From: an uncultured Spirochaetota bacterium
GTDB taxonomy: Bacteria; Spirochaetota; Spirochaetia; Treponematales; UBA12059
Direction of reading: 5' to 3'
Assembly (NCBI GenBank): GCA_937873275.1
Contig: CALMRC010000051.1
Location: forward strand, 1,057 to 65,056
Length of the DNA: 64,000 bases
Part shown: in pieces, positions 1 to 64,000 of the stretch
Numbering within the stretch: position 1 is the first letter of the stretch
How the letters are laid out: every line of letters begins with the position of its first letter
Position numbers and translations under genes: made by a program
The notes under the pieces: generated by a model
Databases searched by the model: none
Told to the model about the DNA's origin: nothing
Seen by the model: only the letters and a program-made list of their open reading frames with translations

Positions 1-224
1 GCCGGAGCTCCCCAGAAAAGGCCGTGGTGCACGAACAGCACCTGGGCCCCCTCCTCCGCCGCCCGGCGGATCGTCTCCGCGCAGCCGTCCACCGCGAAGG
101 CCACCCGGGTCACGGGCCCCGCACTTCGACCCACCTGGACCCCGTTCAGGGAATCGTCGATCTTCCGGAACGCTTCGATCTCCAGAAAGGACCGGCACCA
201 GGAATCCAGCTCGGACAGGTTCAT
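1..224 (-). CDS. NIF3-family (YbgI / GTP cyclohydrolase 1 type 2-like) protein, N-terminal fragment running off the window
   Basis: Hand translation of minus strand from ATG at 222-224: MNLSELDSWCRSFLEIEAFRKIDDSLNGVQVGRSAGPVTRVAFAVDGCAETIRRAAEEGAQVLFVHHGLFWG. This fits the NIF3 N-terminal pattern. It is absent from the ORF track because it is truncated. Confidence 0.55.
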   Translation of the reverse strand, partial: MNLSELDSWCRSFLEIEAFRKIDDSLNGVQVGRSAGPVTRVAFAVDGCAETIRRAAEEGAQVLFVHHGLFWGAP

Positions 225-320
225 GGTTAGAGTATATCGGCTCGGGACCGCGGGGTCCAGGAGGGTGACGTCCTGAATCCCGTGCCGCCCTCCGGGTACA
301 TGCCGCGAGACACGGTAGCC

Positions 321-959
321 TCAGCGGTTCCCGGGAAAAAACCTGCGGATCGGGTTGATCCCCAGGCGGACCAGGAAATACAGGTAGGCGAATCCGAACC
401 CGGCCAGATGCGTCAGGTGGGCCACGCCGCTCCGGAAGGAGAAGAGCTGGGAGGCGATCTCGATGCCCGTGTAGGCCAGGACCAGGACCGGGGCCCGGAC
501 GGGCAGGATACCCCACACATAGATGGTCGAGCCCGGAAACAGGGCGGCGAAGGCCAGGAGGACCGCGTAAATCGCACCGGAGGCCCCGATCAGGAAGGTG
601 ACCCAGGCTCCCGCGGCCGCGTATGCGGCGAAGGAGAAGGCTCCCGCCAGCACACCCGTCAGGAGGTAGAACAGAAGGAATTCCTTGGACCCCAGTTCCC
701 GCTCCACGTGGGTCCCGAAGAAGAAAAGCCCGAGCATGTTGAAGAAGAGGTGGGAGATTCCCCCGTGGGCGAACATGTACGTGAACAGCAGCCAGATCCG
801 CCCTTGGACCACGTAGGCGGGAACCATGGCCAGGTTCACCAGAAACCGCGGGGACACCTGGGTGAGCAGGAAGACGCCCACGTTCACGGCGATAAGCACC
901 AGGGTCGCGTTATGGAAATCGTACCGAAAAGGGCGGCGCAGGATAGAAGGGCTTCGCAT
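321..959 (-). CDS. rhomboid-family intramembrane serine protease
   Basis: 212-aa ORF made of hydrophobic helices. Catalytic-type motifs GASGAIYAVL (GxSG) and FAHGGISHLFFNM (His) are present. Confidence 0.85.
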   Translation of the reverse strand: MRSPSILRRPFRYDFHNATLVLIAVNVGVFLLTQVSPRFLVNLAMVPAYVVQGRIWLLFTYMFAHGGISHLFFNMLGLFFFGTHVERELGSKEFLLFYLLTGVLAGAFSFAAYAAAGAWVTFLIGASGAIYAVLLAFAALFPGSTIYVWGILPVRAPVLVLAYTGIEIASQLFSFRSGVAHLTHLAGFGFAYLYFLVRLGINPIRRFFPGNR

Positions 960-963
960 GGTC

Positions 964-969
964 TATAAT
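964..969 (+). promoter_or_regulatory. perfect TATAAT -10 hexamer in the rhomboid / small-CDS divergent region
   Basis: TATAAT on the plus strand. On the minus strand, TACATT (972-967) lies 7 nt before the rhomboid ATG and there is no SD. Confidence 0.4.
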
Positions 970-1023
970 GTACGGAGAATCCCCGGCCGGTTCAACCCGG
1001 ACGGGACCCCGGGAGTGTTTTCG

Positions 1024-1275
1024 ATGCCGTCCGGCCTTCCGCCGTCCCGAGCCCCCAACTGCCTCGCCTGCCGGCATTTCATCGTCACCTGGGAGCCCGC
1101 GTACCCCCGGGGCTGCGAGGTCTTCGGCATCAAGTCCCGGAACCTGCCCTCGGCGGAGGTCTTCGCGGCCACGGGACTCCATTGTCCGGCCTTCGAGGCC
1201 ATCGAGCCCAAGGAGCGCCGGAACGACAACCCTACCGGCGACGCGGGGAACCCGGACGAGGGAATCTGGGCTTAA
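1024..1275 (+). CDS. small Cys-rich hypothetical protein (start uncertain, could be 958)
   Basis: In-frame part of ORF 826..1275. GGGAG lies 8 nt before ATG 1024 and GC3 bias is strong. Cys pattern is CLAC...C...C. A hairpin plus TTTT follows. No family recognised. Confidence 0.4.
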   Translation: MPSGLPPSRAPNCLACRHFIVTWEPAYPRGCEVFGIKSRNLPSAEVFAATGLHCPAFEAIEPKERRNDNPTGDAGNPDEGIWA

Positions 1276-1319
1276 ACAACAGCCGCCCCGCAGGGTGGCC
1301 GTCGTTTTAGGCGCCGGGC
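1274..1319. repeat. terminator hairpin + 11-12 nt copy of the tRNA-Cys 3' end (module 1)
   Basis: AACAACAGCCGCCCCGCAGGGTGGCCGTCGTTTTAGGCGCCGGGC parallels 1549-1600. It also serves as a plus-strand terminator after the small CDS. Confidence 0.6.
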
Positions 1320-1364
1320 TCCATGGGGCGCTTCGCGCCCCTTTCCGAGAGGAATTTGTTGTTG

Positions 1365-1423
1365 TGCGCCTAAACGAAGAGCCCCCTGTCGGGGGCTTTT
1401 CGTTTAGGCGCCGGGCGGAATCG
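1365..1423. repeat. terminator-like hairpin + 18-nt exact copy of tRNA-Cys 3' end incl. discriminator (module 2)
   Basis: AGGCGCCGGGCGGAATCG at 1406-1423 is identical to 1586-1603. It is preceded by the long hairpin GCGCCTAAACGAAGAGCCCC/GGGGCTTTTCGTTTAGGCGC. Confidence 0.65.
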
Positions 1424-1547
1424 TCCTCCAGCCCTCGACTTCCTGTCTCGGGCTTCCGGACCGCCTCCGCTCGCTTCCGCGCGCATCCTGCGCGCTCATC
1501 CTCGCTCCGCTCGGCGCTCGCTTCGGTTCGATTCCGCCCTCGCCTCG

Positions 1548-1585
1548 ATAAAACGACAGCCGCCCCAAAGGGCGGCTGTCGTTTT
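1548..1585 (-). terminator. rho-independent terminator after tRNA-Cys (bidirectional shape)
   Basis: AAAACGACAGCCGCC-CCAAAG-GGCGGCTGTCGTTTT, with U-tracts possible on both strands. Confidence 0.7.
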
Positions 1586-1586
1586 A

Positions 1587-1657
1587 GGCGCCGGGCGGAA
1601 TCGAACCGCCGCATGAAGGTTTTGCAGACCTCTCCCTTACCGCTTGGGTACGGCGCC
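1587..1657 (-). tRNA. tRNA-Cys (anticodon GCA), CCA not encoded
   Basis: Reverse complement GGCGCCGTACCCAAGCGGTAAGGGAGAGGTCTGCAAAACCTTCATGCGGCGGTTCGATTCCGCCCGGCGCC folds by hand. Acceptor stem is a perfect 7 bp, the anticodon stem is 5 bp with loop CTGCAAA, and the T arm is GGCGG/TTCGATT/CCGCC. Confidence 0.9.
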
Positions 1658-1761
1658 ATGCGCGATAGCGCATTTTTAAATCACTTCCTCACGCCGCGCG
1701 ATTACTATCGCACGGCGCCATGTGCTTGACGAATATACGAAAACGGGGCGTCTTTGTAAAG

Positions 1762-1788
1762 CCCGGCCGCCCCGACGGGGCGGCCGGC
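1762..1788 (-). terminator. GC-rich hairpin downstream of secF
   Basis: CCGGCCGCCCC-GAC-GGGGCGGCCGG, followed on the minus strand by CTTTACAAAG (a weak U-tract). Confidence 0.45.
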
Positions 1789-1807
1789 TATTCATCGAAT
1801 CTCGTTC

Positions 1808-3070
1808 CTACTTGGCCGGTTTGAGTACCGGGGCGGCTCCGGGCTTCTTGGCCGCCGGCGCCGTACCCTGGGTCTTCTTGCGCTTCTCCGCCTGGTCGTT
1901 CCAGAACGCGACGAAGGCGGTGGCGATGAAGACCGTCGAGTACGTTCCGGAGATCATGCCCACGAAGAGGGCCAGGGCGAAGTCCTGGATGCTTCCGGTG
2001 GTGAAGATGTACAGGGCCAGCACCGCCAGCAGGGTGGTGACCGTGGTGATCACGGTCCGCCCCAGGGTCTCGGTGATGGACTTGTTCAACACCGAGTGGA
2101 AGGGCTCCGTGGGAAGAAGCCTCCGGTCCTCCCGGATCCGGTCGAAGATGACGATGGTGTCGTTGATCGAGTAACCCAGGATCGTCAGGATGGCCGCCAG
2201 GGTGGAGGTGTTGAACTCGATCCGGGTCCAGACGATGAAGGTGATCATGATCAGGGCGTCGTGGAGGATGGCCAGGACCGCTCCCAGGGCGTACTGGATC
2301 TTGAACCGCACGGTGGCGTAGATCAGGATCGCCAGCACGGTGAAGAGGGTCAGCTTCCAGGCGTTGTCCGCCAGGTCCTTGGAGAACCGGGCGCCCACGA
2401 AGTCCGTCTTCATGACCGCCACGCGGCCGGCGCCGAACTCGGCCTCCAGGGCCGTGCGGATGCGCTCCGCGCTGGTGGTGCTGAATTTCGGGTCCGACCC
2501 GTCATCCCGGAGCCGGATGATGTACTGCTGGCGGAGCCGCTCCCCCACGCTCTGCACGGAAACGGAGCCGATGGTCGACGCGGCGGTCCGGACCTTGTCC
2601 ATCCCCGCGTAGTACTCGGCCTCGGTCTCGGGCTCCCGGGAGAGGCGGGCGGCTTCGGCGGTCAGCCGGATGTCCCCCTGGTAGGTCGGGACCAGGCCGG
2701 TCGCGGGCTTGCCCCCGCCGTCGGTGACCCGGGCGGATATGCCGGGCTGGGAGGACAGGGCCGCGGCCAGGTCCGCCAGGTTGCCGGCGGTCGCCAGGTC
2801 GTACTCGATGGTCTTGTTCTCTACGTCCGCCCCGGAGAATACCAGGACGGCCCGCGTATCGGTCACGGAGAACACCGCGTTCCCGGCGCCGGAGTAGGAT
2901 ACTTCCAGGGCCGGGTAGACCATCTGGACATACTGGTTGATTCCGGCCTGGAAGTCCACGCCCAGGTTGATGCCCTTCGTGGCCAGGCCGAAGATTCCGA
3001 AGGCTATCAGCGCGACGGAGATGAGCGCGGCGGCAAGGAATCCTCGGTCGAATCGAATCACGCGCTTCAT
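1808..3070 (-). CDS. secF: protein-export membrane protein SecF
   Basis: 420 aa with SecF block YSINDTIVIFDRIRED and a multi-TM C-terminus. It has a 4-nt overlap with secD. Confidence 0.9.
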   Translation of the reverse strand: MKRVIRFDRGFLAAALISVALIAFGIFGLATKGINLGVDFQAGINQYVQMVYPALEVSYSGAGNAVFSVTDTRAVLVFSGADVENKTIEYDLATAGNLADLAAALSSQPGISARVTDGGGKPATGLVPTYQGDIRLTAEAARLSREPETEAEYYAGMDKVRTAASTIGSVSVQSVGERLRQQYIIRLRDDGSDPKFSTTSAERIRTALEAEFGAGRVAVMKTDFVGARFSKDLADNAWKLTLFTVLAILIYATVRFKIQYALGAVLAILHDALIMITFIVWTRIEFNTSTLAAILTILGYSINDTIVIFDRIREDRRLLPTEPFHSVLNKSITETLGRTVITTVTTLLAVLALYIFTTGSIQDFALALFVGMISGTYSTVFIATAFVAFWNDQAEKRKKTQGTAPAAKKPGAAPVLKPAK

Positions 3071-4791
3071 TTGATCCTCCAGCTGATGGAAACTCCCTTG
3101 AGCCCCCGGTCCGTTCCGAAGTCGAAGAGGAGCCGGGACACGAAGAGGGAGGTGAACAAGGAGGAGAGGTTACCGATGGCCAGGCTGACCGCGAAGCCCT
3201 GGATGGGACCCGAGCCGAGCTGGGCCAGGAAAAGCGCCGCGATGATCGTGGTCAGGTTTCCGTCCATGACGGCCCAGAAAGCCTTGTCGAAGCCCGCCTC
3301 GATCGAGGCCCTTCGGCCCTTGCCCGCCCGGAGCTCCTCCTTGATGCGTTCGAAGATGATCACGTTGGCGTCCACCGACATGCCCACGGTCAGCACGAAC
3401 CCCGCGATGGCCGGCAGGGTCAGGGTCAGGTTGAACCCCGACAGGATGGACAGCATGAGGTAGAGGTTCACCACCTGGGCCAGGGCCGCGTTGATGCCCG
3501 CGCCCTTGTAGTAGAGCAGCATGAAGGCCATGACCGCGAGCAGTCCGATGACCACCGCGCGCTTGCCCTCCTCGATGGAATCCTCGCCCAGGGAGGCGCC
3601 GATGGCCTGCTGGCTCTCCACGATCAGCTCGACCGGCAGGGCGGCGGAACGCAGGATCAAGGCCAGGTTCGCGGACTCCTCGACGCTGAAGCCCGTCATG
3701 CGGACGGATTCCCGGATCGCCTCGGAGATGCGGGCCCCCGCCTTGATGCGGTCGTCCAGGACCACGGCCAGGGTCTTGCCCACGTTGGCGCTGGTCAGGG
3801 CGTAGAAGATCTCGCCGCCCTCGTTGTCCAGGACGAAGATGATGTTGGGCTCCCCGGTGATCGGGTCGTTGGTCCGCTCGGCCCTCTGGATGTGGTTGCC
3901 GTCCAGGCCGGGCTGTTCGGTGATCACCAGGTACCGGCCCGTCCACTCGTCCAGACCGTACTTGTCCTTCTTGTAGAACTTGCGAACCACGTTGCCCGCC
4001 GGGATGATGGAGGGATCCGCCACGTTGAGGTCCGTGTCGATCCCCGTCGGGTTGGTGGCGAGATACTCGTTGAGCCGGGTGGTCGCCTCGTCATCCACGA
4101 TGTGGAAGGCCAGTCGGCCGCGGCCCATGATGATGGAGTTGATGCGTTCCGGGTCCGCGGCTCCGGGTATCTCGACGTAGATCCCGTCCTCGCCCTGCCG
4201 CCGGATCACCGGTTCGGTGAGGCCGAACTTGTCGATCCGGTTGTTGAGGACCTCCAGGGCCCGGGACATGGCTTCCTCCCGCTCCGAGAGGGACAGGGAG
4301 TGCCCGAGCTTGGCTTCCAGGGCGGGCAGGTCGGCGCGGATCACCACGCTCATGCCGCCGGAAAGGTCCAGGCCCAACTGGACCACCGTGTTCTGAAGGT
4401 TCTTGAGCTTCTGGATCCGGGTCCGGTACCGGTCCTCGATGTCCGACATCGCCGACTTGCGGGAGTCGTACGCCGCCAGGACGGTCTTGGCGGTCCAGGA
4501 CGCGGGCACCGGGCGGCCCAGTTCCTTGTACAGCTTCTTGGCCCGGTCGGCCATCCACTCGATGCCCGCCGGAAGGGGCTGGTCTCCGGAGGCCCGGGCG
4601 GCCTTTTCCAGCTCCGCCAGGTCGTTCCGGGCCATGCGCCAGGCGTATTCCCGGATCTGCTCGCTGGAACCGGTGGCCAGGATCTTCTCGTCCTTGGGGA
4701 TGAAGAAGTACCACTGGATGGACGGCAGCAGGAATAGGAAGGCCAGGGCAAGCACGACGAGCACGACGATCGTGCGCTTCGTTTTGTTCAT
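3067..4791 (-). CDS. secD: protein-export membrane protein SecD
   Basis: 574 aa with an N-terminal TM, a large periplasmic domain and block GMSVDANVIIFERIKEEL. GGAG RBS. Confidence 0.9.
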   Translation of the reverse strand: MNKTKRTIVVLVVLALAFLFLLPSIQWYFFIPKDEKILATGSSEQIREYAWRMARNDLAELEKAARASGDQPLPAGIEWMADRAKKLYKELGRPVPASWTAKTVLAAYDSRKSAMSDIEDRYRTRIQKLKNLQNTVVQLGLDLSGGMSVVIRADLPALEAKLGHSLSLSEREEAMSRALEVLNNRIDKFGLTEPVIRRQGEDGIYVEIPGAADPERINSIIMGRGRLAFHIVDDEATTRLNEYLATNPTGIDTDLNVADPSIIPAGNVVRKFYKKDKYGLDEWTGRYLVITEQPGLDGNHIQRAERTNDPITGEPNIIFVLDNEGGEIFYALTSANVGKTLAVVLDDRIKAGARISEAIRESVRMTGFSVEESANLALILRSAALPVELIVESQQAIGASLGEDSIEEGKRAVVIGLLAVMAFMLLYYKGAGINAALAQVVNLYLMLSILSGFNLTLTLPAIAGFVLTVGMSVDANVIIFERIKEELRAGKGRRASIEAGFDKAFWAVMDGNLTTIIAALFLAQLGSGPIQGFAVSLAIGNLSSLFTSLFVSRLLFDFGTDRGLKGVSISWRIK

Positions 4792-4857
4792 TGGAAAACT
4801 CCAGTCGTCACGAGGATGGGGTGCCGCAGGGGGCGCCGGGGAGGCGCCCCGGCGGGA

Positions 4858-5235
4858 TTATTTCGCGGCTTCCTCGCCCTTGTCGGAGCCCGCCTTCTCG
4901 GCGCTTTCCTTGGAGGAATCCCGGTTGAGGACCGTCGCGATCGCGGATTTGGAGAACTCGATCTTGCAGGCGTCGTCGACCTTGACGACCACGGTTCCGC
5001 CTTCCTTCACGGCGTGGACGACCCCGTGGATGCCCCCGATGGTGACGATCTTGTCGCCCTTCTGGATGCCCGCGAGCATCTTCTGGAGTTCCTTCTGCTT
5101 CTTGTTCTGGGGCCGGATGATGAGGAAGTAGAAGATCACGAAGATGAGGCCGAACATCACGATCGTGGACATCATGGATCCCGTGGTGCCGGCGGGAGCC
5201 TGAAGCACGGGAAGGGTGGTAAGCAGACTATTCAT
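4858..5235 (-). CDS. yajC: preprotein translocase subunit YajC
   Basis: 125 aa with a single TM followed by the YajC core IRPQNKKQKELQKMLAGIQKGDKIVTIGGIHG. It lies upstream of secDF. Confidence 0.85.
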   Translation of the reverse strand: MNSLLTTLPVLQAPAGTTGSMMSTIVMFGLIFVIFYFLIIRPQNKKQKELQKMLAGIQKGDKIVTIGGIHGVVHAVKEGGTVVVKVDDACKIEFSKSAIATVLNRDSSKESAEKAGSDKGEEAAK

Positions 5236-5301
5236 GAGCGCTTTCCTTAAGAGACAGAGTTAGCGAAAGGTACCACGGAAGGGGGGCTTGGTCAATCGGC
5301 A

Positions 5302-5426
5302 GTGGACGGTGGTCGGTGGACAGTGATCGGAAATGGTTGCCGATCGCGGCGTCCCATCACGCTTTGGCGTGGAACGCGGCCGACACCGTCGCCTCGCTTC
5401 CGTCCACCGCCCACAGTCCACCGTCT
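5302..5426. repeat. ~125-bp palindromic element with GGTGGAC-heptamer inverted ends (copy 1)
   Basis: Left end is GTGGAC GGTGGTC GGTGGAC and right end is GTCCACC GCCCACA GTCCACC. The inner block CGCTTCCGTCCACCGC is shared with the copy at 32971-33092. Confidence 0.65.
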
Positions 5427-6366
5427 ACTTCACCAGCCTCGTCCCCGCCTTGCCGGACGCCCCGGCCTGGGCGTGCTCGAGGTCCGTGATGACCACCTGG
5501 GAACCGCCCCTTTTGATGAAGTCCACGGCAGCCTCGATCTTGGGCCCCATGGACCCCTTGGGGAACTGCCCCTCGGCCATGTACTTCTCCGCCTCGGGGA
5601 CGGTCATGACGTCCAGGACCTTCTGGTCGGGCTTGCGGAAGTTGACGGCCACCTTCTCCACCCCCGTGAGGATGAGGAGTTCGTCGGCCTTAAGGAGGTT
5701 CGCCAGGAGGGCGCTGGCCCGGTCCTTGTCGATCACCGCGTCCACTCCCTCGTAGGTGCCGTCGGGGTTCCTGCAGACCGGGATGCCGCCGCCGCCCGCC
5801 GCGATCACCACCAGGCCGTCGTGGAGGAGGTCCCGTATGACCTCCGTCTCGACGATGTCCACCGGCAGGGGGGACGCCACCACGCGCCGGTGTCCCCGGC
5901 CCGGATCCTCCTTGACCACCCAACCCTTGGCCCGGCACTCCTCGATCTGCTCGGGGCGGATGAAGGGACCCACGTACTTGGTGGGATTCAGCATGGAGGG
6001 GTCGTTCTTGTCCACCACCACCTGGGTGACGACGGTCACGACGCTCTTCTTGATCCCCGTCTTGACCAGGGCGTTCACCAGGGACTGCTGGATCATGTAC
6101 CCGATGGATCCCTGGGTGTCCGCGACGATGACGTTCAGGGAGCTGGGGGGGACCTTGGCGGATCCGGCCTCGTTGCGGATCAGATGGACCCCCGCCTGGG
6201 GACCGTTCCCGTGGGTCAGGACCACCCGGTGGCCCTCCTTGATCAGTCCCACGATGGCGGCCATGCTCTTGCGGGTGTTCTCGAACTGCTGCTCCATCGT
6301 ACCCTCGGTGCCCTCCTCGATCAGGGCGTTGCCTCCCAGGGCCACGACGATGGTCTTCTCGCTCAT
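5425..6366 (-). CDS. arcC: carbamate kinase
   Basis: Start set at ATG 6364-6366 behind AAGGAAGG. N-terminus is MSEKTIVVALGGNALIEEG, an amino-acid-kinase fold typical of carbamate kinase. The longer ORF-track start is rejected. Confidence 0.85.
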   Translation of the reverse strand: MSEKTIVVALGGNALIEEGTEGTMEQQFENTRKSMAAIVGLIKEGHRVVLTHGNGPQAGVHLIRNEAGSAKVPPSSLNVIVADTQGSIGYMIQQSLVNALVKTGIKKSVVTVVTQVVVDKNDPSMLNPTKYVGPFIRPEQIEECRAKGWVVKEDPGRGHRRVVASPLPVDIVETEVIRDLLHDGLVVIAAGGGGIPVCRNPDGTYEGVDAVIDKDRASALLANLLKADELLILTGVEKVAVNFRKPDQKVLDVMTVPEAEKYMAEGQFPKGSMGPKIEAAVDFIKRGGSQVVITDLEHAQAGASGKAGTRLVK

Positions 6367-6499
6367 AGTACCTTCCTTTTTTGGGCGCGAGCCACGCCGG
6401 ATAGAGAAACGGAGCGTTAGTATATAGGTTCTTCCGGTCCCGAACAATATGCCCGCCCCGGAACCCCGGCCTCCCTAGGCCGCCGGGGCAGTTTCGCGC

Positions 6500-6505
6500 T
6501 ATCAT
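6500..6505 (+). promoter_or_regulatory. -10 box TATCAT 6 nt before ispH ATG (leaderless geometry)
   Basis: GCGCTATCATCGGGCCATG with no Shine-Dalgarno. Confidence 0.45.
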
Positions 6506-6511
6506 CGGGCC

Positions 6512-7378
6512 ATGATCGTCCTGAGAGCCGACACCCTGGGATACTGCATGGGGGTCCGCCGGGCCCTGGACCTGGCCGTCCGGACCGCGGAGACGGTATC
6601 CGACCGGCCCATCTACACCCTGGGCCCCCTCATCCACAACCCCCAGGCCGTGGAGGACCTCCGCCGCAGGGGAGTGGAAGTGCTCCCGGAGGGGGACGTG
6701 GACGGCCGCATCGCCGGGCGCACGGTGATCCTGCGGGCCCACGGCGTCTCCCCGACCCTCCGGTCCCGCATGGAATCCCTGGGGGCCCGGCTGGCCGACG
6801 CCACCTGCCCCCGGGTCCTGGCAAGCCAGCGGCGGGCTCGGCGCCTCCACGAGGCCGGCTACTCCGTCGTCCTGGTGGGGGACCGCAACCACGGGGAGAT
6901 CGTGGCCGTGACCGGCTGCGCCCCGGGTTGTTCCGTCGTGGGATCCCCGGAGGAGGCGGAAGCCCTGGACTTGTCCGAGCCCGTGGGTGTCCTGGCCCAG
7001 ACCACGGTGAGCGAGGAGGAATTCGACGCGGTCTGCCGGGTCCTCCGCTCCCGGTACTCCCGGTTGGAAATCGTGGACACCATCTGTCCGGCCACCCGGG
7101 AGCGCCAGGAATCCCTGGCCCGCCTGGCGGCCCGGGCGGAGGCGATCGTGGTCGTGGGAGGACGCTCCTCCGCGAACACGGCTCGGCTCTTCCGGGCCGC
7201 CCAAGCCCTGGGCCGTCCCGCCTGGCACATCGAGACCGCCGGGGAACTCCCGCCGGAGGTCTTCGGTTTCCGGGTCGTCGGATTGACCGCGGGGGCCAGC
7301 ACTCCGGACTCCATCATCGCCGAGGTGGAGGACGCCCTCCTGGGTCAAGCCCGGACGGATCCGGGGGCGGGACGCTAG
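6512..7378 (+). CDS. ispH: 4-hydroxy-3-methylbut-2-enyl diphosphate reductase
   Basis: 288 aa. The three IspH/LytB cluster cysteines sit in GYCMGV, DATCPRV and DTICPAT. Confidence 0.9.
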   Translation: MIVLRADTLGYCMGVRRALDLAVRTAETVSDRPIYTLGPLIHNPQAVEDLRRRGVEVLPEGDVDGRIAGRTVILRAHGVSPTLRSRMESLGARLADATCPRVLASQRRARRLHEAGYSVVLVGDRNHGEIVAVTGCAPGCSVVGSPEEAEALDLSEPVGVLAQTTVSEEEFDAVCRVLRSRYSRLEIVDTICPATRERQESLARLAARAEAIVVVGGRSSANTARLFRAAQALGRPAWHIETAGELPPEVFGFRVVGLTAGASTPDSIIAEVEDALLGQARTDPGAGR

Positions 7379-7379
7379 G

Positions 7380-9125
7380 ATGTCGGGCGCCGGGGGGCGG
7401 TCGGAACTCCGGGGCGGGTATTTCGCCCACATCTTCCGCCTCTTCCTGGCCGCGGCCGTGGCCCCCGCCCTGGCGGTCTCCCTGGTCTATTCCTCGGCCG
7501 CCGGCACCGCCCTCCGGCGGGAAGCGGAATCACGGGCCCGGTCCGACGCGGCCTCCTTCGCGGCGGCGGTTGGGGAGATCGCGGACCGGGCCGCGGAAAG
7601 CCTGGCCCTCCTGGCCGGGGATCCCGACATCCAGTCCCTCCTGGCGGACTCCTCCGCGGATCCTTCCCGGGCCGCCCGGGCGGCCCGGCGCATCCAGACC
7701 CTCTTTTCCCGGGACAACCGGGAGGCGGAGGGTTCCGTCCTCGGGCGACCGGGATCCCCGGCCCGGATACTCGGCGGGGTCGCCGAGGACCGGGACCTGG
7801 AGGTGTACGGATCCTGGGGCCTCTTCCGCCTGCTCCGGGACCGGCCCGGGGACCTGGCCGTCCAGGGCCGTCGGGGTCAGGCCGAGGACGGCCAGGCGAC
7901 GGTCCTCTCCCTGGCCCGGACGGTGTTCTCGCCGGAGGGCTCCGTCCTGGGATACGCCGTCGCGGATATCCGCCGGGAAGCCCTGGTCCGCGCGGCGGAA
8001 CGGAGCCGGGTCCCGGCGGGGGCCGCGGTCCTGGACCCCCGGGGGAACGTCGTCTTCGACCTCGCGGACCCGGGCCGGGAAGGGTTCTTCGAGGACGAAC
8101 TGCCCGCCTGGAGCGCCGGAGGCGGCATTGCCCCGGAGGCGCCGGTGCCCGGCTCGGCCTCGGGATTCCGGGTCCGGATCGCCCTGCCCTCGGGGCTCTA
8201 CGCCGGATTCGACCGGACGGCCCGGGCCGTGGCGGTCCTGGGGCTCCTGGGTTCCGTCCTGGTGGCCGCCGCCCTGGCCTTCCCCGCCTCCCGGGCCGTG
8301 ACGGGGCCCGTGCTCCGCCTGGCCCGGTCGATGCGTAAGGTCGAGGAGGGGGATCTCTCGATCCGGGTGGAGCCCTCCGGGGACGACGAACTGGGAGACC
8401 TGGCCCGGTCCTTCAACGCGATGACCGCGGAACTGGCGGAGCTCCTTCGGAGTTCCGTGGAGCGCCAGGAGCTCCTGCGGGAGGCGGAGCTACGGGCCCT
8501 GGCCGCCCAGATGAACCCCCACTTCCTGCACAACACTCTGGCGGCCATCAAGTCCCTGGCCAAGCTGGGGCGCAACGCGGAGGCCGCGGAGGCCGCGGCC
8601 CGGCTGGGCAAAATCCTCCGGGCCGGGGCCTCCCGCCGGGAGGAGTTCACCACCGTCGGGGAGAGCCTCGACCTGGTCCGGGACTACCTGGCGGTGGAGC
8701 GCATCCGGTTCGGGGACCGGTTCCGGTTCCGGATCGAGGTGGATCCCGCCCTCGAGTCCGTGCCCATCCCTCCCCTGGTCCTGGAACCCCTGGCGGAGAA
8801 CGCCCTCACCCACGGGCTCGAACGGAAGCGGGGCCCCGGAACTCTCCGGATCGAGGGACGGCTCGAGGGAGGGGACGCGGTGATCGTCGTGGAGGACGAC
8901 GGCCCCGGAGCCGGCGCGGAGGGACGGGCCCGGCTGGACCGCATCCTCGCGGAGGGCTCCCTGCCCGATTCGGACCACGGGATGGGTCTGGCGGGCACGA
9001 ACCGCCGCCTCCGCCTAGAGTACGGCCCCGGGTACGGGGTCCGGGTGTATCCCGGACCGGACGGGACGGGAGGGTTCCGTGCCGTCGTCCGCATTCCGGC
9101 CCGGACCGGGGAGGTCCCGGCATGA
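7380..9125 (+). CDS. membrane sensor histidine kinase (YesM/LytS-type His_kinase + HAMP)
   Basis: 581 aa with an N-terminal TM and sensor region, HAMP (DELGDLARSFNAM), NPHFLHNTL block and HATPase (DDGPG...GMGL). Confidence 0.8.
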   Translation: MSGAGGRSELRGGYFAHIFRLFLAAAVAPALAVSLVYSSAAGTALRREAESRARSDAASFAAAVGEIADRAAESLALLAGDPDIQSLLADSSADPSRAARAARRIQTLFSRDNREAEGSVLGRPGSPARILGGVAEDRDLEVYGSWGLFRLLRDRPGDLAVQGRRGQAEDGQATVLSLARTVFSPEGSVLGYAVADIRREALVRAAERSRVPAGAAVLDPRGNVVFDLADPGREGFFEDELPAWSAGGGIAPEAPVPGSASGFRVRIALPSGLYAGFDRTARAVAVLGLLGSVLVAAALAFPASRAVTGPVLRLARSMRKVEEGDLSIRVEPSGDDELGDLARSFNAMTAELAELLRSSVERQELLREAELRALAAQMNPHFLHNTLAAIKSLAKLGRNAEAAEAAARLGKILRAGASRREEFTTVGESLDLVRDYLAVERIRFGDRFRFRIEVDPALESVPIPPLVLEPLAENALTHGLERKRGPGTLRIEGRLEGGDAVIVVEDDGPGAGAEGRARLDRILAEGSLPDSDHGMGLAGTNRRLRLEYGPGYGVRVYPGPDGTGGFRAVVRIPARTGEVPA

Positions 9126-9955
9126 GGCGGCTCCTCATCTCGGAGGACGAGGAGCTCTTCCGCCGGGAGCTGGAGACCACGGTCCCCTGGTCGGACTGGG
9201 GCTTCGTCCTGGTCGGGGCCGCCGAGGACGGGGCCCAGGCCTGGGACCTGCTCCGGAGCCGACGGGCCGAGGCGGTGCTCACGGACGTCCGGATGCCCCT
9301 CCTGGACGGCATCGAGCTCATGCGCAAGGCGTCGGAACTGCCCCCTCCGGAGCGGCCCCTCTTCGTGATCGTCTCGGGGTACGCGGATTTCCGCTACGCC
9401 CAGGAGGCCGTGCGGCTGGGGGCCTTCGACTACCTGCTGAAGCCCGTGGACGACGAGGCCCTGGAGGGCACCATGCGGCGGGCCGCGGCGGAGCTCGAGA
9501 GCCGGGAAACCCGGGACGGCCTCCTGCGGTCCTCCGCCTCCGACCCGGTCCTGGCCTTCTTCCGGAACTACCTGCCCGGACGGACCCGGGAACCCGGGGA
9601 CGCCCACGTGGAGGCGGCGGTGGAGGAGATCTCCGCCCGATACCTCTCGGACCTGACCGTGGATTCCGCGGCGGAGCGCCTGGGGATCTCCGGGGACCAC
9701 CTGGCCCGGATATTCAAGCGCAGGACGGGATACACCTTCAACGAGTACCTCACGCGGTTCCGCATCCAGAGGGCGGTGGAGCTGCTCCGGGATCCCTCGG
9801 TCCGGGTGGGAGAGGTGGCGGACCTCTGCGGGTACCGGGATCCCCGGTACTTCAGCTCCCTCTTCCGCCGCCTGGTCGGGATGACCCCCAGCGAGTTCCG
9901 GTCCGGACGGATCCGGAATCCGGACCTCCCGGGGCCGCCCAAGAAGCCCGAGTAG
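9122..9955 (+). CDS. response regulator with AraC-type HTH output (YesN-like)
   Basis: 277 aa with a receiver domain (DVRMPLLDG) and a C-terminal AraC HTH (YRDPRYFSSLFRRLVGMTPSEFR). It has a 4-nt overlap with the kinase gene. Confidence 0.85.
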   Translation: MRRLLISEDEELFRRELETTVPWSDWGFVLVGAAEDGAQAWDLLRSRRAEAVLTDVRMPLLDGIELMRKASELPPPERPLFVIVSGYADFRYAQEAVRLGAFDYLLKPVDDEALEGTMRRAAAELESRETRDGLLRSSASDPVLAFFRNYLPGRTREPGDAHVEAAVEEISARYLSDLTVDSAAERLGISGDHLARIFKRRTGYTFNEYLTRFRIQRAVELLRDPSVRVGEVADLCGYRDPRYFSSLFRRLVGMTPSEFRSGRIRNPDLPGPPKKPE

Positions 9956-10027
9956 GTTTCCTCCGCGTCGTGCGCGGACGCCCGACGGCGGCCGTCCTCC
10001 CGGTAGCCCCGGGATCCCGGGGCCGGA

Positions 10028-11116
10028 TCAGGGACGCGCCGCCCCCGCCAGGAGGTCCCGGAACCGCGCCAGGGTCCCGGCGCGCTCCGCAGCGGAACGC
10101 TCCACGTCGTAGGGCAGGATCCGCAGGGACGAGAGGGGCGGAAGGCCCTCCGGGGCGGGCGCGTCCGCCCGGGCCGAGCGGCGCCCGAAGCGGACGGCCA
10201 CCACGGCGGCCACGTCGGGCCCCAGGACGAAATCCACGAAGGCCCGGGCGGCCTCGGGGTGGGGGGCGCCCCGGACCAGGGCCACGCAATCCGGGATGGC
10301 GGAGGTCCCGTCCGCGGGGTACACCACCCGGACGTCCGATCCCGACCGCCCCGCGTCGGTGACCGCGGTCTCGTAGGTCAGGCCCGCCAGGTACTCCCCG
10401 GAAGCCACCCCCCGGAAGACCTGGGAGGACTCCGGCAGAACGTTTCCCTCCAGGATCCGGGCGAAGGCAGCCACCCGGGACCAGCCCGCCTCCCCTCCCC
10501 CGCCCGCCAGGAGCAGGGTCCGGAGTATGGTGTAGGCGCTTCCCGAAACCGAGGGATCCGCGTAGGCCACGCTTCCCCGGAGACGTTCCGAGCCGAGGTC
10601 CGCCCACGCCCGGGGCGCCCGCTCCGGCGGAAGGAGACGGTCGTTCACGATCATCACCATGGGCAGGACGGTGAATCCCGTCCAGGCGCCCTTCGGGTCC
10701 TTGAGCCCCTCCGGGACGGCGGCGGCCTCGGGGGATACGTAGGGTTCCAGGAGGTCCGCGACCGCCGCGAGGCTCTCGGCCCCGCCGCCCCAGAGCAGGT
10801 CCGCCCGGGGAGAGGCATCGCCGGACCGGAGCCGCCCGAGGAGCTCCCCCGTGCCCCCCGCCACGACCCGGACCCGGAGGCCCGTCCGGTCCCGGAACTC
10901 CCGGAGGATGGTCCGGACCATCTCGGCGGGGTGGGAGGAGTAGACCACCAGGTCCGCGGGCGGCTCCGGCGCGGGCTCCGTCACCCGGGAGCCGCAGGCG
11001 GACAGGGCGGCCGAGACGGCCAGGACGAACGCCGCGGCGAGGCCGGCGGCCCCGGGAAGACGACGGTCCGTGCGGGTTCCGGTGGCCGGGCCGTCCCGAA
11101 GGTGCGGAGACCTCAC
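10028..11116 (-). CDS. ABC substrate-binding lipoprotein, iron(III)/thiamine-type (PBP2) family
   Basis: Start set at GTG 11114-11116, giving a GTGA overlap with the HAD gene stop. Lipobox-like LSACGS is present. The body (VVYSSHPAEMV...LLWGGG...) resembles the Fbp/thiamine SBP family. Confidence 0.6.
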   Translation of the reverse strand: MRSPHLRDGPATGTRTDRRLPGAAGLAAAFVLAVSAALSACGSRVTEPAPEPPADLVVYSSHPAEMVRTILREFRDRTGLRVRVVAGGTGELLGRLRSGDASPRADLLWGGGAESLAAVADLLEPYVSPEAAAVPEGLKDPKGAWTGFTVLPMVMIVNDRLLPPERAPRAWADLGSERLRGSVAYADPSVSGSAYTILRTLLLAGGGGEAGWSRVAAFARILEGNVLPESSQVFRGVASGEYLAGLTYETAVTDAGRSGSDVRVVYPADGTSAIPDCVALVRGAPHPEAARAFVDFVLGPDVAAVVAVRFGRRSARADAPAPEGLPPLSSLRILPYDVERSAAERAGTLARFRDLLAGAARP

Positions 11117-11715
11117 GCCCGGACCCTTTCGACCGCCGCCGGGATTCCGGCCTCCTCCAACGCGGCGGCCAGGCCCGCGGCGTCCACGAACCGGTGGGAC
11201 CGGATGCCCAGGGACTCGGCGGCCCGCACGTTCTCCTCCATGTCGTCCGTGAAGAAGACCCGGCCGGGGTCCCGCCCCTCGGCCTCCAGGATGCGGAGCC
11301 AGAACTCCCCCCGGGGCTTGGAAACCCCCAGAAGGTGGGAGGCGTACACGGCGTCGAAGCAGTCGTAGTATCCGCGGTCCCGGAGCCAGTCGTAGTGGAC
11401 GTCGATCGTGTTGGTGCCGCACACGACCCGGCCGAATGGCCGCAGGGAACGGGCCAGGGCTTCCGAAGCAGAGTCCAGGACGGGCCGGAAGAGGGTGTCC
11501 CAGTAGTTCTCCGGGACCCGGATCCCGGATCGGGCCCGGAACCGCTCCCAGTATTCCCCGGCACCGATCCGCCCGGACATATAGTCCTCCATGTCCGGGC
11601 GGGCCAGGTCCCGCATACGGTCCTCCGGCAGGCCCAGGAGCCGGGCCGCCTCGGGAAGGATGTCGAAGTCCCGGACGAGGACGCCTCCCAGGTCGAACAC
11701 GAAGAGGTCGATCAT
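11113..11715 (-). CDS. HAD-superfamily hydrolase
   Basis: 200 aa beginning MIDLFVFDLGGVLV (DxDG-type motif I) with a later FFTDD motif. ATGA overlap with the upstream permease stop. Confidence 0.75.
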   Translation of the reverse strand: MIDLFVFDLGGVLVRDFDILPEAARLLGLPEDRMRDLARPDMEDYMSGRIGAGEYWERFRARSGIRVPENYWDTLFRPVLDSASEALARSLRPFGRVVCGTNTIDVHYDWLRDRGYYDCFDAVYASHLLGVSKPRGEFWLRILEAEGRDPGRVFFTDDMEENVRAAESLGIRSHRFVDAAGLAAALEEAGIPAAVERVRA

Positions 11716-12575
11716 TCCTTGCCCGCCGAGTAGACCGCGGATCCCCCCAGGAAGTACTTCGAGAGCCCGAAGAAGAGGGCGAAGACCGGGAGGCTGGCGA
11801 TCACCGCCACCGCCATCATGGCGCCCTCGTCGGCGTGCTTTTCCGCCGCGAATTTCACGATGTAGGCCGGGATGGTCTTCATCTCCTCCCGCTGGGCCAC
11901 CAGGAGGGGCCACAGGAGGTTGTCCCACTGCTGGCGGAAGGACAGCACCGCCAGGGTCGCCGCGGCGGGACCCGCGTTCCGGAACACGATCTCCCGGAAG
12001 ATCCGGGGTTCCGAGCACCCGTCGATCCGGGCGGCGTCCAGGATCTCCCCGGGGAAGGTGATCAGGTACTGGCGCATCAGGAAGACCCCGAAGGCGTTCA
12101 TCAGGAAGGGGACGATGAGACCCGCGTAGCTGTCCTGGAGCCCCAGCTTCACCGTGATCATGTACAGGGGGATCATGACGGTCTCGAAGGGGATCATCAT
12201 GGTGGCCATTATAAGGAGGAATACTACCTGGCTTCCCTTGAACCGGAACTTGGCCAGACCGTACCCGACCAGGGAGGAGAGGAAGACCGTGGACACGGCG
12301 ATGCTGGAGGAGACGATGAGGGAGTTGAGGATGTTCCGCAGGTACATCCAGTTCCCGTCGTTTCCCGCCAGGGCCCGAAGGTAGTTCGCGGGCTTCCAGG
12401 TCTGGGGGATCCACCGGTAGGGCATCTTCAGGATGTCCAGGGCGGGCATGAAGGAGGCCCCGGCCATGAAGACCAGGGGCACCAGGACCAGGAGACAGGC
12501 GGCGGCCAGGAAGGCCAGGGCCGCGGCGCTCCCCAGGATTTCCCCGGGGCGGAGGGCTCCGAGCCGGGATGTCAT
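11712..12575 (-). CDS. carbohydrate ABC transporter permease (CUT1, MalG-like)
   Basis: Start ATG 12573-12575 behind GGAG. It is multi-TM with an EAA-like loop (DAARIDGCSEPRIFREIV). ATGA overlap with the partner permease. Confidence 0.85.
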   Translation of the reverse strand: MTSRLGALRPGEILGSAAALAFLAAACLLVLVPLVFMAGASFMPALDILKMPYRWIPQTWKPANYLRALAGNDGNWMYLRNILNSLIVSSSIAVSTVFLSSLVGYGLAKFRFKGSQVVFLLIMATMMIPFETVMIPLYMITVKLGLQDSYAGLIVPFLMNAFGVFLMRQYLITFPGEILDAARIDGCSEPRIFREIVFRNAGPAAATLAVLSFRQQWDNLLWPLLVAQREEMKTIPAYIVKFAAEKHADEGAMMAVAVIASLPVFALFFGLSKYFLGGSAVYSAGKE

Positions 12576-13483
12576 AACTCCACCTCGTCCCGGCGGGAGA
12601 ACCGGAGCTGGACCCAGGTCAGCCCCAGCATGAACAGGAACAGGAGGGTGCTCATGACGCTGGCCCGTCCGAGGTTGAGGTCCCGCATGGCGGTGTTGTA
12701 GATGTTCAGGGTGATGACGTTCACGGGCCCCACCGGAGCCCCGGCCTGGGTGAAGAGGTACTGGGTGCTGAAGGTCTTCAGGCACTGGATGAGGATCATC
12801 ACGGATACCAGGACCGTGGTGGGCCGCAGGAGGGGCAGGGTGATCCGGAAGAACCTCTGGACCGGGCCCGCCCCGTCGATCACCGCGGCCTCGTAGACGG
12901 ACTCGGGGATCTTCCCGATCCCGGTGATGAAGAGAATCGTGAAGTACCCCACGTACTTCCAGACGTAGACGATCATGGTGGACACCTGGACCATGGTCCC
13001 GTCGGACAGCCACCGCCGGTCCACCCCGGGGGTCCCGGCGACAAGGTTCACGAACTGGTTGGCCAGGCCCCGGGGGTCCAGGAGGAGGAGCCAGATCAGG
13101 GCCGCCACCACGGAGGACAGGACGGCCGGGGAGTAGAGGGCCATCTGGAAGAGCCTGCGGAACCTCTTCCGGGAGGCGATGAAGACGGCCAGGAGGAGGC
13201 TCAGGGTGAACAGGGGCACGAAGACCCCGGTCGTGAAGACCGCGGTGGCCCGGACGGAGTTCCAGAAGTCCTCGGACCCGAGCACCCGGGCGTAGTTCTG
13301 GAATCCGATGAACTTGGGCGGACGGAGGGACAGGAGCTTCTTGTTGAAGAAGCTGGTCCAGATCGCGTTCAGGATCGGGTAGAACGAGAAGAGGCCGAAG
13401 AACACGAGGCCGGGCGCGGTGAACGCCCAGCCCCAACGGGATCGGTTGCGTTCGAGGACACCCGAGGTGGAAGCCGGTTTCAT
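12572..13483 (-). CDS. carbohydrate ABC transporter permease (CUT1, MalF-like)
   Basis: Start ATG 13481-13483. It is multi-TM with an EAA-like loop (EAAVIDGAGPVQRFFRITLP). Confidence 0.85.
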   Translation of the reverse strand: MKPASTSGVLERNRSRWGWAFTAPGLVFFGLFSFYPILNAIWTSFFNKKLLSLRPPKFIGFQNYARVLGSEDFWNSVRATAVFTTGVFVPLFTLSLLLAVFIASRKRFRRLFQMALYSPAVLSSVVAALIWLLLLDPRGLANQFVNLVAGTPGVDRRWLSDGTMVQVSTMIVYVWKYVGYFTILFITGIGKIPESVYEAAVIDGAGPVQRFFRITLPLLRPTTVLVSVMILIQCLKTFSTQYLFTQAGAPVGPVNVITLNIYNTAMRDLNLGRASVMSTLLFLFMLGLTWVQLRFSRRDEVEL

Positions 13484-13601
13484 GGGCGCTCCGTAGGGAG
13501 GGATTTCCGGGGCGCCCGGCCGGTCGCCGTGGCGCCGGACGCCCCTTCGCGGGCGGAGATCCCGGGGATCTCCGCCCGGCGTTGTCAAGGATACCCGGGG
13601 A

Positions 13602-14900
13602 TCACTCCTCGGCCAAGGCCGCGGTCACGTCCCTCCGAAGCTTCTCGAGGGCCTTGGCGGGCTCCGCTCCGGACAGCATGACGGAAGTGAAGGCTTCCTT
13701 CAAGAGCGCCTCGATCTTGGAGCTGGAGGCGCCGTAGTAGACGATGTGCCCGGCGGCCATGTCCTTGGCGAAGACGTCCGAGTAGGGCATGTTCTTGAAG
13801 GTCGCGGATTCCATCAAGGCCTTGGTGGGCTGGACGATGGCGACCTTTTCCAGGTACTCCGCCCCGTGGCTCAGCATGTAGGAGACCAGGGCCCAGGCGG
13901 CCTGCTGGCTCAGCTTGGGCTTCTGGGCGTTCACCATGTAGTAGTGGCCGTAGTAGTTGTTCGGCACCTTCTTGACGGCGTCCTTCCACTGGGGGAAGGG
14001 GATGACCATCCAGTCGGAGCTGTTGAAGAAGGCGGGATTGGCGCCCCGCATGCGGGCTTCCTGGTACAGCCCCGACAGGGACATGGCGATCTCGTTCTTG
14101 TCATTGTCGAAGAGGCGACGGGCGTCCGTATAGGTCGGGGATCCCAGGTTCTTCCCGTTCGGGCCGAAGTCCCGGAAATACGTCAGAACCTTGAGCCAGG
14201 CCGCGTCCCCCACGATCGCCTTCTTGCCGTCCTTGGAGATGAGCTCCCCGCCCAGCTGCTCCACCATGGGGAGCACCGAGGTCAGGTAGTATCCGTAGCG
14301 GAAGTCGAAACCCCGGCGGGTTATGATCTGGCCGTCCCGCTTCACGATCTTCTCGGAGACCGCGACCACGTCCTCCCAGGTCTTCGGCCAGTCCTTGTCC
14401 GGGTCGAGGCCGGCGTCCCGGAAGATCTTCTTGTTGAGGTAGATGCACCAGTTGGTCAGCTCGAGGGGCAGGCCGTAGACCTTGCCGCCCTCGGTCACGG
14501 GGTCGAGCATGCCGGGCAGGTACTTGCCCTGGAGGTCCCGGGCGCTCTTGAAGCCCGCGGCCTTGAGGTCCACCGGCGCCACCCGGCCGTTCACGATGAA
14601 CTGGTACTCGTCGAAGATCTCCAGGTTGAAGATGTCCGGGCCCTGGTTCGCGGAGAATCCGGCCACCACGATGTCCTTGATCTTCGAGGAGGGATAGGTG
14701 ACGTAGTTGACCTTTACCCCGGGATTCGCGGCGGAGAATTCGGAGATCAGCCGCTTCTCCAGGGCTGTGCGGGCGGGGTCCTCGTGGGTCCAGATCGTCA
14801 GTTCCACGGACTTGCCCTTGAGCTCCGAAACCACGGGAGCCTGGGCCAGGACGGGCAGGGCCAGGGCGATCGCCAGGATCGCGGCCAGGATTCGTTTCAT
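13602..14900 (-). CDS. extracellular sugar-binding protein (CUT1 SBP)
   Basis: Start ATG 14898-14900 behind GGAGG, with signal peptide MKRILAAILAIALALPVLAQA. The 879-aa ORF in the track is a read-through artefact upstream of this ATG. Confidence 0.85.
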   Translation of the reverse strand: MKRILAAILAIALALPVLAQAPVVSELKGKSVELTIWTHEDPARTALEKRLISEFSAANPGVKVNYVTYPSSKIKDIVVAGFSANQGPDIFNLEIFDEYQFIVNGRVAPVDLKAAGFKSARDLQGKYLPGMLDPVTEGGKVYGLPLELTNWCIYLNKKIFRDAGLDPDKDWPKTWEDVVAVSEKIVKRDGQIITRRGFDFRYGYYLTSVLPMVEQLGGELISKDGKKAIVGDAAWLKVLTYFRDFGPNGKNLGSPTYTDARRLFDNDKNEIAMSLSGLYQEARMRGANPAFFNSSDWMVIPFPQWKDAVKKVPNNYYGHYYMVNAQKPKLSQQAAWALVSYMLSHGAEYLEKVAIVQPTKALMESATFKNMPYSDVFAKDMAAGHIVYYGASSSKIEALLKEAFTSVMLSGAEPAKALEKLRRDVTAALAEE

Positions 14901-15072
14901 ACGTGCCTCCTTGGGAAATTTCGGGACGGCCGCCCGGATCGCTCCCGGAATCCGGGCGGATCCGAGGCCTGCGATGCCGTCCCTTATTCCAGGGTGCGGC
15001 CGTTTCGGGGATCCCGCAATGCGGCGATTCCGGCATTTCGTGGAGAAAATCGGGGACGCCGGCGCAGTGGAT

Positions 15073-15084
15073 TCAATATATTGA
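15073..15084. promoter_or_regulatory. perfect 12-bp AT palindrome TCAATATATTGA in sugar-SBP / nitroreductase divergent region
   Basis: It is the only AT-only dodecamer in this GC-rich intergenic region and is a candidate operator. Confidence 0.3.
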
Positions 15085-15122
15085 TACATATACGACTTCC
15101 GTACCGAGGAGGAAGGCTCGCC

Positions 15123-15686
15123 ATGACCCTGATGAAGGAAATCGAGGATCGCCGGGCGTACCGGGGACTGGCCCCGGACCCCCTGCCGGAGGACCAGGTT
15201 CAACGTCTCCTCTCGGCGGCGCACTTGGCGCCGTCCTGCTTCAACAAGCAGAGCTGGAGATTCGTGGCGGTCACCGGGGACGCCCTGGCCGGGCTCCGGG
15301 AGACCCTTCCGGAGGGCAACAAGTGGGCCACCCGGGCCCCCTTGATCGTCGTCGCGGTCCAGAAACCCTCCCTGGACTGCCGCCTGGACGAGGGCCGGGA
15401 CTACGCCCCCTTCGACCTGGGCCTGGCGGTCATGAGCCTGGTCCTCCAGGCGACCCACGAGGGCCTGGTGGCCCATCCCATCGCCGGGTACTCCCCGGGC
15501 AAGGTCCGGAAGGTTCTGGGCATCCCGGAGGACTACGTGGTGCAGACCCTGGTCATCGTGGGGCAACGGGGCCCCGATGACCTTCTGACGGACTGGCAGA
15601 AGGAGCGGGAGACCGGGCCCCGGCAGAGGGAACCCCTGGAGAAGGTGGCCTTCCGGAACCGCTGGCCGGATCCGACTTCCGGATAG
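15123..15686 (+). CDS. nitroreductase-family protein
   Basis: 187 aa with a GGAGGA RBS. It contains the nitroreductase pattern RRAYRG...PSCFNKQSWRFV. Confidence 0.8.
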   Translation: MTLMKEIEDRRAYRGLAPDPLPEDQVQRLLSAAHLAPSCFNKQSWRFVAVTGDALAGLRETLPEGNKWATRAPLIVVAVQKPSLDCRLDEGRDYAPFDLGLAVMSLVLQATHEGLVAHPIAGYSPGKVRKVLGIPEDYVVQTLVIVGQRGPDDLLTDWQKERETGPRQREPLEKVAFRNRWPDPTSG

Positions 15687-15730
15687 GTCCGACCCGGAAA
15701 CCGCCCGTTGCGGATACCCCGAGGCGGTGG

Positions 15731-15736
15731 TATCCT
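15731..15736 (+). promoter_or_regulatory. -10-like TATCCT 7 nt before udk ATG (leaderless geometry)
   Basis: GGTATCCTGCCCAACATG with no SD. Confidence 0.35.
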
Positions 15737-15743
15737 GCCCAAC

Positions 15744-16364
15744 ATGGCTACGGCGATGATCATCGGGATCTGCGGGGGGTCCGGGTCGGGCAAGACGACC
15801 ATCGTGCGGAAGATCTCCGAGGTCGTGTCGGACTTCGTCTTCCTCCCCCAGGACAATTACTACAAGTCCGCGGAGTACATCTCCAATTCCAACATCACGG
15901 CCTTCAACTTCGACCACCCCGAGGCCTTCGACACCGAACTCCTGTCCGCCCACCTCCAGGAGCTCAAGGCCATGCGGCCGATCGAGATGCCGACCTACGA
16001 CTTCGTGCACCACCGCCGGGCGGAAGCCACGATCCGGGTGACGCCCCGGAGGCTGGTTATCTTCGAGGGGATCATGGTTTTCACCGATAAGAGAATACGG
16101 GACCTGATCGACCTCAAGATCTTCGTGGACACCCCGGACGACATACGGTTCATCCGGCGGCTCGGCCGGGACATCAAGGAGCGGGGACGCACCGTGGATT
16201 CCGTCATCGAACAGTACCTGAACGTCGTGCGGCCGGGGCATTTCGAGTTCATCGAGCCCACGAAGCGGTACGCGGACATCATCATCCCCGAGGGGGGCGC
16301 CAACGAGAACGCCCTGACGGTCCTCTTGTCCTTCATCCGGAACATCATCGACCCTCGGCCGTGA
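15744..16364 (+). CDS. udk: uridine kinase
   Basis: Begins [19 protein letters not shown] (P-loop) and is Udk-like throughout (DNYYK...FDHPEAFD). Confidence 0.85.
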
Positions 16365-16386
16365 GGGCCGCGTTCAAGGAGACCTA

Positions 16387-17781
16387 ATGTTCCTTCCGAA
16401 AGCCCTGCGCCTTGGGACCTGGGCGGCCACGCTGGCCTTCGCGGCCGCGTTCACGATCATCCTGTTCTTCGCGGTCCCGGGCATACCCCTGCCGACCGCC
16501 TCCGCCCTGGGGGCGGCCACCTTCATGGTCCTCTTCCTGGCCCGGATCGCCGTTCTCCGGGCCCTGGACTCGGACCTCCGGAAGCGGCACTTCGGCCGCC
16601 CGGAGACCCGGATCATCCTGGACTTCGTGGAGCGGCTCCGGGTCTCCTTCACGGTGGCGGACCTGGTGGAGGCCGCCCGGGAGCACCTGGAGAAGCGGGC
16701 CGACGCGAGCCTCTTGTTCGTCAAGGACTCCACCTGGGAAACCTACTACGCCAGCCCCTCGGCGACGACGACGGACGAGGAGATCCTCCGGACCATCAAG
16801 CGGAATTTCCGGGGTTGGCCGGACGGATTCTTCTTCCTGGACGAAGGCTTCAACGTCCACCCGGGCGGCCCGGGAAGCCGGGGCTTCCTGATCGTCTGCG
16901 AGGGCTTCCATTTCTACTTCTTCACCCGGATCGGCGGGGCCGTGGAGCCCGAGGCCTTCCGGATGCTCCAGGGGGAGCTCCAGCTTTACTTCAGCCGGAT
17001 CGCCACGGTGGCCCGGCTCTTCGAGATCGCCGCCCTCTCCAAGGAGTGGTCCCTGATCGCGGAGACCCAGCGCTCCTTCCTTCCCAAGGAGATGCCCAAG
17101 ATGGCGAAGCTGGAGACCGCGGCCTACTACCGCCCCCTGGTCAACGTCTCCGGGGACTACTACGACGTGATCCCCATCGATTACCGCCGCACCCTCCTCG
17201 TGGTGGGGGACGTGTCCGGCAAGGGACTGGCCGCGGCCCTGATCATGGGCATCATCGTGAACACGATCCGGATGGCGCCGGACAAGTCCGACCTGGCCTT
17301 CCTGGTGCGAAGCGTGGACGAGGCCATCCGGTCGATGCGGTTCGAGGACAAGTACACGGTCATCTTCCTGGGGATCGTCGATACGGGGGAGAAGGTATTG
17401 CGGTACGTGAACGCCTCCATGTCGGATCCCATCGTCGTCTCCCAGACCGCCCTGGGCGCCAAGCCCAAGAAGCTGGAGTCCACCATGAGTCTCCTCGGCC
17501 TCCTGCCCCTGGAGGGGGAGATCGTCGTCGAGGAGATCCCCCTTCGGACCGACGACGTGATCCTGGTGGCCTCCGACGGCCTGCTGGAGCTCGAGAACCG
17601 GAACGGGGAACAGCTGGGCGAATCCGCCGCCTTCGAGCGGCTCCTGCAGCAATCCTCCCGGGAATCCGCGGAGAGTTTCGTGGAAGGCCTCGCCGGGTTC
17701 GCCTACTCCTACGTGGAGGGACGGCAGCTTCGGGACGACATCACCATCCTGGCCGCCAAGGTGGGTAGACTATGGGACTGA
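16387..17781 (+). CDS. membrane-anchored PP2C/SpoIIE-family serine phosphatase
   Basis: 464 aa with N-terminal TM helices and a C-terminal SpoIIE domain (SGDYYDV...GDVSGKGLAAAL...ASDGLLE). AAGGAG RBS. Confidence 0.8.
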   Translation: MFLPKALRLGTWAATLAFAAAFTIILFFAVPGIPLPTASALGAATFMVLFLARIAVLRALDSDLRKRHFGRPETRIILDFVERLRVSFTVADLVEAAREHLEKRADASLLFVKDSTWETYYASPSATTTDEEILRTIKRNFRGWPDGFFFLDEGFNVHPGGPGSRGFLIVCEGFHFYFFTRIGGAVEPEAFRMLQGELQLYFSRIATVARLFEIAALSKEWSLIAETQRSFLPKEMPKMAKLETAAYYRPLVNVSGDYYDVIPIDYRRTLLVVGDVSGKGLAAALIMGIIVNTIRMAPDKSDLAFLVRSVDEAIRSMRFEDKYTVIFLGIVDTGEKVLRYVNASMSDPIVVSQTALGAKPKKLESTMSLLGLLPLEGEIVVEEIPLRTDDVILVASDGLLELENRNGEQLGESAAFERLLQQSSRESAESFVEGLAGFAYSYVEGRQLRDDITILAAKVGRLWD

Positions 17782-19922
17782 CGGTTTTCGCCTTCCTGGC
17801 CCCCCCGGTACTCCTCACCCTCTGGATCCGGGCCCGGCCCCGTATCCGGGGCACCGCCTGGAGCCGGTACTTCCTGATCGTGGCCGGATTCTTCTCGGTC
17901 TTCACGGTCTCCATGGGGATCGCCTACATCTCCGCACAACCCTACGCGGAAACCCAGGCGGTCCCCCTCTTCCTGACCCGACTGGCCGCGGCCGCCGCCG
18001 CCGCGGGATACATAGCCCTGTTCCGGGTCTGCCTGACCTTTCCCTACGATTCCAAGAACGCCGCGGCCGACCTCCTGGCCGTGGCGGCCACGGCGGCCGT
18101 TTTCGCCCTGAACCTCGGGACGGAGCTCTACGTCCGCCACGTGGAACGGGTCAACCTGGACTTCATCCGGCACGAGGGTCCCCTGTACGGGGCCGTCACC
18201 GTCGGCGCGGCGGGCCTGGGATTCCTGGGGGCGATCCTTCTGACGTTCCGCAGCTTTTCCATGCGCAGCCGCATCTACCAGCAGCAGAGCCGGATCCTGG
18301 CCCTGGGCATCGTCGTCAGCATCGTGGTGGGGTTCCTGCTGGCCATCCGGCTGCCCCAGGTCCTCCGGATCGGGGCCTTCTACCTCCTTTCCACCCTAAG
18401 CCCCATCATCCTGGGGGTGGGCTACTATTTCGCGGTCTCCATCTCCCGGATCTTCGCCTGGAAGGAGGTAGGCCGCAGGGTCCTGTCCTACCTCCTCCTG
18501 CTCACCCTGACGGGGATTCCCGTGGGGTGGGCCTCGGCCGCGATCCTGCGCGCCGGCCTGCCGGCGTCGAGCGCGGCGGGGTTCGTGTTCCTGATCTTCG
18601 CCCTGGGGGCCTACCTGGCCTCCGCCTTCGTGAACCGCTTCCTGGACCCCATCGCGGGCCGGAGGAAATACCGCGAGGCCCTCCAGGACGCCCTGGCCCG
18701 GGTGGACCTTTCGGGAGGCCGGGACACGGTCCTCCGGCAGGTCCACTCCATCCTCTCGGAGCCCCTCGAGTTCCGGGATCTCGCCATCCTCGTGGCGGAC
18801 GACGAGGGGGCCCTTCGGCCCGTGTTCTCGACCTTCGGCACCGAGCGGACCCTCCCGGGGGATTCCCGGGCCCTGCGGGAGTTGGCCCGCACGGGAGTCA
18901 CGGTCTTGCTGAAGACCGAGGTCGTGGCCAACCGGGCCTACGCGGTGTTCAAGAAGGAATTCCTGGAGATCTTCGAATCCTATCGGGCGGAGGCCCTGAT
19001 CGCGGTCCGGGAAGGCCGGGAAACCCTCGGCATCCTGGCCCTGGGAGCCCGCTCCTCCGGGGGCGACTACACCGCCTACGACTACGAGACCCTGCGGTCC
19101 ATCTACGGAAAGCTGTTCGTGGTCCTGTATTACGTGAAGAACATAGCCCGGGAATCCATCCTGAGCACCGTGGACCGGGAGATCGCCTACTCCAGCCAGG
19201 TGATCGAATCCATCCAGGGGAACGTGGACCGGATCGACCACCCCAAGGCGGACGCCCACTTCCTGGCCCGGTCCACCCGGAAGCTCGGGGGCGACTTCAT
19301 CGACTTCCTCCGGCTGAGCTCGGACCGGTATTTCTTCGTGGCCGGGGACGTCTCCGGCAAGGGCCTGAACGCCTCCATGTCCATGATCATCCTGAAGACC
19401 ATGATCCGGACCTTCCTCAAGGAGGAAAAGGACTTCACCCGGATCGCGGAGCGCGCGAACGCCTTCATCAAGGACAACCTCCCCCGGGGGACCTTCTTCG
19501 CGGGGATCTTCGGGTACTTCGATTTCGCGAAGGACTCCCTGTACTTCATCAACTGCGGGATCCCCGTCCTCTTCCTGTATTCCCCGGTGTTCAACACGAT
19601 CATCGAGATCCAGGGGGAGGGACGGGTGCTCGGATTCGTCCGGGACATCCGGCCCTACCTGAAACTCCGGCGGGTCCCCCTGGCCTCGGACGCCGTCCTC
19701 CTCCTTTCCACGGACGGGATCCTGGATTCCGAGAATCTCCGGGGGGAACGGTACGGCAAGGAACGTCTCCAGAGATCCTTCTCGAACCACCGGGGAAAAT
19801 CCGCCCGGGAACTCGCGGAGGGTGTGGTCGCCGACCTGCTGGCCTTCACGGACGACCGGCTGGAGGACGACATCACCGTCTTCGCGCTGAAATACGACAC
19901 CCAAGCCAGGAGCCCGACATGA
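17772..19922 (+). CDS. polytopic-membrane sensor fused to PP2C/SpoIIE phosphatase
   Basis: 716 aa. The N-terminal ~330 aa are hydrophobic and multi-TM, followed by a central sensor-like region and a SpoIIE domain (GGDFIDF...GDVSGKGLNASM...STDGILD). It overlaps the previous gene by 10 nt. Confidence 0.8.
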   Translation: MGLTVFAFLAPPVLLTLWIRARPRIRGTAWSRYFLIVAGFFSVFTVSMGIAYISAQPYAETQAVPLFLTRLAAAAAAAGYIALFRVCLTFPYDSKNAAADLLAVAATAAVFALNLGTELYVRHVERVNLDFIRHEGPLYGAVTVGAAGLGFLGAILLTFRSFSMRSRIYQQQSRILALGIVVSIVVGFLLAIRLPQVLRIGAFYLLSTLSPIILGVGYYFAVSISRIFAWKEVGRRVLSYLLLLTLTGIPVGWASAAILRAGLPASSAAGFVFLIFALGAYLASAFVNRFLDPIAGRRKYREALQDALARVDLSGGRDTVLRQVHSILSEPLEFRDLAILVADDEGALRPVFSTFGTERTLPGDSRALRELARTGVTVLLKTEVVANRAYAVFKKEFLEIFESYRAEALIAVREGRETLGILALGARSSGGDYTAYDYETLRSIYGKLFVVLYYVKNIARESILSTVDREIAYSSQVIESIQGNVDRIDHPKADAHFLARSTRKLGGDFIDFLRLSSDRYFFVAGDVSGKGLNASMSMIILKTMIRTFLKEEKDFTRIAERANAFIKDNLPRGTFFAGIFGYFDFAKDSLYFINCGIPVLFLYSPVFNTIIEIQGEGRVLGFVRDIRPYLKLRRVPLASDAVLLLSTDGILDSENLRGERYGKERLQRSFSNHRGKSARELAEGVVADLLAFTDDRLEDDITVFALKYDTQARSPT

Positions 19923-20245
19923 ACCAGCTCAACATCGAGGAGCGCCGGGAGGGGACCTTCACGGTCCTGGTCCTGACCGGCCCCGTGAACAGCTACACCT
20001 TCACGGAGTTCCAGGACCGCGTCTACCGAACCGTACGGGAAACCGACACGGCGGTGGACATGGAACACGTCACGACCCTTTCCTCCGCCGGCCTCGGCGC
20101 CCTCATGGTGGCCCTGGAGGACGCGGAGGCCGCGGGCAAGAAGCTCTGGATCCTGAAGCCCTCCGAGATCGTCCGGCTGGCCATCGAGTCCACCGGATTC
20201 TCGGACCGGTTTCCCGTAACCCGGACCCTCAAGGGCCTGGCCTGA
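19919..20245 (+). CDS. STAS-domain anti-sigma-factor antagonist (SpoIIAA/RsbV-like)
   Basis: 108 aa with a candidate phospho-serine context (VTTLSSAGLGAL). ATGA overlap with the phosphatase stop. Confidence 0.8.
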   Translation: MNQLNIEERREGTFTVLVLTGPVNSYTFTEFQDRVYRTVRETDTAVDMEHVTTLSSAGLGALMVALEDAEAAGKKLWILKPSEIVRLAIESTGFSDRFPVTRTLKGLA

Positions 20246-20254
20246 TCGACCCGG

Positions 20255-20731
20255 ATGGACGGCTCCCCGCCTCGGATTCTCCGCTCCGCGGTCCTTCCGG
20301 CGGATCCCGAGGCCGTTCCGGCCTTCGAGGACTGGCTGGACACTATTCCCCCGACCCGCCCTTCCCTGGGGAACCGGATCCGGCTGGCGGGGGGAGAGAT
20401 CCTGGACAACATCGTGCGGCATTCCCGGCCCGCGGGCGGCCTCATACGGGTGCGCCTGCGCGCCTCCGGGGATTCGGCGCGCCTGTCCTTCTCCTTCCGG
20501 TCCGAGTCCTTCCGGGATTTCGTCCGGAACGGTCCCGACGCCCGGAACGGATCAATCGCCCGGACCGCCTACGATCCCGGCTCCCGCCGATGGAGGGGCC
20601 TGGGCCTGGTCATGATCGCCCGCCTGACCGACGATGTCCGGTACCGCTCGGGATGGCCGAAGGACAGGATCGTCGCGGAATTCCGGGATTTCGGCGCTTC
20701 CTCTTGTACACCCGGTACCGGTGGTGTATGA
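20255..20731 (+). CDS. putative HATPase-type anti-sigma factor / serine kinase (RsbW/SpoIIAB-like)
   Basis: 158 aa with an N-box-like GGEILDNIVRHS and a G-box-like WRGLGLVMIARL. Its position after the STAS gene supports the call. Confidence 0.55.
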   Translation: MDGSPPRILRSAVLPADPEAVPAFEDWLDTIPPTRPSLGNRIRLAGGEILDNIVRHSRPAGGLIRVRLRASGDSARLSFSFRSESFRDFVRNGPDARNGSIARTAYDPGSRRWRGLGLVMIARLTDDVRYRSGWPKDRIVAEFRDFGASSCTPGTGGV

Positions 20732-20732
20732 T
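20704..20732 (+). promoter_or_regulatory. sigma70-like promoter TTGTAC-N17-TATGAT for the nucleoside ABC operon
   Basis: Hexamers and the 17-nt spacer were counted by hand. The promoter lies ~100 nt upstream of ATG 20840. Confidence 0.5.
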
Positions 20733-20839
20733 ACTGGTCCCCGGTGTCGCGCGGCAGGCTCGCGAATTCGGCCGGCGGCGCTTCGCCCAGGACGGAAGCC
20801 GTGTGCGTCCGTAATGTCCCAAATGTGAAGGAAACCTTC

Positions 20840-21922
20840 ATGAAATCCAAGATTTCCGTCGTCCTCATCGGCATCCTTCTGGTACTGGCCGTGGCCGGCT
20901 GCGCGAAGAAAGAAGCTCCGGCTCCCGCCGCCCCGTCCATGAAGGTCGGCATGGTCACCGACGCCGGCACCATCGACGACAAGTCGTTCAACCAGGGAAC
21001 CTGGGAAGGCGTCCTCCGCGCCGGCACCGAGTTCAAGCTGGACACCAAGTACCTGAAGCCCTCCGGGACCACCGAGGCGGATTACCTCAAGGAAATCGGC
21101 AACCTCTACGATGCGGGCTACAAGTTCATCGTGACCCCGGGCTTCAAGTTCGAGACCACCATCTTCCAGGCCCAGACCAAGTACGCGGACGCCAAGTTCG
21201 TCCTGATCGACGGCAGCCCCCACGCCGGGGACTGGAAGAACGTGGTCGGTCCCAACACCGTGTCCATCTTCTTCGCGGAGCACGAGTCCGGCTTCGTGGC
21301 CGGCGTCGCCGCCGCCCTCCAGATGAAGACCGGGTCCTTCGGCTTCATCGGCGGCATGGAGATTCCCCCGGTCCAGAAGTTCAATTGGGGCTTCCAGCGG
21401 GGCGTAGACTACGCGAACAAGAACCTGGGAACCAAGATCACCATCAAGGCCGAGAACGTGATCTACCAGGGCTCCTTCGACAACGTGGCCGCGGGCCAGC
21501 AGATCGCCGCCTCCATGTACGACAAGGGCGTCACCGTGATCTTCGCGGCCGCCGGCGGCGTGGGCGTGGGCGCCATCAACGAGGCCAAGGCCCGGGCCAC
21601 CGCGGGCAAGACCGCCTGGATCGTGGGCGTGGACGTTGACCAGTACGCCGACGGCATCTACACCGGCGACAAGTCCGTCATCCTGACCAGCGCCATGAAG
21701 CGCATCGACGTGGCCGCCTTCGACATGATCAAGGCCGAGCTGGACAAGACCTTCCCCGGCGGGAAGACCCTCACCTTCGACGCCAAGAACAACGGCGTCG
21801 GCATCCCCGCCAAGAATCCCAACCTCGCCCCCGAAGTCCAGGCCAAGGTCGAGGAGATCTTCAAGCTCATGCAGAACGGAACCATCACGGTTCCCGCCGA
21901 CCAGGGCACCTTCATCAAGTAG
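20840..21922 (+). CDS. BMP-family (PnrA/TmpC-like) nucleoside-binding ABC lipoprotein
   Basis: Start ATG 20840 with lipoprotein signal MKSKISVVLIGILLVLAVAGC. It contains the BMP-family pattern (VTDAGTIDDKSFNQ...). Confidence 0.85.
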   Translation: MKSKISVVLIGILLVLAVAGCAKKEAPAPAAPSMKVGMVTDAGTIDDKSFNQGTWEGVLRAGTEFKLDTKYLKPSGTTEADYLKEIGNLYDAGYKFIVTPGFKFETTIFQAQTKYADAKFVLIDGSPHAGDWKNVVGPNTVSIFFAEHESGFVAGVAAALQMKTGSFGFIGGMEIPPVQKFNWGFQRGVDYANKNLGTKITIKAENVIYQGSFDNVAAGQQIAASMYDKGVTVIFAAAGGVGVGAINEAKARATAGKTAWIVGVDVDQYADGIYTGDKSVILTSAMKRIDVAAFDMIKAELDKTFPGGKTLTFDAKNNGVGIPAKNPNLAPEVQAKVEEIFKLMQNGTITVPADQGTFIK

Positions 21923-21944
21923 GAATCCGCCCCGGCAATCCAGG

Positions 21945-21975
21945 GCCGCCGCCGCGAGGCGGCGGCTTTTTTCTT
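21945..21975 (+). terminator. intra-operon rho-independent terminator/attenuator after the BMP lipoprotein gene
   Basis: GCCGCCGCC-GCGA-GGCGGCGGC followed by TTTTTTCTT. It lies between the binding-protein gene and the ATPase gene. Confidence 0.7.
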
Positions 21976-22084
21976 GTCGAGCCCCCGGGGGGCGGATTAT
22001 ACTGCTGTTCCGAAACCCGCGGCCGTCCGCGGGACGTTCGACGCCAAGGGGGCCCCCCTCCTTGGCCCGCGCCAAGGAGAGGGC

Positions 22085-23611
22085 ATGGAATACATAGTCG
22101 AGATGCTCCACATCACCAAGGACTTCCCCGGAATACGCGCCAACGACGATATCACCGTGCAGCTCCGGAAGGGCGAGATCCACGCCCTCCTGGGGGAGAA
22201 CGGGGCGGGCAAGTCCACCCTGATGAGCATCCTCTTCGGCCTGTATCGGCCGGACGCCGGGGTCATCAAGGTCCGGGGCAACGAGGTGGCCATCCACAAC
22301 CCCAACGTGGCCAACGCCCTGGGCATCGGCATGGTCCACCAGCACTTCAAGCTGGTTCACAACTTCACGGTCACGGAGAACATCATCCTGGGGATGGAAC
22401 CCACCGTAGGCCCCATGCTTCAGACCCGGGACGCCGCCAAGCGGATCAAGGCCCTGTCCGAGCAGTACGGCCTGAACGTGGATCCGGACGCCAAGATCGA
22501 GGACATCTCCGTGGGGATGCAGCAGCGGGTGGAGATCATCAAGATGCTCTACCGCAACGCGGAAGTGCTCATCTTCGACGAGCCCACCGCCGTGCTGACG
22601 CCCCAGGAAATCACGGACCTCATGCAGATCATTCGGAACCTGATCAAGGAGGGAAAATCCATCCTCCTCATCACCCACAAGCTCAAGGAGATCAAGGCCA
22701 TCGCGGACCGCTGCACCGTCATTCGGCGCGGCAAGGTCGTCGACACCGTGGACGTCGCGGACGTGGCGGAGTCCCGGATGGCGGAGATGATGGTGGGTCG
22801 CACGGTTAACTTCACCGTGGACAAGCGGGACCAGGAGCGGGGCGAGGCGGTCCTGTCGATCCGGAACCTGAACGTACTGTCCAGCCGCAAGACCCAGGCC
22901 TTGAAGAATTTCTCCCTCGACGTGCACCGGGGGGAGATCCTAGGTCTGGCGGGGGTGGACGGCAACGGCCAGACCGAGCTGGTGGAGGCCTTGACCGGTC
23001 TGCGCAAGGTGGAATCCGGCTCCATCCTCTTCAAGGGCCGGGACATCACCCACGACGACATCCATTCCCGGGTGATGGCCGGCATGGCCCACATCCCCGA
23101 GGACCGGCAGAAGCGGGGCCTGGTCCTGGACTACACCATGGAGGACAACTTCATCCTGGAGATCTACGGCCGCGAGCCCTATTCGCATAAGGGGTTCCTG
23201 AATCGCAAGGCCATCCGGGACCACGCGGAAAAGCTGATCCGGGACTTCGACGTCCGATCCGGCCAGGGCGCCCTCTCCATGGGCCGGACCCTCTCCGGGG
23301 GAAACCAGCAGAAGGCCATCGTGGGCCGGGAGATCGACCACGACCCCGAGCTGCTCCTGGCGGTACAGCCCACCCGGGGATTGGACGTGGGATCCATCGA
23401 GTACATCCACAAACGGCTAGTGGAGCAGCGGAACAACGGCAAGGCGGTACTCCTGGTCTCCCTGGAGCTGGACGAGATCATGGATCTCTCCGACCGGATC
23501 GCGGTGATCAGCCACGGGGAGCTTACGGGCGTCAAGCTGCCGAAGGAGACCAACGAGAGCGAGATCGGCCTCATGATGGCCGGGATCGCGGGCGCGGGAG
23601 GGACGGAATGA
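22085..23611 (+). CDS. ABC transporter ATP-binding protein with two NBDs (nucleoside/simple-sugar type)
   Basis: Start ATG 22085 behind AAGGAGAGG. Two Walker A sites are present (GENGAGKST and GVDGNGQTE), along with LSGG signatures. Confidence 0.9.
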   Translation: MEYIVEMLHITKDFPGIRANDDITVQLRKGEIHALLGENGAGKSTLMSILFGLYRPDAGVIKVRGNEVAIHNPNVANALGIGMVHQHFKLVHNFTVTENIILGMEPTVGPMLQTRDAAKRIKALSEQYGLNVDPDAKIEDISVGMQQRVEIIKMLYRNAEVLIFDEPTAVLTPQEITDLMQIIRNLIKEGKSILLITHKLKEIKAIADRCTVIRRGKVVDTVDVADVAESRMAEMMVGRTVNFTVDKRDQERGEAVLSIRNLNVLSSRKTQALKNFSLDVHRGEILGLAGVDGNGQTELVEALTGLRKVESGSILFKGRDITHDDIHSRVMAGMAHIPEDRQKRGLVLDYTMEDNFILEIYGREPYSHKGFLNRKAIRDHAEKLIRDFDVRSGQGALSMGRTLSGGNQQKAIVGREIDHDPELLLAVQPTRGLDVGSIEYIHKRLVEQRNNGKAVLLVSLELDEIMDLSDRIAVISHGELTGVKLPKETNESEIGLMMAGIAGAGGTE

Positions 23612-24660
23612 GCCGCTTCAAGAATCTTTTCACCGCCCTGGCCGCGGTGGTCCTGGGACTCCTGGCCGGCGCGGTCTTCATGGCCCTCTCCGGATCCAAC
23701 CCCCTCGCGGGTTTCTACTACCTCTTCCGCGGAGGGCTGATGAACATGGAGCGCATCGGCAACACCCTTGCCTCCGCAACGACCCTCGTGTTCACCGGCC
23801 TGGCCGTGGCCTTCTCCTTCAAGACCGGCTTGTTCAACATCGGAGCCTCCGGCCAGATGCTCATGGGGGGACTCACGGCCACCGCCATCGGGCTGTCCGT
23901 CCAGATGCCCCGGATGATCCTCCTGCCCCTGATCGTCCTGGCCGCCGCGGCGGCCGGAGCCCTCTGGGCCGCGATTCCGGGCTTCCTCAAGGCCAAGTTC
24001 AACGTCCACGAGGTGGTGGCGACCATCATGATGAACTGGATCGCCTACTGGACCGTGTACTACACGATCCCGGCCTATTTCAAAGGCACCTTCCTGGAGA
24101 CCGAATCCCGGCGCATCCCCGCCCTGGCGTCCTTCCGGGTCGAATGGCTCACGAACATCTTCCGGGGTTCCTACATCAACATGGGCGTCTTCCTGGCCCT
24201 GACCGCGGTGATCGTCATCGCGATCATCCTGGAAAAGACGACCCTGGGCTTCGAGCTCAAGGCCGTGGGCTTCAACCGGTATGCCGCGGAATACGCGGGC
24301 ATCCACGTCCCCAAGAACATCGTACTGTCCATGTCCATCTCGGGAATCCTCGCGGGCCTGGCGGGGGCCACCTACTATTTGGGATACGCGGTGAACATGC
24401 AGATCGGCGTCGTACCCTCGGCGGGCATCGACGGCATCGCCGTGGCGCTCCTCGGGGCCAACAGCCCCTGGGGCGTACTCGCCTCCTCCCTGTTCTTCGG
24501 GATCCTCCACTCGGGGAAGGGTTTCATGAACGCCATGACCAAGGTTCCGCCGGAGATCGGGGACACCATCATCGCCATCATCATCTACTTCGCCGCGACG
24601 GGCGTGCTATTCACCCGCCTCTGGGAACGCATCACGCGGAAGTGGAACAAGGAGGCCTAG
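23608..24660 (+). CDS. ABC transporter permease (BMP-type system)
   Basis: 350 aa, multi-TM. It has a 4-nt overlap with the ATPase gene. Confidence 0.85.
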   Translation: MSRFKNLFTALAAVVLGLLAGAVFMALSGSNPLAGFYYLFRGGLMNMERIGNTLASATTLVFTGLAVAFSFKTGLFNIGASGQMLMGGLTATAIGLSVQMPRMILLPLIVLAAAAAGALWAAIPGFLKAKFNVHEVVATIMMNWIAYWTVYYTIPAYFKGTFLETESRRIPALASFRVEWLTNIFRGSYINMGVFLALTAVIVIAIILEKTTLGFELKAVGFNRYAAEYAGIHVPKNIVLSMSISGILAGLAGATYYLGYAVNMQIGVVPSAGIDGIAVALLGANSPWGVLASSLFFGILHSGKGFMNAMTKVPPEIGDTIIAIIIYFAATGVLFTRLWERITRKWNKEA

Positions 24661-24661
24661 G

Positions 24662-25615
24662 ATGCATACCCTCGCCTTGATCTTCCCCTACGCCGTCGCC
24701 TTCACCGTACCCCTGCTGGCCGCATCCTTGGGGGGCCTGTTCAGCGAGCGCTCCGGCGTGGTGAACATCGGCCTCGAGGGGCTGATGGTATCGGGCTCCT
24801 TCACCTGCGCCGTCGTTGCCAGCCGCATGGAGACGGTACTGGGTCCCGGAAATCCCGGCGCGCTCTGGATGGGCCTGGGAGCGGCCGTGGTCGTGGGGGC
24901 CCTCTTCTCCCTGCTCCACGCCTTCGCCAGCATCAGCCTCAAGGCCAACCAGGTCATCAGCGGCACGGCGATCAACATGATCGCCGGATCCCTGACGGTC
25001 TTCCTGGCCCGGACCATGACCGGGTCCGGGAACGTCCGGATCGTCCTGGGCTTCATCCCCTCGGACATCCCGGTCCTCTCGGGCATACCGATCCTGGGTC
25101 CCCTGTTCTTCACGAAGACGTACGCCACCACCTGGCTGATGGCCGCGGTCCTGGCCGTCGCCTGGTTCGTCATCTACAAGACCCCCTTCGGCCTGCGCCT
25201 CCGGGCTTGCGGGGAACACCCCCAGACCGCCGACGCGGCGGGTATCAACGTCTACCGCATGCGCTACATCGCGGTGGTGCTGTCCGGCGCCCTGGCGGGC
25301 TTGGCGGGCGGGATCATCCTGGTGACCTATTCCGGGGAGTTCAACGGAAACGTCGCGGGCCTGGGCTTCCTGGCCCTGGCGGCCCTGATCTTCGGGCAGT
25401 GGAAACCCCTGGGCATCCTGGGGGCCACGGCCTTCTTCGGGTTCGCGGCCACGATCGCCAACGTCTCCCAGGTGATTCCCCAGTTCTCCCGGATACCGGG
25501 TCTCCTCTTGAAGGCCTTCCCCTACGTGGTCACCCTGATCGCCCTGGTCCTCTTCTCCAAGAGCAGCCAGGCGCCCCGGGCCTCGGGGGAGCCCTTTGAC
25601 CAGGGCAAACGATGA
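24662..25615 (+). CDS. ABC transporter permease (BMP-type system)
   Basis: 317 aa, multi-TM. It directly follows the first permease. Confidence 0.85.
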   Translation: MHTLALIFPYAVAFTVPLLAASLGGLFSERSGVVNIGLEGLMVSGSFTCAVVASRMETVLGPGNPGALWMGLGAAVVVGALFSLLHAFASISLKANQVISGTAINMIAGSLTVFLARTMTGSGNVRIVLGFIPSDIPVLSGIPILGPLFFTKTYATTWLMAAVLAVAWFVIYKTPFGLRLRACGEHPQTADAAGINVYRMRYIAVVLSGALAGLAGGIILVTYSGEFNGNVAGLGFLALAALIFGQWKPLGILGATAFFGFAATIANVSQVIPQFSRIPGLLLKAFPYVVTLIALVLFSKSSQAPRASGEPFDQGKR

Positions 25616-25628
25616 GTTTTCCGGAATA

Positions 25629-25728
25629 GCGCCGGGCCGCGGGCCCGGCGGCAACGAAGCCCTTCGGGCTTCGTCGAACCTCACGATTATTCCGGCAGCT
25701 CCGATACGATCGCGACGCCGTTGGACGC
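25629..25728. repeat. solo copy of the hairpin-hairpin-relic repeat unit
   Basis: GCGCCGGGCCGCGGGCCCGGCGGC (9-bp stem), then ACGAAGCCC-TTC-GGGCTTCGT hairpin, spacer and relic. The same module occurs at 32.0-32.3 kb in the same orientation. Confidence 0.75.
25687..25728 (-). pseudogene. relic of a deoC2-type 3' end (ASNGVAIVSELPE-stop) on the far side of the BMC locus
   Basis: Minus-strand reading GCG TCC AAC GGC GTC GCG ATC GTA TCG GAG CTG CCG GAA TAA, preceded by an in-frame stop. 35/42 nt are identical to 32284-32325 by hand alignment, and 5 of the 6 coding differences are synonymous. Confidence 0.7.
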
Positions 25729-25799
25729 TCATCTCCGGCGCGCGAAAAAATCGGCCCCCGAACACCGGGGGCCGCTTCGTATTCGGAGGATCGGAACCC

Positions 25800-26582
25800 T
25801 CAGTAGCCGCTTCCCAGGGACTGGCCGCTCACCAGGGTGACGCCCTGGCTGGTGCCCAGGCGGTTCGCGCCGGCGTCCAGCATGGCCAGGGCGTCGTCGA
25901 AGCTGCGGATCCCGCCGGCGGCCTTTACTCCCACGGAGGGTCCCACGGTCCGGCGCATCAGCGCGACGTCCGCGACCGTGGCGCCGGACTTGGAGAATCC
26001 CGTCGAGGTCTTCACGAAATCCGCGCCCACGTCCTTCGCGACCTGGCAGGCCAGGACCTTCTCGGCGTCCGTGAGGAGGCAGGCCTCGATGATGACCTTG
26101 AGGACGATGCCGACGCGGCAGGCCCGGCGGACCGCCAGCATGTCCTCCCGGACGGCCTTGAGGTCACCGGCCTTCAAAGCCCCGATGTTCATGACCATGT
26201 CGACCTCGGACGCCCCGTTCGAGACGGCGGTCCGGGCCTCGAAGGCCTTCGAACGGCTGTCCATGGCCCCCAGGGGGAAGCCCACGACCGTGCAGACCTT
26301 GACGCCCGTTCCGCCCAGGCGCCGGGCGCAGCGCTCCACCCAGGTCGAGTTCACGCAGACGGAGGCGAAGCGGTGCTTGGCCGCCTCGTCGCACAGGACG
26401 TCGATCTGGTCCTCCGTGGCCTCGGGCTTTAGGAGGGTGTGGTCGATGAAGGGCGCCAGCTCGGCCGGTTCCATCCGGGGCCGCGCGGGCCCCTCGTCGT
26501 TCGGAACCTCGACCGCCCGGGTCCCCATCCTCGCCAGGACTTCCTGCACGATCCTCTCGATTACCTTTTCCTCGTCCGTCAT
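25800..26582 (-). CDS. deoC: deoxyribose-phosphate aldolase with N-terminal encapsulation-peptide-like extension (DeoC1)
   Basis: Start ATG 26580-26582, with an ATGA overlap with the rpiB stop. The first ~45 aa ([20 protein letters not shown] plus a P/G-rich linker) precede the DERA core [11 protein letters not shown]...VCVNS...KTSTGF...VKAAGGIR. Confidence 0.85.
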
Positions 26583-27070
26583 CCTTCGAAGCCTCCACGC
26601 TCCAGGGCCATGATCTTGTTTATCCTGACGATGTGGCGGCCCCCGGCGAACCGGGTCTCCAGCCACACCTTCACCATCTCGGTCAGGCGGTCCGGCGTAT
26701 GCAAGGGGCCGCCCAGGGTCAGGACGTTCGCGTTGTTGTGCTCCCGGCTGTTCACCACGGTCCGGAGGTCGTAGCACATCGCCGCGCGGATGCCCCGAAC
26801 CTTGTTCGCGGCCATGCAGGAACCGATGCCCGCCCCGTCCAGGACGATCCCCCGCTCGCAGGCCCCGCTCTTCACCTTCCGGCACACCGCCAGGGCGATG
26901 TCGGGATAGTCCACCTTCTCGGTCCCGAAGGTCCCGACGTCGGTCACCCGATACCCCAGGACCTCGAGATAGCGGACCAGGAGGGTCTTCTGCTCGACCG
27001 CCCCGTGGTCCGCGCCGATCGCCACGTTCCGCACCACGTCCGCGGGGGCGGACCCTTCCTCGGCGCTCAT
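26579..27070 (-). CDS. rpiB: ribose-5-phosphate isomerase B / sugar-phosphate isomerase (RpiB/LacAB family)
   Basis: Start ATG 27068-27070, with an ATGA overlap with the BMC-P stop. Core is VAIGADHGA...[10 protein letters not shown]...GGRH. Confidence 0.85.
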
Positions 27071-27348
27071 TCGTCCCCTCCCATGTCGATCCGGTCCACG
27101 ATCCCGCACACCGCCGTCCGCACGGTCACCGCCCCCTCGTCCTCCACGACGGTCCGGGCGGATCCGCCCTCGTCCACGACCAGCACGAGGTCCCCGATCC
27201 CGGCCTGGACCCCGTCCACGGCCAGGAGGGTCTTGCCCCGGGGACTCCCGTCGGGATCCACGGGACGGACCGCCAGGATCTTCTTTCCCGTGTAGCGGGG
27301 GTCCTTTTCCGTGGAGACGACGCTCGCCACGACCTTGGCCAGGATCAC
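27067..27348 (-). CDS. BMC-P (EutN/CcmL-family) shell vertex protein, paralog 4
   Basis: GTG start at 27346-27348, with a GTGA overlap with the paralog 3 stop. The 93-aa product reads (M)[14 protein letters not shown]...[16 protein letters not shown]...[10 protein letters not shown], an EutN-like pattern. Confidence 0.75.
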
Positions 27349-27623
27349 GGGGCGCCTCCCCGGTCCACCGCGTCCACCACGCCCAGGATCGCGGCGTCCG
27401 CCGGGTTGAACCACCCGTTCGGGTTCGCCTGGGCGGCCTCCTTGCCGGACTCGAAGATCACCAGGTCCCCCTCGCCCGCCCGGGCGGTGTCGAAGGCCAC
27501 CAGGGGAGGCCCCGCGGAGGCGCCGGTCTCGTCGACGGGCTGGACCAGGAGGAGCTTGAGCCCCTCGAAGCATTCCATCTTGCGGGTGCTGACCACCCGG
27601 CCGATAACCTTTCCGAGCTTCAT
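27345..27623 (-). CDS. BMC-P (EutN/CcmL-family) shell vertex protein, paralog 3
   Basis: ATG 27621-27623 behind GGAAGG. The 92-aa product reads MKLGKVIGRVVSTRK...LLLVQPVD...AILGVVDAVD. Confidence 0.8.
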   Translation of the reverse strand: MKLGKVIGRVVSTRKMECFEGLKLLLVQPVDETGASAGPPLVAFDTARAGEGDLVIFESGKEAAQANPNGWFNPADAAILGVVDAVDRGGAP

Positions 27624-27634
27624 CGCGGGCCTTC

Positions 27635-29074
27635 CTAGACGATCCGGAAATAGTCGACCAGGGTGCACCGCCGCTCCCGGGTGAAGGACGTGGGCCGGGT
27701 GATCCCCTCGCCCGTGGGGCTCGCGATCGTGAAGGACGCGTGGCCCGCGCCCCCCTGGCCCAGCCCCGCGTAGCAGGGTCCGTTCTTGACGAAGAGGGAG
27801 CAGTCCATGGCCCGGGCCATGTGCGAGAGGCGGGCCACGTCGTGGGAGTGCATGATCGCGGTGTGCCGGTACCCGTGCTCCGCCAGGACCGCGAACTCGA
27901 TGGCCTCGTCGGCGTTCCGCATCCGGACGAAGGGGATCACCGGCATGAGCTGTTCCGTCCAGACCAGGGGGTGTCCGCTCGTCGTCTCCATTAGGAGGAT
28001 CCGGGCGCTCTCGGGCACCTCGATCCCGGCCGCCTTGGCGATGAAGGCCGGGCTCTTGCCCACGAAGGCCCGGTTCGGGGAGCCCGGCCGGCCGGGCCCG
28101 CCCGGCTCGGCGATGATTAGCTTGGTGACCGCGTCGATCTGGGAGCCCTTGAGCTCGTAGGCCCCGTTCCGCAGGAGCTCCTCCTTGAGGCGGTCCGCGA
28201 TGGAGGCGACCGCCAGGATCTCCTTCTCGCAGATGCACACCACGTTGTGGTCGAAGCCGGCCCCGTCCACGATGTCCTTGCCGGCCTTGGCCAGGTCGGC
28301 GGTCTCGTCGACGACGCAGGGAGGGTTCCCGGGGCCCGCGCAGATGGCCTTCTTGCCGCTGGCCATGGCCGCGCGCACGACCCCCGGACCCCCGGTGACC
28401 ACGAGGAGGGCAATCCCGGGGTGCCGCATGAGCTCTCCGGCGGTCTCCAGGGTCGGCTCGGCCACGGCGCACAGGAGGTTTCCGGGCCCCCCGGCCCGGA
28501 CGACCGCCCCGCCGAGCATCTCGATGAGCAGGCGGGAGACGCCCTTGGCGCCGGGGTGCACGTTGAACACGACGGAGTTCCCCGCGGCCACCATCCCGAT
28601 GGCGTTGCTCGCGATCGAGGATATGGGGTTCGTCACCGGGGTGATCGCTCCGATCACCCCGTAGGGGGCCAGCTCCGTGAGGGTGAGACCGTGCTCGTCC
28701 GTGACCACCCGGGACTGGAGATCCTCGACCCCCGGGGTCCGGAGGGCGGCCAGCTCGTTCTTTATCGTCTTGTCCCGGACGTTGCCCAGGCCCGTCTCCG
28801 CGACGGCGGCCTGGCTCAGGGCCTCGTTGGCCTCCAGGACGGTCCGGCGGATCGCTTCGATCACGGCCCGCCGGGTGTCCAGGGGCAGCCGGACGAGCTC
28901 CCGCTGGGCCGCCTGGGCCGCCTGGACGGCGGAATCCATGTCCGGGAAGATACCCGGACCCCGGGCCGTCGCCGGGCCCCCGCCCTTCGCACCCGAGGAC
29001 AGGAGGGCGGCGATCTCCGGGGATCGCAGGATCTCCTCGACCACCCGACGAATATCCTCCGCGCCGTACGCCAT
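27635..29074 (-). CDS. CoA-acylating aldehyde dehydrogenase (PduP/EutE-like) with N-terminal encapsulation-peptide-like helix
   Basis: 479 aa with the ALDH fold and a catalytic Cys context (HNVVCICEKE). The C-terminus is typical of the family (RRCTLVDYFRIV). The N-terminus is MAYGAEDIRRVVEEILRS followed by a Gly/Pro linker. Confidence 0.85.
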   Translation of the reverse strand: MAYGAEDIRRVVEEILRSPEIAALLSSGAKGGGPATARGPGIFPDMDSAVQAAQAAQRELVRLPLDTRRAVIEAIRRTVLEANEALSQAAVAETGLGNVRDKTIKNELAALRTPGVEDLQSRVVTDEHGLTLTELAPYGVIGAITPVTNPISSIASNAIGMVAAGNSVVFNVHPGAKGVSRLLIEMLGGAVVRAGGPGNLLCAVAEPTLETAGELMRHPGIALLVVTGGPGVVRAAMASGKKAICAGPGNPPCVVDETADLAKAGKDIVDGAGFDHNVVCICEKEILAVASIADRLKEELLRNGAYELKGSQIDAVTKLIIAEPGGPGRPGSPNRAFVGKSPAFIAKAAGIEVPESARILLMETTSGHPLVWTEQLMPVIPFVRMRNADEAIEFAVLAEHGYRHTAIMHSHDVARLSHMARAMDCSLFVKNGPCYAGLGQGGAGHASFTIASPTGEGITRPTSFTRERRCTLVDYFRIV

Positions 29075-29377
29075 CTATAGCCCCCGTTCCGACTCGTTCC
29101 AGAGCGTGGTTCCGCCGGAGTCCACCGAGTCCACGATCCCCACCGCCAGGGTGTCCATGGGAGCGTTCTCGGTCCGGTAGGTCCAGCGGCAGGAACTGCC
29201 CTGGGTCAGCATCACCAGCTGGCCCCGCTCCGCCCCCACCATGTCCAAGGCCACCAGGTAGTCCCCCCGCCCGGAGCCTTCGGGGCCGCAGTCCTCCACC
29301 AGGAGGTACCGCGCGCCCTCAAGTCCGTCGGATCGCCGGGAGGCGACCACGGTTCCCCGGACCCTCGCCAAGGTCAT
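29075..29377 (-). CDS. BMC-P (EutN/CcmL-family) shell vertex protein, paralog 2
   Basis: 100 aa, MTLARVRGTVVASRR...LVALDMVGAERGQLVML...AVGIVDSVD. The stop directly abuts the AldDH ATG. Confidence 0.8.
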   Translation of the reverse strand: MTLARVRGTVVASRRSDGLEGARYLLVEDCGPEGSGRGDYLVALDMVGAERGQLVMLTQGSSCRWTYRTENAPMDTLAVGIVDSVDSGGTTLWNESERGL

Positions 29378-29676
29378 TCGGACCGGGCCTTCTCGTAGGT
29401 GTACGATCCGTCCTTCTCGATCGCGTCCACCACGGCGATCACCGTCGCGTCCGTGGGGCGGCCCTTGGTCGCCTCCGTGAGGCGGGCGCTGGAGCCGGTG
29501 ACGTAGAATACGACCTCCCCGGCGTTGGCCCCGACGGAATCCATGGCGACCACGAAGTCGCCCTTGCCCGCGAGGCTTACCGGATCGATCTTCTCGAGGA
29601 GGAGCAGCCGGAGCCCCTCCATGGAGGGGCTCTTGTGGGTGGAGACGACGGTCCCCCGGACCCGGGCGATCAGCAT
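29374..29676 (-). CDS. BMC-P (EutN/CcmL-family) shell vertex protein, paralog 1
   Basis: 100 aa, MLIARVRGTVVSTHK...VVAMDSVGANAGEVVFYV...VIAVVDAIE. ATGA overlap with paralog 2. Confidence 0.85.
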   Translation of the reverse strand: MLIARVRGTVVSTHKSPSMEGLRLLLLEKIDPVSLAGKGDFVVAMDSVGANAGEVVFYVTGSSARLTEATKGRPTDATVIAVVDAIEKDGSYTYEKARSE

Positions 29677-29686
29677 GGGGACGACC

Positions 29687-29995
29687 CTATTTCCGAGGAG
29701 GCGCCGGCTTCCTGCCCAGGGGCAGGGCCGCCTCCACGGACTCGTGGGGCCGGGGAATCACGTGGGTCGAGATGACCTCCCCGACCTTCTCCGCGGACCG
29801 GGCCCCGGCGTCGACGGCCGCCCGGCAGGCGGCGACGTCCCCGCGCACGATGGCGGTCGCGTACCCGCCTCCGATCTTCTCGTAGCCGATCAGGTCGACC
29901 TTCGCCGCCTTGACCATCGCGTCCGCGGCCTCCACCATCGCCGCGAAACCCCGCGTCTCGATCATGCCGAGCGCGTCGTTCGTTGTATCCGCCAT
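29687..29995 (-). CDS. BMC-H hexameric shell protein (PduA/EutM-like)
   Basis: 102 aa, [57 protein letters not shown]...HVIPRPH. This is a canonical single BMC domain. Confidence 0.9.
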
Positions 29996-30032
29996 ATCCG
30001 CTCCTTAATAAGGGCGTCCCCGCCGGGGGCGC

Positions 30033-30674
30033 CTAGATCCTCTGGGTTCCGGCCCCGATCGTCCGGCCGGTCAGGCCCTCCAGGCGGGCCTCCACGGTCT
30101 TCCGGGCCTCGATCACCTCGGCCTCGTCCCCGGCTATGTACACGCGCCCGAAGGCCCCGAAGCCGAGCACCTCCACGATGTTCACCCGGGCGGTCTTCTC
30201 GGCCTCGTTGGCCGCGTAGTACGCGTAACCCGCGGGCTCCACCTCCAGGACGTACAGGGTGTCCCCCCGGAGGACCATGTTCCCGTGGCGGACCTTGTTG
30301 ATCAGCTGGGCGTGGTGGTCCGAGACGTTCTTGATGAGCTGGCTCGTGAGGACCCGGGGCTTGAGCCGATCCTCCTCCTTGAGGCCGAGCTCCCGCAGGA
30401 CGGCCTCCCCGGCCGTTCGGGCGTCGCCCTGGCGGTCGGAATGGACCTCCAGGAGGCCGTAGGCCCGCTCCACGATCTGGAGCCCCGGGGTCACGTTGGT
30501 CGCCTTGAGGGCGATGTCCGTAAGGCGGTTGATCTCGATGCCGGGAGCGATTTCGATGATGCAGCAGGCCTGGAACCCGACCGGGTAGTAGCCCTTGCTC
30601 ACCGTGGCGATGAAGGAGGCGTTCTGGAGCTGGAGGGAGTCCAGGAACACGTAGGTCCGAAGGTCGATGTTCAT
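30033..30674 (-). CDS. BMC-T tandem-domain shell protein (subclass not resolved)
   Basis: 213 aa with two BMC-like halves (DIALKATNVTPGLQIVERAYGLLEV and NEAEKTARVNIVEVLGFGAFGRVYIAGDEAEV). The N-terminus LRTYVFLDSLQLQ is reminiscent of trimer-forming BMC-T proteins. Confidence 0.7.
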   Translation of the reverse strand: MNIDLRTYVFLDSLQLQNASFIATVSKGYYPVGFQACCIIEIAPGIEINRLTDIALKATNVTPGLQIVERAYGLLEVHSDRQGDARTAGEAVLRELGLKEEDRLKPRVLTSQLIKNVSDHHAQLINKVRHGNMVLRGDTLYVLEVEPAGYAYYAANEAEKTARVNIVEVLGFGAFGRVYIAGDEAEVIEARKTVEARLEGLTGRTIGAGTQRI

Positions 30675-30677
30675 GGA

Positions 30678-30974
30678 TCAGTCCCCCTTCCGGCCCAGGG
30701 GCAGGGCCTCGTCCACGGAGGCGTGGGGCCGGGGGATCACGTGGGTCGACACGACCTCTCCGACCTTCTCCGCGGACCGGACTCCCGCGTCCACGGCGGC
30801 CCGGCAGGCCGCGACGTCCCCGCGGACGACGACCGTGACGTAGCCGCCGCCGAGCTTCTCGTATCCCACCAGGTCGACCTTCGCGGCCTTGACCATCGTG
30901 TCGGCGGCCTCCACCATGGCCGCGAATCCTTTCGTCTCGATCATGCCGAGAGCGTCGTTCGTCGATCCAGACAT
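30678..30974 (-). CDS. BMC-H hexameric shell protein (PduA/EutM-like), first gene of operon
   Basis: 98 aa, [57 protein letters not shown]...HVIPRPH. GGAGGG RBS. Confidence 0.9.
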
Positions 30975-31065
30975 ACACCCTCCTGGTGCGCCGCGGCGGC
31001 CCGGGGCGTCCGCTCCGCCCTCCCGGGAACCCGGCCGACTGGATCCCTCACCGGGATCGCCCTGA

Positions 31066-31094
31066 AGTATAGAGGATGGAATGTTTCAGGTCAA
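31066..31094 (-). promoter_or_regulatory. sigma70-like promoter TTGACC-N17-TATACT for the BMC operon
   Basis: Minus-strand reading is TTGACC TGAAACATTCCATCCTC TATACT. It lies ~90 nt upstream of the first BMC-H ATG. Confidence 0.55.
31077..31088. promoter_or_regulatory. candidate DeoR operator half-palindrome TGGAATGTTTCA (inside BMC promoter spacer)
   Basis: It is a near copy, in inverse sense, of TGGAACATTTCA at 31122-31133. The motif is TGrAACATTyCA. Confidence 0.4.
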
Positions 31095-31121
31095 GCAATC
31101 GGCCGGAAAATATGGTATAGT

Positions 31122-31133
31122 TGGAACATTTCA
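31122..31133. promoter_or_regulatory. candidate DeoR operator TGGAACATTTCA (adjacent to deoR -10)
   Basis: This is the second copy of the 12-mer, 45 bp from the first. It is flanked by the direct repeats ATGGTATA (31112-31119 and 31133-31140). Confidence 0.4.
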
Positions 31134-31142
31134 TGGTATACT
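31134..31142 (+). promoter_or_regulatory. extended -10 (TGgTATACT) candidate promoter for deoR
   Basis: CATGGTATACT. No good -35 was found, so it is classed as extended -10. Confidence 0.35.
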
Positions 31143-31231
31143 TTTCTCATCGGGGCTCGAGGCCGATTCCTCCGGATACCGGGCCGGACCCCGGACATTT
31201 CGAGCGGGCCGAACGCGGGTGGAGACGGGGC

Positions 31232-32008
31232 ATGACCAAAAGCGAACGATGGAACGCGATCATGAGGCGCCTGGGATTCGAGACGGCGGCAAGCATCCTG
31301 GAGCTGTCCCGGGACCTCGACGTGTCCCCCATGACCGTGCGCAGGGACCTGGCCGCCCTGGCCCGGGAGGGCAAGGTCCGGGTCCTGTACGGCAGCGCCA
31401 TGCTCCATCCGGACCTGGCCCGCCGGGAGAGCGAGACCTACTACTCCCTCAACGCCGCGGGAGCCGAGCACGCGGAGGAGAAGCGCAGGATCGGGAAGGC
31501 GGCCGCGGCCCTCGCCGAGCCGGGGGACGGCCTCATCGTCGACTGCGGGTCCACGACGGAGTACGTGGCCCGGTACCTCTCCGAGGAGGCGGAGTACACC
31601 GTCCTGTGCTACTCCCTGAACGTCGTGTCCGAGCTCGTCCGGAGGAGGAACTGCCGAACGCTCTTCTCGGGGGGGGAGTTCCACGAGAACACCCTGATGT
31701 TCGAAAGCCCCGAGGGCCTCGAGGCCATCCGGCATTTCCGGGCCAGCAAGGCCTTCCTCTCCGCCTCCGGCGTGGACGCCAAATTCGGGGTGACCTGCAG
31801 CAACGCCTACGAGCGGGAGACCAAGAAGGCCGTGATCCAGTCCTCCCTGCGCAAGATCCTGGTGGTGGACTCCTCGAAGTTCGGGGCCGTCCGCCCGGCC
31901 TACTTCGCGGACCTGGCGGATTTCGATGAGATCGTCACGGATCCGGGAATACCCGACGAGTACCGGAGGATCGCCGAGGAGCGGGGTCTCCGCCTGACCA
32001 TCGTCTAG
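31232..32008 (+). CDS. DeoR-family transcriptional regulator
   Basis: Start ATG 31232. N-terminal HTH is ERWNAIMRRLGFETAASILELSRDLDVSPMTVRRDLAAL, with a C-terminal DeoR sugar-phosphate sensor domain. It is divergent from the BMC operon. Confidence 0.85.
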   Translation: MTKSERWNAIMRRLGFETAASILELSRDLDVSPMTVRRDLAALAREGKVRVLYGSAMLHPDLARRESETYYSLNAAGAEHAEEKRRIGKAAAALAEPGDGLIVDCGSTTEYVARYLSEEAEYTVLCYSLNVVSELVRRRNCRTLFSGGEFHENTLMFESPEGLEAIRHFRASKAFLSASGVDAKFGVTCSNAYERETKKAVIQSSLRKILVVDSSKFGAVRPAYFADLADFDEIVTDPGIPDEYRRIAEERGLRLTIV

Positions 32009-32078
32009 GTTGCGACGCCCGCGCGCTTATCGCCGGGCGGCAATGAAGCGCGGAGCGCTTCCCCGAAATCCACGAATC

Positions 32079-32114
32079 CTATTCGGGGAGTTCGGAGACT
32101 ATGGCGACTGCGCC
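32079..32114 (-). pseudogene. relic of deoC2 3' end (GAVAIVSELPE-stop), tandem copy
   Basis: Reverse complement GGC GCA GTC GCC ATA GTC TCC GAA CTC CCC GAA TAG. The peptide is the same but the codons differ. Confidence 0.65.
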
Positions 32115-32194
32115 GGGCCGCGGGCCCGGCGGCAACGAAGCGCGGAGCGCTTCGTCGAGTTTTCTGAAGCCGGCGCGGACCGGATACCGGCATA

Positions 32195-32230
32195 CTATTC
32201 GGGGAGTTCCGATACTATGGCGACTGCGCC
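32195..32230 (-). pseudogene. relic of deoC2 3' end (GAVAIVSELPE-stop), tandem copy
   Basis: Reverse complement GGC GCA GTC GCC ATA GTA TCG GAA CTC CCC GAA TAG. It differs from the 32079 copy only at two synonymous sites. Confidence 0.65.
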
Positions 32231-32283
32231 GGGCCGCGGGCCCGGCGGCGCCGAAGCTAAGGCTTCGGCGATTTTCCGTAGAA

Positions 32284-32880
32284 CTACTCCGGCAACTCCG
32301 ATACAATTGCGACGCCGCTGGAGGCTCCTATCCGGTCCGCGCCGGCTTCCAGGAGCTGGATGGCGTCGTGGTAGGTACGGATGCCGCCGGAGGCCTTGAT
32401 GCGGAGATCCCGATCCCCGATCGTACCCCGAAGGAGCCGGATGTCCTCCACGCTCGCGCCCCCGGTCCCGAAGCCCGTGCTCGTCTGGACGTATCGGGCG
32501 CCGGCCCGGATCGCCGCCTCGCAGGCGCGGGCCTTCTCGGACTCGCCCAGGTAGCAGGTCTCCAGGATCACCTTCACCGCCGCCGGTCCGGATGCCTGGA
32601 CGACCCCCCGGATGTCCTCCTCCACCGCCTTCCAGTCCCCGGACTTGGCGGCGCCGAGGTTGATCACCATGTCGACCTCCCCCGCGCCCGACTGGACGGC
32701 GAGGCGGGCTTCCTCCGCCTTGGATTCCGGATCGCTCGCCCCCAGGGGAAATCCGATCACGGAACAGACGGTGATTCCGCTGCCCGCGAGCTTGCGGAGG
32801 CAGAAGCGGATCCAGTAGGGGTTCACGCAGACGCCGAAGAACCCGAACGCGCGGGCCTCGGCGCAATGCTCCTCCAGCAT
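32284..32880 (-). CDS. deoC: deoxyribose-phosphate aldolase paralog without targeting extension (DeoC2); true 5' end unresolved
   Basis: 198 aa from the first ATG, with DERA core VCVNP...VQTSTGF...IKASGGIR. The conserved N-terminal strand (AELAKAIDHSLLKAFGTER) is encoded in-frame upstream of that ATG, with no ATG/GTG/TTG available. Confidence 0.7.
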   Translation of the reverse strand: MLEEHCAEARAFGFFGVCVNPYWIRFCLRKLAGSGITVCSVIGFPLGASDPESKAEEARLAVQSGAGEVDMVINLGAAKSGDWKAVEEDIRGVVQASGPAAVKVILETCYLGESEKARACEAAIRAGARYVQTSTGFGTGGASVEDIRLLRGTIGDRDLRIKASGGIRTYHDAIQLLEAGADRIGASSGVAIVSELPE

Positions 32881-32970
32881 CCGTTCCGTGCCGAAGGCCT
32901 TGAGGAGGCTGTGATCGATCGCCTTGGCCAGTTCGGCCCGGGTCCAATGCTTCGTAGAAAGCTCCTTTCG

Positions 32971-33092
32971 GTGGACGGTGGACAGTGGACGGTAAACGGA
33001 CGTGTTTCAAGAATACGGTTGATGTCCACGCGTTTGCGTTGCCCTCGCCCGCAGCCTCGATCCGCTTCCGTCCACCGCTTACCGTCCACCGT
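32971..33092. repeat. ~120-bp palindromic element with GGTGGAC-heptamer inverted ends (copy 2)
   Basis: Left end is GTGGAC GGTGGAC AGTGGAC GGTAAAC and right end is GTCCACC GCTTACC GTCCACC GTTTTCC. It abuts the RBS of deoC2. Confidence 0.65.
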
Positions 33093-33098
33093 TTTCCG

Positions 33099-33797
33099 TT
33101 ATATCTCGAACCGTCTCGCCAGGTATTCCCGGCGGGATTCGACGAGTTCCTGAAGCTCCTCCAGCATGCGCTTGTCCCCCGACTGTGCGATCGGGAAGAT
33201 CAGGGCCTCCGTCTCGTCCGTGTACCGCTTGATGAACTGGACGTCCGTCACGTACCCGAGGGCGATCATGTTGCTGATCCGGTCCGCGCACTTGAGAACC
33301 TTCGCGCGCTTGGACCCGAAGCGCTGGATCCGCTCCAGGAACTGCTGCTTGGTCTCGATGGGCCGGCGCGTCACTTCCAGGACCAGTTTGTAGACCTCGG
33401 CGCTCTCCTCGTCGATGGACAGGATGGAGTCCCGGTCGAAGTCCGGAACGTCCTCCAGAAGGTCGTGGATCACCGAGGCCTTGAGGAGGACCGAGTCGAT
33501 GTACCCGTAGTCCATGAGGATGCCGAAGGTGTCGATCTGGTGGCGGAACATGTTGCCCCCGCTCCGCCGCCGCTTGCCCACCAGGGTGGTGGCCAATTGG
33601 ATGTACGGCGCCAGGTGCATTTCCTTGAGGCGGATCATCGCCTCGGAGCCCATGAGCCCCTCGTCCTCCAGGTCGTGGACGTAGGGGGCCAGGGGGCCGG
33701 GGTCGAAGCCCCCGGCGGGGGTGGATTTCGAGGCTGGGGATTCCTCCGGGACGGCGGGGATCTTGGGATCCCCACCCTCCCGGGGCGTCCTGTTCAT
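33099..33797 (-). CDS. HD-domain phosphohydrolase (RelA/SpoT-hydrolase-like HD_4 type)
   Basis: 232 aa with block RHQIDTFGILMDYGYIDSVLLKASVIHDLLEDV. ATGA overlap with the valS stop. Confidence 0.65.
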   Translation of the reverse strand: MNRTPREGGDPKIPAVPEESPASKSTPAGGFDPGPLAPYVHDLEDEGLMGSEAMIRLKEMHLAPYIQLATTLVGKRRRSGGNMFRHQIDTFGILMDYGYIDSVLLKASVIHDLLEDVPDFDRDSILSIDEESAEVYKLVLEVTRRPIETKQQFLERIQRFGSKRAKVLKCADRISNMIALGYVTDVQFIKRYTDETEALIFPIAQSGDKRMLEELQELVESRREYLARRFEI

Positions 33798-36481
33798 GCA
33801 AGCTCCTTCACGTACTGCTCCAGCTTGGCCGCCCGCCGCTCGGATTCGGCCAGCTTCTCCCGTTCCTTATCTACGACCTCCGGGGGCGCGGACTTTAGGA
33901 AGGATTCGTTGGACAGCTTGGCACGGACCCGCTCGGCGAAGGTCCTCTCCTTCTCGGCTTCCTTCCGGAACTTCTGGGCCAGGGCCGCCCCGTCTACGGC
34001 GTCCTTGACCTTGGCGTAGGCCTCGAAGCCCCGGCCGACCAGGGCCAGGGAGCCCTCCGGCTTGGCGGACACGATTTCGGGATCCGGGCCGTTCACCAGG
34101 AGGGCCGCCAGGGGGGCCCACCGTGGGAAGGATCCGGCCGACGCCGCCCCGGACTCGAAGCGGACCGAGGTGGCGACCGCCTTCTGGGGCTCGACCCCGA
34201 ACTCGCTGCGGAGGTTGCGCACCAGGCGCACGAATTCCATGACCGTCTCGAACTCCGCCGCCAGGGCGGGATCCAGCCGGGAAGCGTCCGCCTCGGGGTA
34301 CCGCTGGACGATCAGGTCCCCCTTCCGGTTGGGAAGCATCCGGTAGATCTCCTCGGTCACGAAGGGCAGGAAGGGGTGGAGAAGCCGGAGGCTCTCCTCC
34401 AGGACCTCCAGGATGACCGTGGCCGCCCGGTTCTTCTCCGCCTCGTCCCCGGTGCGGAAGGAGAGCTTGGTCCCCTCGATGTACCAGTCGCAGAAGTCGT
34501 TCCAGAAGTACTCGTACACCGCCTGGGCCCCGTCGTTGAAGCGGTAGGTCTCCAGGGCGGCCCGGGCGGTGCCCGCGGCCTGGGCCAGGCGGTGCCGAAT
34601 CCAGCGGTCCAGGGGAGACGGCTCCGCGGCGCCCGGCGCGAGGAGTTCCCGGCCCTCCAGGTTGCCCAGGATGTACCGGGAGGCGTTCCAGACCTTGTTG
34701 GCGAACTTGGAGCCCAGCTTGAAGTCCTCCTTGTCGATGAGGACGTCCTGGGAGGCGGTGAACATGAAAGCCAGGGTGAAGCGGAGGGCGTCGGCGCCGT
34801 ACTCGTCCACGATCTCCAGGGGATCGATGCCGTTCCCCAGGGACTTGGACATCTTCCGGCCCTGCTTGTCCCGGATGAGGGTGGTGATGCACACGTCCCG
34901 GAAGGGGGTGCGCTCCATGAACTCCATGCCCGCCATGATCATCCGGGCCACCCAGAAGAAGATGATGTCGTACCCCGTCACGAGTACGCTGGTGGGGTAG
35001 TACTTCCGGAGGTCCGCGGTGTCCTTGGGCCAGCCCAGGGTGCTGAAGGGCCAGAGCCAGGAGGAGAACCAGGTGTCCAGGACGTCCTCGTCCTGGGTCA
35101 GCTCCGTGGACTTGCAGTACGGGCACTCCAGGGGATCCTCCCGGGCCACCACGGTCTTGCCGCAGTGGGCGCAGTACCAGGCGGGGATCCGGTGCCCCCA
35201 CCAGAGCTGGCGGCTGATGCACCAGTCCCGGATGTTCGTCAGCCAGTGCTCGTAGGTGTTTTCCCAACGCTGGGGGTAGAACCGGACGTCCCCGTCCCGC
35301 CAGACCTTGAGGGCCTTGTCGGCCAGGGGCTTCATCCGCACGAACCACTGCTCCGAGAGGAAGGGCTCCACCACGGTGTGGCAGCGGTAGCAGTGGCCCA
35401 CGGAATGGCTGATCTTCTCCTCCCGCACGAAGAGCCCGGCGGCCTCCAGATCCGCCACCACGGCCTTCCGGGCCTCCTTGACGGTCATGCCCCGGTACTT
35501 CTCGGGGGCGGCGTCGGAGAGCTTTCCGTCCGGGGTAAGGACGTTGACCCGCTCCAGGTTGTGACGGTTCCCCACCTCGAAGTCGTTGGGATCGTGGGCG
35601 GGGGTGATCTTCACGAGGCCCGTCCCGAACTCCCGGTCCACGTAGGCGTCCGCGATGATGGGGATCGCGCGGTCCGCCAGGGGGAGCTTCACGGTCTTGC
35701 CGATCAGGGCCGCGTATCGGGGGTCCTCGGGGTGGGCGGCCACGGCGGTGTCCCCCAGGAGGGTCTCCGGCCGGGTGGTGGCGATCTCGATGTAGGCCTT
35801 CCCGTCGAGGACGGTCCAGCCGGACTCGGGGCCGGGGACCGGGGGGTCCAGGATCTCGTAGCGGATGTGGAACATCCCGCCCGCCTCGTCCGCGTGGTCC
35901 ACCTCGTCGTCGGCCAGGGCGGTGCCGCAGGAGGGGCACCAGTTCACCAGGTACTCTCCTTTGTACACGAGGCCCCGCTCGTAGAGGGTCACGAAGACCT
36001 CCCGGACCGCCTTGGACAGGCCCTCGTCCAGGGTGAAGCGCTCCCGGGTCCAGTCGCAGGAGGACCCGATCTTCTCCAATTGCTTCTTGATGATGTCGTG
36101 GTGCTCGTTGGCGACCTTCCAGGTCTCCTCCACGAACTTTTCCCGGCCCAGGTTCCGGCGCAGGATGCCTTGGGCCCGGAGCTTCTTCTCCACCACGTGC
36201 TGGGTGGCGATGCCGGCGTGGTCCGTTCCGGGCACCCAGAGGGTCGGCCGCCCGAGCATCCGGTTGTACCGGATGGCGATGTCCTGGAGGGAATTGTTGA
36301 GGCCGTGCCCCATGTGGAGGACCCCCGTGACGTTCGGGGGCGGGATGACGATGACGAAGGGTTTCTTCCCGGGTTCTCCGGCGGGCTTGAAATGGCCGGC
36401 GGATTCCCAGGCCTGGTAGATCCGGTCCTCGAAGTCCTTGGGGGCGTAGGCTTTCGCGAGTTCGATGGCTTTCATGGACAT
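33794..36481 (-). CDS. valS: valine--tRNA ligase
   Basis: 895 aa with HIGH-type VLHMGHGLN, KMSKS (RKMSKSLGN) and a C-terminal coiled coil. Confidence 0.95.
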   Translation of the reverse strand: MSMKAIELAKAYAPKDFEDRIYQAWESAGHFKPAGEPGKKPFVIVIPPPNVTGVLHMGHGLNNSLQDIAIRYNRMLGRPTLWVPGTDHAGIATQHVVEKKLRAQGILRRNLGREKFVEETWKVANEHHDIIKKQLEKIGSSCDWTRERFTLDEGLSKAVREVFVTLYERGLVYKGEYLVNWCPSCGTALADDEVDHADEAGGMFHIRYEILDPPVPGPESGWTVLDGKAYIEIATTRPETLLGDTAVAAHPEDPRYAALIGKTVKLPLADRAIPIIADAYVDREFGTGLVKITPAHDPNDFEVGNRHNLERVNVLTPDGKLSDAAPEKYRGMTVKEARKAVVADLEAAGLFVREEKISHSVGHCYRCHTVVEPFLSEQWFVRMKPLADKALKVWRDGDVRFYPQRWENTYEHWLTNIRDWCISRQLWWGHRIPAWYCAHCGKTVVAREDPLECPYCKSTELTQDEDVLDTWFSSWLWPFSTLGWPKDTADLRKYYPTSVLVTGYDIIFFWVARMIMAGMEFMERTPFRDVCITTLIRDKQGRKMSKSLGNGIDPLEIVDEYGADALRFTLAFMFTASQDVLIDKEDFKLGSKFANKVWNASRYILGNLEGRELLAPGAAEPSPLDRWIRHRLAQAAGTARAALETYRFNDGAQAVYEYFWNDFCDWYIEGTKLSFRTGDEAEKNRAATVILEVLEESLRLLHPFLPFVTEEIYRMLPNRKGDLIVQRYPEADASRLDPALAAEFETVMEFVRLVRNLRSEFGVEPQKAVATSVRFESGAASAGSFPRWAPLAALLVNGPDPEIVSAKPEGSLALVGRGFEAYAKVKDAVDGAALAQKFRKEAEKERTFAERVRAKLSNESFLKSAPPEVVDKEREKLAESERRAAKLEQYVKELA

Positions 36482-36544
36482 TCCCTTCGTCGATGCGTTC
36501 TCCCGCGACGCCCGACGGGTGTCGCGGGGCGCGAATAGGGAGAA

Positions 36545-36573
36545 ACTCTACCAAAATACGGGGATAAATTCAA
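36545..36573 (-). promoter_or_regulatory. sigma70-like promoter TTGAAT-N17-TAGAGT upstream of valS
   Basis: Minus-strand reading is TTGAAT TTATCCCCGTATTTTGG TAGAGT. It lies ~65 nt upstream of the valS ATG. Confidence 0.45.
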
Positions 36574-36627
36574 AGGGGACGGGGAAAAACGCGAGTACGC
36601 CCGAAAACCGGCGGGGAACGGGCCTCC

Positions 36628-37614
36628 TCAATACCCCGGGTCCGCCGTGCGGACCCCCCGGAGCAGGATCTCCCGGAAGGCCGCCGGATCCTCCACCATT
36701 ACGGAGTGGCCCACGGTCTCGAGGATCCGGAGGGATCCCCTCGGGAAGGCGGCGGCCGTCGCCCGGGCCATGTCCTCCGTGACGATGGCGTCCCTCCGGC
36801 CCCAGACCACCAGGACGGGGCCGGGGAACTTCCCGCAGTCCGCCCGGCGGTCGAACCGGGCCAGGGCCCGGGCGTTCCCGGGGAAGGACGCGGGGTTCAT
36901 GCGGAGGGCCTCGTCGGTCAACTCGTCCAGGAAGGCGGGGTCGTCCATCCCGGGACAGACCGCCCCCAGGGCGGAGCGCAGGAGGGTCCGGTCCGTCTTG
37001 AAGCGCTCGATGGCCGCGTAGTGGGCCTCCGGGGTCACCAGGCCCGAGGGCGGGGCGGAGTCCACCAGGACCGCGGAAGCCCAGAGTTCCGGCCGACGGA
37101 CCAGGGCCGAGATCGCCACGGCCCCGCCCAGGGAATGCCCGACCAGGACGGGCCGGGACAGGCCGAGGGCCTCGGCGAAGCCGACCAGGTAGTCCGCGTA
37201 GAGGTCGATGTCCGAGGAGCCCGGGGCCTCCGCCGGATCCAGCCGGTCGGAGCCCCCGAAGTTCGGCAGGTCCGGGACCAAAAGGCGCGCCCCGGGCACG
37301 TCCCCCACCCGGGTCCACCAGAGGGAGGATCCCGTGTTCCCGTGCACCAGGAGGACGGGGTACCCCGCGCCGCTCTCGCGGTAGAGGATCCTCTTTCCGT
37401 GGACGGTCACGATCTTGGTATCCATGGGAATCTCCTTTCCGGTCCCGGCCCGGGGACGGGAGCAGGCTTCCAGGCCGGACAGCGCGAGGACCGCGGCCAG
37501 GGCGATCGGAGCCGCGAGCGAGACCGCCGCCCGACTTCCCGCCCGGCGCCGCGGCTTCCGCCCGACAGCGGGTTCAGGCTCCCCAGAAGCCCAAAGCCGC
37601 GTCCGCGACGGCAT
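36628..37614 (-). CDS. alpha/beta-fold hydrolase (secreted or lipoprotein; start uncertain)
   Basis: 328 aa with an N-terminal hydrophobic signal-like segment (LAAVLALSGLEAC), an HG oxyanion motif (LLVHGNTG) and a nucleophile elbow (GHSLGG). Confidence 0.7.
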   Translation of the reverse strand: MPSRTRLWASGEPEPAVGRKPRRRAGSRAAVSLAAPIALAAVLALSGLEACSRPRAGTGKEIPMDTKIVTVHGKRILYRESGAGYPVLLVHGNTGSSLWWTRVGDVPGARLLVPDLPNFGGSDRLDPAEAPGSSDIDLYADYLVGFAEALGLSRPVLVGHSLGGAVAISALVRRPELWASAVLVDSAPPSGLVTPEAHYAAIERFKTDRTLLRSALGAVCPGMDDPAFLDELTDEALRMNPASFPGNARALARFDRRADCGKFPGPVLVVWGRRDAIVTEDMARATAAAFPRGSLRILETVGHSVMVEDPAAFREILLRGVRTADPGY

Positions 37615-38365
37615 CCGGGTTTTCCACCGCGACCGCGTGCCCGGCCCCGGGGATCTCCGTCAGCCGGGCTCCCGGGATCCCCCGGACCAGGATTTCCGCG
37701 AAGCCCCGGTGCTTGAGGATATCCTTTTCCGCCACGATCACAAGGGCTGGGCTTCGTATCCGCCCCAGATCCTTGGTCAGGTCGATCCGCAGAAAAGCCT
37801 CGCAGAGACCGGCGAAGGCCTCGAAGTACTCCGGGGGAAGGGACCGGATGACCGCCTCCCGCCTGTCCAGGGCCTCCCGGTTGGCGGCGATGTACCCCGC
37901 CGAGTAGTTCCAGGGGAGGATGGTCCGGTAGAACAGGCCCGGGTCCGTCCGGGCCGCCCGGCTCCAGGATTCCACCGCCGCGGACAGGAGGGCGTCCGTC
38001 TCGCTGACCCCGTCCACCAGAACGAGGCTCTCGACGCGGTCCGGAAAGTCCCGGGCGAACGCGAGTCCCACCTCGGCTCCGTAGGAGGTGCCCAGGACGT
38101 GGAGCCTCGGGATCCCGAGGCGGTCCATCAGGGCAGCCAGGTCCCGGGCGTGGCCCTCCAGGGAGTAGTCCCCGGGCTTGTCCGACAGAAGCTGGCCCCG
38201 CATGTCGTGGGCCAGGACCCGGAAGCCCGCGGCGGCCAGGCGCCCGGTGATCGGTTTCCAGTGGGAGACCGACATCGCGATGCCGTTGAGCAGGGCGACG
38301 GTCCGGGGACCCGGACCGGTCATCTCGTAGGCGATGCCGCAACCCTCCGTCGTGAACCGTTCCAC
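37574..38365 (-). CDS. alpha/beta-fold hydrolase
   Basis: Start set at GTG 38363-38365, 1 nt after the livF stop. Nucleophile elbow is GTSYG and the C-terminus is GAGHAVAVENP. Confidence 0.7.
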   Translation of the reverse strand: MERFTTEGCGIAYEMTGPGPRTVALLNGIAMSVSHWKPITGRLAAAGFRVLAHDMRGQLLSDKPGDYSLEGHARDLAALMDRLGIPRLHVLGTSYGAEVGLAFARDFPDRVESLVLVDGVSETDALLSAAVESWSRAARTDPGLFYRTILPWNYSAGYIAANREALDRREAVIRSLPPEYFEAFAGLCEAFLRIDLTKDLGRIRSPALVIVAEKDILKHRGFAEILVRGIPGARLTEIPGAGHAVAVENPDAVADAALGFWGA

Positions 38366-38366
38366 G

Positions 38367-39071
38367 TCACAACCCCAGGTAGGACGCCTCGACGTGGGGG
38401 TCCTTGGCCAGGTCGGAGGCGGCGCCTTCCAGGACGACGGCCCCGTTCTCCAGGACATAGCCCCGGTCCACGGACCGGAGGCTTTCCTTGACGTTCTGCT
38501 CGGTGACCAGGATGGCCACGTCCTTCTTGAGCTCGGACAGCCGGTCGAACACCTCCGAAACGATGGAGGGCTGGAGGCCCAGGGAGGGCTCGTCCAGGAT
38601 CAGGAGCTTCGGGTTGGCCATGAGGGCCCGGGCGATGGCGACCATGCGCTGCTGACCTCCGCTCATGGTCCCCACGATCTGCCGGAACCGCTCCTTGAGG
38701 ATCGGGAAGAGCCGGAGGCACTGCTCCAGGAGGCGTTCCTCCCGGCCTTGGGCCCGGGGGATGTACGCGGCTCCCAGGGCCAGGTTGTCCGCCACGGTCA
38801 TGCCCGGAAAGAGCTCCCGCTCCTGGGGGACCAGGGCGATCCCCGCCCGGGCGATCTCGTGGGTCGCGTGGCCCGTGACGTCCCTGCCGTCGAACCGGAT
38901 GGAGCCGCCCCAGGGCTTCACCAGGCCCGTGACCGCGTTGATCAGGGTGGTCTTTCCCGCCCCGTTGGGCCCGATGAGGGCCACGGACTCGGCGCCGATG
39001 GAGAGGCTCACGTCCCGCAGGACCGGGAGCTTGCCGTACCCGCAGGTGAGCCCTTGAATTTCCAGGATCAT
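38367..39071 (-). CDS. livF: branched-chain amino-acid ABC transporter ATP-binding protein
   Basis: 234 aa with Walker A GPNGAGKTT, signature MSGGQQ and a LivF-like C-terminus. Confidence 0.85.
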   Translation of the reverse strand: MILEIQGLTCGYGKLPVLRDVSLSIGAESVALIGPNGAGKTTLINAVTGLVKPWGGSIRFDGRDVTGHATHEIARAGIALVPQERELFPGMTVADNLALGAAYIPRAQGREERLLEQCLRLFPILKERFRQIVGTMSGGQQRMVAIARALMANPKLLILDEPSLGLQPSIVSEVFDRLSELKKDVAILVTEQNVKESLRSVDRGYVLENGAVVLEGAASDLAKDPHVEASYLGL

Positions 39072-39787
39072 GCCGCGCCTCCCAGGTATGCCTCGATGAC
39101 CCTCGGGTTCTTGGAAACCTCGGAGTACGGGCCCTCGGCGATCAGCTCGCCGGATTCCAGGACGATGACCCGCTCGGTCAGCTCCCGGATCACCCCCATC
39201 ACGTGCTCCACCACGCCCACCGCCAGGCCCCGCTCCTTGGCGATGGCCTTGACCATGGAGATCATCTGCCGCGTCTCGTCGGCGTTGAGTCCCGCCATCA
39301 CCTCGTCCAGGAAGAGGACCTCCGGCCCGTTCGCCAGGGCCCGGGCGATCTCCATCTTCTTGATCTCCAGGATCGAGAGGCTGGCGGTGTCCCGGCCCAG
39401 GTCCCCCAGCTGGAGGGACTCGCAGATCCCCTCGGCGCTCCTCCGGGCTTCCCGCAGGGACTGCCGCCGGCTGAAGACCGCCCCGATCATGACGTTCTCC
39501 AGGACCGTCAGGTTCTCCAGGGGATGGATGAGCTGGAAGGTACGGGCGATGCCCATCCGGGCCCGCTCGTGGGCGGGGGCGTACGATACGTCCCGGCCCT
39601 TGAAGAGGACCTTGCCGGAGGTGGGCATGAGGATGCCGGAAACCAGGTGGATGAAGGTCGTCTTCCCGGCCCCGTTGGGGCCGATGATTCCCAGGATCTC
39701 CCCGGCGTCCAGGGAGAAGGACACGTCGTTCACCGCCACGAGGCCCAGGAAGCGTTTGGTCAGGTGTTCCGTCTGCAGGGTCTTCAT
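39068..39787 (-). CDS. livG: branched-chain amino-acid ABC transporter ATP-binding protein
   Basis: Start ATG 39785-39787, with an ATGA overlap with the livM stop. Begins MKTLQTEHLTKRFLGLVAVNDVSF, with Walker A GPNGAGKTT. Confidence 0.85.
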   Translation of the reverse strand: MKTLQTEHLTKRFLGLVAVNDVSFSLDAGEILGIIGPNGAGKTTFIHLVSGILMPTSGKVLFKGRDVSYAPAHERARMGIARTFQLIHPLENLTVLENVMIGAVFSRRQSLREARRSAEGICESLQLGDLGRDTASLSILEIKKMEIARALANGPEVLFLDEVMAGLNADETRQMISMVKAIAKERGLAVGVVEHVMGVIRELTERVIVLESGELIAEGPYSEVSKNPRVIEAYLGGAA

Positions 39788-40710
39788 GCGCGCCTCCCGG
39801 CCCGGCGGTTTCGGGCCAACCCGACGAGCCCCCGGGGCATGAGCAGGATCACGAGGACGATGATGATCCCGTAGACCACCAGGTGCCCGTAGGGAATCTT
39901 GAGCTTGAGCCACTCGGAGGCGATGCCCAGGAGGACCGCCCCCGCGATGGGGCCCAGGGTACTGTGGATGCCGCCCAGGAGGGCCATGGCCAGGGGCAGG
40001 AGGGTGAAGTTCGCGTCGAAGGCCGTCTCCGGGGTCGTGAAGCCGTAGGACTGGACCTGGATGGCCCCCATCATCCCCTGGAGGGTGGAGGTCACCGTGA
40101 AGGCGACCAGGAGGTACTTGAAGATGTCCACCCCGCTGGCCCGGGCGCTGGTCTCGTCGTTCCGGATCGCCGTCAGGGCGAGGTGCAGCTTGCTCCGCTC
40201 GAAGTACCAGGAGGTCCCGAGGGTGATCGCCAGTCCCGCGAGGCAGAGCCAGTAGAGGGCCGGGGCGGCCCCGCCGAAGATCACGCCCGGCAGGACGACA
40301 CCCTCGGGCCCGCCGGAGAAGTCGTGCAGGTTGTGCAGGACGATGCGGAAGATTTCCGCCAGGGCCAGGGTCGTGATGGAGAAGTACATGGCCCGGAGGC
40401 GGAGGACCGCGAAGCCCAGGGCGTACGCGATGGCCCCCGTGAGGAGCGTCGCGAAGACCAGGCTCAGGACGGGGTCCATCCCCGCCCGCAGGACCAGGAG
40501 GGCGGACGCGTAGGATCCCAGACCGAAGAGCCCGGCGATGCCGAAGGAGATCTGCCCGGACCGGAGGAGCATGTCCCAGCTCACGGCCAAGGCCATGTAG
40601 GTCATGACGCTCCGGGCGACGTTCAGGGGGTAGGCCCCCAGGAAGGCCGGCAGGACGGCCAGGACGACGGCGGCGATCGCGGCCGCGGCGTAGGTTGCGG
40701 TCCGCTTCAT
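39784..40710 (-). CDS. livM: branched-chain amino-acid ABC transporter permease
   Basis: Start ATG 40708-40710, with an ATGA overlap with the livH stop. Multi-TM. Confidence 0.85.
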   Translation of the reverse strand: MKRTATYAAAAIAAVVLAVLPAFLGAYPLNVARSVMTYMALAVSWDMLLRSGQISFGIAGLFGLGSYASALLVLRAGMDPVLSLVFATLLTGAIAYALGFAVLRLRAMYFSITTLALAEIFRIVLHNLHDFSGGPEGVVLPGVIFGGAAPALYWLCLAGLAITLGTSWYFERSKLHLALTAIRNDETSARASGVDIFKYLLVAFTVTSTLQGMMGAIQVQSYGFTTPETAFDANFTLLPLAMALLGGIHSTLGPIAGAVLLGIASEWLKLKIPYGHLVVYGIIIVLVILLMPRGLVGLARNRRAGRRA

Positions 40711-41627
40711 GCCTTTTTCCCCCGGATCGAGCGCCCCAGGATCACCGAGATGATCAGGACGAAGAATACGATGTCGGCCCATTCGCGGGTTCCGCGGAAG
40801 GCCTTGAGGAAGTTTTCCGACACCCCCAGGAGCACGCTGGAGGCCAGGATGCCCGGTATGTTTCCGATCCCGGCCATGGCGATCAGGCAGAAGCTCTTCA
40901 TGGTGAAGGGGCTCCCGACGGCGGGGAAGATCGAGGACCGGGTGATGAACACGGCTCCCATGAGACCCACCATCGCGGAGGCCAACGCGAAGGTGAGGGC
41001 GTAGGCCCGGTCGACGTCGATCCCCACGATGGCGGCTCCCCGGGGGTTCTGCCCCACCGCCAGGGCGGCCTTGCCGGCCTTGGTGCGGGTCAGGAAGAGA
41101 CGGAGCCCGACGACCATGGCCACGGCGATGGCGACGAAGACGAAGTTGTATACGCCGAAGGAGAGGTCCCCGATGTCCACGGACGCGGAAACGTACTCGA
41201 AGGAGAGCTTTCGCGTCTGGGAGGTGAACAGGAGGTTCGCCGCCTGGGTCAGGAGTATGGCCAGGCCGAAGGTAAGGATGAGCTGGTTGAGCTCCGGGGC
41301 CTTCAGGGCCCGCCGGATCGTCAGCCTGTAGACCAGGAACCCGAAGGCGGCGGTCACCGCCGCGACCGGCAGGAGGGCCAGGTAGGGATCCATCCCCGAC
41401 GCCCTGCAGATCGTGTAGGTAAGGTAGGAAGCGGCCATCATGAACTCCCCGTGGGCAAGGTTCACGATGTGGACGATTCCCAGGATCAAGCCCATCGGTA
41501 TCGCGATGGACGCGTAGAGACCGGCCGCCTGCAGACCGTAGATGAGCACGGTCGGCCGCCAGACCAGTATGCCCAGGACGGCCGCCGCGAGCACCAGGCC
41601 GGCCGTCCGGTTGCGTTTGTTCGCCAT
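40707..41627 (-). CDS. livH: branched-chain amino-acid ABC transporter permease
   Basis: 306 aa, multi-TM, LivH-like. Confidence 0.85.
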   Translation of the reverse strand: MANKRNRTAGLVLAAAVLGILVWRPTVLIYGLQAAGLYASIAIPMGLILGIVHIVNLAHGEFMMAASYLTYTICRASGMDPYLALLPVAAVTAAFGFLVYRLTIRRALKAPELNQLILTFGLAILLTQAANLLFTSQTRKLSFEYVSASVDIGDLSFGVYNFVFVAIAVAMVVGLRLFLTRTKAGKAALAVGQNPRGAAIVGIDVDRAYALTFALASAMVGLMGAVFITRSSIFPAVGSPFTMKSFCLIAMAGIGNIPGILASSVLLGVSENFLKAFRGTREWADIVFFVLIISVILGRSIRGKKA

Positions 41628-41699
41628 CGGGTCCCCTTTTCTCGAGAATAGGCCGCCGGCCCCGGGGGGCCGGCGGCTCGGATCAGAGCCCGTCCTCCC

Positions 41700-42902
41700 C
41701 TACTTCCACTTGGGGAAGGGATACACGGGCTTGGCGGTCGCGGACTCGAAGGGCCAGATGACTTCCTGGCGGCCCATCTGCCACTGCAGGATCTTCTGGT
41801 TCTTCACGCCCTGGTGCTTGATGATGTTTCCGGGGGTGAAGGTGATGGTCTGGCCCAGGGGGGACTCGTACTTGGTCGCCTCGAGGGCCTTGATCAGGGC
41901 GGCGGTGTCCGTGGACCCGGCGCGCTTGATGGCGTCCGCCACGATGTAGACCGCGGAGTAGGACAGGGGAGCGAAGTAGGTGGCGGGCTCGGCCTTGAAC
42001 TTGGCCACGAAGCCGTCGTAGAACTTCTTGCTCACCGGGCTCACGTTGTTGATCGAGGGAGCCCACATACCGTAGAGCATGACGTTCTCGGACAGCCGGG
42101 AGGTCCCGAAGCCGACGGGCCATCCGGGGGGCGCTCCGAGATAGATGCCCGGGGAGAACTTCATGGCCTTGGCCTGCTCCAGCATGGGGAGGGCGTCCGC
42201 GTCGTATCCCGCCCAGAGGAAGAGATCGGGCTTGAACATCTTGGCCGCCTCGAGCATGGCGCCGTAGTCGCCGCCGCCCAGGGCCGCGCTCTTGAAGGAG
42301 GCCCCGTCGATCACGTATCGATTCCCGGCTCCGAACAGGGTCTTGGTGGCGTCCCAGGAAGCCTTCCCGAAGGCGCCTTCCTCGTAGGCCAGGAAGATCT
42401 TCTTGATCTTGATGTTCGGGAACTTCTTCTGGATCTCGTCCCAGCCCTGCACGTAGGAAGCTCCCTGGTTGTAGTCCCAGGGGTGCAGGTGGAAGTACCA
42501 GTCCGCGTCCTTGCCCAGGGCCTCCTCGACCTTGTAGCTCGCGGCGCCGGTGGAGACGACGACCTTGCCGTACTTCTTCATCGCCGGCACCTGGCCGAGG
42601 GCCACGCCGGAGGCCATTCCGCCGATGATCACGTCGACGTTGTCCACGGTGACCAGCTTCTCGATCGCCGCGGCTCCCTTGTCGGCCTTGAGCTCGTCGT
42701 CGATGACGATCAGCTCCAGCTGGCGCCCCAGGATGCCGCCGGCCTTATTGATCTCGTCCACCGCCTGCTGGGCGGCCATGCTGCCCTGCTTTCCGGTGAT
42801 GTCCGCGAGGGGCCAGGTGGCGCCGATCTTGATCGTGCCCTGGCCGAAGGCCATCGCCGCCGCCGCGATGAGGGCGAGGGCGACCAGTGTCCGTTTCATC
42901 AT
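41700..42902 (-). CDS. periplasmic amino-acid-binding protein (LivK/Leu-Ile-Val-binding family)
   Basis: Start at the tandem ATGs 42897-42902 behind GGAGG. Signal peptide is MMKRTLVALALIAAAAMAFG, with type-I PBP pattern IKIGATWPLADITG. Confidence 0.85.
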   Translation of the reverse strand: MMKRTLVALALIAAAAMAFGQGTIKIGATWPLADITGKQGSMAAQQAVDEINKAGGILGRQLELIVIDDELKADKGAAAIEKLVTVDNVDVIIGGMASGVALGQVPAMKKYGKVVVSTGAASYKVEEALGKDADWYFHLHPWDYNQGASYVQGWDEIQKKFPNIKIKKIFLAYEEGAFGKASWDATKTLFGAGNRYVIDGASFKSAALGGGDYGAMLEAAKMFKPDLFLWAGYDADALPMLEQAKAMKFSPGIYLGAPPGWPVGFGTSRLSENVMLYGMWAPSINNVSPVSKKFYDGFVAKFKAEPATYFAPLSYSAVYIVADAIKRAGSTDTAALIKALEATKYESPLGQTITFTPGNIIKHQGVKNQKILQWQMGRQEVIWPFESATAKPVYPFPKWK

Positions 42903-43012
42903 GAACCTCCTTGACCGGCGCCCGGCGGGCCCGGCGTATCGGAACACGCTATTTCGAGGCGGCGCCGACGGCGCCGCGCGGATCCCCGTACACGCTCCGG
43001 GTACAACCTCGG

Positions 43013-44032
43013 TCAGCCCGGATAGGGTCCCCACCGCACCGTCGTGGCGGCCCACACGAAGCCCAGACCCGCCCCGACCAGGACGACGTTCATTCCGTCC
43101 CGGACCTTGCCGGTCTCCAGGCCCAGTTTCAGGGAGAGGAGCTGGTCGTTTTGCCCCAGGTGGCCGTACTTCTCCAGGTAGGTCGTGCGGGTCTCCGGCA
43201 GGCCCAGTTCCGCCAGGACCGCCTGATGGGCGCTCCGCTTGAAGTGGAGGATGGCCAGGTACCCGATGTCCTTCTCGGACAGCCCGCTCTTGGCCAAGGA
43301 GTCCCGGATCACGGCGTAGAAATTCGGCATCGTGGTTTCACCCAGCTTTTTCTTGAAGGACTCCTCGTCGGGAACCGTGAAGAAGGGCCGGTCCGCGTCC
43401 CCGGGCCTCGGCGGCCAGGACCTGGAGCCCAGCACGGGCACCACGCACATCTCGGAGAACGAGCCGTCCCCCCGGAAGGCGCTGGACAGGATCGCGTTGC
43501 GCCCGGCGTTCTTCCGGAGCACGCAGGCGGCGCCCCCGGACCCGACGTCCAGCATGAACCGGGTCGTGGGCTCCCCGGGGTCGATCAGGTCGTTGTTCCG
43601 GTACCCCGAAACCAGGAGGACCGTCCCCAGGTCGTCCCGGGTAAGCATCAGGGACTTGGCCACGTCCAGGGCCGCCATCATGGACCCGCACATGGCCTCC
43701 ATGTCGAAGCTCCAGGCCCGGTCCGCCCCCAGACGGTGGGCCACCGAGAGTCCCGCCAGCCAGCAGGGGTAGTCCTTGTGCTGGGCCCCGCACCAGATCA
43801 CCAGGTCCAGATCCCCGGCGGGGACTCCCGCGTCCCGGAGCGCCTCCCGGGCGGCCCGGAACCCGAGCTCGCTGGTGGGCTCGTCCGGCCCCGCGACGGG
43901 CTTCTCGAGCACACCGAACTTGGAGGCCACCACGTCTTCGGGGAGCCCCGAAGCCGCGGCCAGGTCCGCCGCGGACATCCGTGCCGGGGGAATGTAGGTT
44001 CCGATACCCAGTATTCCGACATGATCTGGCAT
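43013..44032 (-). CDS. KAS III (FabH)-like thiolase-fold enzyme, non-canonical triad (Cys-His-His)
   Basis: Start at MPDHVGILGIGTYIPP with nucleophile context MEAMCGSM. By hand alignment to E. coli FabH, HQAN is replaced by HFKR and GNTSAAS by GHLGQND. Confidence 0.75.
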   Translation of the reverse strand: MPDHVGILGIGTYIPPARMSAADLAAASGLPEDVVASKFGVLEKPVAGPDEPTSELGFRAAREALRDAGVPAGDLDLVIWCGAQHKDYPCWLAGLSVAHRLGADRAWSFDMEAMCGSMMAALDVAKSLMLTRDDLGTVLLVSGYRNNDLIDPGEPTTRFMLDVGSGGAACVLRKNAGRNAILSSAFRGDGSFSEMCVVPVLGSRSWPPRPGDADRPFFTVPDEESFKKKLGETTMPNFYAVIRDSLAKSGLSEKDIGYLAILHFKRSAHQAVLAELGLPETRTTYLEKYGHLGQNDQLLSLKLGLETGKVRDGMNVVLVGAGLGFVWAATTVRWGPYPG

Positions 44033-44116
44033 AAGGTATGAATCACCTCTCACTTCTCTTAGTACACCCGTTTCCCGCATCCGTCAAGAAGAAAAAAGCA
44101 TACGGTTCCAGGAATC

Positions 44117-44318
44117 GACCACGGAGGTCACGGAGAGCACGGAGAAATACTCCGAATCTAGGAAGAAAGACAAGATAAGTACAGAATCCACATGATGGGA
44201 AAAAGAAATTAACCCCGCTCCACCCATGTTCCGTCCTAAGGGTTCTGTGCTGTCATTAGATCCTAGTCCTCTCCTCCTCTTCCTCCTCTTCCTCCGTGAC
44301 CTCCGTGTGCTCCGTGGT
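44117..44318. mobile_element. ~200-bp AT-rich MITE-like element with triple NNCACGGAG inverted ends (copy 1)
   Basis: Left end is GACCACGGAG GTCACGGAG AGCACGGAG and right end is CTCCGTGAC CTCCGTGTG CTCCGTGGTG. The interior is markedly AT-rich relative to its surroundings. No ORF with coding character. Confidence 0.55.
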
Positions 44319-44365
44319 GAGCCCTGCACATCCTTTTCTCGCTTGCGCCCTTCCCGGGCCGGGTG

Positions 44366-44371
44366 TATACT
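44366..44371 (+). promoter_or_regulatory. -10 box TATACT 10 nt before the TetR ATG
   Basis: GGGTGTATACTCGATTCCGAGATG, implying a very short leader or none. Confidence 0.35.
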
Positions 44372-44381
44372 CGATTCCGAG

Positions 44382-45539
44382 ATGACGCCCGAATCGGTTC
44401 TTACCGAAGCCAGAAAAGCCGCCGGCACCCGGGAGGCCCTGATATCGGCCGCCGTCCGGCTGTTTTCGCGGAAGTGGTTCGTCGTGGTGTCCGTCGCGGA
44501 GATCTGCCGGGAAGCCGGCGTCTCCAACGGCCTCTTCTACCGCTACTTCCGCAGCAAGGAAGAGATCTTCCGGCTGATCCTGGAATCGGTCCTGAAGTCC
44601 ATCGGCGACCTTCTGGCCGGGGTGCGGGATTCCCCGGCCGGGGAACGGATCCGCTCCTTCATCCGCTCCGTGGCCGACTATTCCACCGAACACCCGGACC
44701 TGGTCTCCATCTTCCGGGAGGGACAGTACCGGTTCTTCGAGTACGAGAAACGTCTGACCGGACTCTACATCGACGCGGTGTCCGGAATCCTGGGGCGGAA
44801 GGCGGAGATCCCGGAGTACCTGGCCGTGGCCTCGGGTCTCCGGTTCTGCGCGGTCCGTAGGGCCTTCCACGGCACACCCTTCGACTACGGTACGATGGAG
44901 GACATCCTGGAGGGGGGAATCTTCCGGGACGCCCCGGAACCCCGGTACGACCGGATCTTCGACGTGGTCGTCCGGCCCCTCCCCATCTCCCTGGAACAGG
45001 GAACCCGGGACCGGCTGATCAAGGCCGGCAAGAGGCTCTTCGGGGAGCGGGGATACCACGAGACCAACATCCACGACATCACCGGGAGTCTGGACCTCGC
45101 CGTGGGATCCTTCTACACCTACTTCGAAAGCAAGGAAGCCTTCTTCGCCGAGATCATCGACCTCGTGGGTCGGGAGATCCGGGGCTTCATCTCCCTCAAC
45201 CTCGACCACGGGCTCACCCGGCTGGAGCAGGAACTCCAGGGCATCTACCTCTTTTCCTTCTTCCTGACCCTGGACCCCCACTGCTATCCCATCGTCCGGG
45301 AAGCCGAGTTCGTCCTGCCCGGGGCGGTCAAGGCCTACTACGACGCCTTCCAGTCGGGGTACGAGAAGAATCTCGGGGACCTTGGAAGTCTGCACCATCC
45401 CACGGTCATCAACTACCTGATGGGCATTTCCCATTATTTCGGGATCGAGGTGGCGTTCGACGAATCGCCCCAGAACGTCCGCAACGTAGTCCGCTCCCTG
45501 GGCGCGTACCTGACCCGGGGAATGCCGGCGGCGGACTGA
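44382..45539 (+). CDS. tandem (double) TetR-family transcriptional regulator
   Basis: Start ATG 44382. The upstream ORF-track extension runs into a repeat element and is rejected. Two TetR HTH units are present: ALISAAVRLFSRKWFVVVSVAEICREAGVSNGLFYRYF and RLIKAGKRLFGERGYHETNIHDITGSLDLAVGSFYTYF. Confidence 0.8.
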   Translation: MTPESVLTEARKAAGTREALISAAVRLFSRKWFVVVSVAEICREAGVSNGLFYRYFRSKEEIFRLILESVLKSIGDLLAGVRDSPAGERIRSFIRSVADYSTEHPDLVSIFREGQYRFFEYEKRLTGLYIDAVSGILGRKAEIPEYLAVASGLRFCAVRRAFHGTPFDYGTMEDILEGGIFRDAPEPRYDRIFDVVVRPLPISLEQGTRDRLIKAGKRLFGERGYHETNIHDITGSLDLAVGSFYTYFESKEAFFAEIIDLVGREIRGFISLNLDHGLTRLEQELQGIYLFSFFLTLDPHCYPIVREAEFVLPGAVKAYYDAFQSGYEKNLGDLGSLHHPTVINYLMGISHYFGIEVAFDESPQNVRNVVRSLGAYLTRGMPAAD

Positions 45540-45568
45540 GGAACGGGAACGGAAACCAGGAGGTTCGC

Positions 45569-46579
45569 GTGGCGAAGGCCAGGATCATCGGTACGGGGAT
45601 CTACGCCCCCGGGGAACCCGTCGACAACGCCGAGCTCATGAAGCTGGCGGGTGTGGAGTTCGACGCGGCCAAACACGAGGAGAAGCTCGGGATCCGGGCG
45701 CGCCACATCGCCCGCCTTCGGGGGCTATCGGAGACCACCGCGGACTTCGCGGAACGTGCGGCCCGGGCGGCCCTTGATGAAGCGGGGCTTGATCCGCAGG
45801 ACGTGGGCCTCTTTATCGTCGGTACGGACACCCCGGAATACGTGAGCCCCGCAACCGCCATCCTGGTGCAAGGCCGGCTCCAGGGCGGGGAACGGGACAC
45901 GGCGGCCTACGACGTGGGGGCCTCCTGCGCGTCCTTCACGATCGCCCTGGACCAAGCGGCCCGGGTCCTGGCCGGGGAGCCCGGCCTGCGGTACGCCGTG
46001 GTCGTCGGGGTGTACGACATGCCCGCCCACGTCCGGCCCGGGGACGCCTTCGGGTGGTCCATCTTCGCGGACGGTGCCGGGGCGGTGGTCCTGGAGCGGG
46101 TTTCCGACGACGAACCCTCCGGCTACGTGACGGGCCGACAGCGGACCGACGGTACCCAGTGGGACTTCATCGGGGTGTACGCCGGGGGCACCCGGAAACC
46201 CGTGACCCGGGAACTCCTGGACGCCGGGCGCTACGGGCTCGAACTCCTCCAGAGGCTTCCGGGGGACCGGAACGTCAAACTCTGGCCGCCCCTGGTCCGC
46301 TCGACCCTGGAGAAGGCGGGAAAGACCCTGGAGGACCTGGACCACGTGATCTTCACCCAGATCAACCGGAGCGTCATCGAGGAGGTCATGGGCATCCTGG
46401 GCCTCCCGATGGAGAAGACCACCTGCGTGATGGACCGCTACGGGTACACGGGATCCGCCTGCGTGCCCATGGCCTTCCACCACGCGGTCCGGGAGGGCCG
46501 GATCCGCCGGGGCGACCTCGTGTGCCTGGTCGCCTCCGGGGCCGGGTTCGCGGTGGGGTCCAACCTCTTCGTGTACTGA
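45569..46579 (+). CDS. KAS III (FabH)-like thiolase-fold enzyme lacking the His/Asn of the FabH triad
   Basis: 336 aa with AGGAGG RBS and a GTG start. Nucleophile context is DVGASCASF. FabH VPHQAN aligns to IFTQIN (His->Thr) and RHGNTSAAS aligns to RYGYTGSAC (Asn->Tyr). Confidence 0.8.
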   Translation: MAKARIIGTGIYAPGEPVDNAELMKLAGVEFDAAKHEEKLGIRARHIARLRGLSETTADFAERAARAALDEAGLDPQDVGLFIVGTDTPEYVSPATAILVQGRLQGGERDTAAYDVGASCASFTIALDQAARVLAGEPGLRYAVVVGVYDMPAHVRPGDAFGWSIFADGAGAVVLERVSDDEPSGYVTGRQRTDGTQWDFIGVYAGGTRKPVTRELLDAGRYGLELLQRLPGDRNVKLWPPLVRSTLEKAGKTLEDLDHVIFTQINRSVIEEVMGILGLPMEKTTCVMDRYGYTGSACVPMAFHHAVREGRIRRGDLVCLVASGAGFAVGSNLFVY

Positions 46580-46640
46580 CAGGGCACGACCCTTGAATCG
46601 AGCGCGGCCGGCCCGAGGGTCCGGACCGCCGGGAGGAACC

Positions 46641-47951
46641 ATGAGCGACTGGAAGGAAGAATACCGCAAGCGCCTCGTCCCGATCGACGAGGCCATCCGG
46701 GTCATCAAGAGCGGGGACGACGTGGTCGTCGCACAGTGCGCCTCGGAGCCCCAGGGAACCATGTCCCGGCTCCACACCCTGGCGGACCGGGTGACGGACG
46801 TCCGGGTCTTCTCGGTCCTCACCCTGAAGCCCTACGATTTCTACGCAAAACCCGAGATGAAGGGCCACTTCGAGCTGGCCAGCTGGTTCCACGCCCCGGG
46901 TTCCCGGGAGGCCCTGAAGCGGGGCACCGGGACCGTCACCTTCGTCCCGAACATGCTTCACCGGGCGGCCACGGACCGGATCCACGCCCGGAGGCCCGAC
47001 GTCTTCATCGGGACTTGCACGCCACCGGACCGGAACGGCTTCGTCTCCCTGTCCCTCGGGATCACCTACGAGAAGGACATCCTGGAGGCGGCCTCCGCGG
47101 TCATCCTGGAGGTGAACCCCCGCCTCCCCCGGACCCTGGGGGACACCCACCTTCGGGTCACCGAGGCGACGTACTTCGTGGAGCACGACCAGGAGGTGCC
47201 CGCCCTTCCCGCGCCCCAGCCCACCGATACGGACCTGGCCATCGGAGGATACATCGCGGACCTCGTGGAAGACGGGTCCACCATCCAGCTGGGCATCGGG
47301 GGCATCCCGAACGCCGCGGCCCTGGCCCTCCGGGGCAAGAAGGACCTCGGGGTGCACACGGAGATGATGGTGGACTCCATGATGGAGCTCTACGAGATGG
47401 GGGTGATCACGAACAAGCGGAAGTCCCTGTTCAAGGACAAGTTCGTGTGCACCTTCGCCATGGGGTCCCGGGCCCTCTACGACTGGCTGGACGACAACGT
47501 GGCCGTGGAGTTCCGCCGAGGACGCTGGGTCAACGATCCCGCCGTCGTGGCCCAGAATTCCCGGATGGTCTCCATCAACACCTGCCTCATGGTGGATTTC
47601 ACGGGCCAGGTTGCCAGCGAGTCCCTGGGCACCCAGCAGTACTCGGGGACCGGGGGCCAGTCCGATACCGCCCAGGGCGCGGTTGCGGGATTCGACGGCC
47701 TGGGGAAGTCCATCATCGCCTGCTACGCCACCGCCAAGGGCGGCGCCGTCAGCACCATCGTCCCGACCCTTCCGGAGGGCACCGCCGTGACCCTGCACCG
47801 CTCCTTCGTGGACCACATCGTGACCGAGCACGGGATCGCCCGGCTCCGGGGCCGCACGGTCCGGGAGCGAACCCTCGAGCTGATCGCCGTGGCGGACCCG
47901 CGCTTCCGGGAGGAGCTCACGGCGCAGGCGAGGAAACTGGGGTATCTATAG
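46641..47951 (+). CDS. acetyl-CoA hydrolase/transferase-family protein (4-hydroxybutyrate CoA-transferase-like)
   Basis: Start ATG 46641 behind GGGAGGA. Begins MSDWKEEYRKRLVPIDEAIRVIKSGD and contains the LGIGGIPNA motif. Confidence 0.85.
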   Translation: MSDWKEEYRKRLVPIDEAIRVIKSGDDVVVAQCASEPQGTMSRLHTLADRVTDVRVFSVLTLKPYDFYAKPEMKGHFELASWFHAPGSREALKRGTGTVTFVPNMLHRAATDRIHARRPDVFIGTCTPPDRNGFVSLSLGITYEKDILEAASAVILEVNPRLPRTLGDTHLRVTEATYFVEHDQEVPALPAPQPTDTDLAIGGYIADLVEDGSTIQLGIGGIPNAAALALRGKKDLGVHTEMMVDSMMELYEMGVITNKRKSLFKDKFVCTFAMGSRALYDWLDDNVAVEFRRGRWVNDPAVVAQNSRMVSINTCLMVDFTGQVASESLGTQQYSGTGGQSDTAQGAVAGFDGLGKSIIACYATAKGGAVSTIVPTLPEGTAVTLHRSFVDHIVTEHGIARLRGRTVRERTLELIAVADPRFREELTAQARKLGYL

Positions 47952-47999
47952 GAGCGATTTGATACATCCATCCGGACCGATAGAAAGGTTAAGAGGACT

Positions 48000-48199
48000 C
48001 ACCACGGAGGACACGGAGATCACGGAGTATTTACAAAATATTGGATCAGGGAGGCTATGCAAGCTTGAAGAGACTATTGAGGCGGTAGAAAGGACATTCG
48101 AACAAAAAATCCATCCTTTTTTCCGCTTCATCTTGCGCCTCCATTCGGATCGATGGTTCAAAGACCGGCTTCCTCCGTGTGCTCCGTGATCTTCGTGGT
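48000..48199. mobile_element. ~200-bp AT-rich MITE-like element with triple NNCACGGAG inverted ends (copy 2)
   Basis: Left end is CACCACGGAG GACACGGAG ATCACGGAG and right end is CTCCGTGTG CTCCGTGAT CTTCGTGGTT. The interior is unrelated in sequence to copy 1. Confidence 0.55.
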
Positions 48200-48237
48200 T
48201 GATTCCGGAAAAACCTAGAAGCCGTCCTCGACTACGG

Positions 48238-48243
48238 TATACT
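48238..48243 (+). promoter_or_regulatory. -10 box TATACT 6 nt before tatD ATG (leaderless geometry)
   Basis: GGTATACTGTCTCCATG with no SD. Confidence 0.45.
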
Positions 48244-48249
48244 GTCTCC

Positions 48250-49008
48250 ATGCTCCGCGACGCCCACATCCACGCCCCCGAACTGGCCGAGCGGGACCCC
48301 GGCTTCCCCGACCGGTTCCGTGCCGGCGGCTACCGGGCCTGTTCCGCCGCCCACTCGGGTCCCGAGTTGGACGCCGCCCGGGCCCTCCGGGACTCGGGGC
48401 TCGACCTCCGGCTCTCCTTCGGGATCCACCCCCAGTGGACGGTCTGGACCTGGGCGGACCGCCTGGCCGAGGAGGCCCGGGACGGCCGGATCGAGGCGAT
48501 CGGGGAGGCGGGCTTCGACTTCTTCGGGGACCGCCCCGAGCGGGAACGGAATCCCGAAAACATGGCCGCCCAGCGCGCGGCCTTCGAGTACCAGCTGGGC
48601 CTGGCGGAGCGGTACGGCCTTCCCCTGGTGCTCCACGTGCGACGCGCACTGGACCTGGTCTTCGAGTACGCCCCCCGTCTCAAGCGGGTTCCCGCCGCCC
48701 TCCTCCACTCCTGGTCCGGCCCCGTCCGGGAGGCCGAGTCCTTGCTGGCCAAGGGGGTGCCGGCCTACTTCTCCTTCGGCGCCCCCATCCTGAACAGGAA
48801 CCGCAAGGCCCGGGAGTCCTGCGCCCTCCTTCCCGCGGACCGGGTCCTCCTGGAGACCGACGCCCCCTGGCAGCCCCCCCGGGGCGCGGAGTTCTGTACC
48901 CTCGAGCACCTGGCCCTAATTCGGGACGAGGCCGCCCGGCTACGGGGCATTCCGCCGGAGGCGATGGAGGAAACCTCCGCGGCGGCCTTCGAGGCGGTGT
49001 TCGGATAA
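48250..49008 (+). CDS. TatD-family metal-dependent hydrolase
   Basis: Start ATG 48250. Begins MLRDAHIHAP, with GEAGFDF, LVLHVR and LETDAPW motifs. Confidence 0.8.
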   Translation: MLRDAHIHAPELAERDPGFPDRFRAGGYRACSAAHSGPELDAARALRDSGLDLRLSFGIHPQWTVWTWADRLAEEARDGRIEAIGEAGFDFFGDRPERERNPENMAAQRAAFEYQLGLAERYGLPLVLHVRRALDLVFEYAPRLKRVPAALLHSWSGPVREAESLLAKGVPAYFSFGAPILNRNRKARESCALLPADRVLLETDAPWQPPRGAEFCTLEHLALIRDEAARLRGIPPEAMEETSAAAFEAVFG

Positions 49009-49050
49009 TCATCGGCGGGGGATGTGTATGCGAACTTCACCAAGCCCAAA

Positions 49051-49190
49051 ACACGGCCTGATTATGTGAGGTTCATATAATCCCGGCCTGCGGCAGATTA
49101 TGCGAGGATCATATAATCCCGGCCTGCGGCAGATTATCTGTAGTTCATCTAGTACCGGCCTGCGGCAGATTATGTGCAATTCATGCATGC
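49051..49190. repeat. four tandem copies of a 36-bp unit (CCGGCCTGCGGCAGATTAT-N17)
   Basis: Units start at ~49053 (lacking CGGCAG), 49083, 49119 and 49155. Copies 1-2 contain the inverted repeat GATTAT-N11-ATAATC and a TATAAT hexamer. Copies 3-4 degenerate in the 3' half. Confidence 0.8.
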
Positions 49191-49302
49191 CACCTCGCCC
49201 CCGCCCGGACTTGCCGGGATAATCGTTGACCGGAAATTCCTGTCCCCCCCGTCCCCACCGCACTACAATTAAGGTCAGGATACCGTCCGGGAGGTGAACG
49301 GA

Positions 49303-49884
49303 ATGAACAGAGTTTACCGATGGGTCGCCGTATTCCTGGCGCTTGCGGCGGTCCGGGCGCCCGTCGGGGCGCAGGATGCGGATTCGGGGTTCCTGGTTCG
49401 GTTCAACGCGGGCCTGGACGTGATCGACATCGGCCTGGCCGCGGGAATCGGGGCGGCGTACCGGTTCCCGGGACCCGGGGGGATCGGGGAGGTATCGGCG
49501 GACATCTATTACGGCCCGTACTGGGAAACCTACACGGAGGGCGCCAACACCTTCGACTACTCCGAGACTCTCCTGATCTTCGCGGTCCGCGCGAACTGGC
49601 TCTTCAACCTCGAGGTCGGCGGGACGGGCTGGTACCAGGTCGCGGGTACCGGAGTCTTCGTGGGCAGCTATTCCTGGGAGAACTACAACCGCACGACGGA
49701 CTACACCGAAGGCAACGGGTACTTCGCCTCCGGCACCGTGATCAACCTCGGCATCGGGTACGTCTTCGGCCCGACCTGGGAAGCCCGTCTGGAAATACCC
49801 GTTCTGGTCTTCTTCGGGGAATACGGCGAGGCCGCCGCGGTCGCGATCCCGATCACCGCGGGGGTCCTGTACCGGCCCCGATAG
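49303..49884 (+). CDS. small secreted beta-rich protein, possible outer-membrane beta-barrel
   Basis: ATG 49303 lies 8 nt after GGGAGG. Signal peptide is MNRVYRWVAVFLALAAVRAPVGAQ. The body has alternating aromatic/Gly-rich strands. No family recognised. Confidence 0.5.
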   Translation: MNRVYRWVAVFLALAAVRAPVGAQDADSGFLVRFNAGLDVIDIGLAAGIGAAYRFPGPGGIGEVSADIYYGPYWETYTEGANTFDYSETLLIFAVRANWLFNLEVGGTGWYQVAGTGVFVGSYSWENYNRTTDYTEGNGYFASGTVINLGIGYVFGPTWEARLEIPVLVFFGEYGEAAAVAIPITAGVLYRPR

Positions 49885-49927
49885 GGCCCCGATCCTCGAC
49901 TCGCCGGGGCCCGGACTCCTACCGGCT

Positions 49928-50428
49928 CTAGCTTGCGCTCTCCAGGAGCTTCCGTAGGACGCCGTAGCTGATCACGTTGCTGATGCGTTCCACGAATTCC
50001 TGATTTTTCGGGTTGCCGCTCGCTATCCCGTTGCGGAGGATCACGGGAAGGAGGTCCAGGTCCTGGGCTCCCCGATAGGTCGACAGCACGCAGTGCTCGG
50101 CGCAGTAGCCCGTCAGGACGACGAGGTCGGAGCGGCTCTCCGTCAGGATCCGCGCGCAGTCCGTCTTGTTGAAGGCGTTGCCGTAGACCTTGTGGATGCG
50201 AGGCTCGCCCGGCTCCGGCTTGAGGGCGTCCAGCAGGTCGAAGCCCTCCTTGCCGGGCACGACGCCGTCCTCCTCGTCCCTGTGCTGCACCCAGAGGACG
50301 GGACCGCCGCGCTTGCGGAACAAGGGGAGCACCGCGTTGATGTATTCGCACGCGGTGTCCATGGACTCTTTCGTAGCCTCCCGGTAAAACGCTTTCTGGA
50401 GATCGATCACCATCAGGGCGAAGTTCAC
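49928..50428 (-). CDS. isochorismatase-family cysteine hydrolase (start uncertain)
   Basis: Contains FALMVIDLQKAF and the cysteine context LTGYCAEHCVLST. GTG 50426-50428 is chosen as start; the ORF-track start at 50575 overlaps tcdA. Confidence 0.7.
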   Translation of the reverse strand: MNFALMVIDLQKAFYREATKESMDTACEYINAVLPLFRKRGGPVLWVQHRDEEDGVVPGKEGFDLLDALKPEPGEPRIHKVYGNAFNKTDCARILTESRSDLVVLTGYCAEHCVLSTYRGAQDLDLLPVILRNGIASGNPKNQEFVERISNVISYGVLRKLLESAS

Positions 50429-50537
50429 GACGGCCTCCCCGCCCGCGTCCGCGCGGGCACACCCAGTATCGCACGGTTGTCCCCTCCGGTCCACGGAGGA
50501 TCCGGCGGGCCGCCTGGAACGGGCTCCCCGACTCCGG

Positions 50538-50543
50538 TATACT
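50538..50543 (+). promoter_or_regulatory. -10 box TATACT 6 nt before tcdA ATG (leaderless geometry)
   Basis: GGTATACTCTCCCCATG with no SD. Confidence 0.45.
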
Positions 50544-50549
50544 CTCCCC

Positions 50550-51305
50550 ATGCCCTTCACGGACCGTACCCGCATCCTCCTCGGCGACGCCGCCGTCGAC
50601 CGCCTGGCCGGCGCCCGGATCTGCGTCTTCGGCCTCGGGGGCGTCGGCTCCGCCTGCGCCCTGGACCTGGTTCGCGCGGGTATTGGGAGCCTTTCGGTGG
50701 TGGATTTCGACGTCCTTCAGGAGTCCAACCTGAACCGGGTAGCCTACGCGTACCGGGAAACCCTGGGGCGGCCGAAGGCCGAGGTCTTCCGGGAGGCGGC
50801 TCTCCGGATCAACCCGGAGGTCCGGGTCGAGATCCTCGCCTCCCTGGTCCGGGGGGCCGAGGCGGCGGACCGGATTCCCGAGGGCTGCGACTTCTACCTG
50901 GACGCCATCGACACCCTGAATCCCAAGACCAACCTCATCGTGGCCCTGGCCGCGCGGGAGGCGCCCTTCGCGTCCTGCCTGGGCACCGCGGGACGGATCG
51001 CCCCGGAGCGGCTGCGCCTGTCCTCGATCTGGGAAAGCCGGGGCTGTCCCCTGGGACAGAAGCTCCGCCAGCGCCTGCGCAGGCGCGGGGTGACCCGGGA
51101 CTTCCCGGCGGTCTGGTCCGACGAGCCGCCCGTGCCGCCCGCCCTCCCGGAGGACGGATCCAAGCCCGGGGACGTGTCCGACGGCGTCCGGATCCGGGCG
51201 GTCCAGGGCTCCGGGCCCTTCGTCCCCCAGGCGGCGGGGCACATCCTGGCCAGCGTCGCGGTTCGGGCTATCTTGGGTCTTCCTTTCGGCGAACCCCGAG
51301 TCTAG
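50550..51305 (+). CDS. tcdA: ThiF-family tRNA threonylcarbamoyladenosine dehydratase
   Basis: 251 aa with Rossmann motif VFGLGGVGS. It has TcdA/CsdL-like length and pattern (SNLNR...DAIDT). Confidence 0.75.
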   Translation: MPFTDRTRILLGDAAVDRLAGARICVFGLGGVGSACALDLVRAGIGSLSVVDFDVLQESNLNRVAYAYRETLGRPKAEVFREAALRINPEVRVEILASLVRGAEAADRIPEGCDFYLDAIDTLNPKTNLIVALAAREAPFASCLGTAGRIAPERLRLSSIWESRGCPLGQKLRQRLRRRGVTRDFPAVWSDEPPVPPALPEDGSKPGDVSDGVRIRAVQGSGPFVPQAAGHILASVAVRAILGLPFGEPRV

Positions 51306-51363
51306 CCGACCGCGCGAGCCGCGAAGCAGCCTTTAATCGTATCAGGCAAACTCGACGAAGCCC

Positions 51364-51486
51364 GGGGAGTCCGATACGTCGGTTACGTATCGGACTCCCC
51401 TTGCAGTTTCTGGCGTTCTCCATGAGAACACCAGAAACTGCACGACTGGAACCAGCTGTCCAAAAGCCAACTGGGCTTTTGGACAG
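51364..51486. terminator. three consecutive strong hairpins between convergent tcdA and ahcY
   Basis: Hairpin A (51364-51400) has a 16-bp perfect stem. Hairpin B (51404-51440) has a 17-bp stem with one C.A mismatch. Hairpin C (51456-51486) has a 13-bp perfect stem. All were paired by hand. Confidence 0.55.
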
Positions 51487-51491
51487 CGACG

Positions 51492-52721
51492 CTATTCCCA
51501 GCTCGCCAGGTAGGCTTCCTGCTCCTGGGTGAGGGTGTCGATGGTGATGCCCGTCGCGGCCAGCTTCAGGGCCGCGACCCGGCGATCCACCTCCCCGGGC
51601 ACGGGATGCACGATCTTCGAAAGCCCGCTCCCCATTTCCAATCCGTAGGCCAGGCAGAGGAGCTGGAGGGAGAAGGACAGGTCCATGATCTCCGCGGGAT
51701 GGCCGTCCCCGCAGGCCAGGTTCACGAGGCGCCCCTCCCCCAGGACGTAGACCTTCCGTCCCGTCGGAAGCTCGTACTCCCGGACGTTGGGCCGGACATC
51801 CCGGAAGCCCCGGGCGTATGCGTTGAGCTCCCGCATCTGGACCTCCACGTCGAAGTGGCCCGCGTTGCAGAGTATGCAGCCTTCCTTCAGGAGGCCGAAG
51901 TGCCGGGAGTCGACGATGTTCGTGTTCCCCGTGGCGGTCACGAAGATGTCGCCCAGGGCGGCGGCCTTCTCCATGGGCAGGACCTGGAAGCCGTCGAAAT
52001 GGGCCTCCATGGCCTTGATGGGGTCCACCTCGGTGACGACCACGTTGGCCCCCAGGCCCCGGGCCCGGAGGGCCAGGCCGCGGCCGCACCAGCCGAAGCC
52101 CGCCACGACGACGGTCTTGCCGCAGATCGTCAGGTTCGTGGTCCGCATGATCCCGTCCCAGCTGGACTGCCCGGTACCGTAGCGGTTGTCGAAGAGGCTC
52201 TTGGACTGGGCGTCGTTCACGGCGATGACCGGGGCCGGGAGTTTTCCCTCCCGGGCCAGGGCCCGGAGACGCTGGATTCCCGTGGTGGTCTCCTCGGTGA
52301 TGGCCTTGACCTTGGATTTCCCGCCCCGGCGGGCCAGGGTCACGGTCAGGTCGCCCCCGTCGTCCAGGACCAGGTCCGGATCGATGGCCAGGACCTCGCC
52401 GATGCAGGCCTCCTGGTCCTTCGGGGAGATACCGTGCCAGGCGAACACCTCGGCCCCGGTCCGGGCCAAGGCGGCGGCCACGTCGTCCTGGGTGGACAGG
52501 GGATTGGATCCGGTGATCGCCACCTTTGCGCCCAAGCCCACCAGGACCTCCGCCAGGTAGGCGGTCTTGGCCTCCAGGTGGATGGACATGGCCACGGATA
52601 CGCCCCGGAAGGTACCGGCGAGTTCCTTGGCCAGTCCGCTCAGCACGGGCATCCGGGGCTTGACCCATTCGATCTTCCGCCGGCCCGATTCGTGAAGGTT
52701 CGCGTCCTTGATCCTGCTCAT
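51492..52721 (-). CDS. ahcY: adenosylhomocysteinase
   Basis: 409 aa, beginning GRRKIEWVKPRMPVL, with an NAD-binding segment VVVAGFGWCGRG and an AhcY-like C-terminus. AAGGAGA RBS. Confidence 0.9.
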   Translation of the reverse strand: MSRIKDANLHESGRRKIEWVKPRMPVLSGLAKELAGTFRGVSVAMSIHLEAKTAYLAEVLVGLGAKVAITGSNPLSTQDDVAAALARTGAEVFAWHGISPKDQEACIGEVLAIDPDLVLDDGGDLTVTLARRGGKSKVKAITEETTTGIQRLRALAREGKLPAPVIAVNDAQSKSLFDNRYGTGQSSWDGIMRTTNLTICGKTVVVAGFGWCGRGLALRARGLGANVVVTEVDPIKAMEAHFDGFQVLPMEKAAALGDIFVTATGNTNIVDSRHFGLLKEGCILCNAGHFDVEVQMRELNAYARGFRDVRPNVREYELPTGRKVYVLGEGRLVNLACGDGHPAEIMDLSFSLQLLCLAYGLEMGSGLSKIVHPVPGEVDRRVAALKLAATGITIDTLTQEQEAYLASWE

Positions 52722-52757
52722 ATGTCGTCTCCTTGTGATTCGTAGATCCCCGGCGGT

Positions 52758-53924
52758 TCAGTCCCGGTCCGCCAGGTTGACGGTCCCGGCCAGGACGTCC
52801 TCGGTCAGGATCCGCAGGAATTTCTCCGGTTCTTCGAACATGGGACTGTGGGCCGAGTCTTCGAAGGTGTAGAAGCCCTTCACGGGCGCCGCCAGTTCTC
52901 CGAGGTATCGCTTCGAGAGGTCCCGGGACACGGTCAGGTCGTGGCGGCCGCTCAGGAAGTACGCCGGTATGTCCAGGGCACGGATCTCCGTCTCCGGCCG
53001 GGCGGTCAGGAGGCGGGCGCGCAGGTCCGTGGACCGGGCCAGGAAGGCCTTGGCCTTCCAGATGTCGGATTTTTCCCGAAGAGTGTAGGCCCGGCTGCGC
53101 CAGACCGGGAGGAAGACCCCGGTGATCACGGACTTCATGGTGTGGGTCGTCCCGATCCCGAGCTCGTGCATGCTCTCGTCCCGGAGCAGGGAGCCGGCGA
53201 AGGCCAGGAGGACGTCCGGGCCCGCCTCCAGGACGGGGTACTTCCAGAGCTTCCGCAGCTTCTTCTCGTTCCCCGCCTCCAGGTACCGGTCCACCATGTA
53301 CGAGTATGCCCGCTTCTCCGACTCGGTCTGGTCCGCCACCTGGGCGACGCCGATGTAGGCGAGGAACTTTTCCGGCTCCCGGGCGGCTGCCCGGATACCC
53401 AGGAAGCTGCCCCAGGAATGCCCCAGGAGGTAGATTTTGTCCTTCCCGAACCGGGAGCGCAGGTAGTCGGTCACTTCCAGGGCATCCGCGACCAGGCGGT
53501 CCACGGTCAGGGTCGCGGGATCCATCCCCGGCGAGTACGAAAGGCCCGCCCCCCTCTGCTCCCACCAGCAGACGGTGAAGCGGCTCTCCAGGCCGGTCGG
53601 GTGGAGCTCGTCCAGGAAGTACTCGGGCATGCCCGGGCCGCCGTGGAGGAAGAGCAGCACCGGGTTGGCGGGATCCGCGGACCGGATGAACATGCCCTGC
53701 CGGACGCCTCCGATGTCGACGAAGATCTTCTCGGAGATCGAGCCCGGCACGGGACGGCCGTCGGCGCCCGGTACGGGCATCGGCACCCCCGGGCTCCGGG
53801 ACCGCAGCAGGGCCCAGCCCCCGAGGCCCAGGGCCAGGAGCGCCGCGCACAGGAACATCAACATACGCCCCGCCTTCCGGACCGCCGTCCCACGTACCCG
53901 TCCCGAGTCCTTGGCGTCGCCCAT
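52758..53924 (-). CDS. alpha/beta-fold hydrolase with N-terminal membrane anchor/signal
   Basis: 388 aa with a hydrophobic N-terminus (MLMFLCAALLALGLGGWALL), HGGPG and a nucleophile elbow GHSWGS. Confidence 0.7.
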   Translation of the reverse strand: MGDAKDSGRVRGTAVRKAGRMLMFLCAALLALGLGGWALLRSRSPGVPMPVPGADGRPVPGSISEKIFVDIGGVRQGMFIRSADPANPVLLFLHGGPGMPEYFLDELHPTGLESRFTVCWWEQRGAGLSYSPGMDPATLTVDRLVADALEVTDYLRSRFGKDKIYLLGHSWGSFLGIRAAAREPEKFLAYIGVAQVADQTESEKRAYSYMVDRYLEAGNEKKLRKLWKYPVLEAGPDVLLAFAGSLLRDESMHELGIGTTHTMKSVITGVFLPVWRSRAYTLREKSDIWKAKAFLARSTDLRARLLTARPETEIRALDIPAYFLSGRHDLTVSRDLSKRYLGELAAPVKGFYTFEDSAHSPMFEEPEKFLRILTEDVLAGTVNLADRD

Positions 53925-53997
53925 CGTCCCTCCATTCTCAACCTGTTCATCGTTCCTCGATCCTTTTCATCCTGTCGGACCGATCCGGAAACCTCGG

Positions 53998-54597
53998 TCA
54001 GTTCTTCTTCCCCAGCCCGATCAAGTAGGTCTCGAAGCTCTCCGCCCGGCAGGCCTTGGGCTTGAAGCCCCGGGCGGTCTCGAAGCGGTCCTTCAGCGCC
54101 GCCAGGAGGTCCCGCTCCCCCCCGCCCTGGAAGAGCTTGGCCACGAGGTGACCCCCGGGGGCCAGGAGGGCGTCGGCGTAGTCGATCACCGCCTCCACGA
54201 GGGACTCGGACCGGCCGGTGTCCACGGTCCGGTCCCCGGTGGTGGAGGGCGCCGCGTCGGAGAGGACGAGGCCGTAGGGGCCCCGTTCCGCCAGGGCGGC
54301 CCGGACGGCGGGATCGTAGAGGTCCCCCTGGAGGAAAAAGAAGTTGCCGAAGGGAGGCTTCATCCCCAGGGGGGAGAGGTCCACGGCGGCCAGGAAGCCG
54401 GAGCCCTTCAGGAACCGCAGGACCCAGAGGGACCAGCTCCCCGGGGCGGCCCCGATATCCAGGACCCGGGTTCCCGGCCGGAGGAGTTTGAACTTCTCCT
54501 GCATCTCCGCCAGCTTGTACACGGACCGGGCCGGGTACCCCTCGCTCTTGGCCTTGAGGGTCCAGTGGTCCGGCTTCTCGTAGCTATTCCCCGACAT
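53998..54597 (-). CDS. rlmE: 23S rRNA 2'-O-ribose methyltransferase RlmE (FtsJ)
   Basis: Start ATG 54595-54597; the longer ORF-track start is rejected. Contains RSVYKLAEM and the SAM motif VLDIGAAPGSWS. Confidence 0.85.
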   Translation of the reverse strand: MSGNSYEKPDHWTLKAKSEGYPARSVYKLAEMQEKFKLLRPGTRVLDIGAAPGSWSLWVLRFLKGSGFLAAVDLSPLGMKPPFGNFFFLQGDLYDPAVRAALAERGPYGLVLSDAAPSTTGDRTVDTGRSESLVEAVIDYADALLAPGGHLVAKLFQGGGERDLLAALKDRFETARGFKPKACRAESFETYLIGLGKKN

Positions 54598-54644
54598 CGT
54601 CCGCCTTCCGCCCGGGGCGGGCCTTCCGGCCTTCTCCCCGATCC

Positions 54645-54653
54645 TGATAGAAT
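54645..54653 (+). promoter_or_regulatory. extended -10 TGaTAGAAT 5 nt before polyprenyl synthase ATG (leaderless geometry)
   Basis: CCTGATAGAATGCCCTATG with no SD. Confidence 0.45.
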
Positions 54654-54658
54654 GCCCT

Positions 54659-55696
54659 ATGCGACCCGAGTATACGGAAATCCTGGCAAAGATAGAAGCC
54701 GAGATCGCCCGGGAGCTCCCGGAAGTCCCCTCCGACGCGTGGCTGGCGAACCGCTTCGGCCCCCTGGCGTCCCTGCCGAGCGAGGCGGACCGCCGCGCCG
54801 TGACCGCCCCGGGACGGGAGCTCGTGCTCCGGGGGGGCAAGCGCTGGCGGCCCCTGCTCCAGGTCCTGGCCGCCCGGGCCTTCGGGCCCGGGGACTTGGC
54901 CCTCGCCCTGGCCCCCCTGCCGGAGATCGTGCACAACGGGACCCTGATCGTGGACGACATCGAGGACGGGGCGGAGGTGCGCCGGGGCGGACCGGCGGTC
55001 CACCGGGTGCACGGCCTGGACGCCGCGATCAACGGCGGGAACCTACTCTACTTCCTGCCCCTGGCCCTCCTGGAGGATCGCGTCCCGGACCCCGCCCTGC
55101 GCGCCCGGCTCTACGGGGCCTGCGCCTCCCAGCTCCGCCGGGTCCACCTGGGCCAGGCCCTGGACATCGCCTGGCACCGGGATCCGGGACGCCTGCCCTC
55201 GGAGCCGGAGTACCTCCTGATGTGCTCCCTGAAGACCGGGGCCCTCTCCGGCCTGGCCGCCCGGATCGGCTCCCTCTGCGGGGGCGCCCCGGACGCCGCG
55301 GCGGACGCCCTGGTCCGGGCCTTCGAGGAGGCCGGGGTGGCCTTCCAGATCCTGGACGACGTGCGGAACCTCCGGACCGGGAATCCCGGCAAGGAGCGGG
55401 GGGACGACATCGTGGAGGGGAAGAAGAGCCTCCCGGTCCTCCGGGCCTGCGCCCGGGACCCGTCCTTGGCGGAACGCCTGCCGGACCTCTTCGGACGGGC
55501 CCGGGCCGGGGGCGTCCGGGACCCCGCGGTGGAGGAGGCCATCGCCGCGATCGCAGGGACCGGGGCCCTGGAGGAGTCCGAGGCCGAGGCGGCCGGGCTC
55601 CTGGCCCGGGCGGAGGCGGCCGCCGGGAAGGCCTGCCCTCCCGGCCCGGGCCGGGAGTCCCTGCTGGGGATCTTCCCCCTGCTGGCGGGGAGGTGA
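54659..55696 (+). CDS. polyprenyl diphosphate synthase (trans-isoprenyl diphosphate synthase family)
   Basis: 345 aa with two Asp-rich motifs, LIVDDIEDG and FQILDDVRN. Confidence 0.85.
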   Translation: MRPEYTEILAKIEAEIARELPEVPSDAWLANRFGPLASLPSEADRRAVTAPGRELVLRGGKRWRPLLQVLAARAFGPGDLALALAPLPEIVHNGTLIVDDIEDGAEVRRGGPAVHRVHGLDAAINGGNLLYFLPLALLEDRVPDPALRARLYGACASQLRRVHLGQALDIAWHRDPGRLPSEPEYLLMCSLKTGALSGLAARIGSLCGGAPDAAADALVRAFEEAGVAFQILDDVRNLRTGNPGKERGDDIVEGKKSLPVLRACARDPSLAERLPDLFGRARAGGVRDPAVEEAIAAIAGTGALEESEAEAAGLLARAEAAAGKACPPGPGRESLLGIFPLLAGR

Positions 55697-55729
55697 GGCC
55701 CCGCTAAGGATTCCCCCCGAGGCGGGAGT

Positions 55730-56941
55730 TCACGTTCCCGCGCGCGCCCGCGCCACGATCGCCCGGAAGTCCTCGTCCCCGACCAGGCCCCGCCGCTCGT
55801 TCCCCAGGCGCTTCACCTCCGCCAGCACCGCGGCGGCCGCCTCCTCGTCCAGGTCCCCGAGGCCGAGCTCGGCGAGCTTGTAGGTCACGGAGGGCTTGCC
55901 GCTCTTCTTGCCCAGGACGATCTTGCCCTTCCGCCCGGTGAGGGCCGGATGGGTGGCGAACATGGCCAGGGGTTCCTCCACGACCAGGTTGACCCCGATC
56001 CCGGACTCCCGGGTGTAGTTCTCCGAGCCGACCACCGGCTTGTTCTGGGCGAGCCGCACGCCGGAGATCTCCTGGACCAGGGCGGATAGGTCCATGAGGG
56101 CCGAAGGGTCGCAGCCCGTGCCCTCCCCGTACAGGAGGTCCAGGGCCAGGATCAGCTCCTCGAGGGCCGCGTTGCCCGTGCGCTCCCCCAGGCCGTTCAC
56201 GCAGGAGTGGACCACCTCCGCTCCCGCCCCGACGGCGGCCAGCTCCGTGGCCACGGCCAGTCCGAAGTCGTTGTGGGTGTGGATCTCCACGGGCAGCCCC
56301 GTGATGTCCCGGTACTTACGGGTCAGGTAGGCGATTGCCTGGGGGGACGCGCAGCCCATGGTGTCCACGAGGCCCACGGAATCGGGGGGGGACTCCTTCA
56401 TGATGCCCGCGAGCAGGGCGTCCAGATCCTCCTCCCGGGCGCGGGTCGCGTCGTAGGGGAAATAGACGGCGTACAGACCCTTGGATTTCGCGTAGTTGAT
56501 GACCGGAACGCTCTTCCGGAGCACGTCCTCCCAGGTCCACTTGAACTGGTGGACGAGCTTGGGGTACCCGATGGGGATCTCGATGACCACGCCGTGGGCC
56601 CCGCACTCCACCGCCTTGTCGATGTCCTCGGTCATCGTCCGGGCGAAGGAGAATATCTTCGCCTTGAGGCCCAGGGCCGAGATCTCCTCGACGGCCTGGA
56701 AGTCCTCCTCGGATACCGCGGGCATGCCCGCCTCGATCCGGTCGACCCCGACGGCGTCCAGGGCCTTGGCGATGGCGACCTTGTGCTCCTTTCGGAACAC
56801 CACGCCGGGGGTCTGCTCCCCGTCCCGGAGGGTCGCGTCGTGGATCCGGACCTTGCCGGCCCGGTCCCGGCCCTCAAGCACCTCGGGCTTGAAGTTGTAG
56901 GGGCTCACCCACCATCGTCCGTCGCTCTTGTAGGAATCCAT
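55730..56941 (-). CDS. HMGL-like (homocitrate / citramalate / isopropylmalate synthase family) enzyme
   Basis: 403 aa with the motifs LRDGEQ and HTHNDFG and a TIM-barrel pattern. Substrate not assignable. Confidence 0.75.
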   Translation of the reverse strand: MDSYKSDGRWWVSPYNFKPEVLEGRDRAGKVRIHDATLRDGEQTPGVVFRKEHKVAIAKALDAVGVDRIEAGMPAVSEEDFQAVEEISALGLKAKIFSFARTMTEDIDKAVECGAHGVVIEIPIGYPKLVHQFKWTWEDVLRKSVPVINYAKSKGLYAVYFPYDATRAREEDLDALLAGIMKESPPDSVGLVDTMGCASPQAIAYLTRKYRDITGLPVEIHTHNDFGLAVATELAAVGAGAEVVHSCVNGLGERTGNAALEELILALDLLYGEGTGCDPSALMDLSALVQEISGVRLAQNKPVVGSENYTRESGIGVNLVVEEPLAMFATHPALTGRKGKIVLGKKSGKPSVTYKLAELGLGDLDEEAAAAVLAEVKRLGNERRGLVGDEDFRAIVARARAGT

Positions 56942-56968
56942 TCGTCCTCTCCTTTGCCGCTGATCGAT

Positions 56969-57718
56969 TCAGGCCGAGGCGCCCGAGGAATCCCGGCCCG
57001 GCGAGGCGGCGGCCGCCTTCCGGATCCGCTCCGCGACCGCGGAGATGTGTTCCCGCATCCGGTCCCGGGCCGCCGCGGCGTCCCGGTTCCCGATGGCTTC
57101 GCCGATCCCGCGCTGGGATTCGATGGTCCGGGCGGTCACGCCGCTCGCGGGAACCGTCGTCTCCCGGCTTTCCCGGAGTATGTCCTGCAGGGATTCCAGG
57201 ATCCTCTCGAGCACGGTATTGCGGGAAGCCCGGGCCACCAGGTCGTGGAGACGCAGTTCGCACCGGATGCCCCGTTCCCGGTCGACCCCCGAATCCTCGA
57301 GATCCCCCAGGACCCGCCGGAGTTCCTCGACCTCCTCGGCCGTGGCCCGTTCGGCGGCCAGTCCCGCGCATTCCGTCTCGATCACCAGGCGCGCCTCGAA
57401 GAGCTCCTGGAGCTTCTCCCGGTTCAGGAGGAGGGCGAAGGAGAGGTGCCGGGTCACGGAATCGGACACCCGGGAGGAGTCGATGACCATGCCCGACCCC
57501 TGGTCGACCCGCAGGATCCCGAGCATGTCCAGGACGCGGATCGCCTCCCGCAGGGAATTCCGGGAGATGCCCAGCATCTCGGAGAGCCGGCGCTCCGGGG
57601 GAAGCCGGTCACGCTCCCGGAGGTTTTCCGACTTGATGAGCTCGTAGATGCGGCCGATGGCCTGCTCCACGACGGACGTCTTCTTGATCGGTTCGACCAC
57701 GGCGTTCGACCCCTCCAA
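56969..57718 (-). CDS. GntR/FadR-family transcriptional regulator (start uncertain, TTG)
   Basis: Winged HTH is RLPPERRLSEMLGISRNSLREAIRVLDMLGIL, with a helical FCD-type C-terminal domain. It lies upstream of the HMGL-like gene. Confidence 0.8.
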   Translation of the reverse strand: MEGSNAVVEPIKKTSVVEQAIGRIYELIKSENLRERDRLPPERRLSEMLGISRNSLREAIRVLDMLGILRVDQGSGMVIDSSRVSDSVTRHLSFALLLNREKLQELFEARLVIETECAGLAAERATAEEVEELRRVLGDLEDSGVDRERGIRCELRLHDLVARASRNTVLERILESLQDILRESRETTVPASGVTARTIESQRGIGEAIGNRDAAAARDRMREHISAVAERIRKAAAASPGRDSSGASA

Positions 57719-57807
57719 CTCACCGTACCCTCGCCCTATCGAGTTGTCAAGTCATCCTACCACTTTATGCATTTGCATACCGTATCGCATCCCGCTAGAC
57801 TTGAACC

Positions 57808-58362
57808 GTGGCTACGAACACCCTCGTGGAGGCGGACATCTGGACCGTCGCCCAGACGGACCAGGGAAACGTGGTATTGGTGCGCCCCAAGAAGTCGGAA
57901 CTGGCGGTTCCCATCTTCATAGGCCAGCTGGAGACCCAGTCCATCCTCATCGGCCTGGGGCGGGTCGAGGTACCGCGCCCGCTAACCCACGACCTCCTCC
58001 TCTCCACCCTGAAGGCCCTGGGGGCGGACCTGACCCGCATCGAGATCAACGATCTCCGGGAAGGAACCTTCTACGCACGGCTCATCCTGACCCGGGAAGA
58101 AGAAACCCTGGTCGTGGACGCCCGGCCCTCGGACGCCATCGCCGCGGCGGTCCGGGCGGGCTGCCCGGTCTTCATCGCCGAGGCCATCGTGGAGGAGGCG
58201 GGTATCTCGGTGAACCTGGTCTCCGAATCCTCCAAGCTCGAGGCCTCGGGATCCGAGGACGAGAAGGAACGGCTTCGCAAGGAGCTGGAGGAGGCCATCG
58301 CCGAGGAGGACTACGAACGGGCCGCCCTGCTCCGGGACAAGCTCAAGGACCTGGAGGGCTGA
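57808..58362 (+). CDS. bifunctional nuclease (DUF151) with C-terminal UVR motif
   Basis: 184 aa with a GTG start. Core is VPIFIGQLETQSILIGL...THDLL and the C-terminal UVR-like segment is EEDYERAALLRDKLKDLE. Confidence 0.7.
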   Translation: MATNTLVEADIWTVAQTDQGNVVLVRPKKSELAVPIFIGQLETQSILIGLGRVEVPRPLTHDLLLSTLKALGADLTRIEINDLREGTFYARLILTREEETLVVDARPSDAIAAAVRAGCPVFIAEAIVEEAGISVNLVSESSKLEASGSEDEKERLRKELEEAIAEEDYERAALLRDKLKDLEG

Positions 58363-58479
58363 ACCCGCTCCGCGGCGTCTCCCCTCGATCGGCACCCCTT
58401 TCACCCCACGGTTGACGAGCCGGCGCTCCCGTGAACATACTTCCGCTCCGAGGCCGATCGGCCGGACAAGGAGCACCCG

Positions 58480-59391
58480 GTGTTGAAACGTCGCCGCAGG
58501 GACGGAACCCTGCTTCGGGACCTTCCCGCGTTCACCCGCATCATGCCCTACCTAATGCCGGACAAGGCGGGCTCGGTCATCTTCTACCAGGAAGACTACG
58601 ACGTCACCGAGTGCCTTACGTACATCAAGGACTGGAACCGCCGGAACTCCCGGACCGAGGGGGCCCTCCTTACCCTGTTCGAGGTCGTGATGGTCGCGGC
58701 GGCCCGGGCCGTCGCCCTGCGCCCCCGGATCAACCGCTTCATCGCCAACCGCCGCTACTACCAGCGGAACCAGATCCTCCTGTCCTTCGTGGCCAAGAAG
58801 GAGCTTTCCGACGACGGGAAGGAAGTCAACGTCAAGGTGCCCTTCGCACCGGAGGAAACCCTGGCGACCGCGGCCCGGAAGGTCCGGGACTACATCAAGA
58901 AGGGGATCTCCGAGGACGGCCACCAGAACGAGAAGGTGGTGGACTCGGTCATGCGCCTGCCGTCCTTCCTCCTGAAGTTCATCAACTTCGCCTACAACTG
59001 GCTGGACGACCACAATTTCCTGCCCTACTCGGTCACCGAGAGCGACCCGATGTGGTCCACGATCTTCCTGGCCAACGTAGGATCCTTCGGCCTGGACGCG
59101 CCGTTCCACCACCTCTTCGAGCGGGGGACCTGCCCCATCTTCATGGCCGTCGGGAAGGTCCGGGACGAGAACCGCCTCACCGAGGCCCCGGACGGGTCCC
59201 CGAAGGTGGAGACCCGGAAGATCCTCCGGGTGAACTACTCCTTCGACGACCGGATCGCGGACGGCATCTACATGGGCCGATCCCTGGAGCTCGTCCGGAA
59301 ATTCGTGGAGGACCCCGCCGCCCTCGACCGCCCCCCGGAGATCGCCCCGGAGATCCTGGCCGAGCTGGCCCTGCGTCCCGCGGGATCCTGA
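58480..59391 (+). CDS. stand-alone 2-oxoacid-dehydrogenase-acyltransferase (E2 catalytic domain)-like protein
   Basis: 303 aa with a GTG start and no lipoyl or subunit-binding domain. The E2 C-terminal block aligns as YSFDDRIADG, against the canonical SFDHRxxDG. Confidence 0.6.
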   Translation: MLKRRRRDGTLLRDLPAFTRIMPYLMPDKAGSVIFYQEDYDVTECLTYIKDWNRRNSRTEGALLTLFEVVMVAAARAVALRPRINRFIANRRYYQRNQILLSFVAKKELSDDGKEVNVKVPFAPEETLATAARKVRDYIKKGISEDGHQNEKVVDSVMRLPSFLLKFINFAYNWLDDHNFLPYSVTESDPMWSTIFLANVGSFGLDAPFHHLFERGTCPIFMAVGKVRDENRLTEAPDGSPKVETRKILRVNYSFDDRIADGIYMGRSLELVRKFVEDPAALDRPPEIAPEILAELALRPAGS

Positions 59392-59457
59392 CGGGCCGAA
59401 CCCGTCCATCGGGTTCCGGCCTTGCGGAACCGGGGCCGGCGGTCTAGAGTTAAGCTC

Positions 59458-60435
59458 GTGAAAACCTCATCCGCGCTCCGATCCTTCCCGGCCCTGCTCC
59501 TGGTTCTGGCCGCCTCGGCGGCGTGGGCCCAGGACGCCTCATCGTCCCCGGGAACACCCCTACCGCCCGCGGCGGACCCCGCCCGGGCCGTGGCCGTCAT
59601 CGGCAAGTACTGCTCGGCCTGCCACGGTTGGGCCACGACCTACCCGGAGATCGTGGCGGAGGACCGCGTCGTCCCGGGCCGCCCCTCGGAGAGCCGCCTC
59701 TTCGACTACGTGGAATCGGGATACATGCCCCCCTCGCCTCCGGCCCCGTCCCCCGCGGAGATCGAGCTCTTGCGGGCGTGGATCGCGGCGGGGGCCGCGG
59801 CGCCGGAAGCGGTCTCGGGGGCCACGGAGAGCGCGGACGCCGGGAGCTCCGCGTCCCCGTCCGCCCCGGGGGGAAGCGGCCGCTTCCTGGGCTTCAAGAA
59901 CAAGGTCGACTACCACCGGGCGGCGGGCTGGACCTCCTCAGGCCTCCTGCTGGCCGCCGGGGTGGTCGGGGCTGTGCGGGCCTACGACCTAATGTCCACG
60001 GCCCACGAGTTTCGGGACGCGAACGGCATCACCGAGGACACCATGAGCCCGGTCTGCAACGACATGATCCAGGACCTCTGGTCCGGGAACCAGGCCCTGC
60101 GGTGGACCCACGTGAGCCTCCTGGCAGCCGGGGAGACCCTCTACCTGGGGAACGCGATCACGGGGATGTCCATGGCCCGGAAGGCCAAACCGGGGGAGAT
60201 CAGCAAGTCCGACATCCACCGGTACGCCTTCTTCACCCACGCGGCCCTGATGGCCTCGGAGATCGTGATGGGCCTCTTTACCACGGACGCCCTCAAGCGG
60301 GGGGACCACGAGACGGTATCCAGCCTCGGGATCGCCCACGCGGCGGTGGGACTCGCCATCCCCCTGGTGATGATCGGGGCCGGCATCGTCATCGAGCTGC
60401 CGGCCCGCCCGAAGACAGCCCCCCCGGCGAAGTAG
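59458..60435 (+). CDS. secreted cytochrome-c-like (CxxCH) domain fused to a C-terminal multi-TM domain
   Basis: GTG 59458 with signal VKTSSALRSFPALLLVLAASAAWAQ. Heme-binding-type motif is CSACHG, followed by PGRPSESRLF...MPP. The C-terminal ~200 aa contain several hydrophobic helices. Confidence 0.5.
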   Translation: MKTSSALRSFPALLLVLAASAAWAQDASSSPGTPLPPAADPARAVAVIGKYCSACHGWATTYPEIVAEDRVVPGRPSESRLFDYVESGYMPPSPPAPSPAEIELLRAWIAAGAAAPEAVSGATESADAGSSASPSAPGGSGRFLGFKNKVDYHRAAGWTSSGLLLAAGVVGAVRAYDLMSTAHEFRDANGITEDTMSPVCNDMIQDLWSGNQALRWTHVSLLAAGETLYLGNAITGMSMARKAKPGEISKSDIHRYAFFTHAALMASEIVMGLFTTDALKRGDHETVSSLGIAHAAVGLAIPLVMIGAGIVIELPARPKTAPPAK

Positions 60436-60460
60436 GAAGTCCCCCGGGGCATAAAGGAAT

Positions 60461-60625
60461 CACCACGGAGGACACGGAGCTCACGGAGGAACACGGAGAA
60501 GACTCGACCTTGGCACCCTAGATCCAACAGGATGGACAGGATAAAAACAGATGAACAAGACAGGATTCGGAATAGATTCGATTCCTTATACCCATCTTGT
60601 TCATCCTGTAGATCCTGTTGGATCT
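60461..60625. mobile_element. variant/truncated CACGGAG element (four left-end repeats, no matching right end, internal long palindrome)
   Basis: Left end is CACCACGGAG GACACGGAG CTCACGGAG GAACACGGAG. It is followed by the AT-rich palindrome TAGATCCAACAGGAT...ATCCTGTTGGATCTA. Confidence 0.45.
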
Positions 60626-60655
60626 ATGGTTCCAAATCTCTTCTCCTGAGCAGGG

Positions 60656-62533
60656 TCACTGCCTGGATATAAGCCGGTTCATCCTTTTCACGAAGTCCGC
60701 GGGGTCCGCGGGGGAGGCGCCCTCCACCAGGAGAGCCTGCCCGAGCAGGACCTCCGCCGTATCGGCGACCAGGTCCTCGTCCTCGGTCCCGGCCAGGCGG
60801 GCGACCATGGGGTGGGACCCGTTGATCTCCAGGATGGGCTTCACGTCGATCCCCTCGCCGCGGCCCAGGGCCTTCATGAGCTTCTGCATCTGGAGACTGG
60901 GATCCGCCTCGTCCACCACCACGCAGGAGGGGCTCTCCGCCAGGCGCTTTGTCAGGCGCACGTCCTTGACCCGATCCCCCAGGGCCTTCTTGATCCGCTC
61001 CACCGCGGGCGCCAAGTCCTTCTCGGCCTTCTCGGACGCCTCGTCCCCCTTCGCGGCGGCGTCCAGGTCCTCCTCGGCCCCGGCGCGGTTCACCGCCTTG
61101 AGCTCGACGTCGCCGTAGCGGCCGATGGAGGGCACCACGAGCTCGTCGATCTCGTCCGCGCAGATCAGGACCTCCAGGCCCTGCCGGCGGTACATCTCCA
61201 AAAGGGGGCTCTTCCGGAGGCGCTCCTCGGAGTCCCCGGTGATGTAGTAGATCCCCTTCTGGTCCCCGGTCATGCGGGACTTGTAGTCCGAAAGGCTCGT
61301 CCAGCCCTCCACGGTGGTGCTCTTGAAGCGCACGAGCTCCAGCAGGGCGTCCCGGTTGCCGAAGTCGGAGTACAGGCCCTCCTTGAGCGGCCGGTTGAAC
61401 TCGTCCGCGAACTTCCCGTACTTCTCCTTGTCGGACTCCGCCAGGGACTTGAGCTCCCCGAGGATCTTCTTGACCGAGGCGTTTCGGATGTTCGTCATGA
61501 CCCGGTTCTGCTGGAGGATCTCCCGGCTGACGTTGAGCGGCAGGTCTTCCGAATCGATGACACCCCGTACGAAGCGGAGGTAGGTCGGCAGGAGCTCCTT
61601 CTCGTCGTCCGTGATGAAGACCCGGCGAACGTAGAGCTTGACGCCGGGCTTGTAGTCCGCGTGGTAGAGGTCGAAGGGGGCCTTGGCCGGCACGTAGAAG
61701 AGGGTCGAGTACTCGATGGTCCCTTCCGCCTTGGTGTGCATCCACAGCAGGGGATCCTCGTCGGTGTCCGCGAAATTCCTGTAGAACTCCACGTAGTCGG
61801 AGTCCTTCAGCTCGGACTTGGGGCGGAGCCAGAGGGCGCTGGCCGCGTTGACCTGCTCCTCCTTGCGCTCCGTCCCGGTCTTCTTGCCCTTCTCGTCGTA
61901 GGTGTCCTGGTCGTAGGCCAGGACGATGGGATAGGCGACGTGGTTGGAGTACTTCTTGAGTACCTCCTCGGTCCGCCACCGGGACAGGAACTCCTGCCCC
62001 TCCTCGTTGAGCTTGAGGGTGATGGTGGTACCATGGCCGTCCCGGGAAGCCGGGGCGATGTCGTAGCCCTCCTTGCCGTCGCTGGTCCACAGCCAGGCGG
62101 CCTCCTGCCCGGCCTTCCGGGTCCGGACCTCGACGGAGTCGGCCACCATGAAGCAGGAATAGAAACCCACCCCGAAGCGGCCGATCAGGTTGGAGGATTT
62201 CCGGGCGTCCTCCGCCAGGGCCTCCAGGAAACGGCGGGTCCCGGACCGGGCGATGGTGCCCAGGTTCTCCTCCAGGTCCTTCTCGTCCATTCCGATCCCG
62301 TTGTCCGAAACCGTCAGGGTCTTGGCCTCCTTGTCGAAGGAGACGCGGATCCCCGGCTCGAAGGCGATGGACTTGTAGGCCTCGTCGGATACCGTGAGGT
62401 ACTTGAGCTTGTCGAGGGCGTCGGAGGCGTTCGACACGAGCTCCCGGAGGAAGATCTCCTTGTGGGAGTATAGGGAATGGATGATGAGGTGGAGAAGCTT
62501 GCTCACCTCCGCCTGGAACGCTTTCTGGGCCAT
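60656..62533 (-). CDS. htpG: molecular chaperone HtpG (Hsp90)
   Basis: 625 aa. N-terminus is LLHLIIHSLYSHKEIFLRELVSNASDALDK, Hsp90-like throughout. AGGAG RBS. Confidence 0.95.
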   Translation of the reverse strand: MAQKAFQAEVSKLLHLIIHSLYSHKEIFLRELVSNASDALDKLKYLTVSDEAYKSIAFEPGIRVSFDKEAKTLTVSDNGIGMDEKDLEENLGTIARSGTRRFLEALAEDARKSSNLIGRFGVGFYSCFMVADSVEVRTRKAGQEAAWLWTSDGKEGYDIAPASRDGHGTTITLKLNEEGQEFLSRWRTEEVLKKYSNHVAYPIVLAYDQDTYDEKGKKTGTERKEEQVNAASALWLRPKSELKDSDYVEFYRNFADTDEDPLLWMHTKAEGTIEYSTLFYVPAKAPFDLYHADYKPGVKLYVRRVFITDDEKELLPTYLRFVRGVIDSEDLPLNVSREILQQNRVMTNIRNASVKKILGELKSLAESDKEKYGKFADEFNRPLKEGLYSDFGNRDALLELVRFKSTTVEGWTSLSDYKSRMTGDQKGIYYITGDSEERLRKSPLLEMYRRQGLEVLICADEIDELVVPSIGRYGDVELKAVNRAGAEEDLDAAAKGDEASEKAEKDLAPAVERIKKALGDRVKDVRLTKRLAESPSCVVVDEADPSLQMQKLMKALGRGEGIDVKPILEINGSHPMVARLAGTEDEDLVADTAEVLLGQALLVEGASPADPADFVKRMNRLISRQ

Positions 62534-62696
62534 GGTTCACTCCTAAGGATGCGGGAAGTAAAAGGTATGTATAGGAAAATACTGATTGAACTCCCGGGGC
62601 GGCAAGGGGCGAGCGGGGCGCGGCCGCGATCCGGCCCGGGCTTCGGACGTATCCGGAAGCTACGGAATGCGGCTGGCGCCCCCGGCCGGCAGGGCG

Positions 62697-62702
62697 TATA
62701 CT
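62697..62702 (+). promoter_or_regulatory. -10 box TATACT 6 nt before rex ATG (leaderless geometry)
   Basis: GCGTATACTTCCCCCATG with no SD. Confidence 0.45.
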
Positions 62703-62708
62703 TCCCCC

Positions 62709-63377
62709 ATGCCGGACCCCGTCGCTATCCCGATCCCCACCCTCCGCCGCCTGCCCGAGTACCTCCGGGTCTTCCGGGACCGGCGGGACGCGGGGGACTC
62801 CTGGCTCTCCTCCGAGGCGGTCGGGCAGATCCTGGGATTCGGGGCCGTCCAGGTCCGCCGGGACCTGGCGGCGGCGGGAGCCTCGGGCAGCCCGAAATGC
62901 GGATACCCCGTATCCGAGACGGTCCGGCGCCTCGAGGCCCTCCCGGGTATCCGCGGTCTATCGGCGGCGATCCTCGTGGGATCCGGACGGCTCGGGGAAG
63001 CGGTGCTCGCGGATCCCGGCATGGAACGGCACGGCCTCCGGATAGAGGAGATCTTCGACCTCTCCCCGGACCGGGTGGACCGGGTCCTGGACGGGCGGCG
63101 GGTCCTTCCCCTGTCGAGATTGCCCGAGACGGTTCGACGGACGGGATGCCGCCTGGCGGTCCTGGCCGTGGACCCCGACCAGGCCGGCGCCGCCTCCCTG
63201 GCCTTGGCCCGGGCCGGGATCGCCGGCATCCTCGATCTTTCGGGCGCCGCATCCCCCTTTCCCAAGGACCTTCTGGTCCGCCGATTTTGCTTCGCCTCCG
63301 GCCTGGCGGCCCTGGCCGGGGAGCTGGACGCCCGGGAACGCAAAAAAAATCTTGACGGCTTTCCAAGGCAGACATAG
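62709..63377 (+). CDS. rex: redox-sensing transcriptional repressor Rex
   Basis: Start ATG 62709. Contains IPTLRRLPEYLRVF, QVRRDLAAAG and Rossmann ILVGSGRLG. Confidence 0.8.
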   Translation: MPDPVAIPIPTLRRLPEYLRVFRDRRDAGDSWLSSEAVGQILGFGAVQVRRDLAAAGASGSPKCGYPVSETVRRLEALPGIRGLSAAILVGSGRLGEAVLADPGMERHGLRIEEIFDLSPDRVDRVLDGRRVLPLSRLPETVRRTGCRLAVLAVDPDQAGAASLALARAGIAGILDLSGAASPFPKDLLVRRFCFASGLAALAGELDARERKKNLDGFPRQT

Positions 63378-63693
63378 ACTCCTGATATATTTGTTGGCTT
63401 TTCGGGTGGTCCTACCCGAATTGAGACAAAGAGATTGACGGCAAAGGAGGCCGTTCAATAGACTCGGGTCCGGTTTCTTTATATAGAAACTGAGTCGGTC
63501 GTTGGACGATAGTCCGTCGTCGTTCTACATCGTGCGTTCCACGGCCAGGCGGTCATCCCTCAGGCGATCCCCCCAAGGAGGCGGCCGGAGATCGAGAGAC
63601 CATCCATCTCATCAGCTCACCCTGACGACAGAAGTGCGCGCGTCGCGCGCAAGAGAGTTCCGAACTCGGTGCATCGTTCCGGGAGGATTGAGT

Positions 63694-64000
63694 ATGAGAA
63701 ATCGCGCATTGTGGATCGTGGCGGCGCTCCTGGCCGTCGGCCTCCTCCTCGCAGGCTGCGGGGGCAAGAAGGAGCAGGTCATCAAGATCGCCACCCAGAG
63801 CCCGTTGTCCGGCGGCATGTCCGCGGTCGGCACGGACATCAAGAACGGCGCCCAGCTGGCCATCGAGCAGCTCTCCGGTCCCCTGACGGCCATGGGCTTC
63901 AAGATCGAGCTCGCGGCCTTCGACGACCAGGGCAACCCGGACACCGGCGTGGCCAACGCCAAGAACATCGTCTCCGACCCGGCCATCCTTGCCATCGTCG
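63694..64000 (+). CDS. amino-acid (LivK-type) ABC substrate-binding lipoprotein, N-terminal fragment
   Basis: ATG 63694 behind GGGAGG. Lipobox is LLLAGCGG, followed by IKIATQSPLSGGMSAVG. It runs off the window. Confidence 0.75.
   Translation, partial: MRNRALWIVAALLAVGLLLAGCGGKKEQVIKIATQSPLSGGMSAVGTDIKNGAQLAIEQLSGPLTAMGFKIELAAFDDQGNPDTGVANAKNIVSDPAILAIV

Follow-up and report, generated by a model that had tools for sequence, protein, structure and literature searches.

Sugar-phosphate-utilising (SPU) loci are among the most widespread classes of bacterial microcompartment (BMC) loci, and the only SPU enzymes characterised biochemically are those of an SPU6 locus from Chloroflexi bacterium GWB2_54_36 (Dwyer, Sutter and Kerfeld 2024, PMC11585597). 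In that study the deoxyribose-phosphate aldolase (DERA) was purified and found to be active on deoxyribose-5-phosphate (dR5P), the purified RPI was essentially inactive on ribose-5-phosphate, and a complex of the two proteins was demonstrated; it was also proposed that SPU types lacking PTAC exchange cofactors through the shell protein BMC-Tdp. Archaeal SPU-type shells, from Hodarchaeales, have been reconstituted in vitro (preprint PMC12747264, 2025). No purification of a native SPU organelle was found in the searchable literature.

SPU2 is a subtype of these loci (Axen 2014; Sutter 2021, PMC8217296, Suppl. Data 2). Its enzymes are only an aldehyde dehydrogenase (AldDH), which has an N-terminal encapsulation peptide (EP), and members of PF01791 and PF02502, as a rule with neither PTAC nor TPI; its shell comprises one or two BMC-H proteins, a BMC-P triplet plus one extra BMC-P, and a CcmP-like BMC-Tdp; and its hosts are Spirochaetes, Bacteroidetes, Atribacteria, KSB3/Moduliflexus and others (PMC8217296). 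A preliminary description of the locus analysed here identified it as an SPU locus, which stands, and rated it of high interest on the grounds that no SPU member had been characterised, which the SPU6 and archaeal studies (PMC11585597; PMC12747264) have made outdated. The DERA/AldDH chemistry that it put forward is the published model for the class (PMC8217296; PMC11585597).

Operon architecture and shell genes

The sequence analysed is a 64-kb stretch from an uncultured Spirochaetota bacterium (GCA_937873275.1 CALMRC010000051.1:1057-65056), referred to below as the window. In Pfam, each of the ten minus-strand ORFs between 25800 and 30974 falls into the family predicted for it (Table 1): two BMC-H, one tandem BMC-T, four BMC-P, an acylating AldDH, an RpiB-like protein and a DERA, in the order H-Tdp-H-P-P-AldDH-P-P-RPI-DERA. 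The co-directional, abutting or overlapping genes of the preliminary description, its count of seven shell genes and its divergent DeoR gene upstream were thus all found as placed, and the profile search that it proposed (PF00936, PF03319, PF01791, PF02502 and PF00171) recognises every shell ORF and enzyme.

Table 1. Features of the BMC locus and its surroundings (window coordinates)
Feature	Coordinates	Strand	Support
BMC-H 1, hexamer shell protein	30678-30974	-	PF00936 1.6e-31
BMC-Tdp, CcmP-like double-stacking gated pseudohexamer	30033-30674	-	PF00936 3e-6
BMC-H 2	29687-29995	-	PF00936 3.1e-31
BMC-P 1, pentamer vertex protein	29374-29676	-	PF03319 4.4e-25
BMC-P 2	29075-29377	-	PF03319 8.3e-24
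CoA-acylating AldDH	27635-29074	-	PF00171 1.9e-33
BMC-P 3	27345-27623	-	PF03319 4e-24
BMC-P 4	27067-27348	-	PF03319 3.2e-23
RpiB-like protein, Cys66→Asp, Thr68→Ala	26579-27070	-	PF02502 1.6e-48
DERA	25800-26582	-	PF01791 1e-17; TIGR00126 deoC equivalog
Promoter-like site of BMC operon, TTGACC-17-TATACT, sigma-70-like	31094..31066	-	10/12 matches
Intrinsic-terminator-like hairpin and T-run	25774..25752	-	10 pairs, 9 GC; tail ATTTTTTCGC
DeoR-family repressor, divergent from operon	31232-32008	+	PF00455 (DeoRC) 7e-46, PF08220 (HTH_DeoR)
Candidate DeoR operator, degenerate palindrome TGTTCCAACTATACCA	31113..31128	-	2 mismatches; not significant alone
PnrA/Bmp lipoprotein, double ABC ATPase, two permeases (outside operon)	20840..25615	+	Bmp 1e-62, ABC_tran, 2 x BPD_transp_2 (Pfam)
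Second DERA without N-terminal extension (outside operon)	32284..32952	-	TIGR00126 254 bits

The junctions, read from the sequence, are tight: H1/T +3, T/H2 +37, H2/P1 +10, P1/P2 -4 (ATGA), P2/AldDH 0, AldDH/P3 +11, P3/P4 -4 (GTGA, BMC-P 4 starting with a GTG that overlaps the BMC-P 3 stop), P4/RpiB-like -4 (ATGA) and RpiB-like/DERA -4 nt (ATGA). The four start/stop overlaps suggest translational coupling. The operon is bracketed by the promoter-like site, of which one was found against 0.4 expected, and by the terminator-like hairpin, which lies 26 nt past the DERA stop; an AACAT half-site lies at 31078-31086, inside the promoter-like spacer, and in related loci, too, the 'GCTTGACaTnTAACAT' arrangement stands upstream of the leading shell gene. 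Judged from the sequence, the ten genes form one predicted transcription unit of ~5.3 kb.

The two BMC-H proteins are 84% identical. In phmmer searches of the PDB, BMC-Tdp matched Haliangium ochraceum (HO) BMC-T3 (5v76) at 2e-72, CcmP at 2e-70 and CsoS1D at 2e-48, and the Glu-Arg pair of its 'VERAYG' segment lines up with 'IERLYG' of CcmP. The sole model that it matched, CcmP NF053796, gave 282 bits, below the equivalog cut-off of 340, and the window has no RuBisCO or Ccm genes; the carboxysomal assignment was therefore rejected, and by these scores the protein is classed as CcmP-like, not CcmP. The four BMC-P form two adjacent pairs with 35-40% mutual identity (40% between BMC-P 1 and BMC-P 2), and a positional orthologue of BMC-P 1 is kept in nearly all of 80 related loci. 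From their sequences they are assigned as ancient paralogues, completing the predicted shell kit together with two BMC-H and the CcmP-like BMC-Tdp. A tblastn search of the 64-kb window found no further BMC, EutN, BMC-Ts or PduS coding region.

Related loci and described systems

Operon order is conserved in essentially all of the 80 related loci, whose hosts are Spirochaetota, Bacteroidota, KSB3/Moduliflexus and Atribacterota, so that synteny spans four phyla. Closest to the window is the MAG 'Spirochaetes bacterium RA.bin110', in which AldDH is 95% identical and the locus fully syntenic. The hallmarks of the SPU class are all present: PF00936 and PF03319 shell genes clustered with enzymes, a DERA, an acylating AldDH, multiple BMC-P, an RPI with the Cys→Asp replacement, and a DERA N-terminal extension absent from the second DERA of the window. 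Comparison with the published catalogue (PMC8217296) bore out the class assignment and refined it to SPU2 by enzymes, BMC-P number, BMC-T type and host. The locus shares with SPU2 an enzyme set of only AldDH, PF01791 and PF02502, two similar BMC-H, four BMC-P (triplet plus one), a CcmP-like BMC-Tdp, N-terminal EPs on AldDH and DERA, a spirochaete host and the gene order; no PF06130, PF00121 or PF00465 turned up in the window ORFs that were run against Pfam. Its RpiB-like protein has no EP, which fits the published statement that a third have one.

Besides the RpiB-like protein without EP, what sets it apart from SPU2 is that it has neither BMC-Ts nor PduS. No BMC-Ts gene lies in the locus, and tblastn found no tandem PF00936 gene of the Ts type in the window; on this ground the locus is classed as an SPU2 variant without Ts. 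In ~31 related Spirochaetota loci P2 abuts AldDH (gap <=22 bp) as it does here, while ~35 other related loci have a 560-bp BMC-Ts gene between the two, and 5 carry Ts and PduS. Given the abutting genes, the absence reads as a clean clade-wide loss in these Spirochaetota, not an assembly gap. By sequence criteria the locus represents no new kind of system: it belongs to SPU2, a class already catalogued and in part characterised, and is typical of it.

Like the window, the SPU6 locus encodes an N-terminally extended DERA that keeps the catalytic residues, an RPI in which Asp replaces Cys66, an AldDH, three or more BMC-P and a BMC-Tdp, and it lacks PTAC. Its AldDH belongs to another branch and has a C-terminal EP, whereas that of the window is N-terminal; its DERA extension is ~70 aa against 41 aa; its RPI has an N-terminal EP and a ~75-aa linker, both missing from the RpiB-like protein; its Tdp falls in a different clade; and its regulator is GntR/UTRA rather than DeoR. 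HO provides the best solved match, BMC-T3 (5v76), and also has a BMC-P multiplet and an AldDH of a related branch, but its main locus lacks DERA and RPI. The EUT/PDU systems follow the same logic: inside a shell of BMC-H, BMC-T and BMC-P the signature enzyme releases a volatile aldehyde, from which an acylating AldDH bearing an EP forms acyl-CoA (the window AldDH scores 4e-131 to a PduP-type enzyme). Here, however, the part of signature enzyme falls to a class I aldolase whose substrate is a sugar phosphate, PTAC and alcohol dehydrogenase for internal cofactor recycling are absent from the window, and a Tdp is present, which EUT1/PDU1 lack. The Hodarchaeales systems have the SPU-type DERA and AldDH core and a multiple-P shell, but are archaeal, with DERA fused to a flavoprotein domain, one P protein fused to a DNA-binding disordered tail, and BMC-Ts with NADH dehydrogenase (PMC12747264).

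Cargo enzymes, regulator and neighbouring genes

The DERA clears the deoC equivalog threshold of TIGR00126 (283 bits, cut-off 117) and matches PDB DERAs at 1.7e-78 (253-aa query, first 7 residues missing). It has the motifs EVDMV, FVKTSTG and VKAAGG, in which the catalytic residues D102, K167 and K201 of the E. coli enzyme lie (residue mapping in part after Dwyer 2024). The protein has 260 aa, and its domain begins near residue 42, after a 41-aa N-terminal extension for which AF2 predicts a helix at residues 3-20 followed by a disordered linker, with a pLDDT of ~68 for the helix, <50 for residues 20-32 and >90 for the barrel. Of 70 orthologues, 68 share the EP motif M-D-Q-N-x-L-I-x-K-I-[VT]-x-E-V-x-x-R-[LM]. 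AldDH matches the BMC-associated acylating enzyme 5jfl at 4e-131 (PDB), with the catalytic Cys aligned, and NF011927 at 631 bits (cut-off 403); its N-terminal GAEDIRRVVEEILR is strongly amphipathic (hydrophobic moment 0.86) and the motif is conserved across loci. Both enzymes thus display, at sequence level, the architecture of an EP, a conserved N-terminal amphipathic helix and a flexible linker.

The RpiB assignment of the preliminary description holds for the family (PF02502) and fails for canonical RpiB. Alignment to GIVICGTGLG of 3he8 places Asp and Ala at catalytic Cys66 and Thr68 (E. coli numbering), and the score to the TIGR01120 rpiB equivalog, 136.0 bits, falls just under the 138.65 cut-off; the canonical equivalog was rejected on both counts. 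The family models TIGR00689 (151, cut-off 88) and NF004051 (159, cut-off 135) are cleared. The Asp is found in 74/74 related loci and the Ala in 73/74, while D9, H10, H99, N100, R133, H134 and R137 are retained, and dN/dS, at 0.025, makes this the most constrained gene of the operon. Only ~15 aa precede the domain. It is probably a constrained, non-canonical partner of DERA and not a ribose-5-phosphate isomerase. A pure scaffold role does not explain so invariant and strongly constrained an active site; if not a dead scaffold, the protein might make dR5P available to DERA by presenting or opening it, or take a second substrate.

The best NCBIfam model for the divergent regulator is E. coli DeoR (NF007961, 168.6 bits against a cut-off of 244), and a DeoR gene occupies the same position in 14 related loci. 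ATG 31232 is the likely start, TTG 31121 being disfavoured. The E. coli DeoR operator is of the TGTTA-N6-TAACA type, a 16-bp palindrome TGTTAGAA-TWCTAACA (PMC5326754). The candidate operator of the window overlaps an extended -10-like TGGTATAGT for deoR on the plus strand. Perfect TGTTA-N6-TAACA palindromes lie in the DeoR/BMC intergenic region of five relatives (L004, L010, L061, L068 and L080), and across the relatives' intergenic regions 37 deo-type half-sites were observed against 11.3 +/- 3.3 expected.

Convergent with the BMC operon are the genes of what is predicted to be a nucleoside-type ABC importer, with a lipobox visible at the 20840 start of the PnrA/Bmp lipoprotein. Since the PnrA-like protein has no equivalog match, its ligand is assigned from family membership only. 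Homologous transporter genes adjoin the BMC locus in L001, L002, L004, L005, L009, L014 (Bmp only) and L017 despite rearrangements. The second DERA, which shares 52% identity with that of the operon, closes a ValS-HD-DERA row. Together, the importer, the DeoR-like regulator and the second DERA point to nucleoside-derived deoxyribose as the likely substrate. No nucleoside phosphorylase or phosphopentomutase is encoded in the window, and the route from nucleoside to dR5P is accordingly an assumption.

Predicted pathway and its alternatives

We consider it likely, from gene content and context, that the operon encodes an SPU2-type catabolic metabolosome of a Spirochaetota chromosome that splits dR5P and traps the toxic acetaldehyde as acetyl-CoA. 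The adjacent PnrA-type importer would bring in (deoxy)nucleosides, which cytosolic enzymes encoded outside the window would turn into dR5P; this would relieve repression by the DeoR-like regulator and pass into the shell. DERA would then yield glyceraldehyde-3-phosphate, which would exit to glycolysis, and acetaldehyde, which would be kept inside and converted by AldDH to acetyl-CoA with formation of NADH. The RpiB-like protein would probably be carried in by binding DERA, as in the SPU6 complex. Because PTAC, alcohol dehydrogenase, PduS and BMC-Ts are all missing from the locus, CoA/acetyl-CoA and NAD+/NADH would most likely be exchanged through the large gated pore of BMC-Tdp, a traffic that is hypothetical.

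A bolder reading, advanced as a tentative and rather doubtful one, combines two parts: the RpiB-like protein binds or transforms a sugar phosphate in the compartment, as its invariant Asp/Ala variant, kept binding residues and strongest purifying selection suggest, and the clade free of Ts, PduS and PTAC moves NAD(H) and CoA through the gated BMC-Tdp. If true, this would be a metabolosome without private cofactor recycling.

Cofactors might instead be recycled inside by an EP-tagged PTAC, alcohol dehydrogenase or PduS with BMC-Ts supplied from a satellite locus. The ~35 of 80 SPU2 loci with BMC-Ts, sometimes with PduS, between P2 and AldDH lend this some plausibility, as do reported split SPU2 loci (PMC8217296) and the fact that the visible portion of the genome is 64 kb; the same source, however, states that SPU2 is without satellite loci, none of the four genes lies in the window, and the abutting P2 and AldDH indicate a clean loss across the clade, so that we regard such recycling as unlikely.

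The same organelle could act on a different or additional substrate, with the RpiB-like protein as an Asp-base enzyme or a sugar-phosphate-binding subunit and dR5P as one substrate or a side substrate; the sugar phosphate would derive from a pentose, a pentitol or another sugar. The invariant D-G-A-G motif, the intact remainder of the RpiB substrate-binding residues and the lowest dN/dS of the operon speak for this, as does the size of the Asp-type clade, which takes in at least 94 of the best 150 cluster representatives at 50% identity. M. tuberculosis RpiB, as cited in PMC11585597, uses a Glu base, not Cys. Many related SPU2 loci, in two phyla, sit not beside nucleoside importers but in sugar/polyol clusters with ribose-type ABC importers, FGGY kinases, SDR, Zn-ADH, aldose epimerase and class II aldolase. 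Against this, the DERA stands far above the deoC cut-off and close to solved DERAs, SPU6 DERA cleaves dR5P while SPU6 RPI has negligible R5P isomerase activity (PMC11585597), no enzymatic step joins an RPI product to DERA, and the flanks of the window are nucleoside-type and DeoR-type; a different or additional substrate is judged improbable here.

It is highly improbable that the operon is a relic, silent or in decay, or that its enzymes are cytosolic without a shell: the start codon of the neighbouring housekeeping DERA is anomalous (ACG in the window, ATG in L001), implying some decay in the region, but all ten ORFs are intact with four start/stop overlaps, dN/dS is 0.03-0.17 for every gene and 0.105 for the operon against a 95%-identical relative, denoting purifying selection, promoter-like and terminator-like sites are present, and synteny is conserved across four phyla.

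The locus appears as a compact, apparently self-contained SPU2 operon with a minimal enzyme set between promoter-like and terminator-like ends. Lacking Ts, PduS and PTAC, its clade offers a clean test case for two questions, namely whether a metabolosome can work without internal cofactor recycling and what role the constrained Asp-variant RPI plays. The deoxyribose/nucleoside hypothesis gains independent support at the genomic level from the regulator type, the deo-like operators of relatives and the neighbouring PnrA-type importer, and the sugar/polyol neighbourhoods of other SPU2 loci counsel caution in extending it to the whole subtype.

Operon organization and placement in SPU2

The window has a G+C content of ~66%, and a GC3 of ~0.9 sets real genes apart. 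Ten co-directional minus-strand ORFs (25800–30974) each matched the predicted family in Pfam, which confirmed in full the gene set, positions and families of the preliminary description; the divergent DeoR-type regulator it had placed upstream was recovered as well. The operon junctions are, in order, +3, +37, +10, −4, 0, +11, −4, −4 and −4 nt, so that there are four ATGA/GTGA overlaps. No additional BMC, EutN, BMC-Ts or PduS coding sequence was found in the 64-kb window. The sole Rfam match is a tRNA at 1586–1657 and none lies in or near the operon, hence the ~90-nt leader contains no known riboswitch. The higher G+C of the operon (0.69–0.71 versus ~0.65 in its flanks) raised the question of horizontal transfer, which is countered by segments of up to 0.73 elsewhere in the window and by an arrangement common to the relatives.

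Features of the operon and its surroundings (positions in the window)
Feature	Position	Strand	Family or remark
BMC-H	30678-30974	-	PF00936
Tandem BMC protein (BMC-T), 213 aa	30033-30674	-
BMC-H	29687-29995	-	PF00936
BMC-P (EutN/CcmL pentamer) P1	29374-29676	-	PF03319
BMC-P P2	29075-29377	-	PF03319
Aldehyde dehydrogenase (AldDH)	27635-29074	-
BMC-P P3	27345-27623	-	PF03319
BMC-P P4	27067-27348	-	PF03319
RpiB-like protein	26579-27070	-	LacAB_rpiB family
DERA, DeoC-family aldolase	25800-26582	-
Promoter-like, sigma-70-like site	31094..31066	-	TTGACC-17-TATACT, ahead of first shell gene
Terminator-like GC-rich hairpin and T-run	25774..25752	-	after last gene (DERA)
DeoR-family gene	start most likely ATG at 31232	+	divergent; PF00455, PF08220
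Candidate operator	31113-31128		2 mismatches
Second DERA	32284-32952	-	beyond DeoR; last gene of ValS-HD-DERA row
PnrA/Bmp-family lipoprotein (lipobox), double ABC ATPase, two permeases	20840-25615		convergent with operon
Large SpoIIE-type PP2C phosphatases (two)	16387-17781; 17772-19922
Small STAS-like ORF	~19920-20245		read from sequence only
REP-like repeats	25629-25652; 32110-32133; 32226-32249; partial 32032-32066
CACGGAG-rich 34-nt repeats	44111-44144; 47994-48027; 60455-60488; 44292-44325 (inverted)		intergenic
Tandem 36-nt units (three)	49060-49174
TatD-family DNase	48199-49008
Small outer-membrane beta-barrel gene	49294-49884

By its predicted proteins, the operon encodes a complete shell kit. 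The BMC-T matches HO BMC-T3 (2e-72) and CcmP (2e-70), scores below the carboxysomal CcmP equivalog cut-off and is a predicted CcmP-like double-stacking BMC-Tdp (Tdp). The two BMC-H copies are 84% identical. The four BMC-P paralogues share 35–40% identity with one another, and almost all related loci have an orthologue of each at the matching position, indicating that this paralogy is ancient.

The SPU class, defined by Axen 2014, was widened by Sutter 2021 (PMC8217296) to seven subtypes, with >280 loci from 26 phyla. Membership of this class had been proposed in the preliminary description, and comparison with the catalogue places the locus in SPU2, with which it agrees almost point by point. 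Published SPU2 loci, mainly from Bacteroidetes, Spirochaetes and candidate phyla, have AldDH, PF01791 and PF02502 as their only enzymes (Supplementary Data 2), a shell with a BMC-P triplet plus one extra BMC-P and a CcmP-like BMC-Tdp, and an N-terminal encapsulation peptide (EP) on all AldDHs. A BMC-Ts gene is the sole SPU2 feature missing from the window locus.

An AldDH scan of a genome collection returned 543 relatives, and the best 80 of these were compared. They belong to Spirochaetota, Bacteroidota, Moduliflexus/Vecturithrix/KSB3 and Atribacterota, the closest being MAG RA.bin110 (Spirochaetota, 95%), and the order H-Tdp-H-P-P-AldDH-P-P-RPI-DERA is common to nearly all. Between P2 and AldDH, ~35 loci carry a gene of 560 bp that encodes two BMC domains and five carry a BMC-Ts gene plus a PduS-like flavoprotein. 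The gap is ≤22 bp in the window and in ~31 other Spirochaetota loci, and the abutment across that many loci identifies a clade-wide SPU2 variant devoid of Ts and PduS. The locus is a typical SPU2-class microcompartment operon of this Ts-less spirochaete sub-variant.

The aldolase, the AldDH and the RpiB-like protein

The AldDH aligns with the BMC-associated CoA-acylating enzyme 5jfl (4e-131), catalytic Cys included, and scores above the NF011927 cut-off. The aldolase is, judged by its profile scores, a bona fide DERA (TIGR00126, 283 bits, cut-off 117; 1.7e-78 versus solved DERAs). The sequence motifs that would hold the catalytic D102, K167 and K201 of the E. coli enzyme (residue mapping partly after Dwyer 2024) are present in it.

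Both N-termini match the classical EP architecture as predicted from their sequences. The DERA has a 41-residue extension, absent from the second DERA of the window. Of 70 orthologues in related loci, 68 have an extension that opens with M-D-Q-N-x-L-I-x-K-I-[VT]-x-E-V-x-x-R-[LM] and continues as a low-complexity linker of variable sequence. AlphaFold2 (55-sequence alignment) models a helix at residues 3–20 (pLDDT ~68), disorder at residues 20–32 (<50) and a confident barrel from residue 39 (>90). As the hydrophobic moment of this helix is only moderate (0.47–0.53), the EP call is based on conservation, position and the modelled helix. The AldDH helix GAEDIRRVVEEILR is strongly amphipathic (hydrophobic moment 0.86), is kept across loci and precedes a Gly/Ala/Pro linker. 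In the public entry of a 98%-identical DERA (P0155, 'MAG TPA: deoxyribose-phosphate aldolase [Spirochaetia bacterium]'; 224 aa) the protein is called without the extension, a problem of N-terminally short SPU DERA annotations described in Dwyer 2024 (PMC11585597).

For the gene proposed as RpiB, the family assignment stood and the isomerase name did not. The protein exceeds family-level models and falls just short of the rpiB equivalog cut-off (136.0 versus 138.65), and the catalytic 'CGTG' of C. thermocellum RpiB aligns with 'DGAG', with Asp in 74/74 and Ala in 73/74 related loci. The catalytic-site changes and the sub-cut-off score mean that the name ribose-5-phosphate isomerase should not be used. 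D9, H10, H99, N100, R133, H134 and R137 (presumed E. coli numbering) are all kept in these 74 loci; the Cys/Thr mapping is backed by the C. thermocellum alignment and by Dwyer 2024. The 150 best cluster representatives at 50% identity include at least 94 D-type proteins, typically with N-terminal extensions of ~60 aa, and 23 of C-type. Measured against L001, a relative with 95% identity, the RpiB-like gene has the lowest dN/dS of the operon (0.025) and is thus its most constrained member; in these comparisons its product does not resemble a pseudoenzyme in decay. Its ~15 residues ahead of the domain have no helix; an EP-like helix is present on orthologues from KSB3, Atribacterota and some Spirochaetota, in agreement with the EP on 'a third' of SPU2 RPIs in Sutter 2021 (PMC8217296), our only source for per-subtype EP statistics.

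It had also been stated that no SPU member had been purified or assigned a substrate. This does not hold for SPU6, whose DERA and RPI were purified, the former being active on deoxyribose-5-phosphate (dR5P) and the latter essentially inactive on ribose-5-phosphate; a DERA–RPI complex was demonstrated and the Cys→Asp change noted in all SPU RPIs (Dwyer, Sutter and Kerfeld 2024, PMC11585597). Shells of an archaeal SPU-type locus have been reconstituted (2025 preprint, PMC12747264). For the native organelle and for in vivo substrate proof the statement stands as far as the searchable literature goes, in which no report of either was found; the field is partly open rather than untouched.

Neighbouring genes and candidate operators

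The PnrA/Bmp transporter has the architecture of nucleoside importers, a family-level prediction only. Its homologues adjoin the BMC locus in L001, L002, L004, L005, L009, L014 (Bmp only) and L017, in differing arrangements. Directly upstream of it, 16387–20700 looks like a partner-switching module, with the STAS-like ORF and another ORF, also read from sequence only, after the phosphatases. Among the window ORFs scanned with Pfam there was no nucleoside phosphorylase, phosphopentomutase, PTAC (PF06130) or alcohol dehydrogenase, and PduS was likewise absent from the window. Many related SPU2 loci (L005, L008, L009, L011, L013, L029, L031, L036 and L049) lie in sugar/polyol clusters and not beside nucleoside importers. 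These clusters combine Peripla_BP_4-type (ribose-type) ABC importers and SorC or GntR-UTRA regulators with a set of enzymes: FGGY kinases of two kinds, SDR, Zn-ADH, 2-hydroxyacid dehydrogenase, aldose 1-epimerase and class II aldolase. This suggests that the physiological feedstock may vary among SPU2 hosts. Families 7, 10, 13, 17 and 19 from greedy flank clustering were antisense artefacts of high-GC loci and were discarded.

The second (housekeeping) DERA, 10 kb from a uridine kinase gene, has ACG where L001 has its ATG start (32940–32960; 'ACGAAGCATTGGACC' versus 'ATGAAACAGTGGACC'). An AAAGGAG ribosome-binding site lies 6 nt upstream of the ACG, and the next in-frame start (32880) would remove the first beta-strand, 'IDHSLLK'; the difference may stem from loss of the start codon, from use of a rare ACG start or from an error in sequencing. 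The ~147 bp between this gene and the HD gene are missing from L001. A REP-like double-hairpin repeat (core GCGCCGGGCCGCGGGCCCGGCGGC, then ACGAAGCGCGGAGCGCTTCGT) occurs co-oriented on both sides of the DeoR+BMC block and nowhere else in the window (three exact cores versus 0.01 expected). Its second hairpin has a terminator-like score, and L001 has a related hairpin after DERA2; the repeat may mark an insertion boundary or may simply be a genome-wide terminator/REP element. Further away, the tandem units (GATTATGTGAGGTTCATATAATCCCGGCCTGCGGCA..., 86–100% identical) lie between the DNase and beta-barrel genes, and two of the four CACGGAG-rich copies (79–94% identical) lie, inverted relative to each other, on either side of the start of a tandem-TetR gene at 44226.

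For the regulator, E. coli DeoR is the best NCBIfam model, with a score below cut-off. In 14 relatives, the DeoR/BMC intergenic regions are enriched in TGTTA/TAACA half-sites (37 versus 11.3 ± 3.3 in shuffles). In five loci (L004, ~7897–7912; L010, ~7966–7981; L061; L068; L080) the stretch separating the DeoR-like gene from the first shell gene holds perfect TGTTA-N6-TAACA palindromes, which share their architecture with the E. coli operator TGTTAGAA-TWCTAACA (PMC5326754). A conserved 'GCTTGACaTnTAACAT' promoter in relatives has a half-site within its −35/−10 spacer. In the window, the candidate sites are the operator-like copy and the AACAT within the spacer of the promoter, both suggestive only; with two pattern matches across the window versus 1.4 expected, the copy is not significant on its own. 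None was found upstream of the Bmp importer.

Proposed pathway and its alternatives

The two EP-tagged enzymes would, by sequence, jointly convert dR5P to G3P and acetyl-CoA. In the most likely pathway, nucleosides would be taken up by the neighbouring importer and converted to dR5P by cytosolic enzymes of unlinked genes, and a sugar phosphate would lift DeoR-type repression. The dR5P would pass BMC-H or Tdp pores, acetaldehyde would be held within the shell and G3P would leave it. The EP-less RpiB-like protein is probably carried in a complex with DERA. As no recycling enzyme is encoded, acetyl-CoA/CoA and NADH/NAD+ would be exchanged through the gated Tdp pore; SPU types without PTAC typically have Tdp (Dwyer et al. 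2024, PMC11585597). Recycling of the cofactors by unlinked EP-tagged enzymes, for which a view limited to 64 kb leaves room, is unlikely. We regard it as rather improbable that the substrate is another sugar phosphate, or includes a second one, and that the Asp-type isomerase is catalytically competent. The strong constraint on the RpiB-like gene product and the sugar/polyol surroundings of many other SPU2 loci speak for this reading; the equivalog score of the DERA, the biochemistry of SPU6 and the window's own flanks speak against it. That the operon is a silent relic is very unlikely: its ORFs are intact, the overlaps suggest translational coupling, and dN/dS versus L001 is 0.03–0.17 by gene (0.105 for the whole operon).

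The class is catalogued and in part characterized, and near-identical loci number in the hundreds; what this locus still offers is a minimal system in which to test the role of the RPI and cofactor traffic in SPU microcompartments.

Follow-up and report, generated by a model that had tools for sequence, protein, structure and literature searches.

The segment at 25800-32008 is very probably a BMC locus of the SPU2 type, in which residues 1-44 of the deoxyribose-5-phosphate aldolase (DERA) DeoC1 and residues 1-40 of the aldehyde dehydrogenase (AldDH) act as encapsulation peptides (EPs). Positions refer to the window, which is the whole 64-kb stretch of DNA analysed. The shell operon is complete. 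It contains two BMC-H genes, one CcmP-like BMC-T gene, four BMC-P genes, and an RpiB-like gene, with a divergent DeoR gene beside it. All ten operon genes have Pfam matches. The features are listed below.

31232-32008, plus strand: DeoR-family regulator, divergent from the BMC operon (Pfam HTH_DeoR, DeoRC)
30678-30974, minus strand: BMC-H shell protein, with which the operon begins (Pfam PF00936)
30033-30674, minus strand: CcmP-like double-stacking BMC-T (BMC-Tdp), 213 aa (closest solved structures; PF27545 in orthologues)
29687-29995, minus strand: BMC-H shell protein (Pfam PF00936)
29374-29676 and 29075-29377, minus strand: BMC-P (EutN/CcmL) pair (Pfam PF03319, both)
27635-29074, minus strand: CoA-acylating AldDH (EutE/PduP-like), 479 aa (Pfam PF00171)
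28997-29062, minus strand: probable EP helices of AldDH, residues 5-16 and 19-26 (AlphaFold2, hydrophobic moment, homologues)
28955-28996, minus strand: predicted flexible linker of AldDH, residues 27-40 (low pLDDT, variable length)
27345-27623 and 27067-27348, minus strand: BMC-P (EutN/CcmL) pair (Pfam PF03319, both)
26579-27070, minus strand: RpiB-like protein without an EP (Pfam PF02502)
25800-26582, minus strand: DeoC1, the probably EP-tagged DERA, 260 aa (Pfam PF01791)
26523-26576, minus strand: probable EP helix of DeoC1, residues 3-20 (AlphaFold2, hydrophobic moment, conservation in homologues)
26451-26522, minus strand: predicted flexible linker of DeoC1, residues 21-44 (low pLDDT, variability)
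32284-32955, minus strand: DeoC2, an untagged DERA paralogue (Pfam; ACG at 32953-32955, Gln157 encoded by CAG at 32485-32487)

The solved structures nearest to the BMC-T protein are 5V76, CcmP (5LSR/4HT5), and CsoS1D, with E-values of 1e-72 to 1e-48, and the CsoS1D_N domain (PF27545) is present in its orthologues. Overlaps of 4 nt (ATGA/GTGA) occur at three junctions (P3/P4, P4/rpiB, and rpiB/deoC1); the RpiB gene thus overlaps a neighbour at both its start and its stop. A 24-nt GC-rich palindrome was considered as a conserved island boundary, and was rejected because it is missing from two loci that carry the same island (L166 and L082).

The N-terminal extensions of DeoC1 and AldDH

DeoC1 starts at the ATG at 26582, which shares 4 nt (ATGA) with the rpiB stop. 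AldDH starts at the ATG at 29074, and its N-terminus reads MAYGAEDIRRVVEEILRSPEIAALLSSGAKGGGPATARGPG followed by IFPD. The earlier note had omitted the stretch AALLSS from this N-terminus. It had also claimed that the two proteins share an N-terminal amphipathic helix, and proposed structure prediction over residues 1-45. Both AlphaFold2 and the hydrophobic moment bear this out, giving a helix and then a disordered linker in each protein. In DeoC1, residues 3-20 are predicted as helical (pLDDT about 80), residues 21-29 have pLDDT <50, and the barrel begins at residue 39. The AldDH model is of moderate quality (mean pLDDT 70); it places helices at residues 5-16 and 19-26, pLDDT <50 at residues 25-38, and the core from about residue 41. 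The helical hydrophobic moments of the tag 11-mers are 0.81 in DeoC1 and 0.97 in AldDH, each the highest value of the whole protein, and the moment of the AldDH 16-mer was reached in only 18 of 10000 shuffles.

The two tags are predicted amphipathic helices of 12-18 residues, with a hydrophobic face formed by residues 8, 11, 12, 15, and 16. The pattern [IV]xR[IV]VxE[IV]L, which was set post hoc, has exactly two matches in the six-frame translation of the 64 kb, at residues 8-16 of DeoC1 and at residues 8-16 of AldDH; 200 residue shuffles gave none. The idea that one enzyme recently gained its tag as a copy of the other was rejected, since the tag regions in register are identical at only 33 of 66 nt.

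The helices are conserved among homologues, and the linkers are variable. Across 120 homologue clusters, the DeoC1 helix is kept as MDQNQLIEKIVAEVVARL, followed by a linker of about 18-55 aa with variable composition. The 120 clusters of AldDH homologues, which are named 'aldehyde dehydrogenase EutE' or 'propionaldehyde dehydrogenase' in the sources, conserve MAxxADEIRxIVEQVLKSPDIAALL, with linkers differing in length and sequence. C280 and C282 of the AldDH stretch VCICEKE are invariant. Alignment of DeoC1 with E. coli DeoC pairs D128, K191, K220, and Y260 with D102, K167, K201, and Y259, respectively. With the equivalents of D102, K167, and K201 all present, DeoC1 is predicted to be a competent class I DERA.

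A set of 80 DERA loci, taken from species-representative genomes, served to compare the extension with the presence of shell genes; the extension was called by regex, and shell genes were sought within 10 kb. Shell genes were found beside 32/37 extended DERAs vs 1/41 unextended DERAs (Fisher p = 1.6e-15). The sole unextended DERA with shell genes (L016) does have the helix, which the regex missed; L070 was also extended by eye. No shell gene lies within 10 kb of five to six of the extended DERAs (L022, L049, L050, L055, L070, and L077), which counts against the EP reading. Solved non-BMC DERAs can be aligned with DeoC1 only from about residue 39; together with the 80 loci, this is in keeping with an extension that homologues lack when they are not part of a BMC locus. 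The expectation that the DeoC extension would track with shell genes therefore holds in this sample. Both tagged genes also lie amid the seven shell genes of the operon (two for BMC-H, one for BMC-T, and four for BMC-P).

These extensions show all the sequence-level hallmarks of BMC encapsulation peptides. The helix-plus-linker arrangement had been read as EP architecture in the earlier note, which agrees with these hallmarks, the shell operon context, and the tracking with shell genes. In the Pdu and Eut systems, the EPs at the N-termini of PduP, PduD, EutC, and EutE consist of a helix of ~18 residues, with an i/i+3/i+4/i+7/i+8 hydrophobic face, and then a flexible linker. They sit on aldehyde-producing and aldehyde-consuming enzymes, as the tags do here. 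The cargo differs, with a DERA in place of the diol or ethanolamine lyases.

By analogy with the Pdu and Eut EPs, the helices might bind the luminal face of the shell, each other, or both, so that DERA and AldDH would be co-packaged during shell closure. Inside the shell, DERA would cleave deoxyribose-5-phosphate to yield glyceraldehyde-3-phosphate plus acetaldehyde, and AldDH would turn the acetaldehyde trapped there into acetyl-CoA. Neither end of the RpiB-like protein has a helical extension, which upholds its earlier description as untagged. Its Asp78 aligns with the catalytic Cys of the solved RpiB 3HE8 (GIVICGTGLG). Being untagged, with Asp for Cys, and translationally coupled to DeoC1, it is probably a DERA-bound passenger or scaffold.

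The helices might instead be mainly enzyme-enzyme assembly elements, which nucleate a core of DERA, AldDH, and the RpiB-like protein, with encapsulation following core condensation. The register and motif common to both helices would suit hetero-association, and RpiB is untagged here and tagged in many other SPU loci. DERA and RPI have been reported to form a 1:1 complex, in a study that left undecided if the targets of EPs are the core enzymes, the shell, or the two together (Dwyer 2024, PMC11585597). However, core assembly is compatible with the EP reading, as published definitions of EPs cover core aggregation. As a separate explanation, it is considered unlikely.

Relation to known BMC systems

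The SPU2 loci of Spirochaetes and Bacteroidetes have been catalogued (Sutter 2021, Nat Commun, PMC8217296). Their only enzymes are AldDh, pfam01791, and pfam02502 proteins; every AldDh carries an N-terminal EP, and only about a third of the pfam02502 proteins have an EP. Their shells contain one to two BMC-H, a triplet of BMC-P with one further copy, and a CcmP-like BMC-Tdp (Sutter 2021, PMC8217296). The present locus has the same three enzyme types and no others (Pfam), two BMC-H, and a CcmP-like BMC-Tdp (5V76, CcmP, about 1e-70). Its four PF03319 genes agree, by count, with a BMC-P triplet and an additional copy. The probable N-terminal EP on AldDh, the probable EP on DERA, the RPI without an EP (as in two-thirds of SPU2 loci), and the spirochaete host are also shared.

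Two differences from SPU2 were found. First, the 64-kb window contains neither a BMC-Ts nor PduS. The tblastn search revealed no additional BMC-domain gene in the window, although one might be present elsewhere in the genome; PTAC, alcohol dehydrogenase, nucleoside phosphorylase, and phosphopentomutase were also looked for in the window and not found. Since BMC-Ts, PduS, PTAC, and alcohol dehydrogenase are lacking from it, cofactor recycling is left without explanation, which counts against the EP-tagged SPU2 reading. Second, the locus is flanked by an untagged DERA paralogue whose Schiff-base position is occupied by Gln.

An amphipathic N-terminal extension, which non-BMC DERA lacks, is present in all SPU DERAs, and all SPU RPIs have the catalytic Cys66 changed to Asp (Dwyer 2024, PMC11585597), which corresponds to Asp78 here. 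The EPs of AldDH are N-terminal in the SPU types except SPU6 (Dwyer 2024, PMC11585597). The proposal that DERA is the signature enzyme of the compartment agrees with the SPU model published in the same study. The SPU6 system of Chloroflexi (Dwyer, Sutter and Kerfeld 2024, Commun Biol, PMC11585597) also has an amphipathic N-terminal DERA helix, conserved DERA active-site residues, and a partner RPI with Cys66 changed to Asp. However, the SPU6 DERA extension has about 70 aa, with a helix of 25-30 residues and two beta strands, whereas that of DeoC1 has 44 aa, with a helix of about 18 residues and a plain disordered linker. In the Chloroflexi loci examined, the SPU6 extension also contains a Cys-rich stretch and AGAERLSSTLG. 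The AldDH EP is C-terminal in SPU6 and N-terminal here; the RPI EP is N-terminal in SPU6 and absent here.

The tags on DeoC1 and AldDH had thus been correctly observed, and the supported parts of that observation were already published (Sutter 2021, Dwyer 2024). The tag finding itself matters very little, as the BMC field had catalogued the SPU2 loci of Spirochaetes in 2021 and analysed the tags of SPU DERA and AldDH, with DERA as signature enzyme, in 2024.

The untagged paralogue DeoC2

The second DERA had been described as lacking the extension and as spanning 32284-32880. That span is a truncated ORF, whose ATG leaves out the conserved AIDHSLLK strand situated upstream; the gene is 32284-32955. 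DeoC2 still has no extension at the corrected length, because its homologues start MKHWTRAELAKAIDH. Its start codon position is occupied by ACG, which is ATG in relatives, and the ACG is repeated in an independent assembly. The sequence '...VAIVSELPE*' is the native end across the 223-aa family, so that truncation of the C-terminus by a repeat insertion was rejected.

The catalytic column was set by alignment to E. coli DeoC from NC_000913. DeoC2 has Gln157 (YVQTSTG) at the column of E. coli K167 (DFIKTSTG), the known Schiff-base lysine, and retains the equivalents of D102 and K201. Gln is also found at this column in its 10 closest homologues, and no compensating lysine common to the Q lineages was found. 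In an NJ tree of the DeoC2 family, the K-to-Q change occurs at about six separate positions; the substitutions in the column are Q, plus one M. The scan of metagenome contigs gave few close relatives of DeoC2 (best 70% identity), with L086, L092, L096, and L098 being informative. All six untagged DERA copies adjoining a BMC operon (three lineages) are Q variants. The K variants with known context are all without the island, including the closest K sister at an empty site. In this sample, 3 of 4 Q lineages are beside a BMC, and none of at least five K lineages. The dN/dS among Q variants, including both with ACG, is 0.12-0.25, which indicates purifying selection and leaves the idea of a pseudogene in decay unsupported for DeoC2.

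One luminal and one cytosolic DERA had been predicted for the same cell, with DeoC1 inside the shell and DeoC2 active in parallel. The intact ORF, the retained D102 and K201 equivalents, and the purifying selection favour this prediction, as does the valS-deoC-bmp-ABC neighbourhood of the family in BMC-free relatives, which is typical of a working nucleoside-catabolic DERA. However, the exchange of the Schiff-base lysine for Gln and the ACG at the start position make it unlikely that DeoC2 is an active, well-expressed DERA; the lack of a compensating lysine shared by the Q lineages also speaks against it, as does the finding that all the untagged copies adjoining BMC operons are Q variants. 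Two active DERAs in one cell are therefore highly improbable.

With DeoC1 as the encapsulated DERA, DeoC2 would be the resident DERA of the valS-deoC-nucleoside-transporter neighbourhood, whose Schiff-base lysine may have been lost in the island-bearing lineages. We tentatively propose that in Spirochaetia with an SPU2 island the lysine of the DeoC2 family was lost repeatedly, with purifying selection kept and sometimes an ACG start. The acquired DERA BMC might select for a shut-off of cytosolic acetaldehyde, or for a deoxyribose-5-phosphate binder that does not cleave. This side observation could matter modestly, as it suggests that DERA is not run in two compartments. A cytosolic DERA silenced or repurposed after encapsulation would give a testable statement on why toxic-aldehyde pathways compartmentalise.

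Start of DeoC1

An annotation artefact, with translation from Met37 and the upstream frame as an untranslated rpiB overlap, would fit the 224-aa annotation of P0005 and P0006 from MEPAEL and the NCBI start of a 98%-identical homologue at Met37, but is scarcely credible, as the frame upstream of Met37 is open with its ATG overlapping the rpiB stop, the upstream amino acids are conserved in >100 clusters despite saturated synonymous sites, and automated start calls are documented to miss the DERA extension (Dwyer 2024). The helix codons of DeoC1 show a dN of 0.19-0.35 with saturated dS, which argues for translation of the extension in this frame. The 98%-identical NCBI protein, starting from Met37, bears out a caution already in the literature, that such tags are clipped by automated start calls.

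N-terminal tags of DeoC1 and AldDH

The tagged DERA (DeoC1) and the acylating aldehyde dehydrogenase (AldDH) are encoded in a tightly packed operon on the minus strand, from 30974 to 25800, and its genes were confirmed by Pfam. Overlaps of 4 nt occur at several junctions, including P4/rpiB and rpiB/deoC1. The solved structures nearest to the BMC-T are the H. ochraceum BMC-T, CcmP, and CsoS1D. The source names of the homologues place the organism among Spirochaetia/Rectinemataceae MAGs.

The BMC operon and its neighbours
30678-30974 (-), BMC-H
30033-30674 (-), BMC-T, tandem-domain, 213 aa
29687-29995 (-), second BMC-H
29374-29676 and 29075-29377 (-), two BMC-P
27635-29074 (-), AldDH (aldehyde dehydrogenase)
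27345-27623 and 27067-27348 (-), two further BMC-P
26579-27070 (-), RpiB-family protein
25800-26582 (-), DeoC1
31232-32008, DeoR regulator, divergent from the operon; a second DeoC (DeoC2) lies beyond it
20744-25615, Bmp/PnrA-type ABC transporter, converging on the operon from the other side

The earlier note had proposed that DeoC1 and AldDH share an amphipathic-helix tag. Its N-terminal sequences are correct, except that "AALLSS" was omitted from AldDH. DeoC1 starts at ATG 26582, overlapping the rpiB stop; position 26448, where the range given in the note begins, is the final base of codon 45, where the extension ends. The proposed motif is present in both tags (residues 8-16 of DeoC1 and AldDH); these were the only two matches in the six-frame translation of the whole window, and none occurred in 200 shuffles. 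The motif was chosen after the data were seen, so this rarity shows only that it is not a common string.

In AlphaFold2 models built with homologue alignments, both extensions are helical, and each tag segment has the top helical hydrophobic moment within its own protein. The DeoC1 model has a helix at residues 3-20 (pLDDT ~80), disorder at 21-29, and a TIM barrel from residue 39. The AldDH model, moderate overall, has helices at 5-16 and 19-26, disorder at 25-38, and a core from ~41.

The DeoC1 helix is kept in the best 120 homologue clusters (consensus MDQNQLIEKIVAEVVARL). Behind it come a linker of ~18-55 residues rich in Ala/Gly/Ser/Pro and the segment L-P-x-D-L-x-x-[YF]-IDHTLLKP. The AldDH homologues conserve MAxxADEIRxIVEQVLKSPDIAALL, a variable linker, and G[IV]FPD. 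The helix codons of DeoC1 have dN of 0.19-0.35 despite saturated dS, so the helix frame is translated. The annotated start of a 98%-identical NCBI protein (P0005) is Met37, which clips the extension; such start-site clipping is a warning of Dwyer et al. 2024 (PMC11585597). The two tags have just 33/66 nucleotides in common, in register; their likeness thus reflects protein-level constraint, and recent duplication is ruled out as its origin.

Shell association and published SPU systems

DERA relatives were scanned in one genome per species (80 loci, 10-kb flanks), and each locus was scored for an upstream in-frame helix and, by tblastn, for shell genes. With extension classes set by regex, shell genes lay within 10 kb of 32/37 extended DERAs vs 1/41 unextended ones (Fisher p = 1.6e-15). 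The single exception, L016, actually has a helix (MDKKELIDRISKEVIAKL), and none of the 80 loci has a clearly unextended DERA inside a shell locus. The extension therefore tracks with shell genes. Extended DERAs with no shell genes within 10 kb were L022 (a 2.8-kb contig), L049, L050, L055, L070 (extended on inspection by eye), and L077; Sutter et al. 2021 (PMC8217296) mention pfam01791 genes with EPs that are located apart from the main locus. In these loci, N-terminal EP helices occur in AldDH of the non-Chloroflexi types, with none in the Chloroflexi type.

Two side observations concern other loci. In DERA extensions of the Chloroflexi type, a conserved stretch with four cysteines (e.g. CKVNCTDKVCVRTCFD) separates the amphipathic helix from an AGAERLSSTLG segment (L041, L058, L059, L063, L064, L067, L069, L074; also L011, L040, L055, L070, L072). 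This stretch may bind a metal or a cluster; cysteines in the extension go unmentioned in the main text of Dwyer 2024 (PMC11585597). In a Spirochaetota MAG (L001, 9689-10780), a BMC-H gene lies immediately upstream of an EP-tagged DERA; no further shell gene or BMC enzyme gene is present within 10 kb on each side, so the pair looks like a two-gene satellite.

SPU2 comprises 53 loci, mostly of Bacteroidetes and Spirochaetes, with AldDh, pfam01791, and pfam02502 as the only enzymes (Sutter 2021, PMC8217296). Its shell has 1-2 BMC-H, a BMC-P triplet plus an extra copy, a CcmP-like BMC-Tdp, and BMC-Ts; every AldDh has an EP at its N-terminus, and EPs are found on around half of the pfam01791 and one third of the pfam02502 proteins (PMC8217296). 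Of the points tested, the window differs only in BMC-Ts, of which none was found in the 64 kb. With corrected start sites, Dwyer, Sutter and Kerfeld 2024 (PMC11585597) found that every SPU DERA carries the amphipathic extension, that every non-BMC DERA lacks it, and that AldDH EPs are N-terminal except in SPU6. They also reported DERA as the universal signature enzyme, in agreement with the earlier note, a 1:1 DERA-RPI complex, and a Cys66-to-Asp change in all SPU RPIs. The window RpiB shares this change: Asp78 (26837-26839, -) occupies the catalytic-Cys column, with Ala at the next Thr position (vs GIVICGTGLG in 3HE8). Unlike many SPU RPIs (e.g. L005, L011, L016, L017, L041), it has no encapsulation peptide, as had been noted, and this also holds for its nearest relatives (L002-L004, L006-L009, L012). 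Given these matches, the observed tags are confirmed and their interpretation is mostly right, yet both are already known from publications, and the locus is at most one more SPU2 example.

As expected from the Pdu/Eut paradigm and the SPU literature, the helices would bind shell proteins and/or each other, so that DERA and AldDH are co-packaged. DERA would free acetaldehyde inside the shell, and AldDH would convert it to acetyl-CoA; the untagged RpiB-like protein, probably non-isomerising, might enter riding on DERA. No PTAC, alcohol dehydrogenase, or PduS was found in the window, so turning over CoA and NAD+ would require their exchange across the shell, for which Dwyer et al. 2024 (PMC11585597) suggested the BMC-Tdp. 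An acetyl-CoA hydrolase/transferase family gene (46593-47951, +) and a TatD-type DNase (48199-49008, +), 15-17 kb from the BMC locus, may bear on acetyl-CoA disposal and DNA scavenging.

The untagged paralogue DeoC2

A modestly interesting by-product is DeoC2. The ORF quoted before (32284-32880, -) starts at an internal Met; the gene spans 32284-32955 (-), and the family is 223 aa long, beginning MKHWTRAELAKAIDH. Where homologues start with ATG, DeoC2 has ACG (32953-32955, -), six bases past an AAGGAG ribosome-binding site (32962-32967). Gene callers consequently give a truncated 198-aa protein (P0125, P0126). An independent assembly, L081, has ACG at the same position; its ORF is intact and its spacer differs. 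The ACG might represent either weak non-canonical initiation or shared silencing.

In the alignment to E. coli DeoC, Gln157 (CAG, 32485-32487, -) occupies the column of K167, known as the Schiff-base lysine of DERA. The D102 and K201 equivalents are retained; the family has no C-terminal Tyr. The column holds Gln in the 10 homologues closest to DeoC2 and Lys in 102/120 family members, and no compensating lysine is common to the Q lineages. The dN/dS of 0.12-0.25 indicates that the gene is not decaying and the protein is still constrained. The predicted pairing of one luminal with one active cytosolic DERA is contradicted by the DeoC2 sequence.

Genomic context of DeoC2 and the island

The resident deoC2 and the nucleoside-type Bmp/ABC transporter flank the deoR+BMC operon (25616-32283), which looks like an inserted island of 6.7 kb. 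The closest K-type sister, L171, has the exact neighbourhood of the window with the site empty: deoC2(K) and the ABC permease are convergent neighbours, and after the permease come Bmp, HATPase, STAS, and a 716-aa SpoIIE protein. The BMC-free relatives L084, L085, and L172 have the order valS - HD-like gene - deoC2(K) - bmp - ABC transporter. L169 lacks deoC2 at the syntenic site, where the island has taken its place.

The NJ tree of the spirochaete DERA family places Q (or M) at roughly six distinct points. Every untagged DERA copy found beside an SPU operon has Gln, namely the window, its island-bearing relatives L081, L082, and L166, and two more Q lineages (L003, L098). Another Q lineage, L096, has no SPU operon within 10 kb; L086 and P0209 had no usable context and fall outside this comparison. 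At other spirochaete SPU2 loci, no untagged DERA lies in the vicinity. The Q forms beside islands and the absence at other SPU2 loci tentatively suggest, from few independent lineages and local context, that cells with the compartment either lose the cytosolic DERA or keep it without its nucleophile. This would be the reverse of dividing the labour between two compartments.

Between the window and L166, dS is 0.06 for DeoC1 and 0.32 for the adjacent DeoC2; the island is therefore much more alike than its flank, which hints at a recent exchange of the island between these genomes. The last ~10 codons of deoC2 (...VAIVSELPE*) have three extra copies on both sides of the island (25687-25746, 32079-32138, and 32195-32254, -). 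Each is followed by the palindrome GCGCCGGGCCGCGGGCCCGGCGGC (25629, 32110, 32226); the 64 kb hold no further copy of this palindrome (three vs 0.01 expected). One such copy follows deoC2 in L081, L082, and L166, and none is present in the empty-site relatives. These copies may have arisen as an att-like duplication, when an element integrated at the 3' end of deoC2, or may represent a small mobile repeat.

Follow-up and report, generated by a model that had tools for sequence, protein, structure and literature searches.

The window, meaning the whole 64-kb stretch of DNA that was analysed, includes on its minus strand, between positions 25800 and 30974, ten shell and cargo genes (Table 1). As judged by Pfam and alignments, these encode two BMC-H, one BMC-T(dp) and four BMC-P shell proteins, together with an aldehyde dehydrogenase (AldDH), an RpiB-like protein and DERA (DeoC). 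Pfam confirmed the coordinates that the initial annotation had given to the operon genes and, together with alignments, its identification of AldDH, RpiB, tagged DeoC and BMC-T. All ten ORFs are intact, have strong coding statistics and are closely packed or overlap by 4 nt. The two BMC-H proteins have near-identical cores, the four PF03319 genes form two adjacent pairs, and the RpiB gene lies directly upstream of the DERA gene, the last of the shell operon, with a 4-nt overlap. The only sigma-70-like site in positions 25400-31400, for which shuffled sequence averages 0.3 sites, precedes the first shell gene and lies in the intergenic region that the operon shares with the divergent DeoR gene; its resemblance to a promoter is a consensus match only. 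At the other end, a terminator-like hairpin lies directly 3' of the DERA stop codon, between DERA and the convergent permease gene. As this hairpin and its T-run follow the DeoC stop, the transcription unit contains nothing further.

Table 1 Shell operon and adjacent features in the 64-kb window
Feature	Position	Strand	Evidence or remarks
Bmp/PnrA-type ABC importer	20825..25615	+	PF02608, PF00005 x2, PF02653 x2
Intrinsic-terminator-like hairpin	25752..25774	-	10-bp stem, 9 G-C pairs, tail ATTTTTT
DERA/DeoC, 260 aa, signature enzyme	25800..26582	-	PF01791
DERA N-terminal encapsulation peptide (EP)	26535..26561	-	aa 8-16
RpiB-like protein, 163 aa	26579..27070	-	PF02502 (LacAB_rpiB), E = 1.6e-48
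BMC-P pentamer 4, 93 aa	27067..27348	-	PF03319, E = 3.2e-23
BMC-P pentamer 3, 92 aa	27345..27623	-	PF03319, E = 4e-24
CoA-acylating AldDH, 479 aa	27635..29074	-	PF00171 (Aldedh)
AldDH N-terminal EP	29027..29053	-	aa 8-16
BMC-P pentamer 2, 100 aa	29075..29377	-	PF03319, E = 8.3e-24
BMC-P pentamer 1, 100 aa	29374..29676	-	PF03319 (EutN/CcmL), E = 4.4e-25
BMC-H hexamer shell protein 2, 102 aa	29687..29995	-	PF00936, E = 3.1e-31
BMC-T(dp), CcmP-like tandem-domain trimer, 213 aa	30033..30674	-	aligns to solved T proteins
BMC-H hexamer shell protein 1, 98 aa	30678..30974	-	PF00936, E = 1.6e-31, single full-length domain
Promoter-like site TTGACC-17-TATACT	31066..31094	-	10/12 consensus matches
DeoR-family regulator	31232..32008	+	PF00455 (E = 4e-45) + PF08220; divergent from operon
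Second DERA paralogue, untagged	32284..32955	-	52% identity to tagged DERA

The DeoR-family gene, we infer, is the probable regulator of the operon, and a DeoR cluster also flanks 14 of the related loci. The untagged DERA paralogue beyond it is presumably cytosolic; its gene has ACG at the position of the relatives' ATG start. On the other side, convergent with the operon, the Bmp/PnrA importer comprises a binding protein, a double ATPase and two permeases and likely takes up nucleosides, a substrate taken from the family name. The same cassette is found immediately 3' of DeoC in two related loci (L001 and L005), and a Bmp gene lies near a third (L014).

The T protein aligns end to end with solved proteins, with E = 2.2e-72 for 5v76 (H. 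ochraceum shell T protein), about 2e-70 for CcmP (5lsr, 4ht5) and 1.9e-48 for CsoS1D, and by these alignment scores, rather than by a tree, it is closer to 5v76 and CcmP than to CsoS1D and the RMM T proteins. It has the tandem permuted BMC domains and the Glu/Arg gating pair of BMC-T(dp) proteins; the pair, Glu69-Arg70, is invariant in 69/69 orthologues, and the orthologues carry PF27545 (CsoS1D_N). Proteins of the BMC-T(dp) class form trimers that stack on each other face to face, with a pore that can open to about 14 Å. From its identity of about 60% to solved double-stacking proteins we infer that the window T protein is also double-stacking, and it is most plausibly a candidate conduit for CoA/acetyl-CoA and NAD+/NADH. 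Cofactor transit is not known to have been observed for any BMC-T(dp).

AldDH matches 5jfl ('Aldehyde dehydrogenase' chain; E = 4e-131), a BMC-associated acylating AldDH. After the N-terminal EP, a Gly/Pro/Ala-rich linker extends to about aa 44; the core aligns to the 4c3s chain from about aa 41, with the Cys in NVVCICEKE opposite that in LPCVAEKE of the template. DERA (E = 1.9e-78 to 5dbu) also has an N-terminal EP and, after it, a linker of about 25 aa, its core starting at aa 41-42 after an extension of about 40 aa, and the lysine in VKTSTGF, presumably the Schiff-base lysine, is kept in 72/72 orthologues. The catalytic residues of both enzymes are intact in the alignments. The tag motif [IV]xR[IV]VxE[IV]L given in the initial annotation fits both EPs exactly (IRRVVEEIL in AldDH, IERIVQEVL in DERA), and within the 64-kb window it occurs on these two proteins only, so that the motif search gave no EP-tagged recycling partner there.

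In the RpiB-like protein an EP was not recognisable. In its VLDGAGIG segment, Asp takes the place of the catalytic Cys and Ala that of the adjacent Thr, ICGTG of C. thermocellum RpiB (3he8) corresponding to LDGAG in the window protein. Among the orthologues, Asp occupies the Cys position in 73/73 and Ala follows in 71/73, and the remaining canonical active-site residues are invariant. In an alignment of 176 columns (n = 73 sequences), the 33 invariant ones include all canonical ligand-binding/catalytic positions (Asp, His, His, Asn, Arg, His, Arg). As the replacement Asp belongs to this invariant active site, the pattern is that of a maintained active site rather than of decay. An RPI-DERA complex has been shown for SPU6, in which the RPI, with the same Cys-to-Asp change, had little or no R5P activity and did not affect DERA kinetics (PMC11585597). 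The presence of this isomerase beside DERA, regarded as unexplained in the initial annotation, is partly addressed by these experiments. The window protein probably binds DERA, as the SPU6 pair does, which may explain its packaging without a tag of its own.

The initial annotation had further stated that a phosphotransacylase (PTAC) and an alcohol dehydrogenase (ADH) are missing from the operon and the rest of the 64 kb, and this was borne out. About 65 genes were called in the window by a codon-usage model, and a Pfam scan of all of them gave no PF06130 (PduL), PF01515 (Pta), PF00465 (Fe-ADH) or PF00107/PF08240 (Zn-ADH), and no PduS, TIM/TPI, BMC-T(s) or BMC domain beyond those of the operon. 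Pfam-verified PduL, Pta, Zn-ADH, PduS, TPI and class II aldolase sequences from related loci were used as phmmer seeds against all stop-to-stop ORFs of 40 aa or more across the six reading frames of the whole window, with zero matches for all six families. Fe-ADH was also sought in six frames with PROSITE-style regular expressions run without a positive control, a weak screen, likewise with zero matches. GAPDH, TPI and glycerol-3-P dehydrogenase were not found in the window by Pfam, nor TPI by phmmer. These absences cover 64 kb of the 69.3-kb contig.

For comparison, 80 species-level loci were recruited by AldDH alignment, 66 of them with a complete core and 65 covered for T(dp) and T(s) counts. 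They come from Spirochaetota, Bacteroidales, Moduliflexus/Vecturithrix/KSB3 and Atribacteria. All of these have been recorded for SPU2, and the set covers most of the taxa so recorded. The enzyme set and gene order are kept across about 80 species, the order H-Tdp-H-P-P-[PduS-Ts]-AldDH-P-P-RpiB-DeoC being nearly invariant, and T(dp) is present in 63/65 covered loci. In the sequence around the complete-core loci, PduL was found in 1/66 and Pta in 1/66, and TPI was seen in four related loci. Hence, the missing PTAC and ADH are not an accident of this contig, since 64/66 complete-core loci also lack a PTAC in the sequence covered. BMC-T(s) and PduS occur in 0/21 loci of the Spirochaetia clade to which the window belongs, and in 32/44 and 8/44, respectively, of the other relatives.

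SPU loci are recognised by a DeoC-type DERA (pfam01791) beside shell genes, DERA being unique to SPU among BMC types, by an acylating BMC-type AldDH, and by an RpiB-type isomerase (pfam02502) usually adjoining DERA. The window operon has DERA with shell genes, an acylating AldDH, and RpiB next to DERA. In the survey by Sutter et al. 2021 (PMC8217296, Supplementary Data 2), SPU2 is described with AldDH, pfam01791 and pfam02502 as enzymes, PTAC, ADH and TPI in few loci, a BMC-P triplet with one extra P, a CcmP-like T(dp), a PduT-like BMC-T(s), PduS in roughly one in four loci, and EPs on every AldDh and on roughly half of the DeoC proteins. The window shares the limited AldDH, DERA and RpiB set, two similar BMC-H, four BMC-P, the CcmP-like T(dp), a Spirochaete host, N-terminal EPs on AldDH and DERA with none on RpiB, and the lack of PTAC, ADH and TPI. 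BMC-T(s) and PduS were not found within the 64 kb, and the fit to SPU2 is imperfect since the window clade (0/21) has no BMC-T(s) in the main operon. The SPU2 assignment follows descriptive criteria and the taxon range of the relatives rather than the survey authors' HMM/colour classification (BMC Caller).

Thus, the operon is best read, with a probability of roughly three in four, as a complete, self-contained SPU2-type BMC in its most reduced form, carried by a high-GC Spirochaetia MAG and running on open cofactor pools, with recycling enzymes missing lineage-wide. The absence of PTAC and ADH is real but already known, the description of SPU as a metabolosome 'with an incomplete core' dating from 2014, and it is the published norm for SPU2 operons; the initial annotation missed this catalogued type, and its interpretation is partly supported overall. 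Conservation across the relatives, taken with the literature, shows that the missing enzymes belong to the known design of this BMC type across the lineage, and that the gap is not specific to the locus.

Under this reading, deoxyribose-5-P, derived from imported nucleosides and ultimately from DNA breakdown, would enter the shell and be cleaved by DERA to glyceraldehyde-3-P, which would exit, and acetaldehyde, which AldDH would capture as acetyl-CoA with reduction of NAD+. Since no lumen enzyme regenerates CoA or NAD+, the compartment would run on open cofactor pools. Acetyl-CoA and NADH would pass out, and CoA and NAD+ in, most plausibly via the gated pore of the double-stacked BMC-T(dp), with recycling left to cytosolic housekeeping enzymes. 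Passage through the BMC-T pore is the best supported of the three explanations offered in the initial annotation: the protein is a CcmP/HO-T3-like T(dp) that is widely kept and has an invariant gate, and Dwyer, Sutter and Kerfeld 2024 (PMC11585597) noted that SPU operons without PTAC typically encode T(dp) and proposed acetyl-CoA exit through it. The passage itself is a prediction.

It is tentatively possible that the window clade goes further and forms a distinct 'open-cofactor' sub-variant of SPU2, which would have lost the BMC-T(s), PduS and EP-tagged Pta still found in corresponding operon positions in a sister branch, and would depend obligately on the stoichiometric exchange of CoA/acetyl-CoA and NAD+/NADH via the CcmP-like T(dp). 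Its RpiB-like protein may then be active on an undiscovered substrate rather than a dead scaffold.

The core could also be complete but split, with an EP-tagged PduL or Pta, an ADH, or PduS and BMC-T(s) supplied from a satellite locus and co-packaged. Split and satellite BMC loci exist, and the AldDH-P-P-RpiB-DeoC genes of L077, on a complete chromosome, have no shell genes upstream of them, pointing to a split locus. The PTACs of SPU2 relatives are also tagged when present, the L056 PduL having a 37-aa N-terminal extension and the L072 Pta ending in EEEIVELVSEIVAQRIREILDKQA. However, no further tagged protein was found in the 64 kb, and the EP-tagged Pta lineage is very small, with 10 clusters in 5.8 billion proteins; in the four members checked, Pta closes a main operon in which PduS-T(s) is also present (4/4), with satellites in 0/4. 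None of the 21 window-clade loci, all with adequate flanks, has PduS or T(s) genes within 10 kb, and none of the best 120 matches to T(s) lies on the large contigs (0.26-2.4 Mb) that bear main loci of this clade. As the published survey also gives SPU2 'no satellite loci' (PMC8217296), a split core is unlikely.

Still less probable is a non-textbook pathway in which the RpiB-like protein is an active, re-specialised isomerase, for example of a triose or other sugar phosphate, and the lumen chemistry is balanced differently. The invariance of the canonical positions and of the replacement Asp would be expected of a maintained active site, and M. tuberculosis RpiB uses a carboxylate as its base (PMC11585597), but the SPU6 homologue with the same Asp argues against such a role by its little or no R5P activity and the unaffected DERA kinetics. 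Deoxyribose-5-P is not isomerisable because it has no C2 hydroxyl, and an active RpiB would leave the cofactor problem unsolved, since isomerases cannot regenerate NAD+ or CoA. Coupling to glyceraldehyde-3-P, another suggestion of the initial annotation, found no support, as its oxidation consumes NAD+ rather than regenerating it and the window has none of the three triose-phosphate enzymes sought. Finally, decay or MAG assembly artefact, to which a metagenome-assembled contig and the ACG of the neighbouring DERA gene might point, is effectively refuted as the cause of the missing genes by the conservation data, given the ten intact ORFs with intact catalytic and gate residues, the identical architecture in dozens of independently assembled genomes, and the exact match of each operon protein sequence in independent public sources.

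The supply of CoA and NAD+ in metabolosomes without PTAC or ADH is a real open question, stated by the field since 2014, and the locus is a further example rather than a new kind of system. What it offers, modestly, is a comparison: the reduced skeleton, found here and in at least 21 related species, can be set against a full form that has PduS, BMC-T(s) and EP-tagged Pta, with an invariant BMC-T(dp) gate in both. This pairing could help tests of the cofactor permeability of BMC-T(dp) shells or the engineering of a minimal aldehyde-trapping compartment. If the 'open-cofactor' sub-variant is real, the paired full and reduced operons would be a natural experiment on the passage of dinucleotide cofactors through BMC-T(dp) pores.

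The full form is that of SPU2 operons in a sister Spirochaetota branch (L072, L084-L086), which are clearly homologous to the window operon and have the same order of shell and cargo genes. They differ in the PduS and BMC-T(s) genes inserted before AldDH and in a final gene for a Pta-type phosphotransacetylase with a C-terminal EP-like helix, all of which the window operon lacks. Between them, PduS-T(s) and Pta would thus provide CoA recycling within the shell and a candidate module for NAD+ recycling, both missing from the window operon. That the sister branch keeps them shows recycling inside the shell to be of use to BMCs of this family, and prompts the question of how the reduced clade manages without it.

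SPU6 of Chloroflexi (PMC11585597) resembles the window operon in its DERA signature enzyme, the Cys-to-Asp change of RPI, the lack of PduS and usually of PTAC, and the BMC-T(dp) as proposed acetyl-CoA exit route. However, in SPU6 the RPI carries an EP, whereas in the window DERA carries one and RpiB none; the SPU6 T(dp) falls in a different clade, next to EUT3, while that of the window is CcmP-like; and the SPU6 BMC-H are of the 'pink' type and the AldDH lineages differ according to the published tree.

Carboxysomal CcmP and CsoS1D and the Haliangium ochraceum shell proteins T2/T3 align with the window T protein over its full length (E about 1e-70), CcmP having the same length and the alignment beginning at residue 1 of both, and the Glu-Arg pair described as their pore gate is kept. 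Unlike them, the window protein would serve a catabolic sugar-phosphate/aldehyde organelle, for which the conducted molecules are predicted only.

PDU and EUT metabolosomes have in common with the window operon the BMC-H/T/P shell and an EP-tagged acylating AldDH that detoxifies the aldehyde of the signature enzyme. Their core needs PduL (pfam06130) or Pta and a pfam00465 ADH, and the window operon, lacking PduL/Pta and a PduQ/EutG-type ADH, would have no private cofactor pool. Its signature enzyme is an aldolase, with no B12 or radical chemistry, and, unlike PDU1 and EUT1, it includes a BMC-T(dp). The logic of these organelles, the confinement of a volatile aldehyde, is nevertheless the same.

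Because the window is ~67% G+C, genes were called by codon usage, using a model built from the long ORFs, rather than by ORF length, and long antisense ORFs (e.g. 24632-25765, minus strand) were dismissed as genes on their codon statistics. Pfam analysis identified ten closely packed minus-strand genes spanning 30974 to 25800, which make up a bacterial microcompartment (BMC) operon of the sugar-phosphate-utilising (SPU) type. A sigma-70-like site precedes the first gene and a GC-rich hairpin with a T-run follows the last; these two features thus delimit a transcription unit with no further gene.

Coordinates of the operon genes and adjoining features in the window, and of phosphotransacetylase genes with a C-terminal extension in related loci (L numbers)
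Sequence	Feature	Coordinates	Strand	Source	Remark
Window	BMC-H	30678-30974	-	Pfam	
Window	Tandem BMC protein, 213 aa	30033-30674	-	Pfam	
Window	BMC-H	29687-29995	-	Pfam	
Window	EutN/CcmL pentamer	29374-29676	-	Pfam	
Window	EutN/CcmL pentamer	29075-29377	-	Pfam	
Window	Aldehyde dehydrogenase (AldDH)	27635-29074	-	Pfam	
Window	EutN/CcmL pentamer	27345-27623	-	Pfam	
Window	EutN/CcmL pentamer	27067-27348	-	Pfam	
Window	LacAB_rpiB protein	26579-27070	-	Pfam	
Window	DeoC aldolase	25800-26582	-	Pfam	
Window	Sigma-70-like site	31094-31066	-		5' of first gene
Window	GC-rich hairpin and T-run	25774-25752	-		3' of last gene
Window	DeoR regulator	31232-32008	+		Divergent from operon
Window	Bmp/PnrA-type ABC importer	20825-25615	+		Converges on operon end
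L072	Pta with C-terminal EP-like helix	7144-8277			
L084	Pta with C-terminal EP-like helix	10001-11122			
L085	Pta with C-terminal EP-like helix	10001-11104			
L086	Pta with C-terminal EP-like helix	7950-9158			

The initial annotation had stated that neither a phosphotransacylase (PTAC; PduL or Pta) nor an alcohol dehydrogenase (ADH) is encoded in the operon or elsewhere in the window. A Pfam scan of all ~65 called genes in the 64 kb, with flanking genes concatenated in blocks, found no PF06130 (PduL), PF01515 (Pta), PF00465 (Fe-ADH) or PF00107/PF08240 (Zn-ADH) domain, no PduS-like flavoprotein or triosephosphate isomerase (TPI), and no BMC domain beyond the operon's own. As a guard against gene-calling errors, phmmer was run on six-frame stop-to-stop ORFs of at least 40 aa from the whole window, seeded with Pfam-verified proteins of related loci (PduL, Pta, Zn-ADH, PduS, TPI and class II aldolase), and these six families gave zero matches. 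The statement is thus borne out by both approaches for 64 kb of the 69.3-kb contig. An acetyl-CoA hydrolase/transferase family gene (46641-47951, plus strand) was not accepted as a partner for CoA recycling, as it lies 16 kb away and its product carries no encapsulation peptide (EP). The product matches the N-terminal domain of its family from residue 6, its neighbours are two KAS-III-like genes and a double TetR regulator, and it is probably unrelated to the compartment.

The AldDH matched solved chains deposited as 'Aldehyde dehydrogenase' (5jfl, E = 4e-131), which are BMC-associated CoA-acylating enzymes, and the Cys of its NVVCICEKE motif aligned to the template Cys. The DeoC protein matched solved deoxyribose-5-phosphate aldolases (DERA; E = 1.9e-78), and the lysine of its VKTSTGF motif is the predicted Schiff-base lysine. 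Some 40 N-terminal residues of AldDH lie outside the catalytic core, and since the match of DeoC to solved DERAs starts at residue 41-42, it has an extension of ~40 residues as well. Both extensions include a common amphipathic motif (IRRVVEEIL in AldDH, IERIVQEVL in DERA), and a relaxed EP motif was found in no other real reading frame of the 64 kb.

Only ~15 residues precede the core of the RpiB-like protein, and these include no EP-like helix. On alignment, the catalytic ICGTG of Clostridium thermocellum RpiB is replaced by LDGAG. Among the window protein and its orthologues in the related loci L004-L083, the catalytic Cys is replaced by Asp in 73/73 sequences, and the Thr beside it by Ala in 71/73. 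Invariant columns make up 33 of 176 (19%) in this 73-sequence alignment and include every canonical active-site position (Asp, His, His, Asn, Arg, His, Arg). This conservation looks like that of a maintained binding or active site rather than of a relic or dead enzyme, and the pattern would slightly favour an unrecognised activity or a ligand-binding role over a pure scaffold. In the SPU6 pair studied by Dwyer, Sutter and Kerfeld 2024 (PMC11585597), DERA is active and is bound ~1:1 by RPI, which has the same Cys-to-Asp change and shows little or no ribose-5-phosphate isomerase activity. The RpiB-like protein cannot resolve the cofactor problem.

A search with an alignment of AldDH homologues yielded 80 species-level loci, with at most 10 kb of flanking sequence per side. 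They belong to Spirochaetota, Bacteroidales, Moduliflexus, Vecturithrix/KSB3 and Atribacteria and so span most of the taxon list of SPU subtype 2 (SPU2); the nearest relative, a Spirochaetes MAG, is 95% identical. The window's own protein sequences fall, as exact matches, into clusters labelled Spirochaetia or Spirochaetales MAGs. The relatives share, with hardly any variation, the order H-Tdp-H-P-P-(PduS)-(Ts)-(TPI)-AldDH-P-P-RpiB-DeoC, where H is BMC-H, P a BMC-P pentamer, Tdp the CcmP-like double-stacking trimer BMC-T(dp) and Ts the PduT-like BMC-T(s). BMC-T(dp), AldDH and DeoC occur together in 66 loci, 45 of which are flanked by 3 kb or more on each side. PduL was found at a single locus (L056, Atribacteria; 37-aa N-terminal extension), as was Pta (L072, Spirochaetota). 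Zn-ADH-like genes are present at 11 loci, mostly non-contiguous with the operon or on the opposite strand amid sugar-utilisation genes; PduS is found at 10, TPI at 4 and class II aldolase at 6. The flanks repeatedly hold ABC transporters, DeoR and GntR/LacI regulators, short-chain dehydrogenases (SDR), an FGGY kinase and epimerases; Fe-ADH was not among these recurrent families. For Fe-ADH in the related loci, PROSITE-like patterns run without a positive control carry little weight, and for the window it is the Pfam scan that counts. Lack of the recycling enzymes is thus conserved across the lineage and not an accident of this contig. Decay or mis-assembly of the locus is excluded, since the ORFs are intact and the same architecture recurs in dozens of independent assemblies.

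One or two SDR genes lie directly 5' of the first BMC-H on the same strand in several relatives (L002/L003, 6524-8078; L013, L027, L028 and L034). Such pairs beside the shell genes were rejected as NAD+ recyclers because a representative starts at the Rossmann fold and is untagged; they may belong to sugar catabolism, and the window has no SDR gene of this sort. A Candidatus Vecturithrix genome (contig JAXGYF010000001.1, 7.29 Mb) holds two SPU2-type loci ~3 Mb apart (L034 and L035); according to the literature, SPU loci mostly occur on their own. On a 3.53-Mb Spirochaetota chromosome (CP070841.1, L077), AldDH-P-P-RpiB-DeoC is present, and no BMC-H, BMC-T(dp) or first BMC-P pair was found in the 10 kb upstream. 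The AldDH match there begins only at residue 41, so that the EP may be absent, and this may be a split locus.

The close Spirochaetia group to which the window belongs comprises 28 loci (L004-L031; AldDH at least 66% identical), 21 of them with adequate upstream coverage. The clade includes RA.bin110 (JAKLDN01, 632-kb contig; AldDH 95% identical) and large assemblies such as CAXXHO010000003 (2.36 Mb) and CAWAHW010000002 (1.56 Mb). Neither BMC-T(s) nor PduS is found in the main operon of any of these 21, whereas among the more distant relatives (L032-L083) BMC-T(s) is present in 32/44 and PduS in 8/44. Two apparent BMC-T(s) genes of this group, at L018 and L029, proved to be single-domain BMC-H whose ORFs had been extended too far. 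The Pta of L072 has a C-terminal extension of ~50 residues, ending EEEIVELVSEIVAQRIREILDKQA, with an EP-like helix. A search of 5.8 billion proteins with this Pta gave, among the matches listed, 10 clusters covered over their full length (362-402 aa, 65-97% identity); the matches that follow are ordinary 330-aa Pta, and the group is thus sharply delimited. In 4/4 cases checked (L072 and three fetched contexts), an SPU2 operon with PduS and BMC-T(s) ends in the tagged Pta. Together with the 0/21 count in the close clade, this indicates one operon skeleton in two forms: a full form with a candidate module for electron export plus a tagged phosphotransacetylase, and a reduced form, that of the window, with neither.

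The 213-aa shell protein aligned over its full length with T protein 5v76 of the Haliangium ochraceum shell (E = 2e-72), and also with CcmP (E ~2e-70) and CsoS1D (2e-48), and Glu69-Arg70 is retained where the pore gate has been described. On these alignments it is a double-stacking BMC-T(dp) rather than a PduT-like or EutL-like trimer. BMC-T(dp) is present in 63 of the 65 related loci with sufficient upstream sequence, and the Glu-Arg pair is invariant (69/69 sequences). SPU operons without PTAC typically carry BMC-T(dp), and exit of acetyl-CoA through its large pore has been proposed (PMC11585597). Transit of cofactors through the BMC-T pore, the first of three explanations offered in the initial annotation, agrees with both the comparative evidence and this proposal.

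From the parts list, tags, intact catalytic residues and conservation given by these analyses, we infer the following route. Deoxyribose-5-phosphate, plausibly derived from nucleosides brought in by the adjoining Bmp-type transporter, would enter the shell and be cleaved by EP-DERA, giving glyceraldehyde-3-phosphate plus acetaldehyde. EP-AldDH would convert acetaldehyde, CoA and NAD+ to acetyl-CoA and NADH, and the untagged RpiB-like protein is probably brought in through DERA binding. As there is no luminal recycling, acetyl-CoA and NADH would have to exit, and CoA and NAD+ to enter, at each turnover. Gated BMC-T(dp) would be the only pore of plausible size for this traffic, and recycling would be finished by cytosolic enzymes.

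The second explanation, that tagged partners are encoded at a satellite locus, is considered unlikely. The window has no tagged gene other than those for AldDH and DERA, and SPU2 is without satellite loci according to the survey of Sutter et al. 2021 (PMC8217296). Protein-database searches with the L072 EP-Pta and BMC-T(s) found neither on large contigs of the window clade among the top 120 matches listed, a weak negative because only those matches were covered. Coupling to glyceraldehyde-3-phosphate, the third, has no enzymatic basis in the window, and oxidation of this product consumes NAD+ and does not regenerate it.

The Bmp/PnrA importer would fit a compartment supplied by nucleoside uptake. 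In a 76%-identical relative (L001/L005, 4179-8889) such an importer lies directly 3' of DeoC on the same strand, and a gene of the family is also found at L014 (11390-12400). A short way upstream of the transporter lies what looks like a partner-switching signalling module: a consecutive pair of large membrane proteins that have SpoIIE/PP2C phosphatase domains at the C-terminus (16387-19922, plus strand), then a STAS-domain protein (19919-20245). A second, untagged DERA (32284-32955, minus strand), 52% identical to the encapsulated one, adjoins the DeoR gene. Its counterparts in L018 and L024 start with ATG (MPxxWTK..., 223 aa), and the window gene has ACG at this position, 6 nt 3' of a perfect AAGGAG Shine-Dalgarno sequence. 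A start at the next usable codon, the canonical ATG at 32880, would remove the first beta-strand (IDHSLLK). The ACG could be a non-canonical start, loss of the start codon or a sequencing error.

SPU was described in 2014 as a metabolosome 'with an incomplete core'. Sutter et al. 2021 (PMC8217296) split SPU loci into seven subtypes. SPU2 members are mostly Bacteroidetes and Spirochaetes, and EPs are borne by every AldDh, about half the DeoC proteins and one third of the RpiB proteins (PMC8217296). The window operon closely fits this subtype text and represents the most reduced form of the catalogued SPU2 type; the phenomenon is therefore already known. The published SPU2 description lists BMC-T(s) as a shell part, and the absence of BMC-T(s) and PduS from the close clade goes beyond it. 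The residual value of the finding is that the natural pair of full and reduced SPU2 operons offers a handle on the cofactor permeability of BMC-T(dp).
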